A stretch of DNA of 61,741 bases, the filler included, from Hausera hauseri (Eukaryota), in the NCBI GenBank assembly GCA_046269625.1. It is 11 parts of 11 records of this genome, joined end to end, with 100 filler letters (N's around TTAATTAATTAA, not from the genome) between each part and the next. Parts side by side here need not be neighbours in the genome. Positions count along the whole stretch, not along the records: positions 11,922 to 18,134 come from JBJURY010125095.1; 10 more parts are not named here. The stretch is one strand, 5' to 3'. How positions within the stretch are numbered: position 1 is the first letter of the stretch; each line of letters opens with the position of its first letter. The notes beneath the pieces are model-generated. The model had not been told where the DNA came from, did no database searches, and saw nothing but the letters and a program-made list of their open reading frames with translations. Shown one piece after another: positions 1 to 61,741 of the stretch. Both the position numbers and the translations under genes were made by a program.

Positions 1-208
1 AAACATGACTGTTAGGTTAATTGATAACTCTAAATTGTCCCTAGGTGTGAGTGAGAGAGTGAATGGTTGTTTGTCTCTATGTGTGGCCCTGTGATGGACT
101 TGCGACCTGTCCAGGGTGTACCCCCCCCTCGCACTGTGACTGCTGAATATGGGCACCAGTGACCCACGTGACCCTGCAAGGATTAAGTGAGTACAGACAA
201 TGGATGGA
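1..208 (+). mobile_element. 3' part of a fish V-SINE-type element with L2-like (ATGG) tail
   Basis: Contains the widespread teleost SINE core ctctaaattgtccctaggtgtgagtg...gcgacctgtccagggtgtacccc and ends in aatggatgga; recognised from memory of the family. Confidence 0.75.
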
Positions 209-729
209 CCTGGGACGGTAACTCTGCCCCTAAAATCATTACACTTTTAAAACACAAAAAACAAGTTCTAGTAATAAGCTTGATTAAAGGATATCTAAGA
301 TATTTTATGTAAGTCTTTTACTAAATGAAATTTGATTTTATTTCTCCTTTAAACTTGATTCATTTCAGAGAAAAAGACTAAACATTCCTAAAATGAATCT
401 ACGTCGTTCACCTTTTAATCACCTCTTAATAAATGGTTGCAGCTGTTTTGATCAAACCTTTAAAATAATTTATGCATTAGTCTAAAAAGTCTGTTTTGTG
501 AATGACTCTCAGTTACTACCACTTAGCTCAATAACAACAATTTTACTGAGTTGGAGCATTTTTATGTTTGTTAACACTGATTATCATTTTAAATTGGATT
601 TATTGCATCAGTTGTAGATGATTATGAAAGTTTCGGTGAATTCTGTCCAGTGGCTCAGAGGATATTTTCCTAACAGACACATACAAGGGCACAAAAATAA
701 AAACCACTGATAGTTGTCAGATGTTAGAG

Positions 730-1340
730 AAATTAGATAGTTATATTGAAAAAAATAACTTACTAAGTGACAGTCAATATGGGTTTAGATCAAATAAATC
801 AACATCCCATGCATTATTAGAATAAATGAAGGAATTACTGAAGCAATGGAAAGGAAGCAATACACAGTGGGGGTGTTTCTTGATTAAAAAAAAGCTTTTG
901 ACACTATTGATCACACTTTATTACTTTCTAAACTACAGGATTATGGGATAGGAGGGATAGTTCATAATTGGGTGAATAATTATTTGATTAACAGTCAAAA
1001 GTTTGTACAACTAGGAAATATAAAATCAGAATTTCAAAGTATAAAATGTGGAGTTCCCCAGGGTTCAGTGTTAGGCCCAAAGCTGTTTAATTTGTATGTT
1101 AACGACATTTGTGAAGTGTCTAAATTGCTACGGTTCATTTTGTTTGCAGATGCTACTAATTTACTTTGTTCTGGGAATGATTTAAAAACCCTTATAGAAC
1201 AAGTTACTAGTGAGATGTCTAAACTTAATAAGTGGATAAAATACAATAAATTATCAACAAATTGGAATAAAACTAAATTCATGGTTTTTAAAAACAAAAT
1301 AAATGGCTCATATAAAGTATATAAAACAAAAATTATGTAA
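730..1340 (+). mobile_element. Decayed non-LTR retrotransposon (CR1/L2-group) reverse transcriptase fragment
   Basis: Translates to QYGFRSNKST, VFLD*KKAFDTIDH, GVPQGSVLGPKLF and FADA (FADD catalytic motif broken); stop and frameshift present. Confidence 0.88.
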
Positions 1341-1570
1341 AAGTATTGGGCTTTTAAATAAAGTAAAAAGTATTAAAAACCATCAACACTCCATAGTAAG
1401 GAAATATGATTTCAAAAGTAAAACTGTGCGTACTACTTTAAAGCAAATGTGTATTTCGGTTTAAACAAGGTTTTACTTCTTTCTGCTCCCTTTCCACTCA
1501 TGTATATAGTGTTAAAAGAAAATCTGTTTGTATGCTATAATGACAAAATTGTTGAATTGAGTGAATAAAC

Positions 1571-1619
<49 letters not shown>
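1571..1619 (+). repeat. (TGAT)n microsatellite, about 12 copies, probably the LINE 3' tail
   Basis: Perfect repeat just after AATAAA (1564-1569), downstream of the RT fragment. Confidence 0.9.
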
Positions 1620-2596
1620 AAATGTCACATTTTAGTAGTTCTTCCTGCATGTTTTGTTTATCACAGCATATTTTAAACATTCTCTTTTCGCTTATGTTTA
1701 TTTTAGCTGGTAGCAACAACTACGTGTGGACGAGTTGAAGACAACCTGAAGATGGAATGTAGATCACAGATCTCTTTTGCAGGAGAGGCCTGTATTCTTT
1801 GCAGAGGTCTATAAAGTACTTGGGGGAAAAAAACTAAGTAAAAGTAAAATTACACAAACAGAGCAGGATCCGTACTCAGGTTCACACAGATTAGTTACTT
1901 TACAAACTCTAGACAATGCACAAAATAAACGCAGTATGAAATAATGTAGCATGAGAATGAAGTCCCAGAAACACCCAGGTTAAACTCATGTAGCTATTCT
2001 ACAACTTACTCACACTTGCCTTATTGATTATTAATTCATTAGGTCATCAAATTAGCATCTGTTGAGTCTGTCTACTGGTTGCCTGTAGTGATTTTCAGTA
2101 TCCAGCAGGTGTCAGTATTCAGTGACACAGTATCAATAGTTTGGTAATGTGTAGAGATGCTTCATGATGCCTCATCTACCCATCACTTCAGATGTGTATG
2201 ACCAGCCCATGATTTCATCATCATCATTCCTCTTCTGCTTCTTTCTCCAAACATCATTACTGATTGATGTATTGTGTATAAATTTCTTCCTGTCTCATCT
2301 TCATTCCCCACCTCTTCAAGTTCCACAGAAGTCTGTTAATCCCCCTTCATTCACATCAGGTGTGTTTTAACTGAACCTCACCTCACAGCTGTTTTAATCC
2401 ATTTCAGAGCCTCAGGCCCACAGCTTGTCGGCAATAAAACTGGAGGCAGCAGCTTCTCTGCAGCACACAGAAAGTTGAGTCCAACTGAGAAGGTAAAGGT
2501 TCATGTACTTTCTCTTCATTTAATATGGTTTACTGTCTTGAAATGTTTAAAGAAACTGTAGATAACTGCACCAAATACTACTTTCAGACCATAGCC

Positions 2597-3262
2597 ATGA
2601 ATGGACCAGCTCTTCTCCTGCTACTTCTCACAGGTAACGTTCTAGTAAATCTAGACACCATGCACCTAAACTTGACTCTGTCCTGAGTGGTCTCCCTGCC
2701 TTGTCTCCAGCCTGTGTGGTGAGAGGAGGAGTTCTGCAGTTTCTGAACATGATCGTTTGTGTTCAGCCTGACGTCAGTCCTCTGGCGTACAGTGACTACG
2801 GCTGCTACTGTGGCCACAAGGGAACTGTGGCTCCAGTGGATGAAGTGGACAAGTAGGTAACAAAGCATTTCTGTTTTAACCAAAGACTCTGTAAAATGTT
2901 TGATTCATCTTCAGGTGCTGTCAGACTCATGAAAGCTGCTATGAGAAAAGCAAAGTGACTCCAGGATGCACATCTATCTTTAAAAATCCTTACCTCCTCA
3001 TTTACAAATACAGCTGTACTGATAAACAGGTGACTTGCTCAGGTAAAGAGTAACTAATTTTTTATTTTATTTTTTAAAATTTGGGCGGACTGCATCTTGA
3101 GGCTGACCTCTCCTGACTTGCAGATTCTAATGGAAAGTGCCAGGCTATTGTGTGTGTGAGTGTGACCAAGCTGCGGCTCAGTGCTTCGCCAACAACACTT
3201 ACAACCCTCAAAACCAATACCTGGATTTCAGTGCCCGCTGTGAAAACACAGACTCTCATTAA
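2597..3262 (+). pseudogene. Secretory phospholipase A2 group IB-like paralog, frameshifted in exon 4 (pseudogene or sequence error)
   Basis: Coding exons 2597-2633, 2711-2852, 2915-3042, 3124-3262, all GT-AG with the same phases as the neighbouring gene. Motifs YGCYCG and CCQTHESCY. An extra GT in the (GT)n run at 3150-3158 shifts the frame before CECD. AATAAA at 3304. Confidence 0.9.
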
Positions 3263-5753
3263 AGGGAAAGACTGGTTGGTTCAGAGTGGTTTACTCTTGA
3301 TGAAATAAAACCTGTTAAACCCAGAGTTTGTTTGGAGAGGTTTTGTCACAATCGTCGCCCTCAAATGGAGTCATTTCCCTGGTCAATGCTCGTCTTTAAA
3401 GGACTGATCTGGAATGGAACAGTTGTATTAACATGGGGGGGAATCTAGATAACTAATATTGCCCACTGCTGAAAAATTGTCAATAGAGTAAAATTTTAAT
3501 AAAACCTTCAGAAATCATTGAGCTACAGTAGCTCAGTCCATTTTACAGCTATTGAGTGCCAACACTTAATGAATTATTGGAGTCGGGCCTGTTAACTAAA
3601 TGGCAAAGCTCTTGTACAATGACTTGTATCATGAGAACAAGGGACACAACGGTGACTATTTAAAATGTCCCAAAGGACTGAGTTCTGAACACGATGGCCA
3701 TGAGGATTTGTGCCAGGAAGGGCTACTGATTCTACGTTAAGGAAGTCCTGTCGAGCAGCAGGCTGCCGCTGCACGAGCTGTTCCAAGCTCACTTGGACCC
3801 CAAGGCACTTTAACTTCAGACATTCACACACTGACAGAGGTGGGGCTCCCATGCACCAGTAAGGAGAGCCACTCTGTTACACTGTGTAGGAGAGCCTATG
3901 CAGAGAATTTTCACAAATTTACCAGGAGATAAAGGTACCTATGCACAGAATGCTGCCACAGATGCATATTTTACTCCAGAGAACTGTAGTTTTGGACAAG
4001 TTTAGACAGTGAGCTCAGTGGATGTGCTGAGAGAACTGGCTAAATCACGTGATTTGGGTAAAATTCCAGAAACTGTAGGTAATCTTCACAAAATTGACAA
4101 AAAGCTGAACGATTCGGTTCTTTACAATACTTTTGAAGCAGAAATATCAAATGAAAATTTGAACGCTCTCACTAATGAAATATTGTCTAAAGTGCTGCTT
4201 CATTTCAAAGATGAGAAGTCCAGAAAGCTTCAAAGAACTGAGGAAGTTTCAGGAAACGATGTTCCAGTCTGAAACACTGTAACCTAACACCGATGAGGTA
4301 AATAAAATAAGGTAATAGGTAAATTAAATAGCTGAGCATATGGCCAATTTAAGATCGCAAAACAGCTTCTGAGTCGCTGAATATAGAAGCTGAGTCAAAA
4401 ACTCCTCAAACTGATCATGTTGAGTCTAGAACCCCTGGCCTAGACACGACTTCTTCATCATGGAAATATGTGAAATATATTTGAAAAGATTTGAGGATTC
4501 AATTTGAGGACAGTGACATCCAGTGGCCACCGGATGCCACAGCACGAGCGCTACACAAGCAATGGCAGTGTTTACACACCATGTCAGAAATAATTCTGAA
4601 AAGAAAAAATATATAATAATGCCCATCACTACTTACTGATGATCAGGATGCCGTTCTCTTCATGTTTTCTCTGGACAGTTGTGAGCTTCTGTCTGAATGT
4701 TTTCTAACCCAACACTCTCAGAACAGGTGGGTGCTGCTGCTGCTGCTGCTGGGAGTCCCAGCTTTAAACTGGCTGCTGAGCTTCCACAGTTCTTTTCAAC
4801 CAGCCTGAGCCCAAACATGCAGCACATGTAGTTTCATACATCCTGACCTACGTGCATGTCGCCGACACACAAAATGTTTCCCACTCGATTCATTATCTTG
4901 ATGTTTGTAGATTTAAAAAGGCCTCGTGGGTAAAGTTCAGAGGAAAGCTGTGGGAATCTCAGCAAATGCTGGTTATTTGCACAGCTGTGTGTTAGGAAAT
5001 GCATTTAAAATTCAGGTTTGTAAAAATACAAAATGGGAGAGGAGGGTCTTTAGACTTTATTTCAGAGCAACTTAAAAACAGCTAATGAACTGTTTCAGTT
5101 TTGTGTTCTTAAAAGTGGGTTATGTCATCAGTTTGTTCCCTTCCTTCTTGTCCAGTATGTAGTGAAAACAAGTGCATTTGATTTGATTGCATTTGTCTGC
5201 TTCTATAGTTCATCCCTTCAGATAAAACTCATTTGCTGTGGACTTTTTTTTTTAAACTGTCCATGTTTACTTTTATTCTCCATTAGTTTTCTTCAACCTT
5301 CTTGAGGACATACCATAAATCATCCAACAGAGGCCAAGGCAAGGTTATAAGACAAACAAAAAAGAAATACAAGTTAAAGCAAAACAACAAATGTTAAATG
5401 CAATTAAGGCATGTGGGAAGGCTCAAGACTTTGGTACAGGACTAAACTAAGACATCCTGAAGTTAATTTAGAGTACCAAGTTTTTGTTTGCATTTTTTTT
5501 TATATATTGTGGACACACAATGAGACAAAGTACAAAAAAGTAGTTCTTTTTGGAATCGGTTCAAACTTTTTTCTGATCTCTTTCTTTGTTTTAGACGTAC
5601 AAGACCAGCTGTTAGATAAGGGCCCCACTGGTGTGATAAAATATCTTACATTTTTATGTAAGCAGACTACAGTCCTGGTTACTTTTCCCTCCCCCTGGTT
5701 GTGTCTGTATAAGAGGCAACCACAGCAGATTCCACCTCTGCCTGACTGTAGCC

Positions 5754-8700
5754 ATGAACGGATCAACTCTCCTTTTGCTTCTCACTGGTAAGAATAATAA
5801 CTCTGTACATAGTGAACTTTTAAAGCCACTATTTGAAATCAGTACCTGGTCTCCCACTCCCCTCCTCCACAGCCTCTGTGGTCAGTGGAGGAAATGTGCC
5901 TAAAGCCATGTGGCAGTTCGGGAACGTGATCAAGTGTTATCAGCCTGGTGTTAATCCTCTGGCGTACAACAATTACGGCTGCTGGTGCGGCTTGGGAGGA
6001 ACTGGAACTCCGGTGGATGAAGTGGACGAGTAGGAAACAAGATCAAATTATCATTATTGTTAGTTTAAAGAAACAAAACTCTGGTTGTTCTCTAACCCCT
6101 CGTTGTGCTCTCAGGTGCTGTCGAGTTCATGACAAGTGCTATGAAGCAAGCAGAGAGGTTCCAGACTGCTCAAACATTTCTACTCTTCCCCACATCCTGG
6201 TTTACAATTACAGCTGTTCTGATACACAGGTGGAATGTTCAGGTAAGGATGTGGTCTGAAGGAATTTTACAGATATTTAGTCTTAAAAATATGCATTAAT
6301 GAGGTGAAGCTTTATGTTTTTGATTTCAACTAAAAGAGTTTTGAATGTAAAACTGCTGCAATGTCCTACTCAGACCATGATTTGACAAGAACATTGATGT
6401 AGAACAATTAGACTCTGAGCAAGTTATAAAACTTTCTGATGTAAAGAAAAAAACAAAGTTTCTTTTTGAATAAAGTAGTGAGGTGGATTAAGAGGATATT
6501 CCATAAGAATCTTTCAGCTGGTGATACAAGCACTAAATTTGTTACAAATGAAGTTCAGGATTTACTTGCATGAGAATGTAGGTTATCCACCTTGAAACCC
6601 AAGATGGCCACCACTTTTCATGGCCATCTCTCAAATACAAAAACCCCTAAAAACTGTGTAGAAGTTCACATAACTGAAACATGTTAAAGATTTAAACATC
6701 AAAAAAAATGTATCCTGACTGGTAGAACTCAATGATGTCAATTAAATTCCAACATGGCCACCAGTTTTTAAGATGCCAGCTACTCCATGCCTCAAAATGA
6801 ATTGATATACTGTGGTCAAGCTCTATTAGTTTGTATTCTTTCATATAGAAGTGATGTCAAAGCACAACCAGGATACACTGGTTACATCACTGCTGTGACA
6901 CACAGCATGTCGGCTTCTAGAGTACTAGCTGTTGTACTGGTATACTCAATCTAGTTTATAGTACTAAGCCCCTGTATATATCTAATCTAAAAGCTTAGTT
7001 GTAGTATTGCAGTAAGATAACTGAACCTGAATTGACAGGATGTGGCAACGCGGTACAGCTGAGCCAAGGGTGACGGGGCTTGAGTTACACATGGTGTACA
7101 GATTGAACAGGGTTTTAATGCCACTGCATGAATGATCAGGCATTAGGAGTAGGGCTGCACAATGTATCAAAAATTTATCATCATCGCAATAACAGCCTGT
7201 GCAATATGCATGTCGCAACTGCATAAACTGCAATAAATGGTTAGCTTTAATGTTTGCATTTATGCCTTTTGTCATTCAGATGGAAGCTTGAAGTATTTCA
7301 GCAGTCAAATGAAGCCCTTTATATGTTTGGTCAACCAAGTAGATCTCTTGATATTTAAAAAAATATTTTAGGTTAGAATGGAAATGATTAGTTTTTTAGG
7401 TTGTTTTCTTGGCTTTGAACCCCAAAAGATAAACACTTCATACTTTTGTATTTGTTCATTTATCGCAAGTGATATCATCATCACAATATTAAACACTGTT
7501 GTCGCACATCGCAGGTTTTCGTAATATCCTGCAGCCCTAATTAGGAGCTTGTACCAGTTGTATCCCACATTCAAATGTGCTTTAATCTTTTTATTTTAAT
7601 TTTATATTAACCTTTAATCAACCAGACAAATTCCATTGAGATCACAGATCTCTTTTGCAAGAGAGACCTGGGCCAGGTGGCAACCTATTGTACATGTGGG
7701 GTAAACCAGAGTACTGGAGAAAACCCACAAAAGCAGGGATCGAAGCCAGGACCTTCTTACTGTGAGGTATCAGAGCTAACCACTGAGCTGTCATGGTGTC
7801 TGATTTTGTTAATGCCATTTTTATTTATTAGTACAGTTGGGTGATAAAAAGACCTTCAGTCTTTAATCACATAACTCAAGATGTGAGCCAATAATCCATT
7901 GATTTGTATTACAACAACCGACCAGAGGAAGTGCTGCCTCTGTCAGACAGATAAAAGAGGAGTTTAAGTTTCCCCTCACCTGTTATGAGCGCACAATGGT
8001 AGCCACAAATGTAGCACTCTTTAAGGCATCAACCTGCTGCTCATCAGCTTAGACCAGGGGACTTATTCCCATGTGCATGTGTTGTAGGACAAGAAAAGCA
8101 AGGTTGATGAGGCAAACTGAACTTGTCTGCATGAAATCAAAGACCATATAGTACCATTCTTCAGACAAGTGAATCCCTCTTTCAGCATTGGAAAGGGTCT
8201 TCCTTCCAAGCTGTCTGCATATGAGTTCAGGCAACAGGCAACACCTGCTCACCTGGGGTGGCTCTAAGAGGGTGAGGTGTGACAAGTTCTTTGGACCACT
8301 TTTACACCGACTGCCCAGAGTTGTCAGCAGTTGGTATAATGTGTCTGCCAAGGACAATGTAAATGCTACTGCTTCACTTTTAAGCATACACAGCTGAGCC
8401 TGCAAATGTCAGGACCAAGTATAGAACCTACCAACATGTGCAAGTCATGGCCCGATTCAAACATCACTCACATTTTGAAAAATGTATAATGGAAGCTGAC
8501 ATTACCATGTAAATCAATAATATGTAATAATGCACTTGTCTATCCTAGAGATACCAGATAAACACTCATATTGCATATTACATTTTATCTTCTAGTACTG
8601 ATAAAATGTACTATGCACATTATTACAGCTCTAATACATTTCTCTAAATTTGGTGGTCATGTACCCTGACATCACTTTGAAAACCTCACAAAAGCCTTTG

Positions 8701-10321
8701 ACTAATTTCCATCACATCACCAGAGTTACAATCTAAACTTGTCATTGTCAAAAACATTTATTTTGAAGTACAGATTTCAAAATAGTGTTAACCAGTCCAA
8801 CTCTAGTTCAATACAGCTTAAAGCCACTTCCTATAGTGGCTATTCTCTTTCTTCTCGTGGATAACATACTTTTATGAGAGAGTAAGTTCTGAATCACTTG
8901 TACCAAATTTAGTGCTTATATGACCAAGTGAAAGATTGTTTCAGCAATTAGCTGCTCTTGGGGAAACAAAATAAGAGTCCTCCTGGTTTTAAGTACAAAC
9001 CTGACAAAATAATGCTTTACTGTAAACAATACAAGTTGGACACGGGTCTATTTTGACCTCGTGTGCAAAAACTGCAGCTACGATGTCAGCATTTAAAGTC
9101 ATGGAAAAAAGCAAGCCTACTCTTCAATTCTAGCGTGTTTTGCTTTGCGACATGCTGATGACTAGATTGTTTTAAGTTACAAAATTATTTTAATCTAACT
9201 TCAAGTATAAAACCCAGCAGACTACACCCTCCATTTTTTATTACACACCAACAAAGCCTAGTAAGTAAATTTGTCAGACTCTACGGAGCTCGGTTAGCAG
9301 ATTAAAGGTTTAAGTTAACGACAGGACAAACAGAGACTGAAAAAGTATGGCATGTTTGGAAGGTTTATAAGAAGAAACACTTTCTTAAAAGAACATAGCA
9401 GCACAAGTTGATTTGTAAAGCTGAATCTAAATGAACTGTAAGTCTTCTGGAACAATGTCCTTTAGACTGATCCGACCAAAGTTTTAGAGTAGAGAGTTTG
9501 GTTTTCATCCAACATTATGGACAAATATGAACCATCAGCACAAATACCTCAAACCAGCTGTCAGTAGGGTGGTGGGCTTGTTTTGAAGCCACAGGACCTG
9601 GAAGTCTGCTGTAACTGAGGTGACCATGAACACAAAGAAGAAATGTAGACCAAAATACTCTGGAGTCAAACGTGAAAGATTGTGGGTCATACTGGAACTG
9701 TAAAATAGATTCCGTACATAACAGCAGATCTACAACAGAACATCTGAAAAAGACATGAGCTGAGGTGTGGGAATGCAAACCTTAAAACAACACAGAAATA
9801 AGTTTCTGCAAACCTCAATGAGCTGAAATGTAGAGTGGGTAAAAATTCCTCCACAACCATGTGAGAGATTGAAGTAAAAGAAAAAGTTCAAATGATATCG
9901 GTACTAATAATAAAAATTATTTTTGCAGAGTCCCGGGGTGGACTTACTGTTTCTCCCCTCTTTATATTTAACTTGTTTCCTGTGTTTTTGTACACTTGAT
10001 TTAAGTTTTAAATAACTTAATCACCTGTTAAATCAGCCATTTTATTTGTGTCTGGATGTGTAAAACCCAATAATTGAAATACAAACCTTTTTCTCATGAT
10101 CGTATCTACACTTCACTATCAATGTTACATGTTCTGTGACCAATTTGACCTTTTCCTAACATTAAAGAGCTTCTAACGTGACGCGTGTCTCTGCAGATAC
10201 CAACGATAAGTGCCAGGCTGCTGTGTGCGAGTGTGATCGTGTGGCGGCTAACTGCTTCGCCCAGAACGCTTACAACCCTGAAAACAAGAACCTGGACCCC
10301 ACGATCTACTGCGTTAACTGA
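5754..10321 (+). CDS. pla2g1b: Secretory phospholipase A2, group IB (pancreatic type), 147 aa, 4 coding exons
   Basis: Exons 5754-5787, 5873-6029, 6115-6242, 10197-10321 total 444 nt in frame. Signal peptide, propeptide GNVPK, Ca loop [18 protein letters not shown] (His48-Asp49), CECD (Asp99). TATA-like TATAAGA about 5708; AATAAA just after the stop. Confidence 0.95.
7150..7539. mobile_element. Non-autonomous hAT-type MITE in PLA2 intron 3
   Basis: Terminal inverted repeats TAGGGCTGCA...TGCAGCCCTA flanked by a perfect 8-bp target-site duplication ATTAGGAG (7142-7149 and 7540-7547). Confidence 0.92.
7600..7790 (-). mobile_element. Adjacent retroposon remnants: fish LINE 3' tail (about 7600-7672) and tRNA-derived SINE 5' part (about 7698-7790)
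   Basis: Reverse complement reads cttgcaaaagagatctgtgatctcaatgg (the same motif also at 1761-1792); gggatcgaagccaggaccttcttactgtgagg is the antisense of a tRNA-like SINE head. Confidence 0.6.
9340..10106 (+). mobile_element. Decayed Tc1/mariner transposon remnant
   Basis: ttctggaacaatgtcctttagactgatccgaccaaagtt encodes FWNNVL*TDPTKV, the degenerate Tc1 WTDETK motif; boundaries approximate. Confidence 0.7.
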
Positions 10322-11698
10322 GACCCCCAATAAAGAATACTCACACAGATAACATCTTTCACATTATTGATAATAAAGAAAAAGACTAATAAAAGTTGTC
10401 AAACAAGGCAGATACTTCAATAAACTTGGTGTCTGTTTAACTCGTGTGCAGCATTTGTCACAGCAGTTGTAAGAGTTAGTTGTTTTACACTCGGATTGTT
10501 TAATTGCCGTTATTTAAATGTTTCTACAACCAGACTGAAATAAGGCAAATGTTTCCTTCTGATTCTATCCCAGAAACAGTATCAGGTGAAAGTCATTTAG
10601 CGGCTTTTGTGTGTTGAAGACAAGTTTCAGTGCTCAACCGAGCTGGTTTGAAGACCAATAGAGAGCTGATTTTATAAGCTGGAGGGATGTTGGTGTAGTT
10701 GCACCAAAGCATGGCTTCCTTTCATTTGGTTAGAGAAAATCTTTAAACTCGCAGTTTCAGTTTGTGGCAAAAATCCACCTGGTTTTAAGAGGAAATGGAA
10801 GGAGTTTTGTGTTGGAACACAAACAACCACATCTTACAGCTTCAATATATGCTGCTGTGTTTAGGAAGCCATGTGCAGTTCTTAATATGTGGGAGCTGGA
10901 ATAAGATTTAGTTTGAGTTTGATTAACAAAAGTGATTTATTCAGAAACAAACATTATAAAGTAGAGCTGTGAACAAGTTGGTTTGAAGCTTAAACAGCTG
11001 TCAAAATGTGTTTATTTCAGTCTTTATTATTTACACTTATCTTGCATCATTTGTGATAAAAAGAACCAATAAATACAAATCATTTACAACAGAATATTCT
11101 AAATTTGTAATCAAATAAGTGAAATCAGGATCATGTTTACGAGTCATTTGTTTACATCTGAACACTGACGAGTACACTACGAACAGATTTCAGCAAGTGG
11201 CGGAGAACGAGTTAGTAAAAATTATAAGACGAGTTCTCTCTTTTTCTGAAAAGAAACAGTGACTAAAACCACAAGAATCGACAGATGCAGAGTCCTCTTC
11301 TGGGAGGAAATGGATTGATGGAGATCACTAAAATGTTGTGGCTAAGATCAGATGTTAATGAGCTGTGTTGAAATTTAGTTGTAAACAAAGGTGAGGAATA
11401 TTTGCTGTTTTTAATGCAACTTTGACAAAAACAACTGATGAGTTTAAATTACATTAATCCCCCAAACAATCTTTTAATAATGCATAAATTGTTAGAAGCA
11501 TAAAAAACAATTCCAAACACTGAAAAACTGCATATTTGACAGCTATCATGGCTTCAACAAAGAAATAAAAATAAATGTTCAGGAGAACATTCTGAAGTAT
11601 TCTCAGAAATAGACTTTGGTCCAGTTTCAATAAAATATTACAAATAGCAGCTGTATAACACAGCACTCCTTCATTTTAAAATAAGATGGGTCTGCAGG

Positions 11699-11776
11699 TT
11701 ATACTGGCTTGTACAGAAGAGTGGTCACATACTTCTTTTTGTATCGGTGTGTTGCACTAAGAACCATCACCCCGTC
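11699..11776 (-). CDS. prkab1: Last coding exon of AMP-activated protein kinase beta-1 subunit
   Basis: After the acceptor tcttccag the minus strand reads DGVMVLSATHRYKKKYVTTLLYKPV*, the conserved AMPK-beta C-terminus (DGV as in beta-1). Absent from the ORF track. Confidence 0.93.
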   Translation of the reverse strand, partial: DGVMVLSATHRYKKKYVTTLLYKPV

Positions 11777-11821
11777 CTGGAAGAGAAAACAAACAGTCTG
11801 TAAACAATACATGGATTTATT

Positions 11822-11921
11822 NNNNNNNNNNNNNNNNNNNNNNNNNNNNNNNNNNNNNNNNNNNNTTAATTAATTAANNNNNNNNNNNNNNNNNNNNNNN
11901 NNNNNNNNNNNNNNNNNNNNN
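11822..11921. other. Artificial contig spacer (first of ten)
   Basis: N44-TTAATTAATTAA-N44 with stops in six frames. Others at 18135-18234, 23358-23457, 28273-28372, 32407-32506, 36801-36900, 41675-41774, 46431-46530, 52074-52173, 57099-57198. Confidence 0.99.
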
Positions 11922-11968
11922 TCATTGATGCCAGTACCCAGAGTGATCCGGAGGACCGAATCCTTCTC

Positions 11969-11981
11969 AAAAGGGGGAGAA
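11969..11981 (+). other. Polypurine tract of LTR retroelement (copy 1)
   Basis: AAAAGGGGGAGAA immediately before TGTTAC; preceding 40 nt nearly identical to 52771-52823. Confidence 0.85.
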
Positions 11982-12671
11982 CTGTTACGACTCCTTAAAC
12001 AACATTTTGGACAAACCCCTTCGTGAAAACAACATTTTGGACAAAACTCTTCGATAAGAATTTATTGATAAAAATGTACATTTACACTTCACATTAGTAA
12101 TGTTGATGACTATTAAATGATTTTGAACATTTTGTACATTTATGATTTTGAACATTTTGTATATTTGAAATGAAATAAATCATTATCTTTGCCCATTATC
12201 TTCTTATCTGTTATCCTTCATTATAATATGTTAAGTCCCACATGATGGACATCCCTATTTTCTCTGTATTTTGTACAATTGATGTACCCCTAACCTTGTT
12301 GGTGAACTGAGAAGATACGTGTTCAGTAGAATAAAAAGAAATATTGCGAATTGTGGAGTGAGAATTGTGGAGTTTGTGGAATTGGAATGAATAGTTGAAA
12401 CGATTTGTTAAAAAATTAGAATGAATTATATGAATTATTGAATTAAATTAATAAAATCGTTATGTGAATTATTATAAGTAGAAATAAATTATTATATCAG
12501 ATTAATTATTATATTTCCATGAAATCATTATAAATTTCGATTTGGAATATTGAAAATAAAGTTTGGAATATATCAGATTAATTATTATATTTCAATGAAA
12601 TCATTATAAATTTCGATTTGGAATATTGAAAATAAAGTTTGGAATTTCCAAACACAGTAACAAAAATAGAA

Positions 12672-12732
12672 TGACGTCATTTTATTTTTAAAATGACGTC
12701 ACTCCCAAAATAGAACCAGGTAACTATATATA
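12672..12732 (+). promoter_or_regulatory. LTR promoter: two CRE palindromes and TATA box
   Basis: TGACGTCA at 12672-12679 and 12694-12701; TATATATA at 12725-12732; a 44-nt GT-AG intron (12804-12847) follows. Confidence 0.65.
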
Positions 12733-12851
12733 CCGTTGTGAAGTTCTTACAACAACATTATCTTAACCTCAACATATTTAATTCTCAAACTTGGAATTCG
12801 AAGGTTAGGTCTTATGCTGAATTTTTAAATGATTGTGATTATGCTAGGACC

Positions 12852-12903
12852 ATGGCCGTAAACAATAATGACGCTTCTACTAGTTCGTTGGAATCAGTAT
12901 CGG
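12852..12903 (+). CDS. Common leader exon, 17 codons + 1 nt (MAVNNNDASTSSLESVS, phase-1 donor)
   Basis: Kozak-like ACCATGG; ends G|GTACGT in phase 1, matching the phase of all downstream cassette acceptors; same-length counterpart at 53834-53885. Confidence 0.75.
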
Positions 12904-15096
12904 GTACGTGTATTCTCCGTTCACTTATTTTTGGTTTTATTTTATTTTTGTTGTAAATTTGTATTGATAATAAAATCTTATAAAATCAAATTGGAACGGC
13001 GTGATGACGGACAAGACAGTGTAGACCATGAATTGAAAGTTATTTAAGAAAGTCAGAGGGACTCGGATATGTGATGCCATCAATTGAGGATAAACCTAGG
13101 ATGAAATGATAAAAGATCGAAAGATATTCGAAATGTCGGAAGAACAGAGATAAAGATAAATCCCTTGAAATTTCGAGAGTGGTTATGAATAAATGTGTTG
13201 ATAGCTATTGTGGTTTGATCATGATATTTACAGTATTGACGATTATTACGGTTCGGTCATAATGTTTACAGCATTGATGATTATTATGATTCGATTGCAA
13301 TATATTTAGAGTATTAGCGAAGAATTTATTCAGCACAAGGCTGATTAAAAACCGTTTCATTTTTATGAATTTTAGATTTGATTCAGAGTAAAATAAGATC
13401 TGATATTTGGAGGACGGAACCCTTTGATGACGTATCGTTATGGTAATAACTATGATTGCGATGAGGCATATGAATTCGATGATATTTGGTGAAGTCGGCG
13501 GAGACGATAAATTGTGCGCATCTATTTGTATGACCGGATTGTGTGCATTTATTTTGTGTTTACATTTAGTTTGATTCTTAGTATTTGATTTCGTGTCGAT
13601 AAATTTGAAGTGTCTGCATTCAAATAGATAAGTCGGCGATGTACACGTTTTGTCTCCAAGGCATGGTGTATCTCTACGCGGTCAGGATCTAAATATACTT
13701 GTTGATGGTCATTTTATAAATATGTATGTGCATATAAACGCGCATTACACGATACCGGATGAAGAAGCACATACTAGTTGAATATATGATACATTCGAAT
13801 CACAATATCAGGATACCGCACACGTTTTCTGGACTTTGTATTTTCTCTGAATAAAGATTTTAAACGAATATTTTCAGTAGCAGCAGGAATACTCAATTTC
13901 GTATGAAATACGATTTTATTGTCTTGCATTTTCTAAACCTTAAAGCAATCAATGTAATCGTCTCAACCCAAAACTATTTCAATCTTGTTGATTATACGGA
14001 AATAATACATGTCACTGAACTGTTCTTCGCGTGAAACACATCATGAGAGTGTGTAATTGCATGCTTCTAATGAACGACATTTGGGAAATTTATTCTACAA
14101 AATATTTAACTTGATATTTTGAGTAATCCCTGAAATTCTAACGATATCATTGATATCACCTGACCTTCCTGTATTGTTACTATGTTTTGTATGTATATGT
14201 GAATGTTCTGTAAATTTAATGATCCCATGATATTTGGTACGTTTGGTGCAAGAGATTGTTGCGACGTCTGGCATTCTGAGGAGGAGTTTTGGGGACTGGG
14301 ACTCCCTCATAAAACCCGACTTCAAATCTCTTTTGATTTTAAGAAGGAAGAGTACGCCCATGATTGGCACATTTTAGAGTTATGTAGCATTACTTGAATA
14401 CGTAAGGTGTTTAATTTCCTTAGTGTATTTCGTAATCCAAATGATTGAGTTGGTGATATACAAGATTCCAATAATCAATATTCGAGGTGTTTAATTGTTT
14501 TAGTGTATTGCGTAATCCATTTTTTGGCCCGGGTGTATATTGATTATTGAATTCAGGACAAAGACGAGATTATAAGATGATACGACAATACCCTACCTCC
14601 TCTTATTATTTATTATATGATTACATAGAATGAGCTCTCAGCCGCTGACTTCTATTACCATACTTAAGGATAATTCCCCTCACTGCATTTAAATTGACTT
14701 ATAACCGGGACAGGAATTAATATATTTCGATTAAATTACCTCAGAGGATAAGAAGGATTCATGATGATAGACGATATAGAAAAATTTCGAAAACAATGGA
14801 ACTCACAAACCTTCAGGTCAGGAGACAAACGGAGATACCCCGATCAATTAGCAAGGAGCAGGTGTATTGGGTAGAAGTACCTTATGTTTGAGAAAACTCA
14901 AGATTGGATCAATAACAGTAAGGTGAAACTGATTTAATGAAGAAATATATATTTATTTCGGACTCGTGAAAAATGATCTTTTTAAGCAGAGGAGTTTGGA
15001 TGAAAGCGAGTAATGGGAATGCGAACGGATGTGAATTATTTATATGTTAGGTACTGTTTAAGGTTACATTAACCCCTGTACCACCAACATATAAAC

Positions 15097-15114
15097 TGGT
15101 GCCCCGAGTGAGGA
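15097..15114 (+). other. Primer-binding site complementary to elongator tRNA-Met
   Basis: TGGTGCCCCGAGTGAGGA matches 17/18 to the complement of the vertebrate elongator tRNA-Met 3' end as I recall it (TGGTGCCCCGTGTGAGGA); first 15 nt identical at 55489. Confidence 0.82.
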
Positions 15115-15176
15115 CACCATATTGATAAAATGAACAATAATTTTAAATAAAATTGTTATATAAATTTGAAATTTAG

Positions 15177-15463
15177 ATGACGATCCATATGCACCATTGA
15201 AATGCGAAATATGTTATGGACTACTTGGGAGGAACTATGCGTTACTGCGATGTACGCATATTATGTGTGTTAGGTGCGCGGACCATTGGCTGTCAAAAAG
15301 TCAAACGTGTCCTTTTTGCAGAAGAAGGACCAGTTCCTATCAGTCCAGAGGGATAACTATAGTGGTAATTTATGATGGTGAAGAAGACGAGAATCCGGCA
15401 GAAGGAGACCAACATGACTTATATGTATATGGGCCTAACGGGCTAGTCTATATGCCCATTTGA
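15177..15463 (+). CDS. Cassette A: C3HC4 RING-finger terminal exon
   Basis: Acceptor atttag|, phase 1; CEIC..CTH.MCVRC..CPFC; in-frame TGA at 15167 and no in-frame ATG before the first Cys; AATAAA 15471. Confidence 0.9.
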
Positions 15464-15541
15464 TAATTATAATAAAGCTGTTTTCAAGATTGATTGATAT
15501 TGAAGAATTAGAATTGATAATATTGAAATGAACATATTTAG

Positions 15542-15783
15542 GATGTATCATATGTAAAAAACTAGAAGAGGATCAAAATGAAGGAATTCAATGCCCGCTA
15601 TGTGAGTTTATCGAAAAATTGGATCAGTCAGAAGATTCGTTCACATGCGCCTACTGCGAACAGGATGTGAGTTTGGGCCTGATGACCATGGACGATGAGT
15701 GTTTTTTGTTGTGTCCTGTATGTGCCCTGACATGTGATGATATATGGGAAATTAAAAATTTGGCAGGAATCCCTGACTTGTGA
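15542..15783 (+). CDS. Cassette B: four-CxxC zinc-binding protein terminal exon (not in ORF track)
   Basis: Acceptor atttag|, phase 1; GCIICKK..QCPLCEFIEK..FTCAYCEQ..LLCPVCAL..IPDL*; homologous to 56034-56254; AATAAA 15798. Confidence 0.85.
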
Positions 15784-15892
15784 ATAATTATGAGTTTAAT
15801 AAATCTTGGCATTTGAAATTTGTTTCACTAATTGGAAGAAATTATTTATAATGAAAATAGAATATAATAGGAATAAACTATTACTGTTTAAG

Positions 15893-16350
15893 GAAATGGA
15901 AACGGAAATAGAAACGGAAATGAAAATGGAATGGAAACCAAAAAATGCCCTATTTGCCTGGAAGAAGTAGCAACCCAAAAAACAATATTACCTTGCAGAC
16001 ACCAGTACTGCACAGCCTGTATCGATACCTGGATGATGGTACAAAATACCTGCCCATGTTGCAGAAGAGCATACGTTTTATGCTGGCTATGCTATCAACT
16101 GATATCCGACGACATTGTAGAACTCTCTTGCAAGCACACATTTTGTAAGGAGTGCATCAAAACCCATGTTGAAACATACCAATTATGCCCGTATTGCTAT
16201 GAAGACATTGATTACTATATGATAGAAGGGATGATCGTGTATCTGAACATTATTGAACAACCAACTATGACATTAGTGATTGATGAAGATGATGGCAGTT
16301 GGCCAGAAGCGTGGAGAAATCCACAACCATATATATTAGATATAAATTGA
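15893..16350 (+). CDS. Cassette C: tandem double RING-finger terminal exon
   Basis: Acceptor tttaag|, phase 1; two back-to-back C3HC4 RINGs (CPIC..CRH.YCTAC..CPCC, CWLC..CKH.FCKEC..CPYC); AATAAA 16355. Confidence 0.9.
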
Positions 16351-16400
16351 AATTAATAAAATTTATCATAGTGAGTTGCTTATTCTCTTTATTATTTAAG

Positions 16401-16696
16401 GTTATTTCCCCGACTTGAATTCCGTACCTGTTTTATCACACGGATTTCAACAGAAAGTAAATCACTATTATTCCATCTATAATCCAAATGGAAAATTCAC
16501 CGCAATAGGAAAAGAATGCACAATATGTCTCAACAATTACTCCACCAACCCAGTTGAGTTAATATCCTGCAAACACCAATTCTGTCGCTGCTGTATAAAG
16601 GAGTGGTTTATTAACAATAACACTTGTCCGACATGCCGTACAATTAACAAACTGTTCTTGTACGAATATAAATATTATACCATAAAGAATTTATAA
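16401..16696 (+). CDS. Cassette D: RING-finger terminal exon
   Basis: Acceptor tttaag|, phase 1; CTIC..CKH.FCRCC..CPTC; the frame has no ATG at all and an in-frame TAA at 16397; AATAAA overlaps the stop (16696). Confidence 0.9.
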
Positions 16697-16743
16697 ATAA
16701 AATTTGTTTAAAGTTCTGATTTTTGAAATATAATGCATTGTAG

Positions 16744-17966
16744 ACGAGATAAAAGAAATGAAAAAGGTTCAATTTCAAACTCCCAGATATTGCGAATATA
16801 CCAAATCAGTGCAACCTAATACAATACAGTACATCCTATGTTATCAGAATAGACAATTCGGACCAGCCTCATTCATTAAGAAACGGATAACCTACTCTAA
16901 AATGACAGTGTCAGACAGCTCCATGAAAGATACACAAAATAGAAAGATATCGTTTCTAGAACATCCAAATTCACCCGTCCCGGGAGAACTAGCTCAATTA
17001 TATGCCAACGCCGGATTATTCCGAACCACAGCAGGAGAGATAAAATGTTTATACTGTCAGGGAGAATTTCAATATGAACAATTAAAAAATAGACCGAAAG
17101 AAGAACATAAGAAACTGCGCGCCACTTGTCCCTACATACTAGATGTAGATGTAGGCAATATACCACTCATCGACACATTTACTAGGAAGCCCGACCTGGA
17201 TCCAGACGCTAAGTACGACGAAATAATATCTGCACAAATAGTTTATTCAATCGATAATATAGTAGCAGAAAATATACAATTAATATCGGATACAGTACAA
17301 GACAGAAAATTAACTTTTCAAGGGAATAGAAAAATGAAGCATTTGGCCCGACAAGGATTGATATCGATATTCAAAGAAGGAACACAATACGTCAAATGTA
17401 CTAAATGTCTTAAGGAAACATATTGGTTGGAAGAAATCGACCAGCGATGCCCGGCAGTGTTACATACCAACAAATGCGAGTACTCAGTATATAAAATATC
17501 CGATAATAATACTAAAAAACAATGTAGAATACAATTTAACACAGGAAAACTGTATGAATGTTATCAAGATAGTCCTGTGGCCATATCGGTAATATCAAGA
17601 CATCCTACCAAAAGAGAAAACATACTACAGTATATTAAACATCAAACGGAAACTCAGCCCGATTGGTCGCCAAATGTATTCGACCTGTGTCAAAATCTAA
17701 ATTTTATTGATCCAGAGAAAGAAAGAGAACCTGAGCGAAATATTCTTGACAATCTTTACCTTCGCGATTTGGAGTGTGTAATCTGCTACACGGATGTGGC
17801 ACAAGTTATCTTCTTACCTTGTGGTCATTTGAAAACCTGCGAAAATTGTTCAAGTCAAACAACAAACTGTCCGGTCTGTAGAAGCAACATAGAGAGACGA
17901 GTGACGTATTTTCAGTTCTCGGAAGAAATTAGTGAAATAACTTTGACAAATATGGACCTTGACTAA
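16744..17966 (+). CDS. Cassette E: inhibitor-of-apoptosis-like protein (BIR, degenerate BIR, RING)
   Basis: Acceptor ttgtag|, phase 1. BIR1 RKISF..AG..CLYC-x16-H-x6-C; second BIR-like RKLTF..CTKC..H..C; IAP-type RING CVIC..FLPCGHLKTCENC..CPVCR. No internal intron needed. AATAAA 17988. Confidence 0.92.
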
Positions 17967-18041
17967 TAATTAATGTGAATTTATTTGAATAAACATTATT
18001 TACGAATTTGTTGAGTTAAAGTTAAAATAGACTTATTCTAG

Positions 18042-18134
18042 AATCTTCGATTATCGATAACATGACTTTGCCCAACCTCAACGACTGGATAATCCAAGTG
18101 ATGACGATAAAGAATCAACCACCTAAATTAGCAT
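18042..18134 (+). CDS. Cassette F: start of a further phase-1 exon, truncated by contig end, product unknown
   Basis: Acceptor ttctag| about 50 nt after the IAP AATAAA; phase-1 frame ESSIIDNMTLPNLNDWIIQV... is open to the contig end (only about 30 codons). Confidence 0.55.
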
Positions 18135-18234
18135 NNNNNNNNNNNNNNNNNNNNNNNNNNNNNNNNNNNNNNNNNNNNTTAATTAATTAANNNNNNNNNN
18201 NNNNNNNNNNNNNNNNNNNNNNNNNNNNNNNNNN

Positions 18235-18400
18235 TCCTAGTGTTGGATTTGGAATATTATTTAATTTATGTACTATTGTAACATCTGCAATGTGGTTGTC
18301 TGGTAAATCTTCAGAACTATATGCAATGTCATGTTTTAGTGCTGCAGCATCTACTCGATTTATTGGTTTTGACCATTCATGTGTGTAAGGTTCCACCTTA
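18235..18400 (-). mobile_element. Parvovirus-type PLA2 (PLA2X) domain fragment, Polinton/adintovirus-like
   Basis: KPINRVDAAALKHDIAY..HIAD matches the viral PLA2 DxxAxxHDxxY motif; truncated by contig start. Confidence 0.75.
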
Positions 18401-20237
18401 CAAAAAAATACTATTAACAAAATCAAAAAAATAACAATCGACAATATCACCGATTCATCCTAAGTAAAAAATACTAAAATTAAAATTTCTTAACATTTTC
18501 ATGAATTCATCTATACAAAAATAAAGATAGCAGAATGAAAAGAGGAGAATCACAAGTGCCGAAGTGACCAACACTTTGTGATAAACAACAAAAATTTGTT
18601 TAAATCCACAGTTTAAAGCTAGTTGTTTTATAATCAAAAAGAATTATTTAAAAAATCTGAAAAAGAATTTTTCGAAAAAACAATTCCAGAAAGTTCCGAA
18701 AAACTATCATTAAACATTCTCAAAGTATCGTCTGTTCGCCACTACAAGAACAAAACCACGACCAAACCTGGTGAACCCATAATCAGGGAACAGGAGAAGT
18801 CAAGTGTGCCTGTTCCGCCTCCCGCCAAGCCCAAAATTGGTGAACCAATCACCCGAAACGAAGGCACGGCAATCACGTCGAAACCGGAAGCCAATTGCGA
18901 AGTCAGATTCAACAAAGTCATCAATTTGACATCGGGGTATTGGATCCCTACGTGATATTAACCAGTACTGGCGAGAATACAGGACCCAGGCGACAGTTAA
19001 GTCTTAACCCTCAAGCCAGACCAGCCATGCTTGACCCGGTGAGTCACCGTCTCCCGCGGAAGACGACGCTGTAACCCCGACAAGCGAGCCCAGTACCGAT
19101 CCTATTCGGACTTTCTGATGGTACGGGAGCTGTTGCAACGGAGCCGTTTCGTACGGCTCTTTGCCAGGTTGGGACGAGATGATTCCTACTCCTTACCTGT
19201 GGGAACCCTCCACCGGTTTTACGACGACGGAGAAAATTGACGACTTTTCGATTCATCGGTTTTCCTGCCGGACTTCCTAAGACTTATGGCGGCCGCCGAC
19301 TGCCTTTTCGAATCGCTGACTCCCTCAGAGAGCCAGTTGATTCCGGAACGCCGAATCCCTGAAAAGCGGCGGACAAGGACTTCGAGCTCTGATGAAACAC
19401 CAATTCCGTGTCGCAGACGCCGCTTAGATCCGACACGACGGAAAGCCGCACGGATGGATTCAAATTCGGACGATACTCCGACTTGTCCACGCCGAAGTCC
19501 AAGGATTAATCCGGCCCTGTCCTTACCCGAATACTCCTACGCCTCGGCGGACGATTCACGAGAATTTAATAAAAATTACTCTCGTTATTTTTTCGTCTTC
19601 CATATTTTTGTTTCAGTCGTTTTATTCGACTGTATTTACATGTTTTCCCGTTTTTTGATTGAAAGTTCCATCCACAAGGAGAAGAACTCTAAAATGGTGG
19701 CAGGGGTTACCGCATTAACGCCTTATAACACAAACGCAGCCTTTGAAATAAATCCGTCTCAAACACTGCACAAAACCTTTGATAGCATTCAGGCTCAAAT
19801 TCACACAAGTGCCGTAGAAACTAATCCGGTCACATTCGTGCATCACCAAACATGATCACGTAATACCCACAAACAGTTGTATCACCAAAATCAACTGCAA
19901 TCAGAAATTTACAACGCGTGACAGTGAACAAGTGTTAAAATATTCTAGCACTAACACATGCGTCAACACCGTCAAATCGGAATACAAACCCGATTATACG
20001 AACCGCTACAAAATAGCACACACAAGCAAAAAGTCGCTATTTAACGATTCACCCAATCGTCAGTCGACTGAACTCGCCAAACGAAGTACAACTCATTGTA
20101 CAAAATTGGCGTCATACGAAAGCTCATCGCTTTCCATCCACTCTAGATATGTCGCGAATGCTGGGAGTTTTAAACCAACAATATCCCGAGCATACATTGC
20201 GCAATCAATACAATTTTCATAGACAATAACATTATAC

Positions 20238-23200
20238 TGGGGGCTCCAAAACTAAAAGGAGGCGTTGACATCCACAAGCCCTACAAAAAAGCTGAAACTG
20301 CTTCAGCATCACCGGCTAAACCACCCTAATTCGCGTGTCCCACCTTCATAGGTTCAGACGGAACTGCATTGAAGTGGTTCCATGTGTTTGAAACATGGGC
20401 TACTCAATGCAGCATCACGAGCCAACTAAACAAGGCCTTAACATTAATACAATACCTGCAGCCAACAACGCTTGCAGCAACAACGGATCTGGACACGTTA
20501 TTGTCAGATGAAAAGCCGTTTGGCAGAATCAAAGCATATCTGCCATCCCAACAAGACCAGTTCAACTTGGTTTTAACCAAGCGACAGACATGGAATTTGA
20601 AACCTCCTCTGCTTCAAAAGTTACGCTCAGACTTGAGCAATGCTGAGTTGGACCTCCAAAGCAACCAGCACATACCACGGCGCTACTTCCTGAGTAGTTT
20701 GCCAAAGCAAATTCAAGCCGCCTATGTGCTATTACCGCCCGACACAACATTGAACGATATGACATTAAGCTGACAAAATATACGAGTGCATTAAAGGCAC
20801 CGTAGAATCTGCACTAACGCAAAACATAAACTCCGTCATAGCGGCCTAGCACAATCAGTTGGACACGATTATTGTCGCCCTGTAGGCACTTGTAACGCAC
20901 AAGAATCTGCCAGCCAAGGACAGACCGTCATCTCGGCGCCAATCCCAAAGAGAAAGTAAGGCAAATTTTCCAAAATTTGCCATTTCCACACTCGATTTGA
21001 CGAATCCGCCTACAAATCTTATCTTGGTTGCCAATTCGACAAGTCGTCGGCAAATATAAAAATGCAACACTTGCATTTATCACAATCATTTCGGTCCGGA
21101 TGCAAAATCTGTCGACCTGGCTGCATATTTTAGAAGCCATCAAAAACTAAATGAGCTCGGCGACCAACGGCACGTCGACTGGAAACCCAATCACTACAAC
21201 TGCCGTACACAAATAACGAACGCATTGTCGATGCTATTTTTACTCTCAAGGCGGAGCCACTACACTCTGACATTTCGATACAACTAGATTTTCTAATCGA
21301 CAATGGTGCAGCTATATTGCCGATACTTAGCGCATGCGCTAGACCTACGCTGGTGTCACATGCATCACGCAATGCTGCCAGTGGCACGCGAATATCAACC
21401 ACAGGTACTCTGTACCTACAATTTTATCTCCAAGGCCGAGCATACGCTTGGTCATTCATATTGGCCGATGTCATGCAACCAATACTTGGTTCTGACTTCC
21501 TAGATCACTATGATCTTACCGTGGATTGCCGAAATCAACATCTCACCAGCGGGAGCAATCCATTACCTCCACCCGCACTCACGCTAACTATAAATGCGGT
21601 CACGGGCATAAAAATTGCCAATCCCATTGACATCGCACCATTGCTCCAAGCGCAATATCCTAACTTGTTGAAACGCTCAACACAACCAACTCAAAAAAAG
21701 GTGAAAACATCATCCTTTCTCGTCACATCATGTGATCGACCGATTCGGCAACCCCGGAAGGAGCTTGACCCTGTCAAGAGAGCAGCCGCGGAAGCCGAAT
21801 TCCGACACCTCGAAGAAGCAGGCATCATACGCCGCTCTACATCGCCATGGACATCACCATTGCACATGGTTCTTAAAAAGGACGGTTCATACCGGCCTTG
21901 TGGTAACTATAGAATGTTAAACAACGTCACCATCCACGATTCATACCAAACACCGTTGTTAACAGATATATTGCATCGTCTACATGGTGCCGCAATATTC
22001 AGTACAATTGATCTGGAAATGGCATACCACCAGATCCCATTTTCTAACAAAGACATTCCAAAAACGGCCGTAATAACGCCTTTTGGTTTGTTCGAGTATC
22101 TATGCATGGCCACAGTTCTCTTCCTGAACGGCTAGAAACCATCAAACAAATACCGAAGCTATTCACAGTGACTGGACGTCACAGTTTCCTTGGCACGATC
22201 AATTTCTGCCATCGCTACATTCCACACTGCTCGGAAATCCTTTCACCTCTATCTGCTCGAAACCAAGGACCCAAAAAATGCCAGGTAAACTGGAGGGATT
22301 AAAATGAACAGGCATTTGCTTTTTCACATACCTACACTACACTATCCTAAACGAGATGCACCTTTCATCTTAACAACAGATGCATCTACAATCGCTGCAG
22401 GCGCCATGTTTGCTCAATCAATAGATATCAAAAATGCTCCCATTGAATTTATTTCCCACAAATTCAATTCGGCTGTGCAACGCTATTCAACTTTCAACCG
22501 AGATTTACTAGTCATAATTCTTAGTGTCAAACACTTCACACATTTCCTCGAAGGAAATGTGTTCACAATCCGCATGGATCACAAACCGCTCATTCGCATG
22601 ATGAGTATGAAAAACCCATCTCCTCGTCAAGAGCGACACGTTATTTCTGTCAAAATTCTTATTCCAGATAGAACACATAACTGGAAAAGATAACAGTTGC
22701 TGATTTCTTTCCCAGAACTTGGATATCGACAATATCCTTTGACCAAATTTTCACGGAAGACGTTCTCCGATCGCACCCTCCACATGAAGATGATGTTACG
22801 TTCTTCAAAACAGTAGACACAAAGGATGGAATACACTACAATACCATCTTTAATGGTTGTCGACGCCAAATTCTTGCAGTGAACCTACGGAAACAGGCGT
22901 TTGACACCATTCACAGCATTCATCACCCTGGATAAAAAGCCACAGCTCGCCTATTAAGCAGTAGAGTTTGTTGGCCTCGCATGCTACGTGACATAAAGCA
23001 GTGGACAAAAGAATGCTCACTTTGCCAACAGTATAAATTCAACAAGACTACAACCACTAATCCTACACTATCCTACTGGCTCACGGTTTGAAACTATCCA
23101 CATGGATATAGTAGGACCACTTTCTGAATGTAACGCATATCAGTACATCCTAACCATTCTCGAGTGGAAAACAAGATGGCCCGAAGCCATTCCAATCCGC

Positions 23201-23357
23201 CAAATAACAACGCAAAGCGTTGTGTCTGTATTGCTATAAACATGGATTTCTCGATTTAGAGTACCTAAAAACATTATAAAAGATCAAGGTACCCAATTCG
23301 AATCAGCCATGTTTAACCAATTAACCAAATCGCTTGGTTCAAAGCATATACATACAT
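20238..23357 (+). mobile_element. Decayed Ty3/Gypsy LTR retrotransposon gag-pol
   Basis: PBS-like TGGGGGCTC (tRNA-Pro) at 20238 after AACA; gag PTFIG..WF..FE; protease FLIDNGA; RT SPWTSPLHMV..YRPCGNYR..TPFGLFEY; RNase H LTTDAS; integrase HMDIVGPL and DQGTQFES; many stops and frameshifts. Confidence 0.93.
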
Positions 23358-23457
23358 NNNNNNNNNNNNNNNNNNNNNNNNNNNNNNNNNNNNNNNNNNN
23401 NTTAATTAATTAANNNNNNNNNNNNNNNNNNNNNNNNNNNNNNNNNNNNNNNNNNNN

Positions 23458-23850
23458 TGTAAAGCATCCAAGAGTCCATAAATATCCGAAACTGGAAACG
23501 TGAACTTCTCCGTAATTGTGTTCAACTTCCTAAAATCCATGCACATGCGAATAAACCCGTCGTTTTAGGTATCACCACCAGTGGTGTATTCCAAGGGCTT
23601 TGTCATGTCCTGATAATTCCGCTGTTCAGAAATCGGTCGATCAATCTTTCAACCTTTGGCTCCAAGTGAATCGGAAGTCTCCTGGGCGGCTGCGCAGTTG
23701 GGTCGCCTGTAGTTTCAATGTAATGTTGCACGATCTTTGTATGGCCTATGTCAAAAGCTGAAACCACAAAAATATCACCGTACTTTTGAATCATCCGCTT
23801 GAGAGATAGGTGTGCTGCAAAAACTTCCAAGGCCAACTTTTCGTGAAATT
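23458..23850 (-). mobile_element. Gypsy RT N-terminal fragment of a different family
   Basis: QHYIETTGDPTAQPPRRLP..SGIIRT*QSPWNTPLVV..MCMDFRKLN. Confidence 0.85.
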
Positions 23851-24289
23851 AGGTTGAACGCAGATACACGGTCAAACGAACCCATAACAGTGCAATCCAA
23901 AATCTTGATGGAACAGAATATCTTTATTTTCAAAAATTTAAAAAATCATTAGATCCATATTATGCTACCATGAAGCATATTTCTATGTACACATGTCTTT
24001 ATATTTATATATAAAAATTACGCAGATTAACACACAATGAATATTGAATTTTAAAGCGATCATACCAAAACAAACACAAAATCAAAAAAAAGATAACAAA
24101 CGCCAAACGATTGTCGAAATAAGTGTTACACATAATCAGAGAGAATGAAATACAATGTAGATACAGTTAATGAGATCAACGTAGACTAATTAAAATAAAA
24201 TGAGCTAAAATGACTAAAGGAGAGAGATGAGATTTATTAACAAATGTTCCGGCTAGCGTCTAATGTTTTGAATGTGCGAGACGATGCTA

Positions 24290-27200
24290 TTGGTAGGTCT
24301 ATTCACTGGCAGTTATAGTTTCATTCCAATTGTATTTTCGCATGAGATTTGATATGATAGTATTCTTCTGTCTGCTAAGAGGCAACATTGAAAAAGTGTG
24401 AAATGATGCAATTTTCTGATTGACAAAAATATAATTTGCTAGGTCACTCTGCCTGGATGGAATAAGAATAACTGAAGTCTGGAACGTCAAAATATGATGG
24501 ATCTGTTAATGGTGATTATATGTTGGAGATTTGGTTCATAATTGTGAATAATGACTTTTTTGACATGTAGGATCGTATGTCTAATACATAGACGTTGGTT
24601 CCAGCACTCTGACGAGAAACCGAGCTGCGCCAGCGACCATGGCACCACATCACCTCCCCTGTGTAGAAAAGAGACTGTAAAAGTGAAATGGAATGATGAA
24701 GATAATATGGATGAGAGCAATTGAGTCGTGAAAAGGAGCAATGTTTGGTGCCTATTCCGTTTTGGTATGAGTTAAGCGTTGTGTGCCATCAATAAACTTT
24801 TCTCTGCTGTACATATTGAATGTCACTTTACGTACCTTACTCGATGGATTAGCGCTGGGCTGTTGTGTGATATTTTGTGATGGGAGTGATAGTAAAGATG
24901 AGTCAAGCAAGAAAGGAGAGGAATGTTGTGAGCATGATGACGGACAGTGAAGTGAGACGGATGGAGGAAATGATGATGATTGAGTGTAGTCGAGTAGTGA
25001 TTGCTGCATCGACGCGAAATCGTTTAAAGTTAGTAGAATTACTAGCTGAGTTTGAATTAAGTGTAGAATTGTTATCTGGAATGTCGTCGATGAAAAAGGC
25101 AGGCTTCAGATTCGAAATGTGGGACTCTGTACGGTTTATCTTGGCATAAGATTGTTGCTGTGTGAAATGAAAGATTCAGCAGTTTGTACGGGCCAACATA
25201 CTGAGGTTTAAAACCAGAAGAAGATTGACCTTTTAACCACACAAACTTGGCGGAGTATAGATCCTTCGGAATGTAGGATTTGTTGTTATTAAAGAGGCGG
25301 CAGAATGAATATGAGCTGACCTCGACGAAATGAGATTGCGCTGCACGAATGTTCTTATCTATGGGGTTGTCGTCGAGATCAGAAAGTTCAAATAAAGCCC
25401 GAATTGGAGTCCCGAAAAATGCTTCGGCTGGAGCAGAACCGGTAGTGGTCAAAGGTGTGTTGCGCCAACCTAGCAGAACAAAAGGTAGAATGGACGTACA
25501 ATTACGATTAGTATCAGCCACGATTTTTAGAGAAATTTTCATTGTGCGATGAAACCTTTCGAGAAGGCCCTTTGCTTGGGAATGATATGAAGTAGTATGA
25601 AAATGGGACATCCACAAAAGTTTGACAAGTGATTTGAAAAGTTTAGACTCAAATTATGGACCTTAATCCGTTATTATGTACCGTGGGGAACCAAAGCGAT
25701 TGATCCAGATTTTAATAAAAGCGTCGGCTACTGAATCAATGTTTGATGAACGAAGAGGAACGGCTTCAGGCCAACGAGAAGCACGATCCATCATGGTAAG
25801 TATGTGCTGATATCCGTTGTCGGCATATAAAGGACCAACTAAATCAAGGTGAACTGTATGAAAGCGTGATGTACAGGGAAAGTGGTAAAGTGGTGATTTA
25901 AGATGTTTGTTAATCTTGTATTTTTGACAGGCAATGTATTCTTTGACCCAGTCTTGTACATCTTTGCGCATTGACGGCCATACTACATGACGTTGAAGCA
26001 GGCGAAAAGTAGCTTTGGAACCTGGATGATGGAGTGAATGCGCATGAACAAAAGCTGGCTTTTGTAAAGGTGGTGCTAGGATAACCTTTTTATTGCCTGT
26101 ATTAGATGTATCAAAAGCTATTCCATCAATGATCTCGTAGGATCTGAAAGAACTAAGGAGATCAACGGATGGTTGATTGGCCTTTAAGACTTCAGATGAG
26201 AAAATTGGCTCAACTGTAATGGATCTAACCGACCTCGATAGAAAGTAAGCTACCAAGTTATCCGTGCCTGAGATATATTCCAAAGTAAAACTGAACGTTG
26301 ATAGGTATGATATGTGTCTCTCTTGCCTTCCTGATAGCTCTTTTAACGACATGATGTGCGGCAGAGGCTTATGGTCAGTTTGAATTACGAATGGACGAGA
26401 GAGAAGTAAGTGTTTGAAATGTTTTACTGCCAGAACTATGGCAAGTAACTCGCGATCAAATGTGGAGTAACGGCTCTCAGGTTGTGTTAGTTTCCTAGAA
26501 TAGAATTCTAATGGCTCGTCGACACCATTAGAGATCTGGTGTAGTACAGCACCAATAGCTGTGGTAGAGGCATCGGTTGTAAGAATAAGATCTGCCTTGG
26601 GTTTTGGATAAGCCAGTATTTCAACTGTTTTAAGACCCTCACGTAAATGATCAAATTTGGTTGCCAAATGAGGAGTCCAGTGGATCAACTGTCTCTTTTT
26701 TCCTGAAGATAAATGTGCGAAAGGTGCCGTAAACTCAGAGCAATGAGGCACGTATTTGTGGATGAAATGGAGTGTGCCTAAAAAACTTCTCATGTCAGAG
26801 GTAGTTATTGGTAGAGTTATGTTCTTTAATTGTTGTAATCGATCCGGTTGTGGAGAGTGGCCGTTAGGAGTCATGACATGGCCTAGAAAATTAAAACGAT
26901 TTTGAAAGAAATGACACTTGGCGAAATTGACTTGCAAATTGCTATGATGTCATCTGTGAAAGATAACACGAAGGTGTTCCTGATGCTGTTTGACAGACGT
27001 AGAGGTAACTAGTATGTCATCAATATATGGATGAGCGAAATCTAGACCTGAGAGTACAGTATCAATGTGCCGTTGGAAAGTTTAAGAAGCACTACGTAAA
27101 CCAAATGGCATAAAGATATATTAGTAGAGGCCAAATGAAATAATGATAGCAGTTTTTGGAATATCATCATGTGAAACAGGAATTTGATGATATACTTTAT

Positions 27201-28272
27201 GCAAGTCAATTGTGGAGTACGTGTTAGTGTTGGTAAGGCTGTGCAGGATGTCATTTATAAGAGATAAAGAATACGCATCCATGACTGTTTGACTATTTAA
27301 CTGCCGATAATCACCGCATGGTCTGTATGTGCCATCTTTCTTCGTCACAACATGCAAAGGCGAAGCACATGGTGATTTGGATCGTCGATTTGAACTCTGA
27401 TTCAACAGCTTTTCGTCTGCGAAGTGAAAGTGGCCTTACCTTTTGTTTAATAGGTTTTTGGTGTTCGGTGACTATGTGGAGATATGTTGTAGAATGCGGC
27501 TTGAAATTGATCTCCTTCTTAAGAGTACGGGAACAAGAAGTTTTAATGTAGGATTTAAGGTCAGAACCCAACGATAAGAATGATGATGGCATATCATTAT
27601 AAGAGTCAGTTGCTGTAATTGATGTAGAATGACTAAATGCTTCATTAACGACATTTGGTTCAGCCGATTGTTTCAAGATTGCTCCCACTGGACGAGATTA
27701 AAAATACTGATAAATTGTTAAGTGTGTTGTTATCATCCGATGAACAGAATGTCAAATTGATATTTGAATGAACAGAGGAGGAAAAAGTGACCGACTGGTC
27801 GTTTGGTGAGCATTTGCTAGAATTTGCAACGAAATTTCTGCGCAGGATGCATTTATGCTGGCAGTCGACTAACAAATCGTATGTAGCTAGGAAATCGGAG
27901 CCTATTATTGGCGAAAATTCTCCTGGTAGGTTGGAGAATGTAAAGAACAGTTTTGTGGTACCTACAATGTTCAAAGGTTGACCACAGGCAGTGAAGAGTG
28001 GAGGAGAGAAAACTGTGTTAGATGTAGGAGCAAGAGACAAAGGAAGAAGTGAAAAAGCAGCTCCTGAATCAATAAGGAAATCTACGTGTGATGTGTCCCC
28101 AAATAATAGATCAGCTTTCAACAGGAAGACTGCAGAAGCGGTGTTGAAACGGCCAGTAGTTTGAACGATATTGCCTGTAACAGAATGTGCCGTGGCATCT
28201 GGTGGCATTATTGGTTTTTTGAGACTTGTTGGTATAAGGCGGAAGAATGGTGAGTACGCGGAGGCGAAGAAA
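24290..28272 (-). mobile_element. Decayed Ty3/Gypsy element: protease, RT, RNase H, integrase, PPT and 3' LTR
   Basis: FLIDSGA, YRPCGDYRQLN, YIDD about 27017-27028, LTTDAS, HLDLVGPL, ERFHRTMK. PPT AGGGGAGG (24653-24660) then TGTGGTG starting at 24649. Left LTR boundary uncertain. Confidence 0.93.
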
Positions 28273-28697
28273 NNNNNNNNNNNNNNNNNNNNNNNNNNNN
28301 NNNNNNNNNNNNNNNNTTAATTAATTAANNNNNNNNNNNNNNNNNNNNNNNNNNNNNNNNNNNNNNNNNNNNTCCTTATAAAACTAGCAGCATTCATCTT
28401 CACTTTTCAGTTTTGTTTGTAGTCTGTTGGAGAAACGTAACATTTTTTAGGTATGTGATGAAAAGCAACAGCTGATGGCTTGTTACTGTAAAGTTTGAAG
28501 TAAAGCACAGAAGAAGAGGCAAACTAAGAGCCAGATGGTAGGGAGTTGTTTAGATAAACTAAAGATGGCACAATTTGAAAAAGGCATTTACCTCTCAGAT
28601 TAGCCAACGCGGCAACTAATAGTGATGATGATGATATGTCTGTCTATTGTATTTTGTTTGTATATTTACGTCGAATCATTTATCCATCTTTCTGTAG

Positions 28698-28793
28698 GCT
28701 CAAGCACAAGAATGTGTTCTAGAAGGTAGATTAATTGGTGGAACTAAAGACGGTATTGCCAACTGCGCCAAGATTGCTCAGGAATGTGCCATG
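28698..28793 (+). CDS. Isolated internal exon of an unidentified host gene
   Basis: tctgtag| 96-nt open frame AQAQECVLEGRLIGGTKDGIANCAKIAQECAM |gtacgt, phase 0-0. Confidence 0.5.
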
Positions 28794-29086
28794 GTACGTC
28801 ACAGTTCATTTACATTCAGATTTGTCCAATATTTTTCATGTCTCTAGAGTGGCTAAATTTCAAGAGACCCAAAATTTGACACAACAGTAAGTAAATAGTG
28901 TTTATGGGGGAAAAAAAAAAACAAAATTACAACTCTTAATTACATAAATATATACATATGTTTCTCATGACAATGTATATTTTCCCTGGAATCTTGCCTG
29001 TAGTGACAATGTTCTTCAGTGTTTTTCTAGACATGCACTAACCTGAATCTTGCCTGTAGTGACAATGTTCTCCAGTGTTTTTTTTA

Positions 29087-29280
29087 GACAGGCACTAACC
29101 TGGAAACCCCAGGGAAACGGGAATACAGGAAACCCATGAATACCTGGCGCAGAAACTTAGAGACAGACACAAAAAAGTTGGGCTACACCTGGAACCAAAT
29201 AGAAAGCAAGGCCCAGGACAGGAAAGGTTGGACAGATCTTGTAGACGACCTATGCTTCACAAAGGAGTCGCATCGATAAG
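29087..29280 (+). mobile_element. RTE-clade LINE 3' remnant
   Basis: Encodes RQALTWKPQG then, in shifted frames, TWRRNLE and AQDRKGW..LV..LC; preceded by an approximately 56-bp tandem duplication (28990-29102). Confidence 0.7.
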
Positions 29281-30118
29281 TTAAATAATTTAGTTCTTCT
29301 ACTGACCTATAATTGTATACATATTATGTTCATCTTCTTTTCTGGAGGAATGGTTTATGTGCTTCCCGTTAGATCTCATCTTCACGAAAAGTTGATATCG
29401 GTTTTAGTGGATCATATCTGCACAAATGCATGGCGTGGGTTTTTGTGGATCTTGTCTGCACGGACATCTGGTGGAGGTATCATTAAACCTTAACCTATAA
29501 TAAGGATAGTTGGTTGACTACTCTTATCTTTGTTTATCAAGCGTTATAAAACAATACATTTTGTATGTAAGCAATATAATATATTTTGAGACTAGCCTGT
29601 CAAGGCGAACGCCCAGGATTAATCCAACTGTAGACTGGTACTAGAAAAGCAGTCTGTGCTTTCTACATCAGGCATTCACACATCGCATGGCTACATAAAA
29701 ATATGGTCTTACCTCCAAATATACATGCGACTGAAAGCGGTCACGGATTGACTTTTCCCGATTACTTTTAAAATATTTTAAGATCAATTAATCATCTGAA
29801 GCATTGCTTTTTTTTAATTGATTAACCGAAACAAGGGCTCACGTTTTCAATCATTCAAGACAACCCTATCTCCATCAATTTCCGTTGACTTGTTGCTTCA
29901 TTTAAGACCAGGCGTGGCTCCGTTGGCTCCAGGCGTGCAACTCGGTCTTATGGCCGGATGCAATATCAGTTGTTTTTATTGATGCCATACAGCACAGACC
30001 ATAATAAAACGAGCAACAATTATTTTTTTATTAAAAAACATAATAATAATGTATTCATAAATTTGTGGAATACAATATATGTTATCACACGTTCTGTTTT
30101 TGTCACAAATCGTCTAAT

Positions 30119-30801
30119 CTACAAATCCCTGGGCAAATGGCACTGATCTTTGACAAACCACGTCCTGAGATCTGGATATGTCTTGTTCTTCTGATCTGTC
30201 CATAATTTCTTACAGACCTCACAGAATATGTTCTCACCAATAGATCGATACTTTGATTTCTCCATTAACATGGCCAGGTACTTTTGCTTGTCTTTAGAAA
30301 GATTCAATAAAAACGTCGCCAGATCTTCCGGAGTCTTGAAATCCGAAGCGTCAATAAAAGTATCGGGTGGGAAGAATCGTTTATAATCTGCACCTCCACG
30401 AACAACGGGTATCACGTCAACATTTTTAAAAATCTTGAAGAATTTTTCCGTGACGTAATCTTTACAGAGCGTGTTTTCAAAAGCCAGGTAGAAAAAATAT
30501 GATCTTGACAACATTGGCAAACACAAACTATCGTCTATAGCACGTTTGTTCAATCCTTTGGAGCAGTTATAAGTTCCACAGCTGCCGAAGACGTGGACGT
30601 CAAGTGACTTCTGCATACGTCTGACGTATTCATCTCTGCCACTGGACGTCCGGCAGTTACTAACGAACCAAGCAGCTGGAAATTTTTTGCTGTTGACTAT
30701 TTCGTGATAGTTCTTTTGAGGTAAGGGCTGTCTTGCTAATTTTCCATACATGTGTACAATGTCAGAGTCCAAACGGTAGGTCATTGTCCAATTGAACTGG
30801 C
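30119..30801 (-). CDS. Alpha-1,3-fucosyltransferase (GT10), last coding exon
   Basis: Acceptor ttctccag| at 30802-30803; FNWTMTYRLDSD, AWFVSNC, YFFYLAFENTLCKDYVTEKF (alpha-1,3-FucT motif), FIDASDF; open to stop. Confidence 0.93.
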
Positions 30802-31549
30802 CTGGAGAAAAAAATCTCGTAATTACTGGGAGTCGTTTTTTCCAATTCAAGTGTTAAAAAAGCTGTCAATTTAAATAAAACAGGGAGATATTGAAAATTA
30901 GAAGAAAGAGTAGAGTAAAAGGCGAAGGATGATTTGAGAAATAAAGAAAGAACAAAAAGAAGCAGAACACATACAGGAAATACAGGAATGTTTTATCAGT
31001 AATAAGATATATCCACACGATTTGAGGCGTATAATTTAATGTGGAGTTAGTGTCAACATGCTGTTCTTTTACCTACCTCACAGAACTAGGTCATGCTGTC
31101 GGCGTTACTTTCTCAGTTTGTCTAGCACCCAATTTTTAGGCTGTTTTGGCTATCTTCGTAATGGTCCCCAGATTTGATTAGGTTCTTTTTTTCTTTTTAA
31201 TTTTCTATCGTTATTTTCAGTGCTATCTTTAGTGTCCTCTTTTTTCATATTCCAACTGGTGCCCATCATAAAGCCATCTTCGAAATACGTTTTAGTTAAT
31301 TATATGTCGTGACTATTAATTCTACTGTATAATTGTTGCCATGTCATTTTGATGACATTTACTAAATACTTCCTGAATAGAAATGGCATGTGGTATGAAA
31401 TCGCACAGAATATGTCTCCCAATTTAACGAGAAAGTCCAGGATATATCGTTCTAGCCACTCTCCATCTTTCTGAATAGCAGAGTTGACAATGCACAATTT
31501 CGTTTTTAATCGTTGGCTTTGAAAATACTATTATCTAATTCATTATCAT

Positions 31550-32265
31550 GATCTGTCTTTTGGTGACAACAGTCAAAGCTGCAATCATCCATCGTTTGGT
31601 GTCGTATAAGGCCAATACAAATGCGTTCCACTTCTCTCAGTCTGAGCAATATTTGCATAGCACCATATGTTTCATGTTGTTCCTCTCTGTCTCCACTGTT
31701 CTTCCACAGATTGTCTTAGATTCCTTGCTTTTTTTTTCTTTTCTCAGGTGTCAAGCTTAATGAAGTCTTGGTAATGTTCTGTGGATTTTTTCTGAGGACA
31801 TGTTTAATCTACATTTACCACTGCTTCTTATCACTGTTTCTAAGACTCCTTGTCCGCTGCGAGGTAGGAGTTTATTGTTACACAAGAACTATGGTCCAAA
31901 TACTCTGTGCATTTTTCAGGGCCCAGTTGTGTGGAATGATGACAGCCTTGACGTCTTTTTTTTCCTTTGCTCTTCAACACTTTTCTCCATACAGCAGCAC
32001 TTACTGCACACGGCTCTGATTATCACTAGGTGCCAGCTTTGCGACGTTGGACGTCATATGATTCTCAATCTTTCACAAATTAACACTTTATCCTCGCTGA
32101 TCCACTAAGTGTATTTCCTGCTATTTTGCCTGTTGTGATCAGGTTCTCCAGACCTTCCCTTTTTAAAACATGACCGATCATTTGTTTATCTCTTTTTGAT
32201 CTTACTGGCAGCCGTTCTCCCTGCATCCGTTTCGTGCAAAACATTTCATTTGTCAGCTCTGATAT
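31550..32265 (-). mobile_element. RTE-clade LINE remnants
   Basis: Minus strand GHVLKREGLENLITTGKIAG about 32115-32176; boundaries approximate. Confidence 0.6.
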
Positions 32266-32319
32266 ATATTGACAACATAAGTTTTTAATTATTGATAATA
32301 TTTATTTGTTAATTACTAA

Positions 32320-32400
32320 TGGCACACTGTCTGTGTGGGCCCGGGGATAGAATAGGCTCACTGCTGTCCATCAGCATGTCGTAAGAGGCGACTAATGATA
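32320..32400 (+). mobile_element. SINE-like conserved domain
   Basis: gggatagaataggc...gtcgtaagaggcgactaa resembles a core I recall from mollusc (Meta-type) SINEs. Confidence 0.4.
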
Positions 32401-32716
32401 GTTTTTNNNNNNNNNNNNNNNNNNNNNNNNNNNNNNNNNNNNNNNNNNNNTTAATTAATTAANNNNNNNNNNNNNNNNNNNNNNNNNNNNNNNNNNNNNN
32501 NNNNNNTATAAATATATATATCCATGTGCGACGATGTTGAACCTTCGACTAATCTAAACTAACCAAAACATACAATCTTTTGGATACAAATATAACAGAA
32601 CATTTTCTGTAATCATATCACTAAGTATAATTCAGTAAGAAATGTACAACTAATATAAACTTTGAAGAATACCAAAAGCACACACATTACACTGGAAAGG
32701 ATATACATTATGTTAG

Positions 32717-33600
32717 TTCTCTTCTTCTTCTTCATCTTCTTTCGTTCATGTTGATCTATATCTGTAGACGTGTCTCCCTGATGACACTGTGTTCTGGAGT
32801 TCTATCATGGAGCCATACAACTTTGTGTCTAGTGAAGTTTCTCTTGGCCAGTGAGTGGGCCTCAATGCATCATACTGGGTGCAGTTTTGGAGGATATGTT
32901 CCACAGTCTGGGGTGGCTGTCCACACGCGCACAGGGCATATTGTCCTATTTTTAATTTTGTGTACATGTGGCTGCGGAGTCGGTTGTGTCCTGTTCTGAG
33001 GCGAAATATTGTGACTTGTTCGTTTCCTATCCAACATATGATAGGCATCTGGAAATACTAAGGATGATTTCTTGCGTATCTTTATCATACTCTTTTGTGG
33101 TCATACGTTATTGGGATGTTTGGTTGCTAGATTAGAGTACCATCTTTGGCCAGAGTAGTATCAGCTTTCTCATTTCCTGGAATTAAAAAGTGGGATGGGA
33201 TCCATTGTATAGTTACTCGTTGATGACTGCTAATTTTGGCCAGAGTGTCTTTAGCTCTGTCAGTTTTCTGCTCTCACTGGCTTCTAAGACCGAGTTTGCA
33301 TCTGTGAGGAATATTAATTAGATCTTGATTGCTCTGGCTTTGGAATTGTAGTTATTACTGTGTTTTCCTGTAGGTATACTGACAGTATTGATGGTTTTAT
33401 TAGGGTATTCGATAAATCTTCCAGCGCCTCCGTTCTTTACAGCGTTTTGTGCTGATCCATCTGTATAGATACGAATCCATTGTTCTCGAGGGTATACGTC
33501 ATCAAGGTGGCTTAGTGTTGCTATTCCTCTTTTTTAGCTGATTTTGATGATCTCTATTGTATACACCTGGTACTTCTGTCCTGATATCATGTTAACTAAA
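32717..33600 (-). mobile_element. Decayed RNase H-containing LINE (I/Nimb/Ingi group) 3' end with (GAA)n tail
   Basis: WIRIYTDGSA, QWIPSH, IPGNEKAD, IFRLRTGH and CACG..TVEHILQNC zinc knuckle; (TTC)n on plus strand 32717-32742. Confidence 0.88.
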
Positions 33601-35358
33601 TTACTAAATTATCCAAGTTTACTTCGACAGAAGCCGTGATTTGAAGTAAAAGAAAGAGGTAGGTTTAAACATCAATGACAGATGATACCTGACAAAGGTA
33701 TTTCGAAAGTGCACTTAATAAATTAACATATCTACATAAGGTAGACATGGGCTGAATGTAATCAAACTCTATGTGTACATGGAACACTTAAACGGGTTTA
33801 AGGAAAATCTTAGGCTTGAGGTCGAACCATATTTTCTCAAACACATCCGACCCTTGAAAGTGTGATACGATGGTATCAAACGTTGGAATCATTATTATCA
33901 GTCTTTGGGCGTAGACCGTCAATGCATTCATCTTCCAGCACGCCTTGCAGCTTCTTATTTGACAGGAGCAAATGCTCCCCCCTTCTGTCTATCTGCAGGC
34001 GTCTCTGTAAAGTGTCCCAATGTGTAACGTTCTCTGTCCGCTATTCTTCACAAGGTAGTCTGTGTTTAGTTCATCCTCGTGTTCTCCTTCTCTCTGACAT
34101 TACGGTTTTGGCATAATATATAACCGCAAAAAAATTTCCATTGGGGAAAAAAATATCCAGTAACTTTGTGTCGTTACAATTACATTTTGCTACATCAACT
34201 CTCTTCGAGGTTTCATTTACATATGCACAATCTTAAGTTATGAAATGACTAAGACATTCAGTATACATTCGTCTGTAGCTCTTATCTTTTCCTGCTTTGG
34301 TGCATATCTCGTGCTCATGTCTGGTCTTCTCTGTGATTTGTTCAAAACTATTTACTTCAGTCTTCAGTATGCTAATTCCTGGTCCACGTTCTTTGCTCTT
34401 GAGTGTTATCAGTTCTGTTCTCATTAGTTTCGTCATTACCATCATGCAGCATGGCTTTTACAGAACGGCACTATCATCACACCCTACCTACCATTACTGT
34501 TTATTTTTCCCGGACGATTGTGTCATTTAGTGTAATCAAAGTGTTTCAGTTTACAACGAATGATATTGTGTATGATTCCGTTGGATGTCCATGTGTAACA
34601 TTTCCTTACAATTCCTGTAGACTTTAGCCATTAAAAATGAAAAGCTATTTAAAAGTTTCCTAAAATATGGCATCCGGTGGAATATAGCCGCGTGCATAAT
34701 ATGTTTTTTTTTTTTTTTTGCTTGACGCTTCTTGTTTCGCACGAGTAATTTCTGCTTATTATCGTGTAGAAAGTTGTGCCAGGTGTAAACTAGGAAGCTT
34801 TCATTCGTACATCTGTGCTGAATCTGTCTCGGTACTATTCGTCGGTTTGTGGCGTATAACGTTCGGTTTATGGCTGTTTAGGCGCGTAAACATAAGACTA
34901 TAGAAGACATTTCCTTAACCAGCATAGAACTGGAACTGTCGGTGACTGCATGCTGACAGATATATTGAGGATGAAAACATCAGCTGCTTTATTCGAGTAT
35001 ATTGACATAGTGTTCAAGAATGAAGCATTAAAATTACATTGAATGTCTTTCCGTTAATGAAGTATTGAAATTCAAAATTCGATCACGAATACTTTGATGA
35101 TTTTCCAGTCGCGCTCCATTGTCAATTTTGATTCACTGTTTTTAGGCAACAGGTCCACTTTCTTCGCTATGTCGTCGTCGTTGTACACAGATGGCGTTCA
35201 TAAATTATCACCCTCTTCCCTTTATTCTTCACGTTTTTTAAAATTAAAACTACTTATTCCCTCGGCCCCAGCTCAACATATAACTTCCTTTTTTCGTTTC
35301 TCTTCTTCTTATTCTTCGTCTCCTTTTTTACCTGTTCTATTGCTTCGATGATATATGA

Positions 35359-35500
35359 TACTACTGCTACTACTATTACTACCACTACAACAACCACCAC
35401 CACCACCACCATTACTACTATAATACTACTGCTGATGCTTCTAGTAATGCCACAGTTACTACTACTACCATTACTTAAACTACTGTTACTGCTACTCCAA
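35359..35500. repeat. (CTA)/(CCA) trinucleotide low-complexity tract
   Basis: Visible imperfect repeats. Confidence 0.85.
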
Positions 35501-36276
35501 GAACTATTAATGTAATACCTTTTAACCCCGCCACAGTCACGACCATACGATTACAGTGAGGCTAGGTAAGAAACTTCTCGTATATTTCCTAATTTGATCA
35601 TAATTTTCGATAACCACTAATTTTTAAGAGAGGTTATAACCTCGCTAACGTAAAAGTAAGTATCCCAGCAATTAACTTCTATGGGAGGCTATTTTCGAAT
35701 CAGCTTTGTTAACGCATACGGAGATGTGGCTATCAGATATCCTCCTGCTGATTGGATTTCTTGTGAGTTTACTCATTCTGACAGTTATTGTTTACCAGGC
35801 AACCTTGCCAAGAAAACGGCAGCACATCGTGACGTCTCATTAGCTTGTAAGATTCGCTAACAAGCAATAAGAGGTAGCTAAAATATCAATATACTAATGA
35901 ATGTTTCTGTAACGTGTATGTTCGAAACAATGTAAGTATATGGCATACTGTAAACAAAGTGAAAATGTGTAACTGTGTTACTAAAGACTTACAGAAGAGA
36001 CTATTCTCTTTCAGATCTTTCCATAAGAAAAACATTTCACTACGACAGGCAAATTTCAACACTTTGAGAACCCAGAAATCAAATGTTCCCATGTTATTTC
36101 ATGTTTTCGTTCTGTCGATTCTGCTATCACTACTACCACAGTTAGTGCTGTTACGCCTACAACTAGTGCTATTACTGTTACAAACATCACCAATACTGAT
36201 ATGTTTAATACTGATATTACTGATACTAATACCATTATCTCTACTATGGTACTACCACTACAATTCCACATCAGCG

Positions 36277-36332
36277 ACTACTACTACTACTGCTGTTACT
36301 ACTACTATTGCTACTACTACTACTACTACTAC

Positions 36333-36370
<38 letters not shown>

Positions 36371-36371
36371 T
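36277..36371. repeat. (ACT)n-(AAT)n compound microsatellite
   Basis: Visible repeats. Confidence 0.92.
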
Positions 36372-36451
36372 TCCATCTTCATCTGTAACAAAACCACATG
36401 GGCTACATATCCCAGAAGGTCCGGTATGGAAGTCAGCAAGTTATAGAAATT

Positions 36452-36709
36452 TTAAGATGGTTTCCCATCTGATGGCGCTGGCTGTAATGAAAATCTCGAC
36501 AGAGCTTGTCTGATGTATCTACATTGTTTAAGTTCTTCCCACTCGTCGTCTGTAATTGGACCTCGGATCTTCGTTGGCGTCATAAACTCTCTGTACCGAA
36601 GTGGCCTGGGCGCTGATGTGTAAATCTTAGGAAGAAGGACTGGCGCAAGCCGTAGTGATTTTTTCCTTTTGTATTTCAAGAACGACTGAGCGCCATCTTG
36701 TTCATACAT
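36452..36709 (-). CDS. Possible C-terminal coding segment of an uncharacterised host protein
   Basis: Protein-like frame containing EWEELKQCRYIR; its upstream side abuts an RTE fragment (DRNKQLERWVEHYSKLYS, 36740-36800). Confidence 0.4.
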   Translation of the reverse strand: MYEQDGAQSFLKYKRKKSLRLAPVLLPKIYTSAPRPLRYREFMTPTKIRGPITDDEWEELKQCRYIRQALSRFSLQPAPSDGKPS

Positions 36710-37975
36710 CGGACGGGATATACGAGTTCAGCGGTTTCTCATCACTATAAAGTTTTGAATAGTGTTCAACCCATCTTTCGAGTTGTTTGTTTCTGTCCAT
36801 NNNNNNNNNNNNNNNNNNNNNNNNNNNNNNNNNNNNNNNNNNNNTTAATTAATTAANNNNNNNNNNNNNNNNNNNNNNNNNNNNNNNNNNNNNNNNNNNN
36901 TAATAAGGTATGTAGCTCTGTCAGTTTGCTGATGTTGTAAAGATGACAAATATTAAGGTGTCCTGTTCTAAGTCCGTGTGGATTAGGATAGTCGGTTTTG
37001 ATTGGTGTTGCCATATTATTTTAGGGTTACAATGAATACAATAATTATGAATATACAGTCAAACAGAATCAATAATATTTATACGGTCACACACTATTAT
37101 AAACAAGTAATACGTAATTTCTCCGAGATAGTAAAACTCTCGGTAGAATCAGATCATACTAACGTTTCTTCAAGAAGAGAAATGAAAACAAATATTGCCA
37201 AGTCTCAAACTTCAAGTTTGCTATTTAAGCTAAATTCAAACAGTCAAAGTTCTGTAAATATTCACAAACAAAACGAATGACACAATTTACTATAAAGTGG
37301 AGGTTGGGCATCATATCGGAGGTGTTCATCTATTTATAAAAAGTATTCACGGGTGGCATGTAGCATGTGCTACGATGTGTGGACATGGCCAGTGCATGTC
37401 TGAGTAGTGCAGGGTTGAATTGCATCAGATAAGCCAGTTCTGGATTCCACTGGGGCCTGTAATTTTCATAATTGTAATGGCGACCACCAGTTTCCCGACT
37501 AGAGAATGATGGGTTTTCAGTTGGACATTTAACTGGAGTGTTGTCTCCTACCATTCTTTCACTTGACAGGGGTTGTCTGGATGAGAGAGGAGGAAAGTCG
37601 ATATCGTAGGACTCTCTTATTGTGCTTGCTGTAGACTGTGGCACTGGCTGTTGCATAGATGTGCGGTTGTTTCTTGTGAGGGTGGTCGTGTCATTGCCGC
37701 TTGAATTGATGGTTTTTCGAGATGCTTCTTGATGACGATCTGTGTGTTGTCTATGCTTTTGTTGCGTTCTCTCTGGGTATTTGAGATTCTTTGCTAGGAT
37801 ACTGCTTCCTAGTTTATTGAATTCTGCAGCAGGGTGTGTTCAGAAAAATCTATCGGTTTATTCTGGCGCCTACATCGGAGCATGAACGGCAATGCGAGGC
37901 ACAAAGGTATCCCAGACTTCAGGACTAACAACATGATCTGACAGAGAACCGATGAGACCAAGGGAAAGACCCTAA

Positions 37976-38497
37976 TTGCACGCTTCATTGAGCACAAGGA
38001 TGGAACCACGAGACCAGAGTGTAGAACCAGGATTGCGAAGCTGTGTGACGTTAGGCGAAGATGACTTTATTACAACTGAGGTGCTGCGTAGGATACTAAA
38101 GGGTTCTCGCAACACAGCCCCAGAGCCTGATGGCATCCGATACGCAGACATAAGCAATCTATCGGATGAAGATAGGAATGAACTGGCCACAGAATTCAAC
38201 AACAGCATTGCAGACTGTGTGATGAAGGAATCCTGGCTACACAGTTACCTGTTACTGCTTCCCAAACCCCACAAAGACCACTCCCATATCAGCGGCTTTC
38301 GTATCATCATAATGCAGAATACCATCGGCAAATTGCTTGAAAAGATTGTCGCACGCAGACTGGCCTGGTATCTTGAATCCAACCACTTGCTCCCACCCAC
38401 AGGCGGCTGTCGATACAATAGAGAGACATGGTGTAAAGTTGCAGTCCTTACCTACGACGTATACGAAGGATTTCATGAAGGAGTAGACGTCTGTTAA
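37976..38497 (+). mobile_element. LINE reverse transcriptase N-terminal fragment
   Basis: APEPDGI, LPKPHKD..FRIIIMQNTIGKLLEKIV..RL..LE..LLP. Confidence 0.85.
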
Positions 38498-39237
38498 AGA
38501 GAATTCTCTGGACTATGTGAAGAATAATGCAACTTTCCCTTTATTTGTCGTGTCTTGTCTTTGATCCACAGTCATCGAGCTTCAGCTTTTGTTGACTTTG
38601 ATGCCAATATGTGATATTGTGCACTTTTAATAAGCTGCTGTGGGCTACCATATAGGGTACTGTCGATGTTAGGGTTGTCAGGTTGTCGAGTCCGTCATAG
38701 CTCCTGGAGTGCGGAGAAAGACAGCAGGTGGTGCTTCACCGTCTCATTTTGGTGTGTACAATGTCTGCATCCTGCTGTATCTGTGTATATATATATATGA
38801 CATACAGTTTAACACGAGGTAAACCTCTACGAATTCTAACTATGGCCCAACTGTTTCTGTGACGTCAAAAATCCCGGGCATGTCTATATTATTGAGCAGT
38901 CCATGCTCTGCTCCACGATCCGACTCAGTACCATTGCCACTGTAGCCATCAAACTGCATTCCTGCTGTTATCATCGGGGACAATTCTGTGCAACCTAGGC
39001 CGTCGTGTTTATCCATATATCACAATTCCTGATGTCCCCAATAATCCACTACTGCTGACTGTCTTCCGCCTTACTCACGCATACTTTCCAGCAACTTCAT
39101 TCTCTGACGTCCACTACTTTTATTTCCTGATATTTCTCCTGTGGTGACCAAGTTCTCTAGACCTTTTGTTCTTTAAACATGACCAACATTAGCTGCTTGT
39201 CTCTTTCTGATCTTGCTGATAACCACCCTCTTATTTT

Positions 39238-39248
<11 letters not shown>

Positions 39249-39321
<73 letters not shown>
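39249..39321. repeat. (GA)n microsatellite
   Basis: Perfect dinucleotide run. Confidence 0.97.
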
Positions 39322-39326
<5 letters not shown>

Positions 39327-40248
39327 CTAAGAAAATGCAAGGCTCCTGGACAATGTAATGATATTTAAATTACACTGTATATAAGGATACGACTAAACAA
39401 CCAATCAAATATAATCAATCACCAGGACCATGCCCAAAATACTGGACTTTAAATGGCCAAACAAATGGATTACAAGTGCATCACAGGCCAAGTTAAAGTG
39501 GCCATTTTTTTCACAGCGACTGTTGAAGAAAGCGATAATATTTTTACAAGTGTTTGGACTTTCTGCCATCCTTTCTATCTCCACGTGTAATCTGTATTTT
39601 GAGACACGGTAACACAACTCCACGTCATCGGGTTATATTTAAACCAGACATTAAATGTTCCGTTTCTATAAAAATCATTCAAATTTTGACATAAATAAAA
39701 TCTATTTCTTTGGTAGTTATTTGAATAGAAACCAGAATAGTCCAGGTCATGTCAGGTTGTACTGAAGGTTGAAGTTAGATGGTTCCAGTTCTGAAAGTTC
39801 ACGTGTGAACAATATTTTTATTTATCAGAACTTAATATCTTTTATTCCAGTCTATTATTCTTTCATCAGACTGTCATGCTATTTTGTTTCGTTACCTTTG
39901 TTAGTTAGGATTTGCTGTTTTTTTTTTTTTAAATTTGTTATTCATTTCTTAGCTGGCGAATTAAACTACGAACGTGTTCGAAGAGGTATGGCCATTGATA
40001 TATCTCTTTTTTTGATTCAGTTTTACTCCTTTGTTTCTTTATTTTCTTCTTTATAATTGTTACAGCAGGTCAGGGCGTTAGCGGATTGATGCAGACATAA
40101 ATAGAAACCACTCAGAAGCCGTCTGCTCAGCCTGTACGAATGTATAAATTGATTGCTGTCTTTAGGCGTTTCGAGGACTCCTTTGGTTTGGTAGGTATTT
40201 TATCATGTCGTTATATTGCACTTAATTATATATTGGTTTAGGTATTTC

Positions 40249-40430
40249 GTCATCATCATGTGCCACGCTGGGAAGCATTGGCCGTAATGGATCTCAATCT
40301 TTCGCGATTCTTGGTGTCTCCAATCATCTGTGCTGTTGACTTACTTCCGAGCCTCTCACGCAAACCATCCAGGCACTTGATCCTCTGTGGTCCACTACTT
40401 CCACTTCCTGGTATTTTGCCTAAGTTCCCA
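40249..40430 (-). mobile_element. RTE-clade LINE 3' end with (TGA)n tail
   Basis: GKIPG..GPQRIKCLDGL..NRERLRSITAN..GT* followed by tgatgatga; a related remnant lies at about 39110-39240. Confidence 0.75.
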
Positions 40431-40504
40431 TATTTTTTTTTTGATACAACTATGCATATGCCCACATGCATTCACATGGAGATAAGTGCCCGTCTTTCTA
40501 TCTA

Positions 40505-40730
40505 GGAGCCACGACAGCGAAGTCGTTAAAGCACTCGATTATGTTCGACTCCCAGTGGCGAGTTGAGTATTTTCAACTCCGCTTCACAATTGGGTACCGG
40601 AAACATTACTGAGACAGTAAAGATTTCCTGACGTTTTAAGGACTGGCACTTTCTAAGTATGTTACTCAAAGCTACCCGGCATCACATTGTCATCTCTTGA
40701 ACTCAGTGCTTCCTTTAGGAACGGATATGG
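40505..40730 (+). mobile_element. tRNA-derived SINE remnant
   Basis: Degenerate A-box, B-box GTTCGACTC and an aattgggtacc core. Confidence 0.55.
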
Positions 40731-41049
40731 CTTTTGCCGGCACTTTCTGCACTCGAGCAGGGAGAGTTGTCTGTGGATCGCTCCTACTAATTGTCCATAT
40801 TCTGCTGGATGACTGCGTCAGACCAAAGGTTGAACTGGTTCACCAAAGCTTACACGACGCCTAAACGCCATATATTGGCGATGGCAATGCTCAGTCCCAT
40901 GTACCGGATCACAAATACAGGATCCCATGTACATACCAGTGTATAACGCAAGGGCAAGACCCCTAATGGGAAGTACCGTGACCTGCGTAGTCCTCGGGAA
41001 CAGGAAATCATGAAGTGGACCTGTCTGTGTTTCATCGAGCGCCACCTCG

Positions 41050-41500
41050 TGTTGATTTTGATGTCATTATTTGTGGTACGGTGCAGTTTTAATTAGCTGT
41101 TGTGGACTGCCATATAGGACACTGTCTATGTTTGAGTTGTCAGATGGTAGAGTCCATTGTAGCTCCTGGAGTGTGGAACAAGACAGCAGGTAGTGCGCAC
41201 AGCTGGTATGTACAATGTCTGCATCTTGATGTAGTCTGTGGGTCTAGACTGTTTCTGAGAGCATTTAATGCAGAATTGCCAGTTCTCAACCTGAAGATCT
41301 GTGTTTGGTACTTTTGTTCAATTTTGTTTATAGCGTCTTCATTGTTAGCGGCTGTAATGTGTCTGAAAAGCTTCCTTCCAGCTTTAGTCTGCGCCCACTT
41401 ATTCATCCAATCCTCTCTACAATTACGTTTATCTGTTTTGCTGTTGCCAAACTTAATGGATGTTCTGTCTGTGGCCTTTGTGCTCCCCTCTTTGCCAGTT
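41050..41500 (-). mobile_element. RNase H-clade LINE C-terminal remnant
   Basis: QTQIFRLRTGN..CRHC; a similar piece lies at 38690-38785. Confidence 0.75.
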
Positions 41501-41774
41501 TATTAGCTTTCTCATGTGAAGTTTGTGTGGCCTAGTGGACAGTGGCGTGTTCACCCTTACCGTTACGGCCCTGTGATCGAGAGATTACGGGTTCGGTGGC
41601 GGGAAAAACCTATAACGCTGTCCCCGGTCTATGTGTAGGTAGACCGACGCCTAGTCCTATCGGAGATGGACGATNNNNNNNNNNNNNNNNNNNNNNNNNN
41701 NNNNNNNNNNNNNNNNNNTTAATTAATTAANNNNNNNNNNNNNNNNNNNNNNNNNNNNNNNNNNNNNNNNNNNN

Positions 41775-42044
41775 ATGAAACAGGTAAAATATGGCCTGTT
41801 GGCAAAGAAAATAGGTGACAGTGACTTGGATGCATTGGAGGAAACGATGAATAAAGTGGACAATGATTTTATAATTTCCAATGATATTCGGGACACATCC
41901 TCGCTTTTCCTTAAAGGCAATATGGCGAAAATTATGGATGCAAGTGGACAAACAGCAGTTTTGACAATGAAAGGGGTAAAAGGATACTTAACAATGAAGC
42001 TGAAAAGATATAAGGAACTATGTGGTATTAAATCGCCAATGTGA
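41775..42044 (+). CDS. Hypothetical protein (possibly partial) convergent with the PolB gene
   Basis: 89-aa protein-like ORF from contig start, AATAAA about 20 nt after stop; no recognisable domain. Confidence 0.45.
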   Translation: MKQVKYGLLAKKIGDSDLDALEETMNKVDNDFIISNDIRDTSSLFLKGNMAKIMDASGQTAVLTMKGVKGYLTMKLKRYKELCGIKSPM

Positions 42045-42358
42045 AAATTGGGGAAGTTTACCCTAATAAATTGACTTTAGTTTTGGTGTTTTTAGTTTAT
42101 GATTCGTAATAAAATTTATTTGAGTTTTTGGTGTTGTGTTGTGAAAATTTTTTGAGTTTTTGAGTTTTTTTTTCGATAACCCAATTTAAGCCCCATTTCC
42201 TTGTTATAAAACAGAAGACAAAAACTAGTGTACAAATACGTTACTGATCACATGTACAGCAGATGAATGTAGAACAAAGATCACAAATGTCAATGATCTG
42301 GCTGGTCTGAATTGCATCTCTGTACTGAACTGTTTTGTTACTAAGTAATGAACGTGTG

Positions 42359-45346
42359 TTATCTCAAACGACAATGTCCGTACGCCCAACTCTTATATCG
42401 CCCCACCCACTTTTGCTTGATATCGTTGCATGACAAAGCAACCTTTTCATTTGTGATGGTATACAGCTGGTGCTCAATCGATCCTATGGTCGTTTGAGAC
42501 ATAACGACCTTTCCTCCTTCTCCGTCTTCTTGCCCATCATAGACACGGCGATAATCATTGGGATTTATTTCCGTCTGTTTCAGCTGGATGTCTTTTGTCC
42601 ACAGTCCATTAAAAGACTTTAACACTTTTGGCGCAAAAATATCCATTGCCTGTATTGAACCTGGCCTTCACTTTCGTCCTTCAAGCAGCCGATTTTGTTT
42701 ATTATCGCGCTGCTTTACAGTGGATGGTCCGGTGGGTAGTTGGATGTGTCCAGTAGTCCATCCGACATCACTTGTCGGAGCAGCTGGTCTCGATTGATGT
42801 TCTTCAGCTCAAGGAAAAAGTTATCTGTGTCACCGGCAACGGTACTGATCTCACAGCCGCCGCCGCCGCCGCCGCCAAGCAATTGCCGGTAACGTGCCAA
42901 GTTGCGATACTGGAACTCGTACATTCGCAACTTGCTCAGGTCCAATACAACTTGTCCGATGTAGCTTGGCCGGTCAATTATGACTTCTTCTTTGTTTAGA
43001 AGCATGGTGATCAATCCATCGGCAATGTGCATTGACCGGCTGAACTCAGCCTTGCTGGTGTACGTAACCAGTCGTTTTTCGTTATTTCACAGGCGCATAT
43101 TGAGCCGCTTCTTCAGATTTTTTACTGTTTCCCCGTAAAGTGAATTTTTTTGAACTCGTAATAGTCCTTTTCGAACTTTGTACAAGCTGCAGCTCGTTTC
43201 TCCGAATTTCCATCTATGTACACCTTGAATATCGGCGCCTGGTTGAAGCGGATTGCACGATGCAGCTGTGAGACGCGTACACCGAGCTGCATGTAAAACG
43301 GCAACAGACGCCAATGGATCACGTAATTCGATTTGGGTTCATGTGTCATGAGCAGTTTCTTTAATTCTGAGCCGCCGGGTGGACATTGGCTGATTGGTGC
43401 CATGGGTAATTCGTCCAGAGCGTCATGCAGCTTATCCGGTACCATGAGATCAACTTCCATTAGGTAGTCGACTGAGCTGTTTTCTGTCATGTTTGCTGCT
43501 GCTGCTGCTGCTGCTGGCAGACAGTCGGTACATTTCCGGGTCTTGTCGCAGCTCAATGTCCCTATCCAGTGACATTAGTGCCGATGCCGAACTCATTCCC
43601 GGTATTGAGTAAAAGTTGAGCGATTCCAACGTATCTTCCTCCAACGCTTAGCCCCAAATGCCTATAACACATTGGATAATAGGTACACATCGAGCTTTAG
43701 ATACTGAAGCATGTAGTCCAACATGTTTCTACAACCGAGTTCTGTCCAATATTACTGTGCTCTTTGATATTATCTTCTGTGATACCTGTCCATTGCGGCG
43801 TTAATTCCTCTGTTGTCCGCAGTCGCTCATATGACATGGAAAAGTCATACGGGAATATACCTTTGCTGCGTGCAATATGTGTGGGGAACTGCGTTAATGT
43901 TATTAGCACATTCGGCAAGGCATTTACCAGCTTAGCCTGCGATTCATTGAGAAATTGCAATGAATCGAAGAAGCGTACCTGGAACCGGTTTATGCGTGCT
44001 GTTAGGGACAGGTACTTCTCCATCGTTGTTGGGATTATGGATAGCTCCCAGTGCGAAAATTCATTTATGGCCCATTTTAGCATATGGTGACAGTCATAAC
44101 CCCTGAAGTTATGAAATATCACCGACAAGAATGGCCGCATCCGTCTTGCCAAATTGCATGCGTTGCATGCTGCTCCCAAGTATTGATTACTGAAATAATC
44201 GTGATCCGGTACGAGCCGTAACAGTGCGTCAAACGGTAATATTTTGTGGCACAGGTAACATTCGTCTGTCGCAGCGAACATCAGCGGTTCATATTCATCT
44301 GTCCAAATCAATGGTTTAGTGGAATTATTGCGATACCATGGTTCTATTTCCATTTCCACTATAGTTTCTAAACGCGGCAGGAAATCACATACACAGTTCC
44401 AGCCGTGAAAAGCGCAATACTGCGGCTGACCGACCGCTTTTATTGGGACAACCAACATACCAACGGCAATTGGAATGTGTTTTTGATCATACTCGTTGTG
44501 CCGTGGTAGAATTGCCTTAATATCGGCATATACTACATATGCCGGACTGTCCGTTTTCGATCAGTCACTGAATTGGACCTCCTTTTTGAGTGGCATGACG
44601 TAATGGTTGTTCCCGTTGAATTCTGCTTGAACAGCGCCACATGTTTCTCCCATGTTGTTTTTGTCCTGAAACCATGCAGACATGTAGGCCACCATTTACA
44701 CTGTATACACTTTTGGACAAACTGATGGTGATCCATGTTCAACAGTCGGGCCAAATTGGTCACTGCCATGTAATGGAACTTTTCTTTTGTTCCAGCAGTA
44801 ACAAATATATTGGACGTCCACTTGCGTTTCGACTTCGATATATTATGTCCACATGGGGGTTCTTATATATATATCTTCGTTTTCCGGTATTTCTACGATT
44901 GTATTATACCGCAACACATTTACTGCCAGTGCTGGATTACACCGTTCAAAAACCGGAATGGTTTTTAATTTCATCGGCATCCAGCATTCATTGAAATCCA
45001 ATTCGGAAAAGTACTGCCGTTACTGATTTGGTCGATTTTCACTATGTCTGTACACTTGGTCATATTTTATTACCGCCAGAATACTGTAAATAAAACAGTA
45101 TTTGTCGTCAATATTTTTTATATTCACTACTGCATGTGTATGCTGCAGGGCTGTAGGTGACGGTATGAATGATCTCCCGGACAGGTAAATTATGTCACTC
45201 AACTTTGTTACGATAAAGCGGAGAGTGACTATTTTTATAATTGGCCAGTCACTATCCTTTTTCGTGTAGTTGGCGATATTCTCCTCGAGCTTTTCTCTTA
45301 CATCGGCAATAAAATTGTCGGAATACGGTTCGGCTCGATGTGACAT
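42359..45346 (-). pseudogene. Protein-primed type-B DNA polymerase, Polinton/adintovirus-like, decayed
   Basis: In order across shifted frames: AVVNIKN..CFIYSILA, DHDY..GAACNACNL, FHNFRGYD, FFDSLQF, KGIFPY, LMEVDL..LHD, KNSLYG (motif B), GDTDNFF (motif C), DTSNYPPDHPL, terminal AYGH. Confidence 0.92.
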
Positions 45347-46001
45347 GTACCACTGTTTCCTGCACCTTGCACATTTTCAAATTCTGCAAGTGCATAATAT
45401 TGCACTTTGCAGTAGTGGTGTTGATGTTGTTTAATTTTCTCCACACATTATGCGGAACCTGTCCCAATTGCGTTGTTGTTGTTGTCGCCGACATGTTCGC
45501 TTTTATGTCCACGTACGATATGTTTAGGTCGTACTTGACAGTAATTGGCTGTTCCTGCTCCTGCTGCTGATGCCCTGTATTGCTGCTTTGTAGGTATTCG
45601 TCAAGACTTGTTGATTCTTGACCTTTCCTGCTTGTTGAGGGAATACTGCTTTTGTTTTCTGCCTCCATTAATATTTTATTTTTCGACCTCTGAAACTGGT
45701 TCAAGTGGTCCTGGTGCATATTGTAAAATTGTTCATAGTTGATTTCATCATCAACTATAGAACAACCGGGACAAATATAGGCCCGTTTACTGTGCACCGT
45801 TGTGGCGCCATAGTATTGTTCCATTGCATTATGGCAATTATCAACGTTGTGCACTGTACTTGTAGAGTACCGTGGGTACATGGGACAATGCACTAGCATC
45901 ATCTTCTTCGACCGTGTTGTAAACGGTCCGAGATGATGCTTGTGCATTTTATAAAAGTCGACATGGGCATTGCGTTGAAATACTGCATGTTGTACACACA
46001 T
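45252..46001 (-). CDS. Cys/His-rich ORF upstream of PolB, probably its frameshifted N-terminal region
   Basis: Internal repeat (FYKMHKHHL / FYNMHQDHL), CPGC; overlaps the PolB frame. Confidence 0.4.
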   Translation of the reverse strand: MCVQHAVFQRNAHVDFYKMHKHHLGPFTTRSKKMMLVHCPMYPRYSTSTVHNVDNCHNAMEQYYGATTVHSKRAYICPGCSIVDDEINYEQFYNMHQDHLNQFQRSKNKILMEAENKSSIPSTSRKGQESTSLDEYLQSSNTGHQQQEQEQPITVKYDLNISYVDIKANMSATTTTTQLGQVPHNVWRKLNNINTTTAKCNIMHLQNLKMCKVQETVVHVTSSRTVFRQFYCRCKRKARGEYRQLHEKG

Positions 46002-46530
46002 GCGTGTCCCTGTCTACTTTTTAATATTTCGCCATCTGTTGATGGCACTGTTCTGTCTCTTCATGTATGCCAGAGACGCAATACATTGGATATTGATTGC
46101 ATTTCTGAATGAGAAGCAAATCAAAGTAAATGTTAAACGTCATACAAATAAATATGTATAAACCCATTTATAATTTAAACTAAAATTCACTTAATTCCAC
46201 GCACCTTATACCGCTCCTTTTATGGTGGTTGTTGTTGTTGTTGTTATGGTGGTGGTGGTGGTGGTGATCTGAGGGCTTAACTTACTCAGCTATAAACATT
46301 TGCCATTCTCAGCACTTAATTTGTATAAATTAAATGAAAGAGTATATTGAAAGTGAAATTCACAGATTGACCAATGACATTTTACCGGACATGTGTTTGA
46401 TGTACAGTACCTATGTGAGCTGACAGAAACNNNNNNNNNNNNNNNNNNNNNNNNNNNNNNNNNNNNNNNNNNNNTTAATTAATTAANNNNNNNNNNNNNN
46501 NNNNNNNNNNNNNNNNNNNNNNNNNNNNNN

Positions 46531-47950
46531 TCCTTCGTTCCTTCGTTCTTTCATTCGTTCCTTCGTTCGTTCGATACTTCTTTCCTTCCTTCCTTCGTTT
46601 CTTCGTTCTTTCTTTCCTACTTTCGTTTGTTCCTTCTTTTTTGCGTTCCTTCTTTCATTCGTTCCTACTTTCTTTCGTTCCTTCGTTCTTTCGTTCGTTC
46701 GTTCGTTCCTTTCTTCCTTCCTTCCTTCCTTCCTTTGTTCCTTCGTTCCTTCGTTCCTTCTTTCGTTCGTTCCTTCATTTTTTCTTTCCTTCGTTCGTTT
46801 CTTTCTTTTTTCCTTCCTTTCTTCCTTCGTTCTCTCTTTTGTTCCTTCGTTCTTTCGTTCGTTCTTTCGTTCCTTCGATCCTTCTTTCCTTCATTCCTTC
46901 GTTCCTTCGTTCTTTCTTTCGTTCTTTTGTTCGTTCCTTCGTTTTTGCATTTGTTCCTTCGTTCTTTCCTTCTTTCCTTCGATCGTTGGTTCCTTCTTTC
47001 CTTCCTTCCTTTGTTCGTTCGTTCGTTCGATCTTTCTTTCGATCGTTCGTTCGTTCCTTCTTTCCTTCGTTCCATCTTTACTTCGTTCGTTCCTTCCTTC
47101 ATTTGTTCGTTCGTTCCTTTGTTCATTCATTCGTTCGTTTATTCGTTCCTTCGTTCATTCTTTACTTCTTTCCGCCGTTCCTTCGTTTCTTCGTTCTTTC
47201 GTTCGTTCGTTCTTTCGTTCTTTCGTTTTTTTCTTCTTTCCTTCGTTCCTTCATTCCTTCTTTCGTTTCTTCGTTTGTTCTTACTTTCTTTCGTTCCTTC
47301 GTTCCTTTGTTCTTTCGTTCGTTCCTTCGTTCTTTCGTTCCTTCTTTCCTTCCTTCCTTCGTTCTTTCGTTTCTTCGTTCGTTCGTTCCTTCGTTAGTTC
47401 GTTCGTTCGTTCGTTCTTTCTTTCGTTCCTACTTTCTTTCGGTCCTTCGTTCCTTCGTTCTTTCGTTCATTCCTTCGTTCGTTCGTTCCTTCTTTCCTTC
47501 GTTCCTTTGTCCTTCGTTCCTTCTTTCGTTCGTTCTTTCGTTCCTTCGATCCTTCTTTCCTTCTTTCTTCATTCCTTCGTTCTTTCTTTCGTTCTTTCGT
47601 TCGTTCCTTCGTTTTTACGTTCGTTCTTTCGTTCGTTCCTTCGTTCCTTTGTTCCTTGGTTCCTTCCTTCCTTTCTTCCTTCTTTCGTTCGTTCGTTTGA
47701 TCTTTCGTTCGTTCGTTCCTTCGTTCGATCATTCGTTCTTTCGTTCGTTCCTTCATTCCTTCTTTCCTTCGTTCGTTCGTTCCTTCCTTCCTTTCTTCCT
47801 TCCTTCCTTCCTTCGTTCTCTCTTTCCTTTTTTTGATTCTGCGTTCGTTCTTTCGTTCGTTCGTTTTTTTTTCTTTCTTTCGTTCGTTTTTTCGTTCCTT
47901 CTTTCATTCGTTCTTTCGTTCGTTCTTTCGTTTTTTCGTTCCTTCGTTCA
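46531..47950. repeat. 1.4-kb compound tetranucleotide microsatellite (TTCG/TTCC/TTCT)
   Basis: Almost A-free plus strand built of TTCN units. Confidence 0.98.
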
Positions 47951-47976
47951 TTTTCTTTGCACATTTTTCATATTGG

Positions 47977-49062
47977 TCTGATCGTGATGCAGCTATAATA
48001 TGAAATGCTCAACTACTGATGGGCTACGTGCTCATTCCATTTCCACAGCCAGCATACTTGAACAATGGGAAATTTTACCGATTGAAATTTTACAATCAAA
48101 TTTTCCCCATGTTCCCATGGTCAGACCGAATTGAAATTGTGTGCATTTGACTCATCGACATTCATTTGAAATTGGCACTAAACATTGCAAAATTCGTAAC
48201 TCGTGTCTCGTTTCTCGTAGAACATTTCCTGTTTTGCTTCTTTTGCTTTTAGCGCCGCCCGGTTACATTTTTGCCTCTCACTGCGCTACAAAATGTTTTT
48301 CCACTCTAAGAGCTCTCCCAATTTCCGTCGGTGACTTGTGCGACATGTGACATGTGCTGACGGCTTAGGGGCAAGTCTCCGACCAAAAAACATGAAATGC
48401 TCAGAATTGCGAGATAGATGGGGAAAACTTGGTACGAAGTCGATCTGAGAACTTCTGGGAAAGTGGGCTGGAGCCCCCACTTCTACCTACTTTTTAACAA
48501 CATGATTTTGACTTAAACTTTTAACAATGCGTTTTTTCGGTTCGTTTGTTCGTTCGGTGGCTATTTTCATCTGTATCCTTTCGTCTGATCGTGAGGCGGC
48601 TATAACATGAAATGCTGAACTACTGATGGGCTATGAGCTTAACCTATTTCCATCGCTGTTTGACTTGTGTAATGGTAAATTTCCCCTGTTTGAAATTTTC
48701 CCATCGATTTTTACCCATGTTCCCATGGTCTGATTGAATTGTGTCCATGTTCATTGGATTCGCCAACATGAATTTACCCTTTGTACATATGTTTTCAGTG
48801 CTAGCAGCACATTTCTGGTTACGCGTGGCGCATTTTCTGTTTTGCTTCTTCCTCTTCTAGCGCCTCTCCATTACATTTCTCAAAGCCGCACCGCTAAAAC
48901 CTTTTGCTCAGCTTGTCACTCGCTATCGATATTACTCGGTACAAAATCCATTGCTCGACCTCCTTTTCGGCCATTGGGGGGGGGGTCGTAGGAAAATTTT
49001 AGTGAAATTCTCGAAATAGCCAGTCAGATGGGGAAAACTAGTCGGCTGGCCAATCAGAAAAG
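47977..49062. repeat. Diverged tandem repeat, unit about 607 bp
   Basis: tctgatcgtga..gctataa..tgaaatgct.aactactgatgggcta at 47977 and 48584; ccatgttcccatggtc and agatggggaaaact also recur. Confidence 0.85.
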
Positions 49063-52000
49063 TGTGGTGGACTCCTCACTTTCCACTATTCCGGTGGCAT
49101 CAGGTTAATTATTATTCCTGTTTGCTCACGCCTTTCGTTAATTCGCACGTTATTTGCAATTATAAAACAATAGTTTTGTAAAGACCGTCTTACGGCAAGA
49201 GAAGTGCGACGAAAAACGAAATGAGGCAGCTACTGACGACATCGGATCAAAAACGCCGCACCCGGTTTTACCCGGCCAAACTGAGCCACGGGACAAAAAT
49301 TTATGTTGGCACCACATCACTCCTCCCCTCCCGTGGCAAAGTGAAGACTGTAAAAGGAATAACAATGAAAGACAAAATCCGCGAAAGAGAAAATTGTTTC
49401 TATCCTACTCGGTTTTTGTGTAAACCAGATGTTGTACTTTGTCAAAATTTTGTTCTCTACTGTACTTACTGAAGGTAGTTATACGCATTTTTCTTGCGTA
49501 TTTTGAGTTTGCTTGCAGAGGTGTAAGTTGAGGAAAAAAGATATTTGAATTTACCGTTGGAGTTGTTTTAGTTGTAGAAGGTAAAAGTTGCGGAGGAAAG
49601 TCAGCCGAGGGTGAAGAAGATAGAAAAGGTGGAGAGGTGTGAAGAATTGAGGATTGGAGAGAGATTGGGCATTTGAAAAGAATTGAGGAGAGATATGAAG
49701 TGGAGTTGAGTCAGAAAAGGACGTGTTTGAAGAAGGTTAAATGTGTGAATGAGACTAAGAATTTGGAAAAGGTTAAAGAGAAAAATCTAAAGGAGATTTG
49801 TCTTTACGTGAAGGTCGTGTGTGGTTAGTTAAATTGGATGAGGGTGAAGTGGTGGCAAAGGAATCAAGAAAAGTACCAGGAGAGTTGGTGTTGGTTTGTG
49901 TATCTTCGGGAGAATCATCAACGAAAAAGGCTTGTTTTAGGTTTGTGATGTGCATAGTTTGTTTTTTACCACTTTTAAGAATGGTAGCTGTATGAGAGGA
50001 TAAAGATAAAAGTTTGAATGGTCCCACGTATTGTGGTTGGAAACCACAAGGTGAATGATTGCGAAGCCAGACAAACTTAGCGGTATACAAATCATTTGGC
50101 ACATTTGATTTGTTATAATTTATTATTTTGCAAAATGAGTCTTTGTTTAATGCAACGAAGTGATTTTGCACATCTCAAATTACCTCATCTGTTGGTTTAT
50201 CGCCGAAATCAGTCAATTCAAAAACTTCCCAAATAGGTGTCCAAAACAATGCTTTAGCTGGTGCACAACCATCGTGGTGGAGGCTGTGTTTTGCCAACCA
50301 AGGAGGACAAATGGTATGAGAGCTGTCCAGTTGCTGTATGATTCAGCAAGGATTTGATTGAGGTCTTCATTATGCAGTGAAATCTTACTAGTAAGCCATT
50401 AGCTTGGGAATATTATGGAGAAGTGAGTATGCGCTTGATCCCCAAGCGATTGATTAAGGATTTTTAAAAATTGACTCAAACTGTGGAGCTTGGTCCGTGA
50501 TTATGAAGCGAGGTGAGCCAAATATGCTAATTTAAGTTTTGATGAAAACCTCAGCGATTGTGTCCGTGTTAGTGGAGCGCAATGGAATGGCCTCTGGCCA
50601 TCGAGAAGCACAGTTCATTATGGTCAATATGAATTGATTGCCGTTATCTGGTCGAAGGGGGCCGACTAGGTAAATATGCACGAATTCAAAACGCAATGTA
50701 CAGGGGAAATGATAAAGGGGTGGCTTCAGATGTCTGTTAATTTTGAACTTCTGGCATGCCACCCACTCCATAATTTACGCCTGTACGTCTGATCTCCTTG
50801 ATGGCCATATAACGTTGCGTTGTAAGAGCTGAAAAGTTGCTTTAGCGCCCGGATGATGAAGATAATGCACGCTATGAAATGCAGTTCTCTGCAAAGACGG
50901 AGATAGTATAGGTGTGTGATTGCCGGGTTTAGAAGTGTCATAGGACACGCCGTCAATGACTTGGTGTGATTTAAAAGATTTAAACACATCCTGCATTGGC
51001 ACGTTTTGCTGAAGCACAGCTTGTGAAAAAATCGGCGTGACTTATATGATGTTAACTGATCTTGATAAAAAATCGGCAACTAGATTGTTAGTGCATGAAA
51101 TATGTACCATTTTGAAACTGAATGTGGATAAGTACGATATGTGACATTCCTGTCATGGTGAAGGGGCCTTCATATTCATAATGCTAAGCAGAGGTTTGTG
51201 GTCTGTTTGGATCGTAAAAGACCTGGCAAATAACAAATGCGATAAGTGTTTTAGAGCTAATGCTATAGCTAAGAGCCCTCTGTCGAAAGTTGAATAACGA
51301 CTTTCCCGTGTTGTAAGTTTCCGAGAATAAAATTCCAGAGGCTCGTTGACACCATTAGAAGTTTGATTCAGTATTGCGCCGACTGCTGTGGTAGAGGTGT
51401 CTGTGGTTAATATGATCTCTGTGCCAGGCTTGGGGTATGCTATAATTTCAACGGTTTTTAAACCATCACGTCAATGGTCGAATTGGTATACAAATTCAGG
51501 CGTCCAGTGAATTAACTGTTTCTTTTTCCAGATGATTGAAATGCAAAGGATGCGGTTAATTCGGAGCAATGTGGCACGTATTTATAAACAAAGTGGAGTG
51601 TACCAAGAAAAGAGAGCATTTCAGTCGTTGTACGTGGCAGCTGAATATTGTTAAGCTGAGTTATACGATCTAGTTGAGAAGATTGACCAGATTTGCTGAT
51701 AACATGACCAAGAAAGTTGATTCTCTGTTGGGAAAAGGAGCATTTTGCAAAGTTTACTTCGAGATTACTTTGGTGAAGGCGCGGAAAGTCTATGCGTAAA
51801 TGCTCAAAATGTTGTTTGGGAGACGACGAAACGATGAGGATATCGTCTATATATGGGAACGCAAAGTCTAAACCGTCGAGCATTGTATGTATGTGCCTTT
51901 GAAATGTTTGTGAGGAACTACAAAATCCGAATGGCATGAAAACATTTGAAAAAGCCGAAAGGTGTTTTTACAGCCGTTTTCGGTATGACCGCCGGCGAGA

Positions 52001-52073
52001 CAGGAATCTGATGGTAGGCTTTATGAAGATCGATGGATAAAAATATGGTGTTGCCATTGAGTCTGTGTAGGAT
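49063..52073 (-). mobile_element. Decayed Ty3/Gypsy element related to the contig-4 element, with 254-bp 3' LTR (49063-49316)
   Basis: MPFG..YIDD, RNase H, integrase. LTR termini TGTGGTG...CACCACA; PPT GGGAGGGGAGGA at 49321-49332. Confidence 0.92.
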
Positions 52074-52173
52074 NNNNNNNNNNNNNNNNNNNNNNNNNNN
52101 NNNNNNNNNNNNNNNNNTTAATTAATTAANNNNNNNNNNNNNNNNNNNNNNNNNNNNNNNNNNNNNNNNNNNN

Positions 52174-52829
52174 ATTTTTCAAGTAGCCTTACACCACATA
52201 AACGTTATGACTCTTTTACGACAACCATCTTCAATATTACAGCCACGTTGCCAACCTGAGCAAATCACTAGATTATTGCCTGAATTGCCAATGCCTGCAC
52301 TTTCAATAATACCTATACCAACCATTTTTTACAGTTCACCACTACCAATATCCTTACAAGAAGATTGGTTTCCTGTCCTCAATAAATGTCCAATTGACTT
52401 TATATCCGATCTAGCCCCCCCGACTTATGGGCAACATTACAATCGCTCTACTATGATCAACTTCCTACCTATGAATGCACTATATGCCTTACAGAAAGAA
52501 TAACAGTAGTTCAGTTTCAGTGCAACCATAAATTATGTGCAACATGTTTCAACAAACTTCGTTCTCAGACTGTCAAATCAATTTACCCGGAAGAAGCTCT
52601 CCAAATGACCTTCCAAAATGGCATTTCATGCCCATACTGCCGACAACCATCAGTCTACTACCACTTCTTCTATACCTAATACAACCGTACACAACGACTA
52701 TGCCATTGGATAAATCCAGTAAACGATGCGACACTGACAATCAGACCTAGAAATCTCAGCTTTATAAATGTCAGTACGCAGAGTGATCCGGAGGACCGAA
52801 TCCTTTTACAAAAGGGGGAGAAATGTTAG
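52174..52829 (+). pseudogene. End of the last internal ORF of retroelement copy 2, containing a C3HC4 RING and running through the PPT
   Basis: From 52476 CTIC..CNHKLCATC..CPYC; one TAA at 52677; same frame continues to STQSDPEDRILL, identical to the peptide at the start of contig 2. Confidence 0.75.
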
Positions 52830-55481
52830 GATAAATTACTATGGTATCGATATGGTATATGATCTGATTATCATTATTATGATATTGACAATAACCATTT
52901 AATTATGGTATCGATATGGTATATAATCTGACTATCATTATTATGATATTGACAATAACTATTTAATAATCGACTATGAAATGAACTATAACTGTTATAT
53001 CGTCGACTATGATTTTGATCGTTGCTTGAACTGTTTGAAACAATTGTCTGTTGTGATTATTGTAACTGAATAAATCATTTTCTTTCATCTTGGTTTCTTT
53101 GTTGAACCCCTTCTGATGGGTATCTTTAAATCACTGTCCATTGTACAGTAATTGTGAGCCAGATAATTAAAGCGGCAATATAAAAATTCAATTATAATTT
53201 CGAAGTGAATTTCAAAATAAGTAGACAGGAACAAACAACAGTAATATCAATATTTAAGGGTAGTTGTAAAGTGGATTCAATTTATAGAATAAATAAAATC
53301 GTTGCAGAAATAAACATAGAGCAATTTGCAAAATTACAAAATCGTTGCAGAATAGATTTTAAATAAACAAAAAAAGCAATTTACGAATGTTTATAAGCAC
53401 AAACATAAATCAATTTGCAAAAATGAGATTCGGTGGCATGTGATTTCAACAAATAGATTTTAATTAACAAAATTGAGGAGAAACTGGTATAAATACCAGT
53501 CAAAAAACAGAACAACAACAACACCAAAATTTTCTTATTGCTAGCATATAGTTGTTGACCGGTACATCGTGAAGAAGCCAAGTAGTAAGTTTACTACTGT
53601 TTAATGTTCATTTTGTATTAAAAGAAGGTAAATAAAATATATAAAGTATCTGCAGTACATTGAATCATATATTGTGAACGTGGAAGAATTTGGAAACAAA
53701 GTAACCCAAGATTTACAAATTATCAAAACACACATCGTTCATTTGAGGAAATTGAAATTTAACGATTGGATATCTTTCATTTGAAACGAACATTCTTACA
53801 TTATTCGTTATAATTACAAATAGTAATCGCTATATGGCAGAACAAAATACCCATGCTAATCCGATAAACCAACCGGAATCATCAGATTAATATTGTTTAA
53901 ATCGAGTATATACATTGTTATTATGCAATTTATCATAATTAAATAAAAGGGGTTACTGAGATGTATGCAAATGTATTTAATTGTTTTTATGAATAAAAAT
54001 TTTCCATAAATAAATGAATTCTCTTATAATTATTAAATTACCGTATAACGATTAATTTAGAATCAACGAGAAAAATACAAATTGTTCTTAATAGTGTGAG
54101 CTACCAAATCAAGTCTAGCTGAATGCGATAAACGAATCCATCGACGGATAAAAATGGAGCTATTGATGATGGAAACATAAATTCGAAGTTACCTGAGAAC
54201 GTGGAAAAATGTCAATTGCCGTAACCAACGTAACACCGCCCTTCGAGTGAAGATATTGTTATTTACCTGCGACTGATTGAAATTCGGTTTTACGAATTAA
54301 TATCGAAGATTAAATTGTCTATTCTTAACTAGCGCCTATAAAATATTTCATTGAATTCATCTTGATAATTGATGTGGTATATGATCCGACGGATCCATAA
54401 GATAATAATGTTGAATAAGAAAGAGAACAGGCGACAAATTAAAGATATTTATTTCATTACATAGTAACATAATAGTAGCAGTACTATAATCATATCAGAG
54501 ATGAAAAGTGTTACTTGTGGGCATAACGTGAGTTCAAGCGTGTTTAAGGGAAGTTACGCTCGATGTGTGTAGACATTTGATGGGTACAGTTCCAATATAT
54601 GTTTATGGGATTATTATTGCTTATAATGACGATTGTTAAATTAAGGAAAGAAACTTCTGATCTTATATTTTGGAATAGTCAAAGAAGATTGATGATACAG
54701 CAGGAAACTGGCAATACTCTTGAATAGTAAGGAACTTCACACGAGGAAACGTAAAAATGAGTATCCTTCAACCTAGCCTATATATATTTTATTATGGTAA
54801 TTGTAAAAAATCACCACCATTGATATGTTTAAAGGGAGAGAGTTGTAAAAAGGGGATATACCCAGATCAATGAATTGAATCATTGGTGTAACTTGGAAGG
54901 AGTCGTATATTGCAAAAGATAGATACATAGTCGAAGATACTTATAAATATAAACTACAAAAATATGACAATAAGGAGGGTATGAATTATCCTTATTAAGA
55001 TTGTCCCTTATAAATATATTGACCTATACTAAAGTTTGAAATCGAGTAGAATTCTTAAGACTTTAACTCACGTTTACATTTTCACGTCATAGACATATAT
55101 ACTTCCACTTAGTGTTTTATATTGGTATTAATATTTCACTAATCAATTACTTACTTGTTTTGTTTGTATATTTAATATGGATATCTTAAGTTATAAGTAT
55201 CTTCGTCCTCCGTCAACCCATCAAAACATTCACGTTTGTTTTAACCATACCTAGTTTATGAATCTTGAACAGATAACTAATAAAGGGAGTTTTATTGTGG
55301 TAACATCATTATTGAGATCAACGAATTAGTAAATATCAGATGGAAAGAGGCATAAATATACTACAACCCATGAAATCCCGGAAGAAAACCCGAGTCGCCC
55401 CTAGTTATATTTTCGAGGCTATCTTTTATATGTTGGCACATATTAAAGGTCAACTATTTATCTTTGACCCCTGTGCGAACA
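52824..55481 (+). mobile_element. Putative giant LTR (2658 bp), copy 2
   Basis: PPT AAAAGGGGGAGAAA 52810-52823, TGTT start, AACA end 7 nt before the PBS; approximately 63-bp tandem duplication 52841-52967; TATAAATA 53488. Confidence 0.72.
53834..53885 (+). CDS. Leader exon counterpart, 17 codons + 1 nt (MAEQNTHANPINQPESS), donor degenerate
   Basis: Same length, MA start and ES-containing Ser-ending tail as 12852-12903; preceded by acceptor aaatag (53823); followed by ATTAAT instead of GT. Confidence 0.55.
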
Positions 55482-55488
55482 TATAGAC

Positions 55489-55503
55489 TGGTGCCCCGAG
55501 TGA
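55489..55503 (+). other. Primer-binding site (tRNA-Met), copy 2
   Basis: TGGTGCCCCGAGTGA, identical to 15097-15111. Confidence 0.8.
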
Positions 55504-55543
55504 ATAATTTTAGGAGAAATTTTACTTGAATTTTGAAATTTAG

Positions 55544-55833
55544 ACACAAGATATTCACCAGTACAATGCGAGATTTGCTTCGGACCACTAAGCCGGCACT
55601 ACGCACTATTGCGGTGCACACACATTATGTGTGTCAATTGTGCGGACCGTTGGCTAATGAGGAGCCAGACGTGTCCCTTCTGTCGAAAGAAGACAAGTTC
55701 ACATCAGTGTCGAGGGACTACCGTAGTGGTGATCCCAGACGAAGAGGAAAAGGAAGAAGGAATCGAAGTGGAGGGAGATCCAAATGACTTGTATGTATTT
55801 GGACCCAAAGGGCTGGTTTATATGCCCCTATGA
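55544..55833 (+). CDS. Cassette A homolog: RING terminal exon
   Basis: atttag| phase 1; CEIC..YALLRCTHIMCVNCAD..SQTCPFCR..DLYVFGPKGLVYMPL*; AATAAA 55843. Confidence 0.9.
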
Positions 55834-56033
55834 TAGTCGATTAATAAATGTTGTGAGCTGACTTGGAATATTAATGTTAGAATAGAGAAATAATTGAAAA
55901 AAAAGAAAAACTAATTGAATAACGCAAGTAAAAGAAAAAGAATAATTGCTTGAATATCAAATTAGTAAATGGTAACAAGAACATAAAAAATTAAACAGAA
56001 TTGGATAATTGGATTTAATTATGTTGCTTTTAG

Positions 56034-56254
56034 GATGTGTTATATGCTGGAAATTCCCTGATAAGGAAAAATTCTGCCCATTGTGTAAATTCATCGAAGA
56101 AATGGAACAGAAAGATCATCAGTTTCAATGTAGTGGTTGTGGACAGGAAGTCAAGCTGGAAGTAGCTACAATGAATGAGGAGTACTACTTATTATGCCCC
56201 ATGTGCACATTGAAGGAGGACGACTTAAATGAAATTAATAAATTAATTGATTGA
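56034..56254 (+). CDS. Cassette B homolog: four-CxxC protein terminal exon
   Basis: ttttag| phase 1; GCVIC..CPLCKFIE..CSGC..LLCPMC; AATAAA 56237 within the last codons. Confidence 0.85.
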
Positions 56255-56315
56255 TTTTAATATCTAACAAAAAATGATCATTGATGTTGGTAAGGTTTAG
56301 TTTTATAAATTGTAG

Positions 56316-56722
56316 ATACCTGTCCCATCTGTCTTGAGGGAATAACAAACGATATAACAACATTACCATGTGGACACGTATATTGCAAACTTTGTATCGA
56401 CACTTGGTTAAACGAACAAAGTAATTGTCCTTGCTGTCGACGAACCTGCACATTTTGTTGGGTGTGCCTTAAATTGGTGGCGGATAGTCTGGTTATTCTA
56501 CCATGTCGTCATGTGTTTTGTCAATCGTGCATACTGGAGTATTTAGGATTTTGTCAACTGTGCCCTTACTGTCTCGAATCAGTAGACTTTTATACTGCGG
56601 AGGGAACGACCACATATCTGAATATCGATGGTCGACCATCTGTAGTGTTGATGGTCGATGAAAACGACGGTAGTTGTTCTGAGCAGTGGAGAAATCCACA
56701 ACTAAATATATTTTTAGATTAA
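56316..56722 (+). CDS. Cassette C homolog: double RING terminal exon
   Basis: ttgtag| phase 1; CPICLE..LPCGHVYCKLCIDTW..CPCCRR then a second RING; in-frame TAA at 56306 and no ATG before either RING; AATAAA 56728. Confidence 0.9.
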
Positions 56723-56767
56723 TTGTTAATAAAATTAATTACAAGTCGTTTATTTTGACTTATTAAG

Positions 56768-57078
56768 GACTTCCCCTCGGGATGAATAGAAGGAACATGT
56801 TGGATTACGGATTTTCAACATTTTGTTACACTACAACAGCAGATAACAGTTATTCCATATATGATCCAAAAGGAACCTTTACTTACTTGGGAAAAGAGTG
56901 CGCCATTTGTTTGAGCGAATGCTCAATGGATCCGATAGAATTAACTATATGCAAACATCAATTCTGCCGACAATGCATTAAAGGGTGGTTTGCAGTCGAG
57001 ACTTCATGTCCAAAATGTCGCACTAACAATACATTATTTAGATATAAAAATGCTTATTATACTGTAAAGAATTTATAA
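56768..57078 (+). CDS. Cassette D homolog: RING terminal exon
   Basis: attaag| phase 1; YSIYDPKG..GKECAICL..CKHQFCRQCIK.WF..CPKCR..YYTVKNL*; AATAAA overlaps stop. Confidence 0.9.
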
Positions 57079-57198
57079 ATAAATGTTTATGTAAATTTNN
57101 NNNNNNNNNNNNNNNNNNNNNNNNNNNNNNNNNNNNNNNNNNTTAATTAATTAANNNNNNNNNNNNNNNNNNNNNNNNNNNNNNNNNNNNNNNNNNNN

Positions 57199-57251
57199 CC
57201 ACTACCACTAGGTCCAACTATCTGGAATACTGCATTATTATTAAGTTCCAT
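57199..57251 (-). CDS. N-terminus of a P-loop ATPase, probably the Polinton A32-like packaging ATPase (truncated)
   Basis: MELNNNAVFQIVGPSGSG: the start of a Walker A motif near the N-terminus; PolB on the same contig. Confidence 0.65.
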
Positions 57252-57301
57252 TATTAATTACATGTGTGTATATCAGTTATGTTTATAACAACAAACATTT
57301 A

Positions 57302-57553
57302 TTAACGCACAAAACGTGATAAAAATATAACAAGTGCTCCTGTAAGAATTCTACATCCAAGCAATACATTTCTCTGTCTTTTTTTAAGTTCATGTTTAAT
57401 GTCTCTTATACATATTGTTCGGACTACAAGTTCTATGTATTCTTGCTTTGTTATGGTCTGATACCGTTCTAATGCTTTCATGAATTGAATATAATCAATT
57501 TTCCCATCACATATCTCATACGTAAGTTGTTTAATTTCAGCTTCTAAGTCCAT
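57302..57553 (-). CDS. Hypothetical 83-aa protein with hydrophobic C-terminus
   Basis: ATG ORF with AATAAA overlapping the stop; compact virus-like packing. Confidence 0.55.
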   Translation of the reverse strand: MDLEAEIKQLTYEICDGKIDYIQFMKALERYQTITKQEYIELVVRTICIRDIKHELKKRQRNVLLGCRILTGALVIFLSRFVR

Positions 57554-57619
57554 TTTTAAAACTATGTATTTAACGTATGTTTATCAAAAAGTGAAGAATA
57601 ACGATAACAAGATTTATTA

Positions 57620-58294
57620 ACATAACATTTAGCAACATTTAATTTCAATAATTTTCCAAATGGGTTAAATTTCCCCGTTTTTTTCTTTTAATCCTTGGAC
57701 ATACACTTTAATATATGCCATTGTATATTGGGATAAATCTATTGTCTTTATGTCACAGCCCATAAAATCTTTGAATTTTACGGCGTCTGACCGAAAATAA
57801 TACTATCTCTCATTATTTAACTTATCAGCGCTTATTCAAAATGCCTGAAATTCTGCAAACAGTTTGTTGTAGTTGTTATCCGTAATGGCTTCAACATGGT
57901 ATCCAAACTGAGACTGTCGAATACATACCGGAACCTGTAGTTTAATTGTTCTCTTACATTTTAGGAAACTCATCTGGTATCCCATATAGGTTCTTGGAGC
58001 CCCCATTTGTGCCATTTTCATTTGAGCAATCTTCAACTCTAGGCTTTCGAACTATTAGTTGGATGTCATGGGCTTCACACTTACCATTCTGATCCCATCA
58101 TTTCCATAAGGATATGTAATATCCAATTGCTCGTTCAGCTTTACCATGCATTCGATCAGATATTCTGTCTTTCTCTTACCGCTTAGAAAGCTTAGCATGT
58201 CATCAATAGCTCGATCAAGTGATACATCAGTATTTTCAATGTTGAAATTCTAAAAATAGATAAAGACAGGAGAGGAGCACAAAAAGCTCACCAT
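57620..58294 (-). pseudogene. Disrupted hypothetical gene of the Polinton-like element
   Basis: ATG|gtgagc, 42-nt intron 58250-58291, then a protein-like frame NFNIENTDVSLDRAIDDML... with stops and a frameshift. Confidence 0.4.
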
Positions 58295-58449
58295 TCTTCG
58301 AAAAGATTTTTGAAATAATGAAAAATATAACCATGTCAACGCGCACTGTCTTGCACCGACCAAACAGATTTGTCCAATTTAAATGATCCAATCAGATTTG
58401 CCCAATTTGAATTTGACAAGTCAGCTAGAAACGTACCTTTCATTTTTAC

Positions 58450-58880
58450 AAATATTCTGAGCAACACCAACTACAGAGGCTTCACTACAGTTCCCTTGGA
58501 TGAATTCATATTCGGATGTAGATCTAAACAGTGTGTTTTACAATACCCAGAATATACGATTATATTATTCCTCAGTGGAAAATGGCGAATAATGGGATGT
58601 AAGAAACCCATTGATCCATGCCGTTTGCCCTACAATATATCAATTGTAGGAATACAATCAATTACAGTGATATGTAATTTTGGCGAGCCAATAGATCTAA
58701 ACACATTGGCTCAGAATAATCCAAGTCTGTATGAACCAGAATTATTTCTTGCCCTTAGATTGACTTGCTATAATCCTCTATGTGTAAATGTGTTTCATAC
58801 GGGTAAATTGTTATTACCGGTTTGAAGGTTTTGAATTATAGTGATTTTGTTAGTTGTGTTTTAGGTAATATATTATTATC
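58450..58880 (+). pseudogene. TATA-binding-protein-like gene, 1-nt frameshift near 58809
   Basis: Two TBP half-repeats: TIILFLSGKWRIMG and IDLNTLA..YEPELFLAL..NPLCVNVFHTGK/(shift)VITG; start codon not identified. Confidence 0.8.
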
Positions 58881-58974
58881 GACTTATGTCTCTTTTCAAA
58901 AACGCAACACTTGTGTATACAACAACAACTTTATTAACATGACAACAATAACAACCTATACCACCTGCACATGA

Positions 58975-59205
58975 TCAATCCTGTATATCACCCTCCTCTT
59001 CTTCTTTTTCTTCTTCGATAATATCGATTTTAATTTCGTCATCGCCACATTCATTGTGTCGACAATCTTTGCAGCAGTCCTCGAACAATTCAGTATCTTC
59101 AATCTGATTAGCTGCATCCAATTGAGTACATGTATATTCTGTAACATCTTCTTCAAAGTATTTATCATTCTGTTTGCTCATATAAGCTATTGGTTTCTTG
59201 TCCAT
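58975..59205 (-). CDS. Small acidic hypothetical protein
   Basis: 76-aa ATG ORF, Asp/Glu-rich, AATAAA downstream on the minus strand. Confidence 0.4.
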   Translation of the reverse strand: MDKKPIAYMSKQNDKYFEEDVTEYTCTQLDAANQIEDTELFEDCCKDCRHNECGDDEIKIDIIEEEKEEEEGDIQD

Positions 59206-59299
59206 TATGTAGGTCGTGTTCTATATTTAGCAATTGTTTATACACTAAATTTTAATGCACTTTTGTTTTAATGCATCAATTAAATTAAGTACATAACGG

Positions 59300-60425
59300 C
59301 GCCAACTTCAAATAGGTTTTCCTATATGGGAAATCAAATGATGTCATTAGATTCTTCGGATAATGCACGCTTGACCGAGTTTTTGAGTTCGAATATCTAA
59401 ATATTCAACTTGTAAGTTCGAATTCGAATATCTAACATCGTATTCCGATTCGGAATACATGACTTCCCGTCCCGCCCCGCTTACAGTTTTATTGATTTCC
59501 GCTTCAGTGTGCTTTAAATGCACATTTTGTTTAATTCGAAATATTGATTTTGTATCTATATAGTACATTTTCATACAATAATTTCTATGTGTCAGGGGGT
59601 TTTCGAATATGCGGAATCGATTGCCGTTGTTAGATTTTTTGAATAGCTCGATATTCGATATCCTATCCAAAAATATTCGAATTTCTAATATCTGACTCGA
59701 AATTCGAGATGGCCATATTCGACTTCCTATTTGTCCTCGCCAATTATAATATCGAATTTTGCTGCCTCAGGGCCTAAAATTCCTATGGGAAGTCTGCCTC
59801 AGTTGCTCTTTAGATTGATATTATTCGAAAACTGATCGATAAATTTAAATTCTGACTGCACTTTCATATAGTGCACTGTATTTCCAATCGATTGCACCCG
59901 GTCACATGTTTTAATCATTAATATTGGAAATATCGGAAATCCGATATTATTGATTTTCGCACACTTGCAAATGTGATTTTGCACTGCATAGAATATATCA
60001 AGGTGCATCTTAATGTACTCTATCAACCTGCACTTGACCCGATCGATTCCATCAATCCTACGCTTCACAGTGACAAATACGTGAAAAGTGAAGAAGTGCC
60101 TTGGCAACCGTATCAAAGAGCACACCTGACTCGATTGCTGCACTGATCGATATTACATCAAGTTGTCTGCCCGCCAGTATATGTGCCATATTGATATTAT
60201 TGATTTTCAATTTATAGCGGAAGGGCCTATGAGAAGTCTACCCCAGTTGGCAATTATTCGAAGACCAATCAATATATTTAAATTCTAACTGCACCTTGGC
60301 ACAGTCCATCATGTGTGCTTTCGATTGCACCCTGTGCCGTGCCTTAATAATCAATATTTGGAATATCGGAAATCGGATATTATTGATTTTTGAACACTTG
60401 CACATGTGCTTCACACCTGCACTGT
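59300..60425. repeat. Repeat-rich insertion: TCGAAT/ATTCGA palindromes and a diverged approximately 200-bp direct repeat
   Basis: 59771-59990 resembles 60223-60423 (aatatcggaaatc.gatattattgattt shared); lies where the PolB frame breaks off. Confidence 0.7.
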
Positions 60426-60519
60426 TTTCAGTGAAGCTGGCAAAAACTACCGTGTGCAGAAATTTATCAGTAACTGATTTTTTACCTGAACAGTGGATCA
60501 TTGCATTCATTGCTAGAAA

Positions 60520-61741
60520 CTACTCTGATGTTTGCGGAATAATACTTAATTTCCAACTTCCGAATTTACCTAATGCGTGTTTCAAGATATGATGCAGGTC
60601 ATATCCACGCAAATTGTGAAACATGACTGGTAAATTATACTTAACCTGCCTAGCCAAGTTACACTTATTATATTCCGAGCCCAAGAATTTACCTGTAGTG
60701 CTCTGTTCGTGGCAAAGGTAACATGCTGCGGCATTTTTAAATGGAAGCCATTCAAATGATGTTAACGGGATCATTGGCTTTTTGTCATTTTCATACCATG
60801 AGAAAACTACGGTTTTAACAATTCCTGTAAACAGGCCAGAAAGTCGACTATAGAATTTTCACCAATACGTTACCTATATTCAATACCTGTTGGTGAAACT
60901 GACAAGAGACTAGCTGCAGCAGGCAAATGAATATGTTTGATTTTATCATTAGGACACAGAACAGATTCAAGGTCAGCATATACGAGGAAAGGGAAACTTA
61001 TAGACTTGGCCCAGTCCTTAAACTCACAAAACTTATTTTCCGGCATTTTGTATAAGGTTGTGCATTTGGCTGAAGAATTGCACATTGGCAAATACTTAGC
61101 GTAATCAGTGTCAAGCCTAAAGCCATGCAAACATTTTCCACACCAATGTTTCTGTCCATATTTAATAACCGCTTAAGATTAGGGACAGCAACATTGTGAA
61201 ACTTGCCATTATTTTCTAAAATCAACAAGTTTACTACAGCATCATTCGGATTTTTGCTGCGATATAAAATATCAACGAATGGATTTTTCACTATATCCTC
61301 ACAAAAATCCACGTCTTCCTCCTCGTGAAACAAAAAAACATCAATTGAAAGTTGTGGATTTTGTCTTTCAAATTTACGTATTTTGCATATTTTCATTGGC
61401 ATACCATATAAAGAATATGTCAGCTCGCCTAAGTAAGGAGTGTAATTGCCAACCCTATATCTGTGACTAATAAAGAGGTGATACTTGGTCACTGCAAGAA
61501 TGGAGTATAAGAAACACAAAGTGTCCTCATTTTGTACATTAATAACGGCCTTTTCATTTTTTAAAGCTTCAGGTGTTGGAATATAGGACTTACCAGACAA
61601 GTAGGGTAGCGGGCTAGTTTTGACTATATGAAAACAGTATTTCAATATCTTAACCACCTTCCACCCACTACCCATTTCAGCAAAATTCTCAATTTTCTCC
61701 TGTAAACTATCAGCTACAGTTTGTGGAAAAGACTGATCATA
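60520..61741 (-). pseudogene. Protein-primed PolB N-terminal/exonuclease region, Polinton/adintovirus-like, decayed
   Basis: GSGW, SYIPTP..AVINVQNED..CFLYSILA, FERQNP, VYADLES (Exo I), CNL, FHNLRGYDLH (Exo II); same family as 42359-45346. Confidence 0.9.

Follow-up and report, generated by a model that had tools for sequence, protein, structure and literature searches.

A row of RING and IAP-like cassettes in a likely LTR-retrotransposon family, probably expressed through a leader exon within the LTR

Results

Two element copies share PPT, LTR-like block, PBS, and cassette order

The window, by which we mean the whole stretch of 61,741 nucleotides from the Hausera hauseri assembly (GCA_046269625.1), is made of separate contigs joined by N-linkers, with a mixture of organisms among the contigs. 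One element copy (copy 1) occupies the whole contig at 11922-18134, and a diverged second copy (copy 2) at 52174-57098 has the same layout of PPT, LTR-like block, PBS, and cassettes A to D; all element features described below are on the plus strand. In copy 1, an 11-nt PPT (11969-11979; the identical 11 nt are at 52810-52820 in copy 2) is followed after a 3-nt spacer by an LTR-like block of 3107 nt (11983-15089) that begins with TGTT at 11983 and ends with AACA at 15086-15089, and a further 7-nt spacer leads to the PBS at 15097-15114. This is the arrangement described in the earlier sequence-only reading, and it recurs in copy 2, where the block is 2658 nt long (52824-55481) and contains a TATA at 53488. 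There too the 11-nt PPT directly precedes the TGTT start with a 3-nt spacer, and the PBS, starting at 55489 and identical over its first 15 nt to that of copy 1, lies 7 nt past AACA. Of the first 12 nt of the PBS, 11 agree with the 3' ends of two listed tRNA-Met(CAU), although two types classed as 'other' do equally well, and the 7-nt spacer is slightly long relative to the 1-6 nt among the six element rows listed. The LTR interiors of the two copies are alignable only as short matches.

Each 5-6 kb element contig holds one LTR-like block and no second LTR, which may reflect assembly collapse or a tandem array; gag and pol are absent from both contigs, and neither env nor a target-site duplication is linked to them. 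Two minus-strand pol contigs nearby, themselves unlinked, end in a different PPT and LTR start and appear to belong to another family.

In public run X1, 4429 records matched the copy 1 contig, mostly at 85-99% identity, which indicates a diverged multicopy family; run X2 yielded 831 matching records with a spread of identities, their summed depth being no guide to copy number, and none of the matched X1 or X2 records reaches across the whole stretch. Together with the two copies in the window, these records describe a dispersed multicopy family, which is likely an LTR-retrotransposon family. The cassettes are under purifying selection (pS 0.80-0.98, which is saturated, and pN 0.18-0.33 between copies 1 and 2), and the splice and poly(A) signals have thus outlived the saturation of synonymous sites. 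Among the run X1 variants listed (22 cassette-region rows), 11 of 18 coding changes are synonymous, and a variant at position -3 of acceptor A keeps YAG.

The cassettes encode RING and IAP-like proteins

Cassette A (15177-15463; AATAAA at 15471) encodes a C3HC4 RING with an acidic tail (zf-RING_2, E 2.7e-9) and is 68% identical between the copies. The product of cassette B (15542-15783; AATAAA at 15798) is a zinc-binding, non-RING protein with four CxxC pairs that has no Pfam family over cut-off and no known family; at 44% identity the copies keep 8 of 8 Cys and all four CxxC pairs, and Atlas returned weak matches to unnamed clusters only. Cassette C (15893-16350; AATAAA at 16355) is a tandem double RING with a conserved tail (two Pfam stretches, E 4.5e-17), 50% identical to copy 2 and with one additional full-length relative, P0018; cassette D (16401-16696; AATAAA at 16696) is a RING (Pfam E 3.2e-11) with 52% identity between the copies. 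Cassette E (16744-17966; AATAAA at 17988) is IAP-like, with one BIR (27.4 bits; cut-off 22.9) and a C-terminal IAP-type RING (E 3.3e-14). Against solved structures, IAP chains come out on top (best cIAP1 3t6p, E 5.8e-18), and relatives in ENA assemblies are at 45-54%; the BIR is divergent, the predicted model is poor (pLDDT 36), and inhibition of caspases or apoptosis would be a putative function. Of cassette F (18042-18134) we have the start, ended by the contig end; it has no Pfam match, and phase 1 is its sole open frame, for 30 codons. In copy 2, cassettes A (55544), B (56034), C (56316), and D (56768), spanning 55544-57078, follow in the same order and in phase 1.

At the other end, a 3'-terminal ORF (cassette G) crosses the PPT and enters the LTR. 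Copy 1 retains its C-terminal end (11924-11998), in a peptide frame common to both copies with two of four differing codons synonymous, and in copy 2 it is a RING ORF (52398-52829; zf-C3HC4_3, E 4.1e-8) broken by one in-frame stop; with a RING ORF through the PPT, the internal region has cassettes at its two ends. Cassettes A, C, D, and G thus each carry a C3HC4 RING over the Pfam cut-off and are predicted to have RING E3 ligase activity. The RING/IAP battery first proposed stands for A, C, D, and E, but B is not a RING, and F is a 30-codon stub. Cassettes lie at the 3' end as well, with the RING ORF that crosses the PPT, and the proposal that the row takes the position of gag is thus a tentative one.

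Acceptors share one phase, and AATAAA lies close to the stops

AG is present at all six acceptors of copy 1 (15177, 15542, 15893, 16401, 16744, and 18042), as previously placed. The phase-1 frames of A to E extend for 94, 79, 151, 97, and 406 codons, and phases 0 and 2 are shut within 0-26 codons; phase 1 at every acceptor was the earlier assignment, which for F applies over the 30 codons to the contig end. All nine complete cassettes of the two copies have their first AG past the upstream stop in phase 1. For A to E of copy 1 (five of five), P is about 0.025 against the phases of AGs inside these coding regions (63/101/48) and 0.004 against uniform phases. At all 10 acceptors there is T at -5 and non-G at -3 (62 of 270 background AGs), a motif picked after inspection, and pyrimidine content 5' of the acceptors is low (0.45-0.65 in seven of nine).

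The closeness of AATAAA to the stops of the five complete cassettes also held on reanalysis, the signals in A to E of copy 1 starting 8, 15, 5, 0, and 22 nt after the stop. In eight of the nine complete cassettes of both copies this distance is at most 22 nt, and in the ninth (copy 2 B) AATAAA lies 14 nt before the stop. Shuffling of the spacers gives probabilities of 0.04-0.12 each (product 5e-6), with the window size taken from the earlier claim.

A candidate promoter and a putative 17-codon leader lie within the LTR

An AATAAA at 12174-12179, 5' of the TATA box, could be the poly(A) signal of cassette G, and its region matches copy 2 (53069-53085) at 16 of 17 nt (E 0.096). The candidate promoter (12672-12733) consists of two TGACGTCA palindromes, which we take to be CRE-like, and a TATA core; the TATA core region of copy 2 (53468-53529) is similar, and is common to three other contigs with unlike flanks. 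Downstream is a candidate 5'UTR intron of 44 nt (12804-12847) with GT..AG ends, containing three upstream ATGs. Its copy 2 counterpart is a 43-nt GT..AG piece that carries the sole upstream ATG and is absent in a sister copy (a run X1 contig), as expected if a spliced RNA had been reverse-transcribed; GT..AG ends occur in 8 of 2615 such 43-nt windows. Against this, the 43-nt skip shows 4 nt of microhomology and could be a plain deletion.

The coding part of the putative leader exon (12852-12903) is 52 nt long, equivalent to 17 codons plus 1 nt, and ends in phase 1 with a donor GT at 12904, as the sequence-only reading had it; an AATAAA at 12969 lies 65 nt downstream. Copy 2 has a leader-like stretch of the same 52 nt (17 codons plus 1 nt; 53834-53885) with AATAAA 57 nt downstream and no canonical donor in copy 2 itself. 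In its sister (3 substitutions in 333 nt; one contig, depth 10.3), a canonical GT is exactly after the leader, at the site named in a forecast made beforehand (chance about 0.009-0.01); run X2 gave 0 records at this region. Both copies, then, have a 52-nt stretch that starts with Met-Ala, lies 3' of the TATA core, and is followed 57-65 nt downstream by AATAAA. With LTR interiors that cannot be aligned, the homology of the two leaders is a putative one, built on length, phase, and position together with the one sister contig.

Could the shared upstream exon be other than 12852-12903, spliced from a different phase-1 LTR donor or from several? Further ATG-open phase-1 donors are present at 14918, 14237, 13443, and 14487 in copy 1 and at 54797 in copy 2, in interiors that do not align, and the donor at 12904 is the third in its LTR by a rough frequency matrix. 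Nonetheless, the length of 52 nt, the Met-Ala start, the place after the TATA, and the AATAAA behind recur in both copies, and the sister has its GT exactly at the leader end, and we regard a different exon as quite improbable.

Discussion

The layout, open frames, common phase, AATAAA sites, and leader-donor geometry are present in two lineages. We consider it probable, from sequence features, that one LTR promoter and one leader serve alternative terminal exons by splicing, and this proposal of the earlier reading is strengthened by the retention of phase, acceptor, and AATAAA in copy 2 and by the forecast donor in its sister. Transcription would start just past the TATA core, near 12725, and removal of the short 5'UTR intron would discard the upstream ATGs. 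The donor at 12904 would then be joined to acceptors 2.3-5.1 kb away, placing the 17-codon leader onto one cassette per message. Use of an acceptor would activate the poly(A) signal behind it, such that each message ends at its own cassette's AATAAA, and in unspliced RNA, U1 on the donor could permit read-through of the AATAAA 65 nt downstream and of the internal signals, giving genomic RNA. The predicted products, small E3 ubiquitin ligases and an IAP-like protein, would likely dampen host apoptosis or anti-transposon defence. At least six internal AATAAA signals are a burden for full-length RNA, and the model accounts for passage through them by analogy only.

The array could instead be operon-like, with each AATAAA ending a message and the next acceptor receiving, by SL trans-splicing, an SL with a start codon. 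The distance from AATAAA to the next acceptor is 40-95 nt in seven of eight junctions (40-191 nt overall), which counts for this explanation since it resembles schistosome polycistrons, whose spacing is under 200 bp (PMC3254664). However, a flatworm SL has ATG as its 3' end (PMC3795323) and would need phase 0 at the acceptors, whereas at each of the 10, phase 0 runs into a stop within 2-43 codons. In neither copy do A, B, and C offer a phase-0 AG ahead of the zinc domain, and trans-splicing would also leave unexplained why a 52-nt phase-1 leader is conserved. We thus find trans-splicing very unlikely.

Large DNA viruses have tightly packed genes with AATAAA at the stops, and the cassettes resemble them in both respects, such that independent small genes with promoters in the spacers, internal or non-AUG starts, and a common phase by chance should be considered. 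A Met usable for an unspliced start is present in four of nine cassettes (C and E of copy 1, and B and D of copy 2), and 48% of AGs inside these coding regions are phase 1. Against this, five of nine have no in-frame Met between the upstream stop and the zinc domain (A, B, C, and D each in at least one copy). In A, B, and D of copy 1, an in-frame stop lies 1-10 nt 5' of the exon start and the first CxxC is reached without an in-frame Met, and copy 1 D has no Met at all, all as originally noted. Moreover, AG and phase survive although synonymous sites are saturated, and the spacers between AATAAA and acceptor are just 40-191 nt, making independent genes highly improbable. As little credence can be given to a cluster of host genes or an endogenous DNA virus with an inserted or mis-joined LTR. 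In favour of this, there is one LTR-like block per contig, pol is unlinked, the contigs are short, and the assembly is mixed. Yet in both copies, whose LTR interiors cannot be aligned, the block is preceded by a PPT and followed by a PBS, neither of which a solo LTR would bring; the PPT is crossed by a coding frame; and a run X2 contig, with 21 differences over 176 nt, spans the junction from PBS to cassette A.

Returning to the shared leader, the broader interpretation, to which we give slightly better than even odds, is of a high-copy animal LTR-retroelement lineage with a transcription unit in the style of complex viruses. A coding leader in the LTR would serve at least seven alternative terminal exons at both internal ends, with their own poly(A) sites and with unspliced RNA passing them all, and the arsenal of E3 ligases and apoptosis inhibitor would be expandable, any intronless ORF captured between a phase-1 AG and an AATAAA becoming a new gene.

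Likeness to the adenovirus late unit had been suggested. In the adenovirus major late unit, as in Drosophila mod(mdg4) and lola, a single promoter and common 5' exons serve many alternative 3' exons that have poly(A) sites of their own; the adenovirus leader is non-coding, and the fly genes have a constant BTB part and zinc-finger terminal exons. However, adenovirus is a DNA virus and mod(mdg4) and lola are host genes, and none of them is a retroelement that also has to produce its genome as unspliced RNA from that region; a coding leader within the LTR is nearer to the foamy-virus donor and to the env leaders of errantiviruses.

Single parts of the architecture do have precedents. In insect errantiviruses, splicing supplies the start-less downstream env ORF with a short upstream peptide or part of a start codon (bioRxiv 10.1101/2023.08.03.551782), but env is one target and ends in the 3' LTR, whereas here there are at least six acceptors with their own poly(A) signals. 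The short gag RNA of the Arabidopsis Ty1/Copia element EVD couples splicing to internal polyadenylation, and unspliced RNA reads through with U1 on the donor (PMC5580714), in that case with a single intron and a single internal site that serve Gag, and no gene battery. Foamy virus has its major splice donor within the LTR, 5' of the poly(A) signal, although the donor is not presented in that account as closing a coding leader that serves cassettes having poly(A) sites of their own (PMC3694450). Bdelloid LTR elements have an extra ORF3, said to come from spliced messages (PMC5408684), one per element as against the battery here, and the intronless IAP retrocopies of molluscs, by which IAPs spread through retroposition (PMC7831173), are scattered in the host, unlike this ordered and conserved battery.

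Burro/GYPSM1 are giant Gypsy-like LTR retrotransposons of planarians whose BIR and RING domains share a single 4,873-aa polyprotein with Gag, Env, and Pol (PMC6431247); a function for Burro1 B-IAP is relayed second-hand (PMC13465017). Burro shares with the present family very long LTRs (judging from its size figures), high copy number, and BIR/RING cargo, and differs, by description, in having a single polyprotein, where here separate ORFs have their own acceptor, stop, and AATAAA. A Burro-type polyprotein was considered for these cassettes and rejected, with stops on both sides of each. The architecture had been thought undescribed, and its combination of parts was not found in the literature searched, but IAP/RING cargo as such is known from Burro.

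If correct, this interpretation would mean that a retrotransposon handles multigene expression as complex viruses do, which the giant elements reviewed, such as Burro with its one polyprotein, do not, and would provide a plug-in route for cargo capture. It would offer candidate small E3 ligases and an IAP-like protein for asking which host defences a transposon disables, and would make testable how an unspliced retroelement genome passes at least six selected poly(A) signals. We note that gene callers miss these cassettes because they have no starts, and such batteries may thus be common but unseen.

Cassettes in the two element copies

Every coordinate that the sequence-only reading had given for copy 1, the element contig at 11922-18134, is correct on rechecking. 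Its cassettes A to F, small ORFs behind splice acceptors, had been described as entered in phase 1, and after every acceptor only phase 1 has a long open frame; the AATAAA signals reported close behind the stops lie 0-22 nt after all five (shuffle product, 5e-6). The proposed RING/IAP battery holds in part: cassettes A, C, and D encode RING proteins and cassette E a BIR plus an IAP-type RING, but B is a four-CxxC protein that is not a RING protein and matches no known family, and F is only a stub of 30 codons. An AlphaFold2 model of cassette E from a 4-sequence alignment has a mean pLDDT of 36.3, too low for fold search, and an Rfam search gives no matches at E 0.1.

The diverged copy 2 (contig 52174-57098) has the same polypurine tract (PPT) as copy 1, a TGTT...AACA block of 2658 nt, and the same 7-nt spacer and primer-binding site (PBS), followed by cassettes A to D in the same order at 44-68% amino acid identity. 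Between copies, pN is 0.18-0.33 and pS is 0.80-0.98, with synonymous sites saturated. The first AG behind the upstream stop is in phase 1 in all four copy 2 cassettes and in 9/9 over both copies; AATAAA follows the stop by no more than 10 nt in three of the four copy 2 cassettes, and in the fourth lies 14 nt ahead of it. Met presence per cassette differs between copies, there being none ahead of the zinc domain of A in both copies, of B and D in copy 1, and of C in copy 2. In P0018, a third relative of cassette C on a contig of only 756 nt, the starting Met sits behind the first two RING cysteines. Judged from sequence comparison, the cassettes are selected as proteins, though several would be unable to start on their own.

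A candidate leader in the LTR-like block

The interiors of the two LTR-like blocks do not align with each other. Their TATA cores are similar, and farther downstream each has a 52-nt Met-Ala-starting stretch, 17 codons and one extra base long (12852-12903 in copy 1), trailed by AATAAA at 65 nt (copy 1) or 57 nt (copy 2). GT directly follows this candidate leader in copy 1, and the site is noncanonical in copy 2. A donor behind the copy 2 leader had been set beforehand as a test, for which two public sequence runs, X1 and X2, were aligned to that region. At the copy 2 leader end, a canonical GT is present in one X1 contig of depth 10.3 that differs by 3 substitutions over 333 nt; the chance of hitting a single named site is ∼0.009. 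No X2 sequence aligned there.

The same X1 contig lacks 53585-53627, a 43-nt GT..AG piece containing the sole upstream ATG, and its copy 1 counterpart is a 44-nt GT..AG piece containing all three upstream ATGs of that copy. The missing piece fits intron loss via reverse transcription, and schistosome genes typically have small 5' introns (portions of PMC3254664); it may also be a plain deletion, which 4 nt of microhomology at its ends would permit. We note that the 43-nt piece directly precedes a second strong donor-like GT, the top-scoring one in that LTR, a layout (53585-53636) like a recursive splice site. Separately, the upstream parts of the LTR-like blocks contain tandem duplications of 76 nt (12493-12644) and 64 nt (52840-52967), unrelated in sequence.

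On copy 1, none of the X1/X2 joints displayed (15/16) starts from 12903. Because the LTR is covered evenly, the data suggest that both runs are genomic DNA, and their joints are therefore uninformative on splicing.

Proposed expression mechanism

The copy comparison and the one prediction borne out support a proposed model in which one leader would be spliced to alternative last exons. Transcription would begin downstream of the TATA core, and the leader donor would precede the LTR poly(A) signal in foamy-virus style; in foamy viruses, U1 bound at the donor represses that signal (parts of PMC3694450). Splicing to an acceptor 2273-5138 nt downstream would define the last exon and switch on its AATAAA, with AT-rich, weak acceptors letting distal cassettes compete. 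Unspliced RNA would pass through the AATAAA signals, as readthrough demonstrated for Arabidopsis EVD illustrates (passages of PMC5580714), and the AATAAA conserved ahead of the TATA core (12174 and 53069) would terminate the 3'-terminal cassette's message. The predicted products, small RING ligases and an IAP-like protein, would all begin with the same 17 residues; an analogy with Burro1, as described at second hand in excerpts of PMC13465017, suggests that they likely shield cells hosting the element from apoptosis or clear away restriction factors.

That the shared leader is some stretch other than 12852-12903 is unlikely, with further phase-1 ATG-donor pairs elsewhere in both LTRs speaking for it and counting against leader uniqueness. 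An operon resolved by trans-splicing fits the spacing between cassettes, but we consider it quite improbable: the flatworm spliced leader ends in ATG (sections of PMC3795323), and phase 0 is shut within 43 codons at 10/10 acceptors. That the cassettes are independent virus-like genes, or a nonretroelement cluster, we regard in each case as highly improbable. The single-leader model, as far as sequence can support it, would have the element operate as complex viruses do with alternative last exons, its analogues being the adenovirus late unit and, in the fly, mod(mdg4) and lola.

Status as an LTR element

PPT and PBS bracket the LTR-like block in both copies, and the element is likely an LTR retrotransposon. 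In the supplement rows of PMC13524379 consulted, the PBS matches tRNA-Met(CAU) 3' ends at 11/12, and two unnamed types match equally; a tRNA-end pattern search yielded four phage tRNAs (one Thr, three Leu) and no primer identification. In copy 2, the 3'-terminal RING ORF (cassette G) extends through the PPT, beyond one stop, and copy 1 has the same peptide frame; cargo therefore adjoins both ends of the LTR. A solo LTR inserted into a host cluster would not show PPT and PBS at the block with cargo at both LTR ends. The PPT-LTR-PBS order on a single contig likely reflects both LTRs collapsed, if not a tandem array. Neither element contig links the block to a second LTR, a target-site duplication, gag, pol, or env, and Gypsy pol contigs nearby, considered as the element's pol, belong to a different family.

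Matching copy 1 are 4429 X1 records, whose spread over several identity bands indicates a diverged multicopy family, with summed depth not equating to copy number. This depth peaks at 11922-11982 (88,585 at 11963), and X2 has differing LTR starts behind the same PPT there, so many subfamilies have this 3' end in common.

Relatives and precedents

Close protein relatives of the cassettes appear few in the searches made. Among the 150 matches listed for the cassette C profile, P0018 alone covers most of the profile; of the 14 cassette E matches, two belong fully to the family, and their cluster includes a third member. The cassette A profile search gave 0/19 candidates, protein-guided scans for cassette E found a family locus in 0/132 and 0/135 stretches, and the pre-PPT motif has no matches in viral or JGI metagenome contigs. 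Two of 44 stretches in the cassette C scan, on giant-virus contigs, were rejected, the match being limited to the RING part at 37%.

Burro also carries BIR and RING cargo, but within a single polyprotein (parts of PMC6431247), and this is not a Burro-type polyprotein element. Partial texts describe errantivirus-type env that gains a short upstream peptide by splicing (bioRxiv 10.1101/2023.08.03.551782), rotifer elements with one extra ORF each (PMC5408684), and intronless IAP retrocopies in clams (PMC7831173). Parts of the architecture are each known separately, and the combination was not found in the literature searched: listings and abstract openings, mainly of freely readable papers, contain no one-leader retroelement with many separately polyadenylated cassettes. 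RING, PBS, and extra ORFs are absent from the passages of PMC6238403 searched, and the PMC13524379 main text has nothing on RING, BIR, accessory genes, or splicing.

Other contigs and host

The window consists of eleven contigs strung together with N-linkers, so adjacent contigs are unlinked. CpG observed/expected ratios range from 0.29 (vertebrate-like, 1-11821) to 1.23. Because of this range and a snail-like fucosyltransferase on one contig, the window contigs, on composition, stem from more than one organism. That contig (ratio, 0.69) carries an alpha-1,3-fucosyltransferase ORF (30122-30853, minus strand) whose top matches are pulmonate snails at 54-61% identity; a snail host drawn from it was abandoned when the CpG ratios revealed a mixed assembly. 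Since the element contigs have no CpG depletion (0.99 and 0.93), they likely come from an invertebrate host, either a snail or a flatworm.

Decayed Gypsy pol copies occupy 18235-23357 (plus strand), 23458-28272, and 46531-52073 (both minus); the minus-strand copies are 65% similar to each other and terminate in a PPT and a short LTR start of their own, both differing from those of the RING element. A TBP-like ORF (58331-58822, plus strand; Pfam E 7e-10) and a PolB2-type region (43700-44560, within 43122-44560, minus strand; Pfam E 6.6e-7) are likely pieces of decayed Polinton-like or other DNA-virus-like elements, and the TBP-like contig also has broken PolB2-region-like fragments at 60523-61741 (minus strand). 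In the vertebrate-like contig, an exon at ∼6100-6256 (plus strand), which we take to resemble secreted phospholipase A2, is duplicated near 2736-3049, the copies being 67-75% alike.

Follow-up and report, generated by a model that had tools for sequence, protein, structure and literature searches.

Several groups of LTR elements share features with the locus described here. The giant gypsy-like elements of planarians known as Burro and GYPSM1 are animal LTR elements whose cargo includes BIR, RING-like, and ubiquitin-related domains, and the Dugesia tigrina element is reported to have an accessory ORF upstream (relevant passages of PMC6431247). According to the same passages, the Burro BIR is embedded in a polyprotein of 4,873 aa that begins with Gag. 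The Ogre elements of dicots have LTRs of 1.9–6.5 kb and one or two extra ORFs (as accounted for in PMC6431247), so that an LTR of 3 kb is no record. In foamy viruses, the LTR itself holds the major splice donor, 5' of the poly(A) signal, U1 suppresses 5' polyadenylation, and U3 measures 777 nt (parts of PMC3694450 dealing with the LTR). The extra ORFs of bdelloid rotifer LTR elements are typically expressed from spliced messages (main text of PMC5408684). Finally, the cellular and baculoviral IAPs (cIAP1, XIAP, DIAP1) combine BIR, with its zinc ligands, and a C-terminal RING.

The window analyzed here is a stretch of 61,741 nucleotides from Hausera hauseri. It consists of 11 contigs of about 4–12 kb each, joined by ten identical N44-12nt-N44 linkers (starting at 11822, 18135, 23358, 28273, 32407, 36801, 41675, 46431, 52074, and 57099). 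As the window is a linker-joined bundle, neighbors across the linkers are unrelated, and the contigs may stem from several animals. Two separate short contigs, at 11922-18134 and 52174-57098, carry the copies hereafter called A and B. Both show the same layout on the + strand: a polypurine tract (PPT), a long AT-rich stretch running from TGTT to AACA, 7 nt, and a PBS. In copy A, the PPT match is at 11969..11982, the predicted LTR (3107 bp) at 11983..15089, the spacer at 15090..15096, and the PBS, of elongator tRNA-Met type, at 15097..15114. In copy B, the PPT match is at 52810..52823, the predicted LTR (2658 bp) at 52824..55481, with computations started at 52826, 2 nt short of that position, and the 7-nt spacer and PBS together at 55482..55506. 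Both LTRs have 4-bp terminal inverted repeats (TGTT/AACA), and in both copies the PPT lies directly 5' of an LTR with TG...CA ends. A 20-nt motif covering the PPT and the LTR start matches the window at 11968-11987 and 52809-52828 only, and a 26-nt motif covering the LTR end, spacer, and PBS at 15086-15111 and 55478-55503 only, each with 0/100 shuffles matching. On these motifs, the copies appear to show genuine long-LTR element ends, and we infer that both stretches are LTRs of which the two ends are real.

The preliminary description, which had claimed a single LTR of 2.7–3.1 kb per copy, with the PPT on the left, the PBS on the right, and a 7-nt LTR-PBS spacer, is thus borne out. Its preference for an elongator over an initiator tRNA-Met primer also holds. 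The PBS of A agrees at 16/18 positions with a published tRNA-Met PBS (PMC1084362 Table 2), a human rather than a host reference, and at 7/18 with the initiator-Met PBS (PMC1797187); for B, the corresponding figures are 14/18 and 7/18. PMC1797187 regards the earlier Met construct as elongator tRNA. The window contains no tRNA genes, and a tRNA gene with a PBS-matching 3' end was found in 0 of the 13 viral loci searched. Both a 7-nt LTR-PBS spacer and an elongator-Met primer are uncommon, without being unique.

No second LTR, target-site duplication, gag, or pol was found on contigs A and B, each of which has one LTR. Fragments of RT, RNase H, integrase, or DNA polymerase B were detected with Pfam on five of the nine other contigs, as expected if mainly repeats were assembled. 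Among them, decayed gypsy-like pol fragments, none linked to A or B, lie at 18235-23357, 23458-28272, and 48000-52073 (two being 65% alike), and Maverick/Polinton DNA polymerase B-like fragments at 41775-46430 and 57199-61741, the last contig also holding a TBP-like frame (58331-58822). The window further contains a single-exon fucosyltransferase (GT10) fragment at 30122-30853, presumably gastropod-like in its look, a phospholipase A2 exon at 5930-6256 with a related piece at 2736-3049, and a long, degenerate microsatellite of TTCC/TTCG type at 46531-47958, which yields spurious long ORFs.

Behind the PBS, copy A carries a row of five zinc-finger/RING/IAP cassettes on the + strand. Cassette 1 (15177..15463) is a C3HC4 RING with a phase-1 acceptor and an AATAAA 10 nt from its stop, cassette 2 (15542..15783) has four CxxC pairs, cassette 3 (15893..16350) is a tandem RING-RING, cassette 4 (16401..16696) is a RING without an in-frame ATG, and cassette 5 (16744..17966) is IAP-like, with a BIR and a C-terminal RING. 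Copy B has cassettes 1–4 in the same order and on the same strand (55544-55833, 56034-56254, 56316-56722, and 56768-57078), and its contig ends behind cassette 4. Gaps between cassettes measure 45–200 nt. Orthologous pairs share 44–68% amino-acid identity, and over 394 codons the A and B cassettes differ with pS 0.77 (synonymous sites near saturation) and pN 0.28; the cassettes are under purifying selection across the diverged copies. Among the 40 of 634 variants listed, 12 of the 20 located inside frames are synonymous and none creates a stop.

The IAP-like frame reaches the Pfam cut-off for BIR and RING in the window protein and has PDB profile matches, and the alignment of four members shows the BIR in three and the RING in all. 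A degenerate second BIR-like repeat (CxxC, H, C), to which Pfam is blind, lies at 17280-17480 and is kept in three relatives. Cassette 2 encodes a small four-CxxC protein, conserved between A (15542-15783) and B (56034-56254), with a weak IBR match, a poor fold, and no confident family. Predicted folds are poor (pLDDT 41.7 and 49.4), the first reaching about 75–80 in its BIR part only. The cassettes are predicted to encode ubiquitin ligases and one apoptosis inhibitor, whose targets probably belong to host defence or cell death. The profile of cassette 1 gave three matches over most of its length, all ENA proteins, and the RING-RING search 14 generic matches. None of the 79 generic RING loci combines a PBS motif with cassettes or pol, and no related loci were found in the viral and metagenome contigs searched. 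A further RING frame (52398..52679, + strand) stands just before the PPT of B, at the 3' end of the internal region, and none of its five candidates is a longer relative. Two overlapping frames precede this PPT (52174-52679), the second ending in the RING with a long insert, and they are possibly one broken accessory gene.

The cassettes share signals at both ends. The first AG is in phase 1 and at most 10 nt from the frame start in 9/9 cassettes, compared with 42/136 control ORFs of the window having a phase-1 first AG within 30 nt. An AATAAA stands at most 24 nt from the stop in all cassettes except cassette 2 of B, which has none (8/9 versus 7/136 control ORFs), and both signals occur together in 2/136 control ORFs. 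As the A and B cassettes are orthologous, these are five independent cases rather than nine; for five cassette types, the phase has a p of about 0.003 and the poly(A) signals one of <1e-5. Five of the nine cassettes have no ATG before their first CxxC.

The LTRs contain a set of signals that may complement those of the cassettes. In A, the predicted U3 (11983..12750, + strand) has short tandem duplications of 27, 25, and 76 nt, as well as two CRE-like TGACGTCA words, at 12672 and 12694, ahead of a TATA box at 12725 (+743). In both LTRs, short tandem duplications extend over the first 660 nt, the TATA box of B is at 53488 (+665), and ACAACAAC is found 24 nt after the TATA start in both. A candidate shared coding exon of A (12852..12903, + strand) opens with an ATG in ACCATGG context, comprises 17 codons plus 1 nt, and ends at a phase-1 GT donor (12904); the first AATAAA behind this donor (12969..12974, + strand) is the candidate LTR poly(A) signal. 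In B, the donor is at 53585 and the AATAAA at 53631, the distance between the two being 65 nt in A and 46 nt in B. The TATA-donor-AATAAA order of both LTRs, a looser pattern chosen after seeing the data, recurs in 4/500 and 14/500 resampled LTRs, and the TATA regions of A and B align with a score of 40, below the shuffle maximum of 48. The B exon before the donor has no ATG, and B therefore needs another coding exon under the model set out below. In A, out-of-frame ATGs lie upstream of the exon ATG, and the six AATAAA before the TATA box could end the RNA earlier.

On balance, it seems just probable that A and B show merged long LTRs of a multi-copy LTR retrotransposon, in which the LTR would hold a promoter and a first exon, the latter spliced to one cassette at a time. 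The LTR promoter would produce a single primary RNA, which, when read through and left unspliced, would be the genome, primed by elongator tRNA-Met. Otherwise, the LTR donor would be spliced to one cassette acceptor at a time, the cassettes serving as alternative last exons, and the RNA would be cut at the AATAAA behind the chosen frame, giving one RING/IAP protein with a short common N-terminus. U1 at the donor might hold off the poly(A) signal of the 5' LTR, by analogy with foamy viruses. U5, spacer, and PBS would be within the intron, which would leave U5 free to grow and drift. More tentatively, and short of calling it probable, we propose that, in an animal LTR retrotransposon lineage, a foamy-like donor in a 3-kb LTR runs at least five switchable RING/IAP ligases, and that the 2-kb U5 is a fast-turnover cargo bay hidden in the intron and giving multi-kilobase strong-stop DNA.

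With TATA, donor, and AATAAA at similar offsets, the remaining interior of about 2.1 kb in A and 1.8 kb in B would be U5; in A, this predicted expanded U5 covers 12990..15020 on the + strand and is unalignable to B. Similarity between the LTRs is confined to their ends, the interiors giving no alignment by blastn or translated search: the heads are weakly alignable, and the tails adjoining the PBS are common to both copies (score 77, against a shuffle maximum of 31). Such an interior could have been built from captured host mRNA scraps, an origin compatible with the promoter-and-cassette model but rather unlikely. It would account for an interior wholly different between copies. As reverse transcription begins with U5, a template switch in this region would end up in both LTRs. 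A 158-codon antisense frame of the interior, longer than 195/200 resamples, also speaks for capture, and the template-switch mechanism is known for internal captures (PMC5131818, in the part concerned with them). The searches speak against it: the LTR interiors gave no Pfam match in 12 frames and no PDB sequence match in 4 of the 12 frames, and the 158-codon frame no Atlas match. Nor did the interior of LTR A match Rfam, contig A as a whole giving one chance-level Rfam match.

The predicted U3/R/U5 borders might also lie elsewhere, with promoter and poly(A) signal in the first 250–340 bp, nearly everything behind them being U5 and the TATA box at about +700 a second, internal promoter for the cassettes. 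This arrangement, which would make U5 longer still, is improbable. It draws on the AATAAA that the preliminary description had placed about 190–250 nt after the TGTT, and which is indeed found at +192 in A and +246 in B, on the weak TATA-like words before these signals, and on three contigs of a public run (X2, introduced below) that leave the A sequence at 12292, so that a conserved block ends at this position. The head alignment that pairs the two early AATAAA has a score of 71, within the shuffle range (maximum 76), and MAFFT aligns them differently from the local alignment. However, tandem duplications, which are typical of U3 enhancers, reach about +660 in both copies, and the early TATA-like word of B is present within one duplication copy only.

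The single LTR per contig, with the PPT to its left and the PBS to its right, had been attributed to tandem elements sharing an LTR, a 1-LTR circle, or assembly collapse. All three options hold, collapse being the likeliest, as the diverged A and B both show this topology. Most probably, the 5' and 3' LTRs were merged by a short-read assembler. This explains element interior on either side of one LTR in two diverged copies, and the recurrence of the topology in copies with synonymously saturated cassettes suggests a systematic cause. A and B have in common a block of 64 bp that runs as far as the LTR start, the 60 bp before the PPT being 90% alike.

Public-run comparison relied on the contigs of three DNA-type runs from three studies, X1, X2, and X3 (shares 0.66, 0.37, and 0.05), X1 possibly being the window's own source; no RNA run was among those listed for the stretch, which has no bearing on expression. 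One contig each in X2 and X3 extends A leftward with sequence like that preceding the PPT of B (18/25 letters, by eye), so that the left neighbor of the LTR is element interior, and B-like LTR starts are joined to the same PPT block in four contigs of X2 and one of X3. Individual contigs leave out a part of the LTR (12298-12661 in X2; 14444-14708 and 14837-15068 in X1), indicating that LTR length varies, and one X3 contig skips cassette 4 (16333-16673), so that cassette number may vary between copies. No piece spans the whole LTR among the 24 longest pieces listed from X1–X3, and no junction of an LTR end with flanking DNA occurs among the 18 of 559 loose ends listed. Summed contig depth, which does not represent copy number and is not counted as evidence, is high at the LTR head, the tail, and the cassettes, and low or absent at 12962-14209.

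A real junction, in which tandem elements would share one LTR through unequal recombination or array growth, yields the same topology, and X1 holds the interior of A in a small number of long pieces that are nearly identical (600 and 387 letters), as for a single locus. Nevertheless, two diverged copies show the topology and all other features point to a short-read, repeat-rich assembly, leaving the tandem reading with a small chance, below that of the early borders. The splicing model is unaffected by the choice between tandem and collapse.

Less likely still, the cassettes might be separate genes on a polycistronic RNA resolved by spliced-leader trans-splicing, since acceptor, frame, and AATAAA with gaps of 45–200 nt are also operon-like. 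The flatworm spliced leader ends in AUG and would thus need phase 0, whereas all nine acceptors are in phase 1, and in five frames the zinc domain is not preceded by an ATG. An origin of the contigs from 1-LTR circles, which form as by-products when reverse transcription is active, is hardly to be expected either: the topology would be the same, and cassettes that are open and under purifying selection suggest that the family may be active, but no circular closure was seen, contigs A and B both end inside the internal region, and 1-LTR circles are usually rare relative to integrated copies. As slim is the chance of a true LTR of about 340 bp, which the preliminary description had named as its refuting case and in which each contig would string together a 3' LTR, unrelated DNA, and the terminal part of a second element: the unrelated interiors of A and B would fit, but there is no AACA end near 12330, self-comparison found no copy of the LTR head before the PBS (so that a short LTR would require both contigs to be chimeric), the shared tail is found only beside the PBS, and the same accident would be needed in both copies.

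Neither long LTRs nor anti-apoptotic cargo are new in themselves, and assembly probably accounts for the odd topology. The LTR promoter, donor, and poly(A) signal, together with phase-matched cassettes, are likely to constitute a new expression layout, the novelty, if true, being one LTR exon shared, through alternative splicing and polyadenylation, by a whole row of ubiquitin-ligase cassettes. The mainly open-access literature covered gave no RING arrays, alternative last exons, or elongator-Met PBS in animal LTR retrotransposons. Were the model true, a retrotransposon would resemble a large virus in deploying several accessory ligases, and one could test directly whether host defence or cell-death proteins are degraded by transposons. 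A U5 of about 2 kb would also extend the limits known so far for first-strand synthesis. LTRs of this size escape common LTR-finder settings, such as the 80–1500 bp of a mollusc survey (methods given in PMC6238403).

Compared with the systems described above, the locus differs in each case. The Ogre elements belong to plants and their extra ORFs are of unknown function, a RING/IAP array being absent from the account in PMC6431247. The bdelloid rotifer elements have a single extra ORF3, 3' of pol, and RING is unmentioned in the main text of PMC5408684. The IAP-like frame of A differs from known IAPs in having only three close relatives (45–54% identity), all on ENA contigs. Foamy viruses are retroviruses, with an LTR layout called unique to them in the sections of PMC3694450 concerned; A and B match it at the level of motifs only, and their predicted U5 is about 2 kb. 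Lastly, the kinship with Burro raised in the preliminary description reduces to a resemblance, and membership in Burro or GYPSM1 is not supported. In A, the BIR-RING occupies a distinct frame, which has a stop and an AATAAA to itself and is bounded by stops on either side, and no Gag is present between the PBS and the BIR; a second BIR might lie deeper in the element. Burro is further characterized by an internal region of over 20 kb and a planarian host. It places its BIR in a polyprotein of about 5,000 aa that begins with Gag (as set out in the portions of PMC6431247 and PMC11410931 dealing with its layout), unlike A, which has five short frames, each with its own stop, acceptor, and poly(A) signal.

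Follow-up and report, generated by a model that had tools for sequence, protein, structure and literature searches.

A BIR-BIR-RING IAP probably carried as an accessory gene by a large LTR retrotransposon with many copies

Baculovirus and other large-DNA-virus IAPs combine two BIRs and a RING in an uninterrupted ORF that is borne by a selfish carrier. Among retrotransposons, the planarian Burro/GYPSM1 giant Ty3/gypsy elements are described as bearing BIR, RING, and BCL2-like motifs (PMC6431247), and the B-IAP of Burro1 is reported to guard against caspase-mediated apoptosis in stem cells (PMC13465017, citing Lee et al. 2026 Dev Cell). An element-borne IAP is the basis of the host-transposon mutualism reported for planarians. 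In Cer1, the accessory protein CERV is described as the product of a spliced element mRNA that competes with the unspliced genomic RNA (PMC10309623). For the cellular proteins, the tail Phe of cIAP1 is reported to act in trans within the dimer during ubiquitin transfer (PMC6349121), and the residues given as paving the BIR groove for IBM binding include W310 and an acidic residue at position 314 (PMC6360406). RING-type IAPs are reported to have been lost in the sampled Platyhelminthes, in a paper in which a term search found no free-living flatworms (PMC13159474); if the host of the locus described here is a flatworm, elements may therefore be a refuge for these proteins.

The window, meaning the whole stretch of DNA that was analyzed, is 61,741 nt long; its 11 pieces are strung together by 10 linkers of one form, N44-TTAATTAATTAA-N44. 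Because the linkers are artificial, any finding that spans one of them is an artefact, and as judged from their gene content the pieces need not come from one host; the snail-like gene on piece 5 indicates that the assembly does not contain flatworm DNA only. The features of the IAP locus, which lies on piece 2, are collected in Table 1. The IAP is probably carried as an accessory gene by a Burro-type LTR retrotransposon that is large and present in many copies. It is predicted to be spliced from the LTR transcript and to act as a ubiquitin ligase that would dampen cell-death or stress signaling where the element is active; carriage by an LTR element, taken alone, is much safer than this full mechanism.

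Table 1. Coordinates of the IAP locus, its carrier element, and the joints of the window
Feature	Position	Strand	Remarks
Linker starts	11822, 18135, 23358, 28273, 32407, 36801, 41675, 46431, 52074, 57099		
Piece 2, home of the IAP	11922-18134		ends 168 bases past the IAP stop
Polypurine tract (PPT)	11969-11981	+	directly before LTR; identical 13-mer at 52810-52822, piece 10
Single LTR-like repeat	11983-15089	+	3,107 bp; TGTT...AACA, between PPT and PBS; putative 3' boundary
Candidate promoter	12672-12731	+	two TGACGTCA palindromes and TATA-like box; putative function
Candidate shared coding leader	12852-12903	+	ATG, 17 codons plus one base, then phase-1 GT donor at 12903
Primer-binding site (PBS), tRNA-Met type	15097-15113	+	7-base spacer after AACA
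Cassette 1, RING	15177-15463	+	acceptor 15176; no ATG before domain; AATAAA 15471
Cassette 2, Cys-rich, zinc-finger-like	15542-15783	+	no confident family; acceptor 15541; AATAAA 15798
Cassette 3, two RING domains	15893-16350	+	acceptor 15892; AATAAA 16355
Cassette 4, RING	16401-16696	+	acceptor 16400; frame without any Met; AATAAA at stop
Cassette 5, IAP	16744-17966	+	own ATG 16758; acceptor 16743; AATAAA 17988
BIR1	16920-17141	+	canonical zinc motif; changed at the equivalents of W310 and D/E314
BIR2	17313-17486	+	divergent spacing; four zinc ligands kept
Helical domain	17541-17717	+	aa 262-320; at position of IAP UBA domain
IAP-type RING	17775-17879	+	Arg after last Cys; Phe387 aligned to cIAP tail Phe
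C-terminal extension	17919-17963	+	15 aa, 5 acidic residues; not conserved
Artificial linker 3' of piece 2	18135-18234	.	
Piece 10, diverged paralogue	52174-57098	+	PPT, 2,658-bp LTR, PBS, cassettes 1 to 4; ends before IAP position

The IAP ORF (16758 to 17966, + strand) encodes 402 aa with zero in-frame stops, whereas the two remaining frames have 27 and 30, and it contains the canonical BIR, the degenerate BIR, and the IAP-type RING that the preliminary description had claimed for it. Position 16744, where the cassette begins, lies immediately 3' of an AG acceptor (16742-16743) in the reading frame of the ATG; the claim of a single exon thus holds for the ATG-led coding region, but a spliced leader upstream is likely. 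The core of BIR1 is exactly C-x2-C-x16-H-x6-C (aa 97 to 124), and the HMMER search proposed as a check gave 27.5 bits with the Pfam BIR model (cut-off, 22.9). The AlphaFold model of the whole IAP is poor (pLDDT 46); the model of BIR1 has a pLDDT of about 80 and superposes on BIR2 of BIRC2 (Z 9.4, rmsd 2.8, 76 residues aligned). BIR2 has the arrangement C214-x2-C217-x18-H236-x3-C240, with ligands that are invariant in all five aligned family members; it has no Pfam match and low confidence in the AlphaFold model, and hhalign against a profile of cellular BIRs gave a probability of 70.8% (E 3.8e-5), compared with <1% for two control regions. The helical domain is modeled with a pLDDT of 72 to 87 and aligns to the UBA of XIAP with a Z of 3.6, its UBA HMM scores falling below those of the best shuffles and hhalign giving 10% (E 0.003). 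The RING matches zf-C3HC4_3 at 52.9 bits (cut-off, 27), and its best matches among solved structures are the RINGs of cIAP1, cIAP2, and XIAP.

An acidic tail of roughly 20 aa had also been claimed to set the protein apart from most cellular IAPs. The extension is real, but it comprises 15 aa with 5 acidic residues, and its acidity is not conserved. An extension of this kind is rare among cellular IAPs: 130 of the 148 other RING-bearing matches end 13 residues past the last Cys, whereas the present IAP ends 28 residues past it. The corresponding tails in five relatives measure 13, 13, 27, 27, and 29 residues, and the family tolerates extension of the tail; the ends of these relatives are unrelated in sequence and non-acidic, which means that the family as a whole does not share an acidic regulatory tail.

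The residues expected to bind an IBM peptide are replaced in BIR1. In a comparison in gapless register, in which one family member has a 2-residue insertion, the canonical BIR cores of other matches keep Trp at the W310 equivalent in 388 of 401 cases and an acidic residue at the 314 equivalent in 367 of 401, and both are lost in the BIR1 of 4/4 family members, so that BIR1 lacks the W310 and acidic 314 pair of a type II (IBM-binding) BIR caspase inhibitor. With these groove residues lost, a role as an E3 ligase adaptor is more likely, to judge from these residues, than that of an XIAP-style caspase blocker. A direct caspase inhibitor of the XIAP or DIAP1 type, with BIR grooves that bind caspases or IAP antagonists, is the mechanism implied by the preliminary description; it would be compatible with carriage by an element and is the strongest of the alternatives, but the loss of both residues throughout the family and the still greater divergence of BIR2 make it unlikely. 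As a ubiquitin ligase, the IAP would derive its E3 activity from a RING dimer, and any anti-apoptotic effect would come from ubiquitination of bound partners and not from IBM-type caspase binding. Protection of the host cell from apoptosis by the element-borne IAP is plausible, with Burro1 B-IAP as a direct precedent that the preliminary description did not name, and the family lets one ask whether such a benefit needs caspase binding or ubiquitination alone.

The carrier has the hallmarks of an LTR retrotransposon, and it has them in two pieces: a TG...CA repeat with inverted ends, a PBS after it, and a PPT before it. Within the LTR of piece 2, two TGACGTCA palindromes, which we take to be CRE-like, lie 22 bases apart (12672-12701) upstream of a TATA-like box; a local depth peak in the bin 12546-12753 covers this region, which is possibly a stress- or wound-responsive promoter. 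The palindromes are missing from the LTR of piece 10, which keeps the PPT, ends, and PBS as in piece 2 and whose interior no longer aligns (score 25, under the 30 to 33 of the top shuffles). The PBS has 2 matches in the window versus 0.05 expected and agrees at 16/17 bases with a tRNA-Met PBS printed in PMC1084362. One LTR between PPT and PBS is what a collapsed LTR assembly or tandem elements give. In both paralogues a short frame stays open from before the PPT into the LTR (11924-11995 and 52680-52829), with a stretch of ~14 codons conserved. In piece 10, a RING frame (52398-52679) lies upstream of the PPT, preceded by frames that are interrupted; the element family carries RING cargo at its 3' end too.

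Between the PBS and the IAP are four frames, absent from the preliminary description, encoding in order a RING, a Cys-rich protein, a double RING, and a RING. All four are open in both paralogues, where they are 47 to 68% identical, and the codon comparison (pN 0.27 versus pS 0.85 over 386 codons) demonstrates purifying selection on them. Counting the IAP, the two pieces have nine cassettes, and the T-richest AG close to the frame start is in phase 1 in 9/9 of them, compared with 77/215 control frames; this acceptor rule was picked after inspection of the data and covers five independent cassette types only (any shared phase, ~0.013 by hand arithmetic), so it carries moderate weight. The AG overlaps an in-frame stop in three cassettes, which indicates that the frame opens at the acceptor. 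No Met precedes the first CxxC in 5/9 of the frames, one frame lacks Met altogether, and an own ATG is present in the IAP and in cassette 3 of piece 2. An AATAAA lies at the stop or at most 21 bases from it in eight of the nine cassettes; in the remaining one it shortly precedes the stop. The simplest reading suggests that the cassettes are alternative last exons that share one upstream coding exon. The candidate for this exon at 12852-12903, one of two such candidates among eight donor-like sites, is weakly supported; in piece 10, the stretch of leader-like size lacks a canonical donor, and its score of 9 is reached by 4/481 background starts. A splice donor inside the PBS was rejected, an in-frame stop lying just upstream in both pieces.

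The flatworm spliced leader ends in AUG. Trans-splicing of this leader as the source of the start codon was rejected by reasoning, since it needs phase-0 acceptors and all of those here are phase 1.

Under the explanation preferred here, transcription from the LTR would yield a short leader that is spliced to one of five alternative last exons, producing five short spliced mRNAs for small zinc or RING proteins and the IAP, and genomic RNA would require read-through of the internal poly(A) signals. How far the element favors accessory proteins over replication would then depend on which acceptor and poly(A) signal are chosen. Gag-pol would lie downstream of the IAP in an element of the Ty3/gypsy lineage, and the ligases may target host death or defense proteins, such that cells with an active element survive. 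A more specific version, which we put forward tentatively as a possibility, is a ubiquitin-ligase battery driven by one promoter: a stress-inducible LTR leader and five separately polyadenylated last exons would lie between primer site and gag, the last of them an IAP without caspase binding, and its capture may have taken place independently of that in planarian Burro, in a snail host for example.

Piece 2, which stops 168 bases after the IAP, has neither gag nor pol and no second LTR. An ATG-led frame (18062-18134) begins 95 bases after the IAP stop and is open to the end of the piece; it could be the next gene of the element. Piece 3 contains gypsy-type protease, RT, and RNase H frames that are separated from the IAP by a linker, and joining of the IAP to this gag-pol at 19 to 23 kb was rejected, both for the linker and for a PBS-like site of its own at 20238 before the gag-like frame. 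The claim that the IAP sits inside the element is accordingly borne out by the LTR and PBS on its own piece but not by the gag-pol across the artificial linker, and its retroelement-borne nature is supported by the PPT, LTR ends, PBS, paralogue, and many diverged copies, the gag-pol of the element not being on the piece. That gag-pol is found on neither piece 2 nor piece 10 would fit a non-autonomous LARD-like derivative, in which LTR, PBS, and cassettes have no gag-pol of their own and are mobilized by a partner, with expression as set out above. Both pieces simply end, however, Burro-type accessory ORFs are described as preceding the giant polyprotein (PMC6431247), and the purifying selection seen on the cassettes is not what passive cargo shows; a derivative of this kind seems quite improbable.

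The copies and relatives of the locus bear on where it came from. In three public runs, 4,429, 831, and 79 contigs map to piece 2, most of them less than 99% alike, and in run X1, which may be the source sample, only 817 reach at least 99%. Summed depth in X1 is 2,396 to 24,097 over the IAP, 24,343 at the LTR start, and 15 to 52 in the LTR middle, values that are not copy numbers. This pattern fits a large family of diverged repeats and does not fit a single-copy gene. The relatives of the IAP are five unnamed ENA proteins (four aligned, 25 to 54% identical), and named cellular IAPs match single domains only, the best covering 12 to 13% of the length. No IAP fused to a polyprotein was found in the best 150 of 9,101 representative matches, and searches of viral contigs and JGI metagenomes, with protein or with a DNA motif, gave no related loci. 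In the phylogeny that had been proposed as a check, the five ENA relatives and the IAP form a long-branch group apart from cellular IAPs, and no donor lineage could be named; the tree is of the RING, built by a quick method from 55 columns and 154/164 proteins, and the ten neighbors looked up are unnamed or are insect, echinoderm, or nemertean IAPs.

Origin as a fragment of a Polinton-like element or of an endogenous large DNA virus, in which the LTR signals arose by chance or were inserted, would account for the tight packing of intronless genes and the nearness of their poly(A) signals; among the Atlas look-alike clusters, one is 63% viral (score 0.83), which is no more than a lead, and Polinton-like polymerase pieces occur elsewhere in the window. 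It is nevertheless very unlikely, given that the PPT, TG...CA ends, and PBS are kept in two paralogues with saturated synonymous sites, that most cassettes have no start codon, and that there are no relatives among viral contigs. An ordinary host IAP gene, single copy or in a local tandem family, with an LTR inserted upstream would gain from the snail DNA in the window and from reports that molluscan IAPs are expanded and sometimes intronless (PMC8917759, PMC13159474), but it is scarcely credible in the face of the thousands of diverged contigs, which largely refute it, the short coverage by named cellular IAPs, and an acceptor and poly(A) design that is the same as in the other cassettes of the element. 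A single-copy host IAP in conserved synteny, the finding that the preliminary description named as contrary to its claim, is thus not what the locus presents, its neighbors being a PBS and element cassettes.

The known system closest to the element read as carrier of a spliced ligase is Burro1/GYPSM1, with which it shares a large LTR, many copies, an accessory region with BIR and RING, and other ubiquitin-related accessory domains, the accessory ORFs of Burro being described as upstream of the main ORF. It differs in its four extra RING/zinc cassettes, same-phase acceptors, own poly(A) signals, two BIRs, and altered IBM groove, a comparison in which Burro is known by description and not by the sequence of B-IAP; no Burro sequence was among the matches to the IAP, and there is no pol on piece 2. 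IAP cargo in LTR elements is already known, and the five-cassette layout and altered BIR groove are what set this case apart. The published descriptions searched yielded none of a multi-cassette RING array behind a PBS, and the Burro1 work may contain the layout. The protein resembles cIAP1/2, XIAP, and DIAP1 in its BIR fold, IAP-type RING, tail Phe, and helical domain at the UBA position (PMC6349121, PMC6360406), and unlike them it has lost the groove residues, has altered BIR2 spacing and a 15-aa extension, and is mobile and multi-copy. Like the IAPs of baculoviruses, it has two BIRs and a RING in an uninterrupted ORF of a selfish element; in contrast, its carrier has retrotransposon priming signals, and no viral relatives were found. 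As in CERV of Cer1 and complex retroviruses, the accessory protein would come from a spliced element mRNA, here a predicted one; unlike in Cer1, five predicted alternative last exons lie directly behind the PBS, each with a poly(A) signal and four of them RING-bearing. Such a cassette design, if RNA bears it out, is an unusual way of expressing many accessory proteins from a retroelement, and it raises the question of how five poly(A) signals are passed over in making genomic RNA. That the accessory ligases are intact and under selection in a divergent family shows that such cargo is maintained over long times.

Other pieces of the window hold further mobile and host-like sequence. Decayed Ty3/gypsy pol regions with interrupted frames occur three times (19241-22693, +; 25072-28271, -; 49773-51967, -), with a likeness of 65% between those of pieces 4 and 9 across 2 kb. 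A protein-primed DNA polymerase B that has an endonuclease VII-like insert, as in Polinton/Maverick-type elements, is present in fragments (42715-46013, -, and 60998-61741, -, the frame in piece 11 called by eye only), and LINE-type non-LTR RT fragments are present at 888-1340 (by eye) and 37976-38497 (weak Pfam match). A TTCC/TTCG microsatellite of 1.4 kb (46531-47980) is a source of spurious ORFs. On piece 5, an alpha-1,3-fucosyltransferase frame (30119-30853, -) has its best matches in pulmonate snails (Physella, Candidula, and Lymnaea), at 54 to 60%.

What the first reader, a model, noticed from the sequence alone, without database searches (positions are those of the whole stretch)
52810..57098. 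Second, strongly diverged copy keeps the same cassette order, phase and poly(A) layout
Contig 10 repeats PPT-LTR-PBS-A-B-C-D. All four acceptors (55544, 56034, 56316, 56768) are again phase 1 and all frames are intact. Peptides align well (YALLRCTHIMCV, CKHQFCR, WRNPQ), while spacers and most of the LTR do not align by eye. This suggests purifying selection on a family-wide expression system rather than a chance capture. It contrasts with the decayed Gypsy pol genes elsewhere in the window.
Basis: partly seen in the sequence, partly recalled or inferred. Interest (0 to 1): 0.85.

Follow-up and report, generated by a model that had tools for sequence, protein, structure and literature searches.

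The report
Retrotransposon with plug-in ubiquitin-ligase exons
A family of jumping genes, probably from an invertebrate animal, carries a conserved row of small genes for protein-tagging (RING) domains and a cell-death-blocker-like protein that mostly lack their own start codon and are likely switched on one at a time by splicing to a single shared first exon, a layout I did not find described for such elements.

Summary
Observation confirmed. Contig 10 repeats contig 2's layout: PPT, 2.7-kb LTR (TGTT…AACA), tRNA-Met-type PBS, then cassettes A-D. A, C (twice) and D are RING fingers; B is an unassigned Cys-rich domain. Copy 1 adds a BIR+RING (IAP-like) cassette. In 9 of 9 cassettes the first AG is phase 1 (null 29-46%) and AATAAA lies by the stop (null 14-18%). 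Synonymous sites are saturated, dN is 0.34 and ML dN/dS is about 0.15.

New here: both LTRs hold a TATA box, a 43-44-nt micro-intron and an ATG exon of exactly 17 codons + 1 base, which matches the acceptor phase. Copy 2 lacks a canonical donor there; a close natural copy in run X1 has one, and it lacks the micro-intron.

Best reading (0.65): an LTR retroelement that expresses an E3-ligase/IAP array as alternative last exons from one LTR-encoded leader.

Limits: no RNA was seen, neither contig holds gag/pol, the host is unknown, and the window's decayed pol genes are unlinked. RING/BIR cargo is known (Burro); I did not find this exon-array layout in print. New variant; interest 0.7.

The parts
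52174..52679 (+). 3' end of a further accessory gene ending in a C3HC4 RING just before the PPT; broken into two frames (52174-52500 and 52398-52676) in this copy
   Evidence: Pfam RING on 52398-52676; three-frame translation; highest summed contig depth in X1
52779..52805 (+). 27-nt block identical in both copies; probable cis signal for replication or packaging, role unknown
   Evidence: alignment; no folding support, z 1.26 and 0.65
52810..52823 (+). polypurine tract directly before the LTR's TG
   Evidence: sequence; same in copy 1; related contigs diverge right after the TGTT (loose ends at 52828 and 52832)
52824..55481 (+). LTR, 2,658 nt, TGTT…AACA (copy 1: 11983-15089, 3,107 nt); no stop-free stretch over 69 codons
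   Evidence: only one LTR per contig, so a second LTR and a target-site duplication were not seen
52840..52967 (+). 64-bp tandem repeat x2 in the U3-like part; AATAAA follows at 53069 (copy 1: 12174)
   Evidence: TRF
53488..53495 (+). candidate TATA box (copy 1: 12725)
   Evidence: motif scan; one of six TATA matches in this LTR, chosen by its position upstream of the leader
53585..53627 (+). candidate 43-nt GT..AG micro-intron in the 5' leader; it holds the only ATG between TATA and leader ATG (copy 1: 44 nt, 12804-12847, holds all three)
   Evidence: a 785-nt contig of run X1 lacks exactly these 43 nt (table 5; 4 letters fit either side, so a microhomology deletion is not excluded)
53834..53885 (+). 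candidate leader exon, coding part: ATG + 17 codons + 1 base (phase 1); no canonical donor follows in this copy
   Evidence: same 52-nt length as copy 1's 12852-12903, which ends at a canonical donor; best ungapped match (24/52) of 49 ATGs in the LTR; a close copy in X1 has a canonical donor here (table 3)
55489..55503 (+). primer-binding site of tRNA-Met(CAU) type
   Evidence: first 12 nt match the Met_CAU 3' ends of PMC13524379 supplementary file 2 at 11 of 12; identical in copy 1
55544..55833 (+). cassette A: phase-1 acceptor, C3HC4 RING plus acidic tail, no ATG before the RING; AATAAA at 55843
   Evidence: relatives P0012-P0014
56034..56254 (+). cassette B: phase-1 acceptor, four CxxC pairs (zinc-binding inferred, family unassigned); AATAAA at 56237
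   Evidence: (no Pfam; weak IBR in copy 1)
56316..56722 (+). cassette C: phase-1 acceptor, two tandem RINGs, no ATG before the first; AATAAA at 56728
56768..57078 (+). cassette D: phase-1 acceptor, RING; AATAAA at 57078
11943..16701 (+). copy 1 (contig 2): same block-PPT-LTR-leader-PBS-A-B-C-D layout
16744..17966 (+). cassette E of copy 1: phase-1 acceptor, IAP-like protein (BIR, a degenerate BIR-like middle, C-terminal RING); AATAAA at 17988
18042..18134 (+). possible sixth cassette, cut by the contig end after 30 codons
   Evidence: first AG is phase 2, second is phase 1; no Pfam hit

Best explanation
This is one member of a multi-copy LTR retroelement family whose PBS is followed by a conserved row of RING, Cys-rich and (in copy 1) IAP-like coding cassettes under purifying selection, and the cassettes are likely expressed as alternative last exons spliced to one 17-codon leader exon in the LTR. 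Shown: the LTR ends, PBS and PPT, the cassette order, acceptor phase, poly(A) signals, domain content and dN/dS. Inferred: transcription starts at a TATA about 0.7 kb into the LTR; a micro-intron that holds all upstream ATGs is removed; the leader's phase-1 donor joins one acceptor per transcript; and the AATAAA next to that cassette ends the mRNA. Each product would be the leader peptide plus one domain. Inferred from family knowledge: the RING products are E3 ubiquitin ligases and E is an apoptosis inhibitor, and they keep host cells alive or remove host restriction or silencing proteins, which would explain the selection. Full-length RNA would need read-through of all cassette poly(A) signals. 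The PPT-LTR-PBS order most likely reflects assembly through the two LTRs, or a one-LTR circle. The middle of the element, probably with gag-pol, is not assembled here.
For: Phase 1 in 9 of 9 first AGs, null 29-46%; AATAAA by the stop in 9 of 9, null 14-18%. Five of 8 A-D frames have no in-frame ATG before the first Cys, and no pair has one in both copies. Both otherwise unalignable LTRs hold an ATG exon of the same 52 nt, i.e. phase 1. All ATGs between TATA and leader ATG (3 in copy 1, 1 in copy 2) fall inside 44- and 43-nt GT..AG segments. A close copy in run X1 lacks exactly the 43-nt segment and has a canonical donor after the leader. dN/dS is about 0.15 with saturated synonymous sites. RING and BIR domains. 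Thousands of related contigs, with families diverging right after the LTR's first bases. The PBS matches tRNA-Met ends.
Against: No RNA junction was seen. The window's copy 2 has no canonical leader donor, and its pre-PPT RING gene is broken, so this copy may be silent. The leader match is modest (24/52, next best 21/52), and the TATA was picked among six matches. Only two copies with DNA context exist, so their acceptors are not independent; with 5 independent cassettes the phase result alone is p about 0.02. The stricter acceptor pattern (9 of 9 vs 5-6%) was defined after seeing the data. B2, C1, D2 and E have in-frame ATGs near their starts, and 2 of 3 library IAP relatives are called with a Met near the same place, so E may be translatable alone. 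The 43-nt skip has 4 letters of microhomology. No gag or pol lies on either contig.
Confidence: 0.65

Rival explanations
1. The array is an operon-like polycistron that is cut at each poly(A) signal and resolved by trans-splicing, either with a host spliced leader or with the element's own leader exon supplied in trans.
For: Poly(A) signal to next acceptor is only 40-191 nt, within the 300-bp operon range used for flatworms (PMC12582326, passages).
Against: Flatworm leaders end in AUG directly before the donor (PMC12582326, passages), which needs phase-0 acceptors, yet all nine are phase 1. A leader without AUG leaves 5 of 8 frames without a start before the first Cys. The in-trans version uses the same leader and cannot be told apart on DNA.
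Confidence: 0.12
2. Same splicing layout, but the element is non-autonomous: the internal region holds only accessory cassettes (A-E, F…, the pre-PPT RING gene) and a helper supplies Gag and Pol. This varies the best explanation's assumption about the missing middle.
For: No gag or pol on 6.2 kb and 4.9 kb of contig. The gag position behind the PBS is taken by cassettes, and both open ends lie in accessory-type genes.
Against: Both contigs are truncated. Burro-like elements also place an accessory ORF upstream of a large gag-env-pol polyprotein (PMC6431247, section 7). Summed depth rises toward both open ends, which fits a shared core but does not prove one.
Confidence: 0.25
3. The cassettes are separate small genes translated from their own nearby ATGs or non-AUG starts, and the acceptor pattern is a by-product of AT-rich spacers.
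For: In-frame ATGs exist in B2, C1, D2 and E. Phase 1 is the commonest null class in one null set (46%). Library relatives carry caller-assigned N-terminal Met.
Against: No ATG is shared by both copies in any of A-D. Spacers of 45-200 nt leave little room for promoters. The 52-nt leader and the micro-intron would be coincidences.
Confidence: 0.1
4. The array is a host RING/IAP gene cluster, or a chance capture beside an LTR, kept by selection on the host rather than on a mobile element.
For: Paired LTRs, target-site duplication and pol were not seen. IAP and RING families are common host genes.
Against: PBS and PPT sit at exact LTR boundaries in two strongly diverged copies. The cassettes are intron-free. 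Thousands of related contigs exist. The close relatives of A and E are all unnamed metagenome proteins, not named host genes.
Confidence: 0.06

Closest known systems
Burro/GYPSM1 giant gypsy-like retrotransposons of planarians (PMC6431247: passages and section 7 read; PMC13465017: passages read; the Burro1 Dev Cell paper, PMC13047482, was not held and is known to me only through PMC13465017)
   Same: High-copy LTR element carrying RING and BIR domains tied to ubiquitination and apoptosis; an accessory ORF upstream of gag; Burro1's RING+BIR region is reported to protect stem cells from apoptosis.
   Different: In the review, Burro's extra domains lie mostly inside a ~4,900-5,100-aa polyprotein. 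Here they are separate, mostly ATG-less cassettes, each with its own acceptor, stop and AATAAA. No polyprotein was seen. The passages read say nothing of a shared leader exon; the unread Dev Cell paper and its supplements may bear on this.
ORF3 accessory genes of Juno/Vesta/TelKA LTR retrotransposons of bdelloid rotifers (PMC5408684: abstract and passages read)
   Same: Captured non-env accessory genes, said to be typically expressed from spliced messages; one scaffold is circularly permuted, like these contigs.
   Different: One ORF3 after pol (exonuclease, esterase, env-like), with no RING mentioned (0 hits). Here five or more cassettes stand between the PBS and the core.
Errantivirus env and complex-retrovirus accessory genes (spliced env with a 5'-exon start codon: recalled, not checked; PMC13524379: passages and supplementary file 2 rows read, for PBS types only)
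   Same: A 5' donor joined to a downstream acceptor makes a subgenomic mRNA.
   Different: These share the 3' LTR poly(A) site and lie downstream of gag-pol (recalled). Here each cassette has its own poly(A) signal and lies upstream.
Alternative-last-exon loci: Drosophila lola / mod(mdg4), and the adenovirus major late unit (all recalled, not checked)
   Same: One common 5' part is spliced to many alternative 3' exons, each with its own poly(A) site. This is what the array works like.
   Different: These are host genes or a DNA virus, not retroelements, and need no full-length RNA that reads through all poly(A) sites for reverse transcription.
SL trans-spliced operons of flatworms (PMC12582326: passages read)
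   Same: Same-strand genes under 300 bp apart with an acceptor before each downstream gene; the leader can supply the start codon.
   Different: The flatworm leader ends in AUG (phase 0); all acceptors here are phase 1, and a phase-1 leader is encoded in the LTR.

Membership tests
LTR retroelement (Ty3/gypsy-type) | PBS complementary to a tRNA 3' end just after the LTR | tested here: met
   11 of 12 match to Met_CAU ends; 7 nt after AACA in both copies
LTR retroelement (Ty3/gypsy-type) | polypurine tract directly before an LTR that starts TG and ends CA | tested here: met
LTR retroelement (Ty3/gypsy-type) | two near-identical LTRs with a target-site duplication | not testable with these tools
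   one LTR per contig; no genome is held; no long flanking record was obtained
LTR retroelement (Ty3/gypsy-type) | gag and pol with PR-RT-RH-IN order | tested here: inconclusive
   none on either truncated contig; the superfamily therefore cannot be assigned
LTR retroelement (Ty3/gypsy-type) | many dispersed, diverged copies | tested here: met
   3,619 and 4,800 related contigs in X1, 300 and 899 in X2; dispersal itself not shown; summed depth is no copy number
Burro/GYPSM1 | RING and BIR cargo | tested here: met
Burro/GYPSM1 | cargo domains embedded in one giant gag-env-pol polyprotein | tested here: not met
   each cassette ends in its own stop and AATAAA; so not filed as Burro
Burro/GYPSM1 | over 30 kb, planarian host, RT in the Burro clade | not testable with these tools
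   no RT, no host name, no full-length copy
Flatworm SL-resolved operon | intergenic distance of at most 300 bp on one strand | tested here: met
   40-191 nt from poly(A) signal to next acceptor
Flatworm SL-resolved operon | phase-0 acceptor for an AUG-ending leader, or an own ATG in each gene | tested here: not met
   9 of 9 phase 1; 5 of 8 A-D frames without ATG before the first Cys
Flatworm SL-resolved operon | spliced-leader reads at the acceptors | not testable with these tools
   no RNA holder listed
IAP family (cassette E, copy 1) | BIR domain plus C-terminal IAP-type RING | tested here: met
   Pfam BIR 27.5 bits (cut-off 22.9) and RING; best PDB match cIAP1, E 6e-18
IAP family (cassette E, copy 1) | anti-apoptotic or E3 activity | not testable with these tools
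   needs an assay
Non-autonomous LARD/TRIM-type element (definition recalled) | no gag/pol over the whole element | not testable with these tools
   the middle is not assembled
Non-autonomous LARD/TRIM-type element (definition recalled) | non-coding internal region | tested here: not met
   the internal region codes under purifying selection

The most novel reading that the evidence does not exclude
A retroelement lineage has turned its LTR into a universal first exon and its interior into a plug-in rack. Any captured or duplicated domain that has a phase-1 acceptor and a poly(A) signal is expressed without its own promoter or start codon. The family uses this to run an arsenal of six or more E3-ligase/IAP modules against its host, possibly as a helper-dependent element with no gag-pol, or with gag-pol itself as one more spliced cassette.
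Probability: 0.35. Interest if true: 0.85.

Novelty: new variant of a known kind. Interest (0 to 1): 0.7.

Why it matters
If the splicing model holds, it shows a way for a retrotransposon to carry a large-virus-like set of host-manipulating genes in a compact, expandable form. It also raises a sharp, testable question: how does an RNA that must be reverse-transcribed whole read through five or more internal poly(A) signals? It would extend the Burro1 finding (an element-borne IAP that helps host cells survive, as cited in PMC13465017) to a whole ubiquitin-ligase array. Because the cassettes lack start codons, ordinary gene callers would miss or mis-start them, so similar arrays may be overlooked.

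Tried and rejected
Context of relatives was not obtained. Exact-motif scans gave 0 matches in viral contigs, JGI metagenomes and prokaryote genomes. IAP-profile scans confirmed 0 of 114, 0 of 222 and 0 of 57 candidate stretches. A-profile scans confirmed 0 of 25 and 9 of 145; those nine match the RING only, at 33-39%, and have no PBS, so they were set aside as generic RINGs. Word-index searches found nothing for A or for longer forms of the pre-PPT RING (0 of 5 candidates). Of the 150 listed profile hits I read 13 sequences; 3 are family members.

No RNA holder was listed; this says nothing on expression. X2 holds a small share of words (0.08), but laying shows related contigs. Rfam gave one chance hit elsewhere in the window. 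The pre-PPT block and the PBS regions fold no better than shuffles. B is unassigned: no Pfam hit, Atlas hits at 0.91 to unnamed clusters with low recognition, best PDB E 0.03; its fold was still queued, so there is no verdict. The Atlas look at E's middle gave BIR clusters at 0.84 or less, a lead only. LWL85 and YN00 failed, and NG86 dS is undefined because of saturation.

Rejected readings: one multi-RING gene with A-D as internal exons (each ends in a stop plus AATAAA); a short ~300-nt LTR (no PBS-like site there); linkage to the window's Gypsy pol contigs (no shared motifs). Literature searches found no description of such an exon array. The library lacks most subscription papers, and the Burro1 paper was not held.
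Full report
Setting. The window is 11 contigs joined by N spacers and looks like a mixed eukaryote bin: vertebrate-like phospholipase exons, a fucosyltransferase, decayed Gypsy pol pieces and a type-B polymerase piece. No genome is held. The finding lies on contig 10 (52174-57098); its partner is contig 2 (11922-18134). The host is not identified.

Observation. Contig 10 reads PPT (52810-52823), LTR (52824-55481, TGTT…AACA), 7 nt, PBS (55489-55503), then A (55544), B (56034), C (56316) and D (56768). Copy 1 has the same order, with LTR 11983-15089 and PBS at 15097. The first 12 PBS bases match tRNA-Met(CAU) ends listed in PMC13524379 supplementary file 2 at 11 of 12; the exact 12-mer is not in that table. 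A 27-nt block before the PPT is identical in both copies. LTRs and spacers align no better than shuffles. A, D and both halves of C are C3HC4 RINGs; B has four CxxC pairs and no family. Copy 1 continues with a BIR+RING IAP-like frame, E, and possibly a sixth cassette cut by the contig end. Copy 2 has the end of another RING gene before its PPT, split over two frames.

More than chance. The first AG after the upstream stop is phase 1 in 9 of 9 cassettes, against 85/222, 34/119, 15/44 and 91/198 in four null sets. AATAAA lies within -17 to +22 nt of the stop in 9 of 9, against 14% and 18%. The copies are homologous, so the independent count is five cassettes: 0.46^5 is about 0.02 for phase and 0.175^5 about 0.0002 for the poly(A) signal (my arithmetic). 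The tenth candidate, at 18042, fails the first-AG test. Five of 8 A-D frames have no in-frame ATG before the first Cys, and no pair has one in both copies.

Selection. Over 394 aligned codons, pS is 0.85 (saturated), pN 0.27, dN 0.34 and ML dN/dS 0.15; the bootstrap range of pN/pS is 0.27-0.38; 37 of 45 Cys columns are shared. With dS saturated the ratio is approximate, but it is far from 1.

The missing first exon. Each LTR has tandem repeats in its first 0.7 kb, then a candidate TATA (12725; 53488), a 44- or 43-nt GT..AG segment, and an ATG exon of exactly 52 nt, 17 codons plus one base, which is the phase the acceptors need. All ATGs between TATA and leader ATG (3 and 1) lie inside the short segments. 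In copy 1 a canonical donor follows the leader; in the window's copy 2 it does not. A 785-nt contig of run X1, about 98% alike, has a canonical donor there and lacks exactly the 43-nt segment (tables 3, 5, 8). That is what reverse transcription of a spliced RNA would leave, but 4 letters of microhomology allow a plain deletion, and the run's kind is not on record. The leader alignment itself is modest: 24/52, best of 49 ATGs, next 21.

Family. Run X1 yields 3,619 contigs on copy 2 and 4,800 on copy 1; X2 yields 300 and 899. On copy 2 the summed depth in X1 is 4,699-38,694 before the LTR, 9-23 over most of the LTR and 170-556 over A-D; on copy 1 it is 2,788-24,283 over E. These sums are no copy numbers, but they fit many subfamilies that share the ends and cassettes and differ in the LTR, and related contigs diverge just after the LTR's first bases. 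Protein libraries hold 3 close clusters of E (45-54% identity, of 9 hits) and 3 of A (40-43%), all unnamed ENA metagenome proteins.

Mechanism. Most likely (0.65) the element transcribes from the LTR, removes the micro-intron, and splices the leader to one of the cassettes 1.7-3.8 kb downstream. Each cassette behaves as a last exon with its own poly(A) site and gives leader peptide plus domain. Coupling of acceptor use to the next poly(A) site, and suppression of poly(A) sites by an unused donor, are recalled general mechanisms that could let some RNA run full length; they are untested here. E3-ligase and anti-apoptotic roles are inferred from domain families. PPT-LTR-PBS order on a contig is expected from assembly through both LTRs or from a one-LTR circle (the latter is suggested for a rotifer element in PMC5408684, passages). 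No gag or pol is on either contig, so autonomy and clade are open.

Rivals. Trans-splicing of an operon fits the 40-191-nt gaps, but the AUG-ending flatworm leader needs phase 0 (PMC12582326, passages). Own start codons fit E, B2, C1 and D2 but not the pairs as a whole. A host cluster does not explain the PBS, PPT and copy spread.

Known kinds and novelty. RING and BIR cargo in a giant LTR element is known from Burro, mostly inside a polyprotein, with one upstream accessory ORF (PMC6431247, section 7); its IAP region is reported to protect stem cells (PMC13465017, passages; the primary paper and its supplements were not held, and may describe how that region is expressed). Single spliced accessory genes are known (PMC5408684). 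It works like alternative-last-exon loci such as lola or the adenovirus late unit (recalled). It meets the testable cis-features of an LTR retroelement, fails Burro's polyprotein feature, and fails the flatworm-operon phase test. Nine searches found no report of a row of ATG-less, separately polyadenylated accessory exons behind a PBS that share an LTR-encoded leader.

Verdict. Real, under purifying selection and family-wide; the splicing system is well supported by DNA anatomy but not shown by RNA. New variant of a known kind, interest 0.7; most novel reading 0.35, worth 0.85 if true.

Noticed in passing
window 16744-17966 (+): IAP-like cassette with one canonical BIR, a conserved middle with an altered Cys/His spacing (BIR-like by Atlas lead only) and a C-terminal RING; three ENA relatives at 45-54% identity.
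   Followed up: partly
window 52174-52679 (+): End of an accessory gene with a RING that has a long insert, directly before the PPT and split over two frames; it has the highest related-contig depth on this contig.
   Followed up: partly
window 52779-52805 and 11939-11965 (+): 27-nt block identical in two copies whose synonymous sites are saturated; it contains a 6-nt palindrome; no fold support; function unexplained.
   Followed up: partly
window 11983-12337 (+): The first ~350 nt of copy 1's LTR has far higher related-contig depth in X1 (5,250 and more) than the rest of that LTR (mostly 23-90), which suggests that subfamilies share or swap LTR heads.
   Followed up: no
window 58331-58822 (+) and 60523-61741 (-): TBP-like frame (Pfam TBP, E 7e-10) on the same contig as decayed frames resembling the type-B DNA polymerase region at 43125-45376; possibly a Polinton/adintovirus-like remnant with a TATA-binding-protein-like gene.
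   Followed up: no
window 18235-28272 and 48000-52073: Three decayed Gypsy elements (RT, RNase H and integrase pieces; two about 65% alike in DNA) with no motif shared with the RING-array element.
   Followed up: partly
window 2552-10336: Repeated exon-like pieces resembling secreted phospholipase A2 genes of vertebrate type (by eye), a sign that the bin mixes organisms.
   Followed up: no
window 30122-30853 (-): Intron-free alpha-1,3-fucosyltransferase frame (Pfam Glyco_transf_10, E 1e-48).
   Followed up: no
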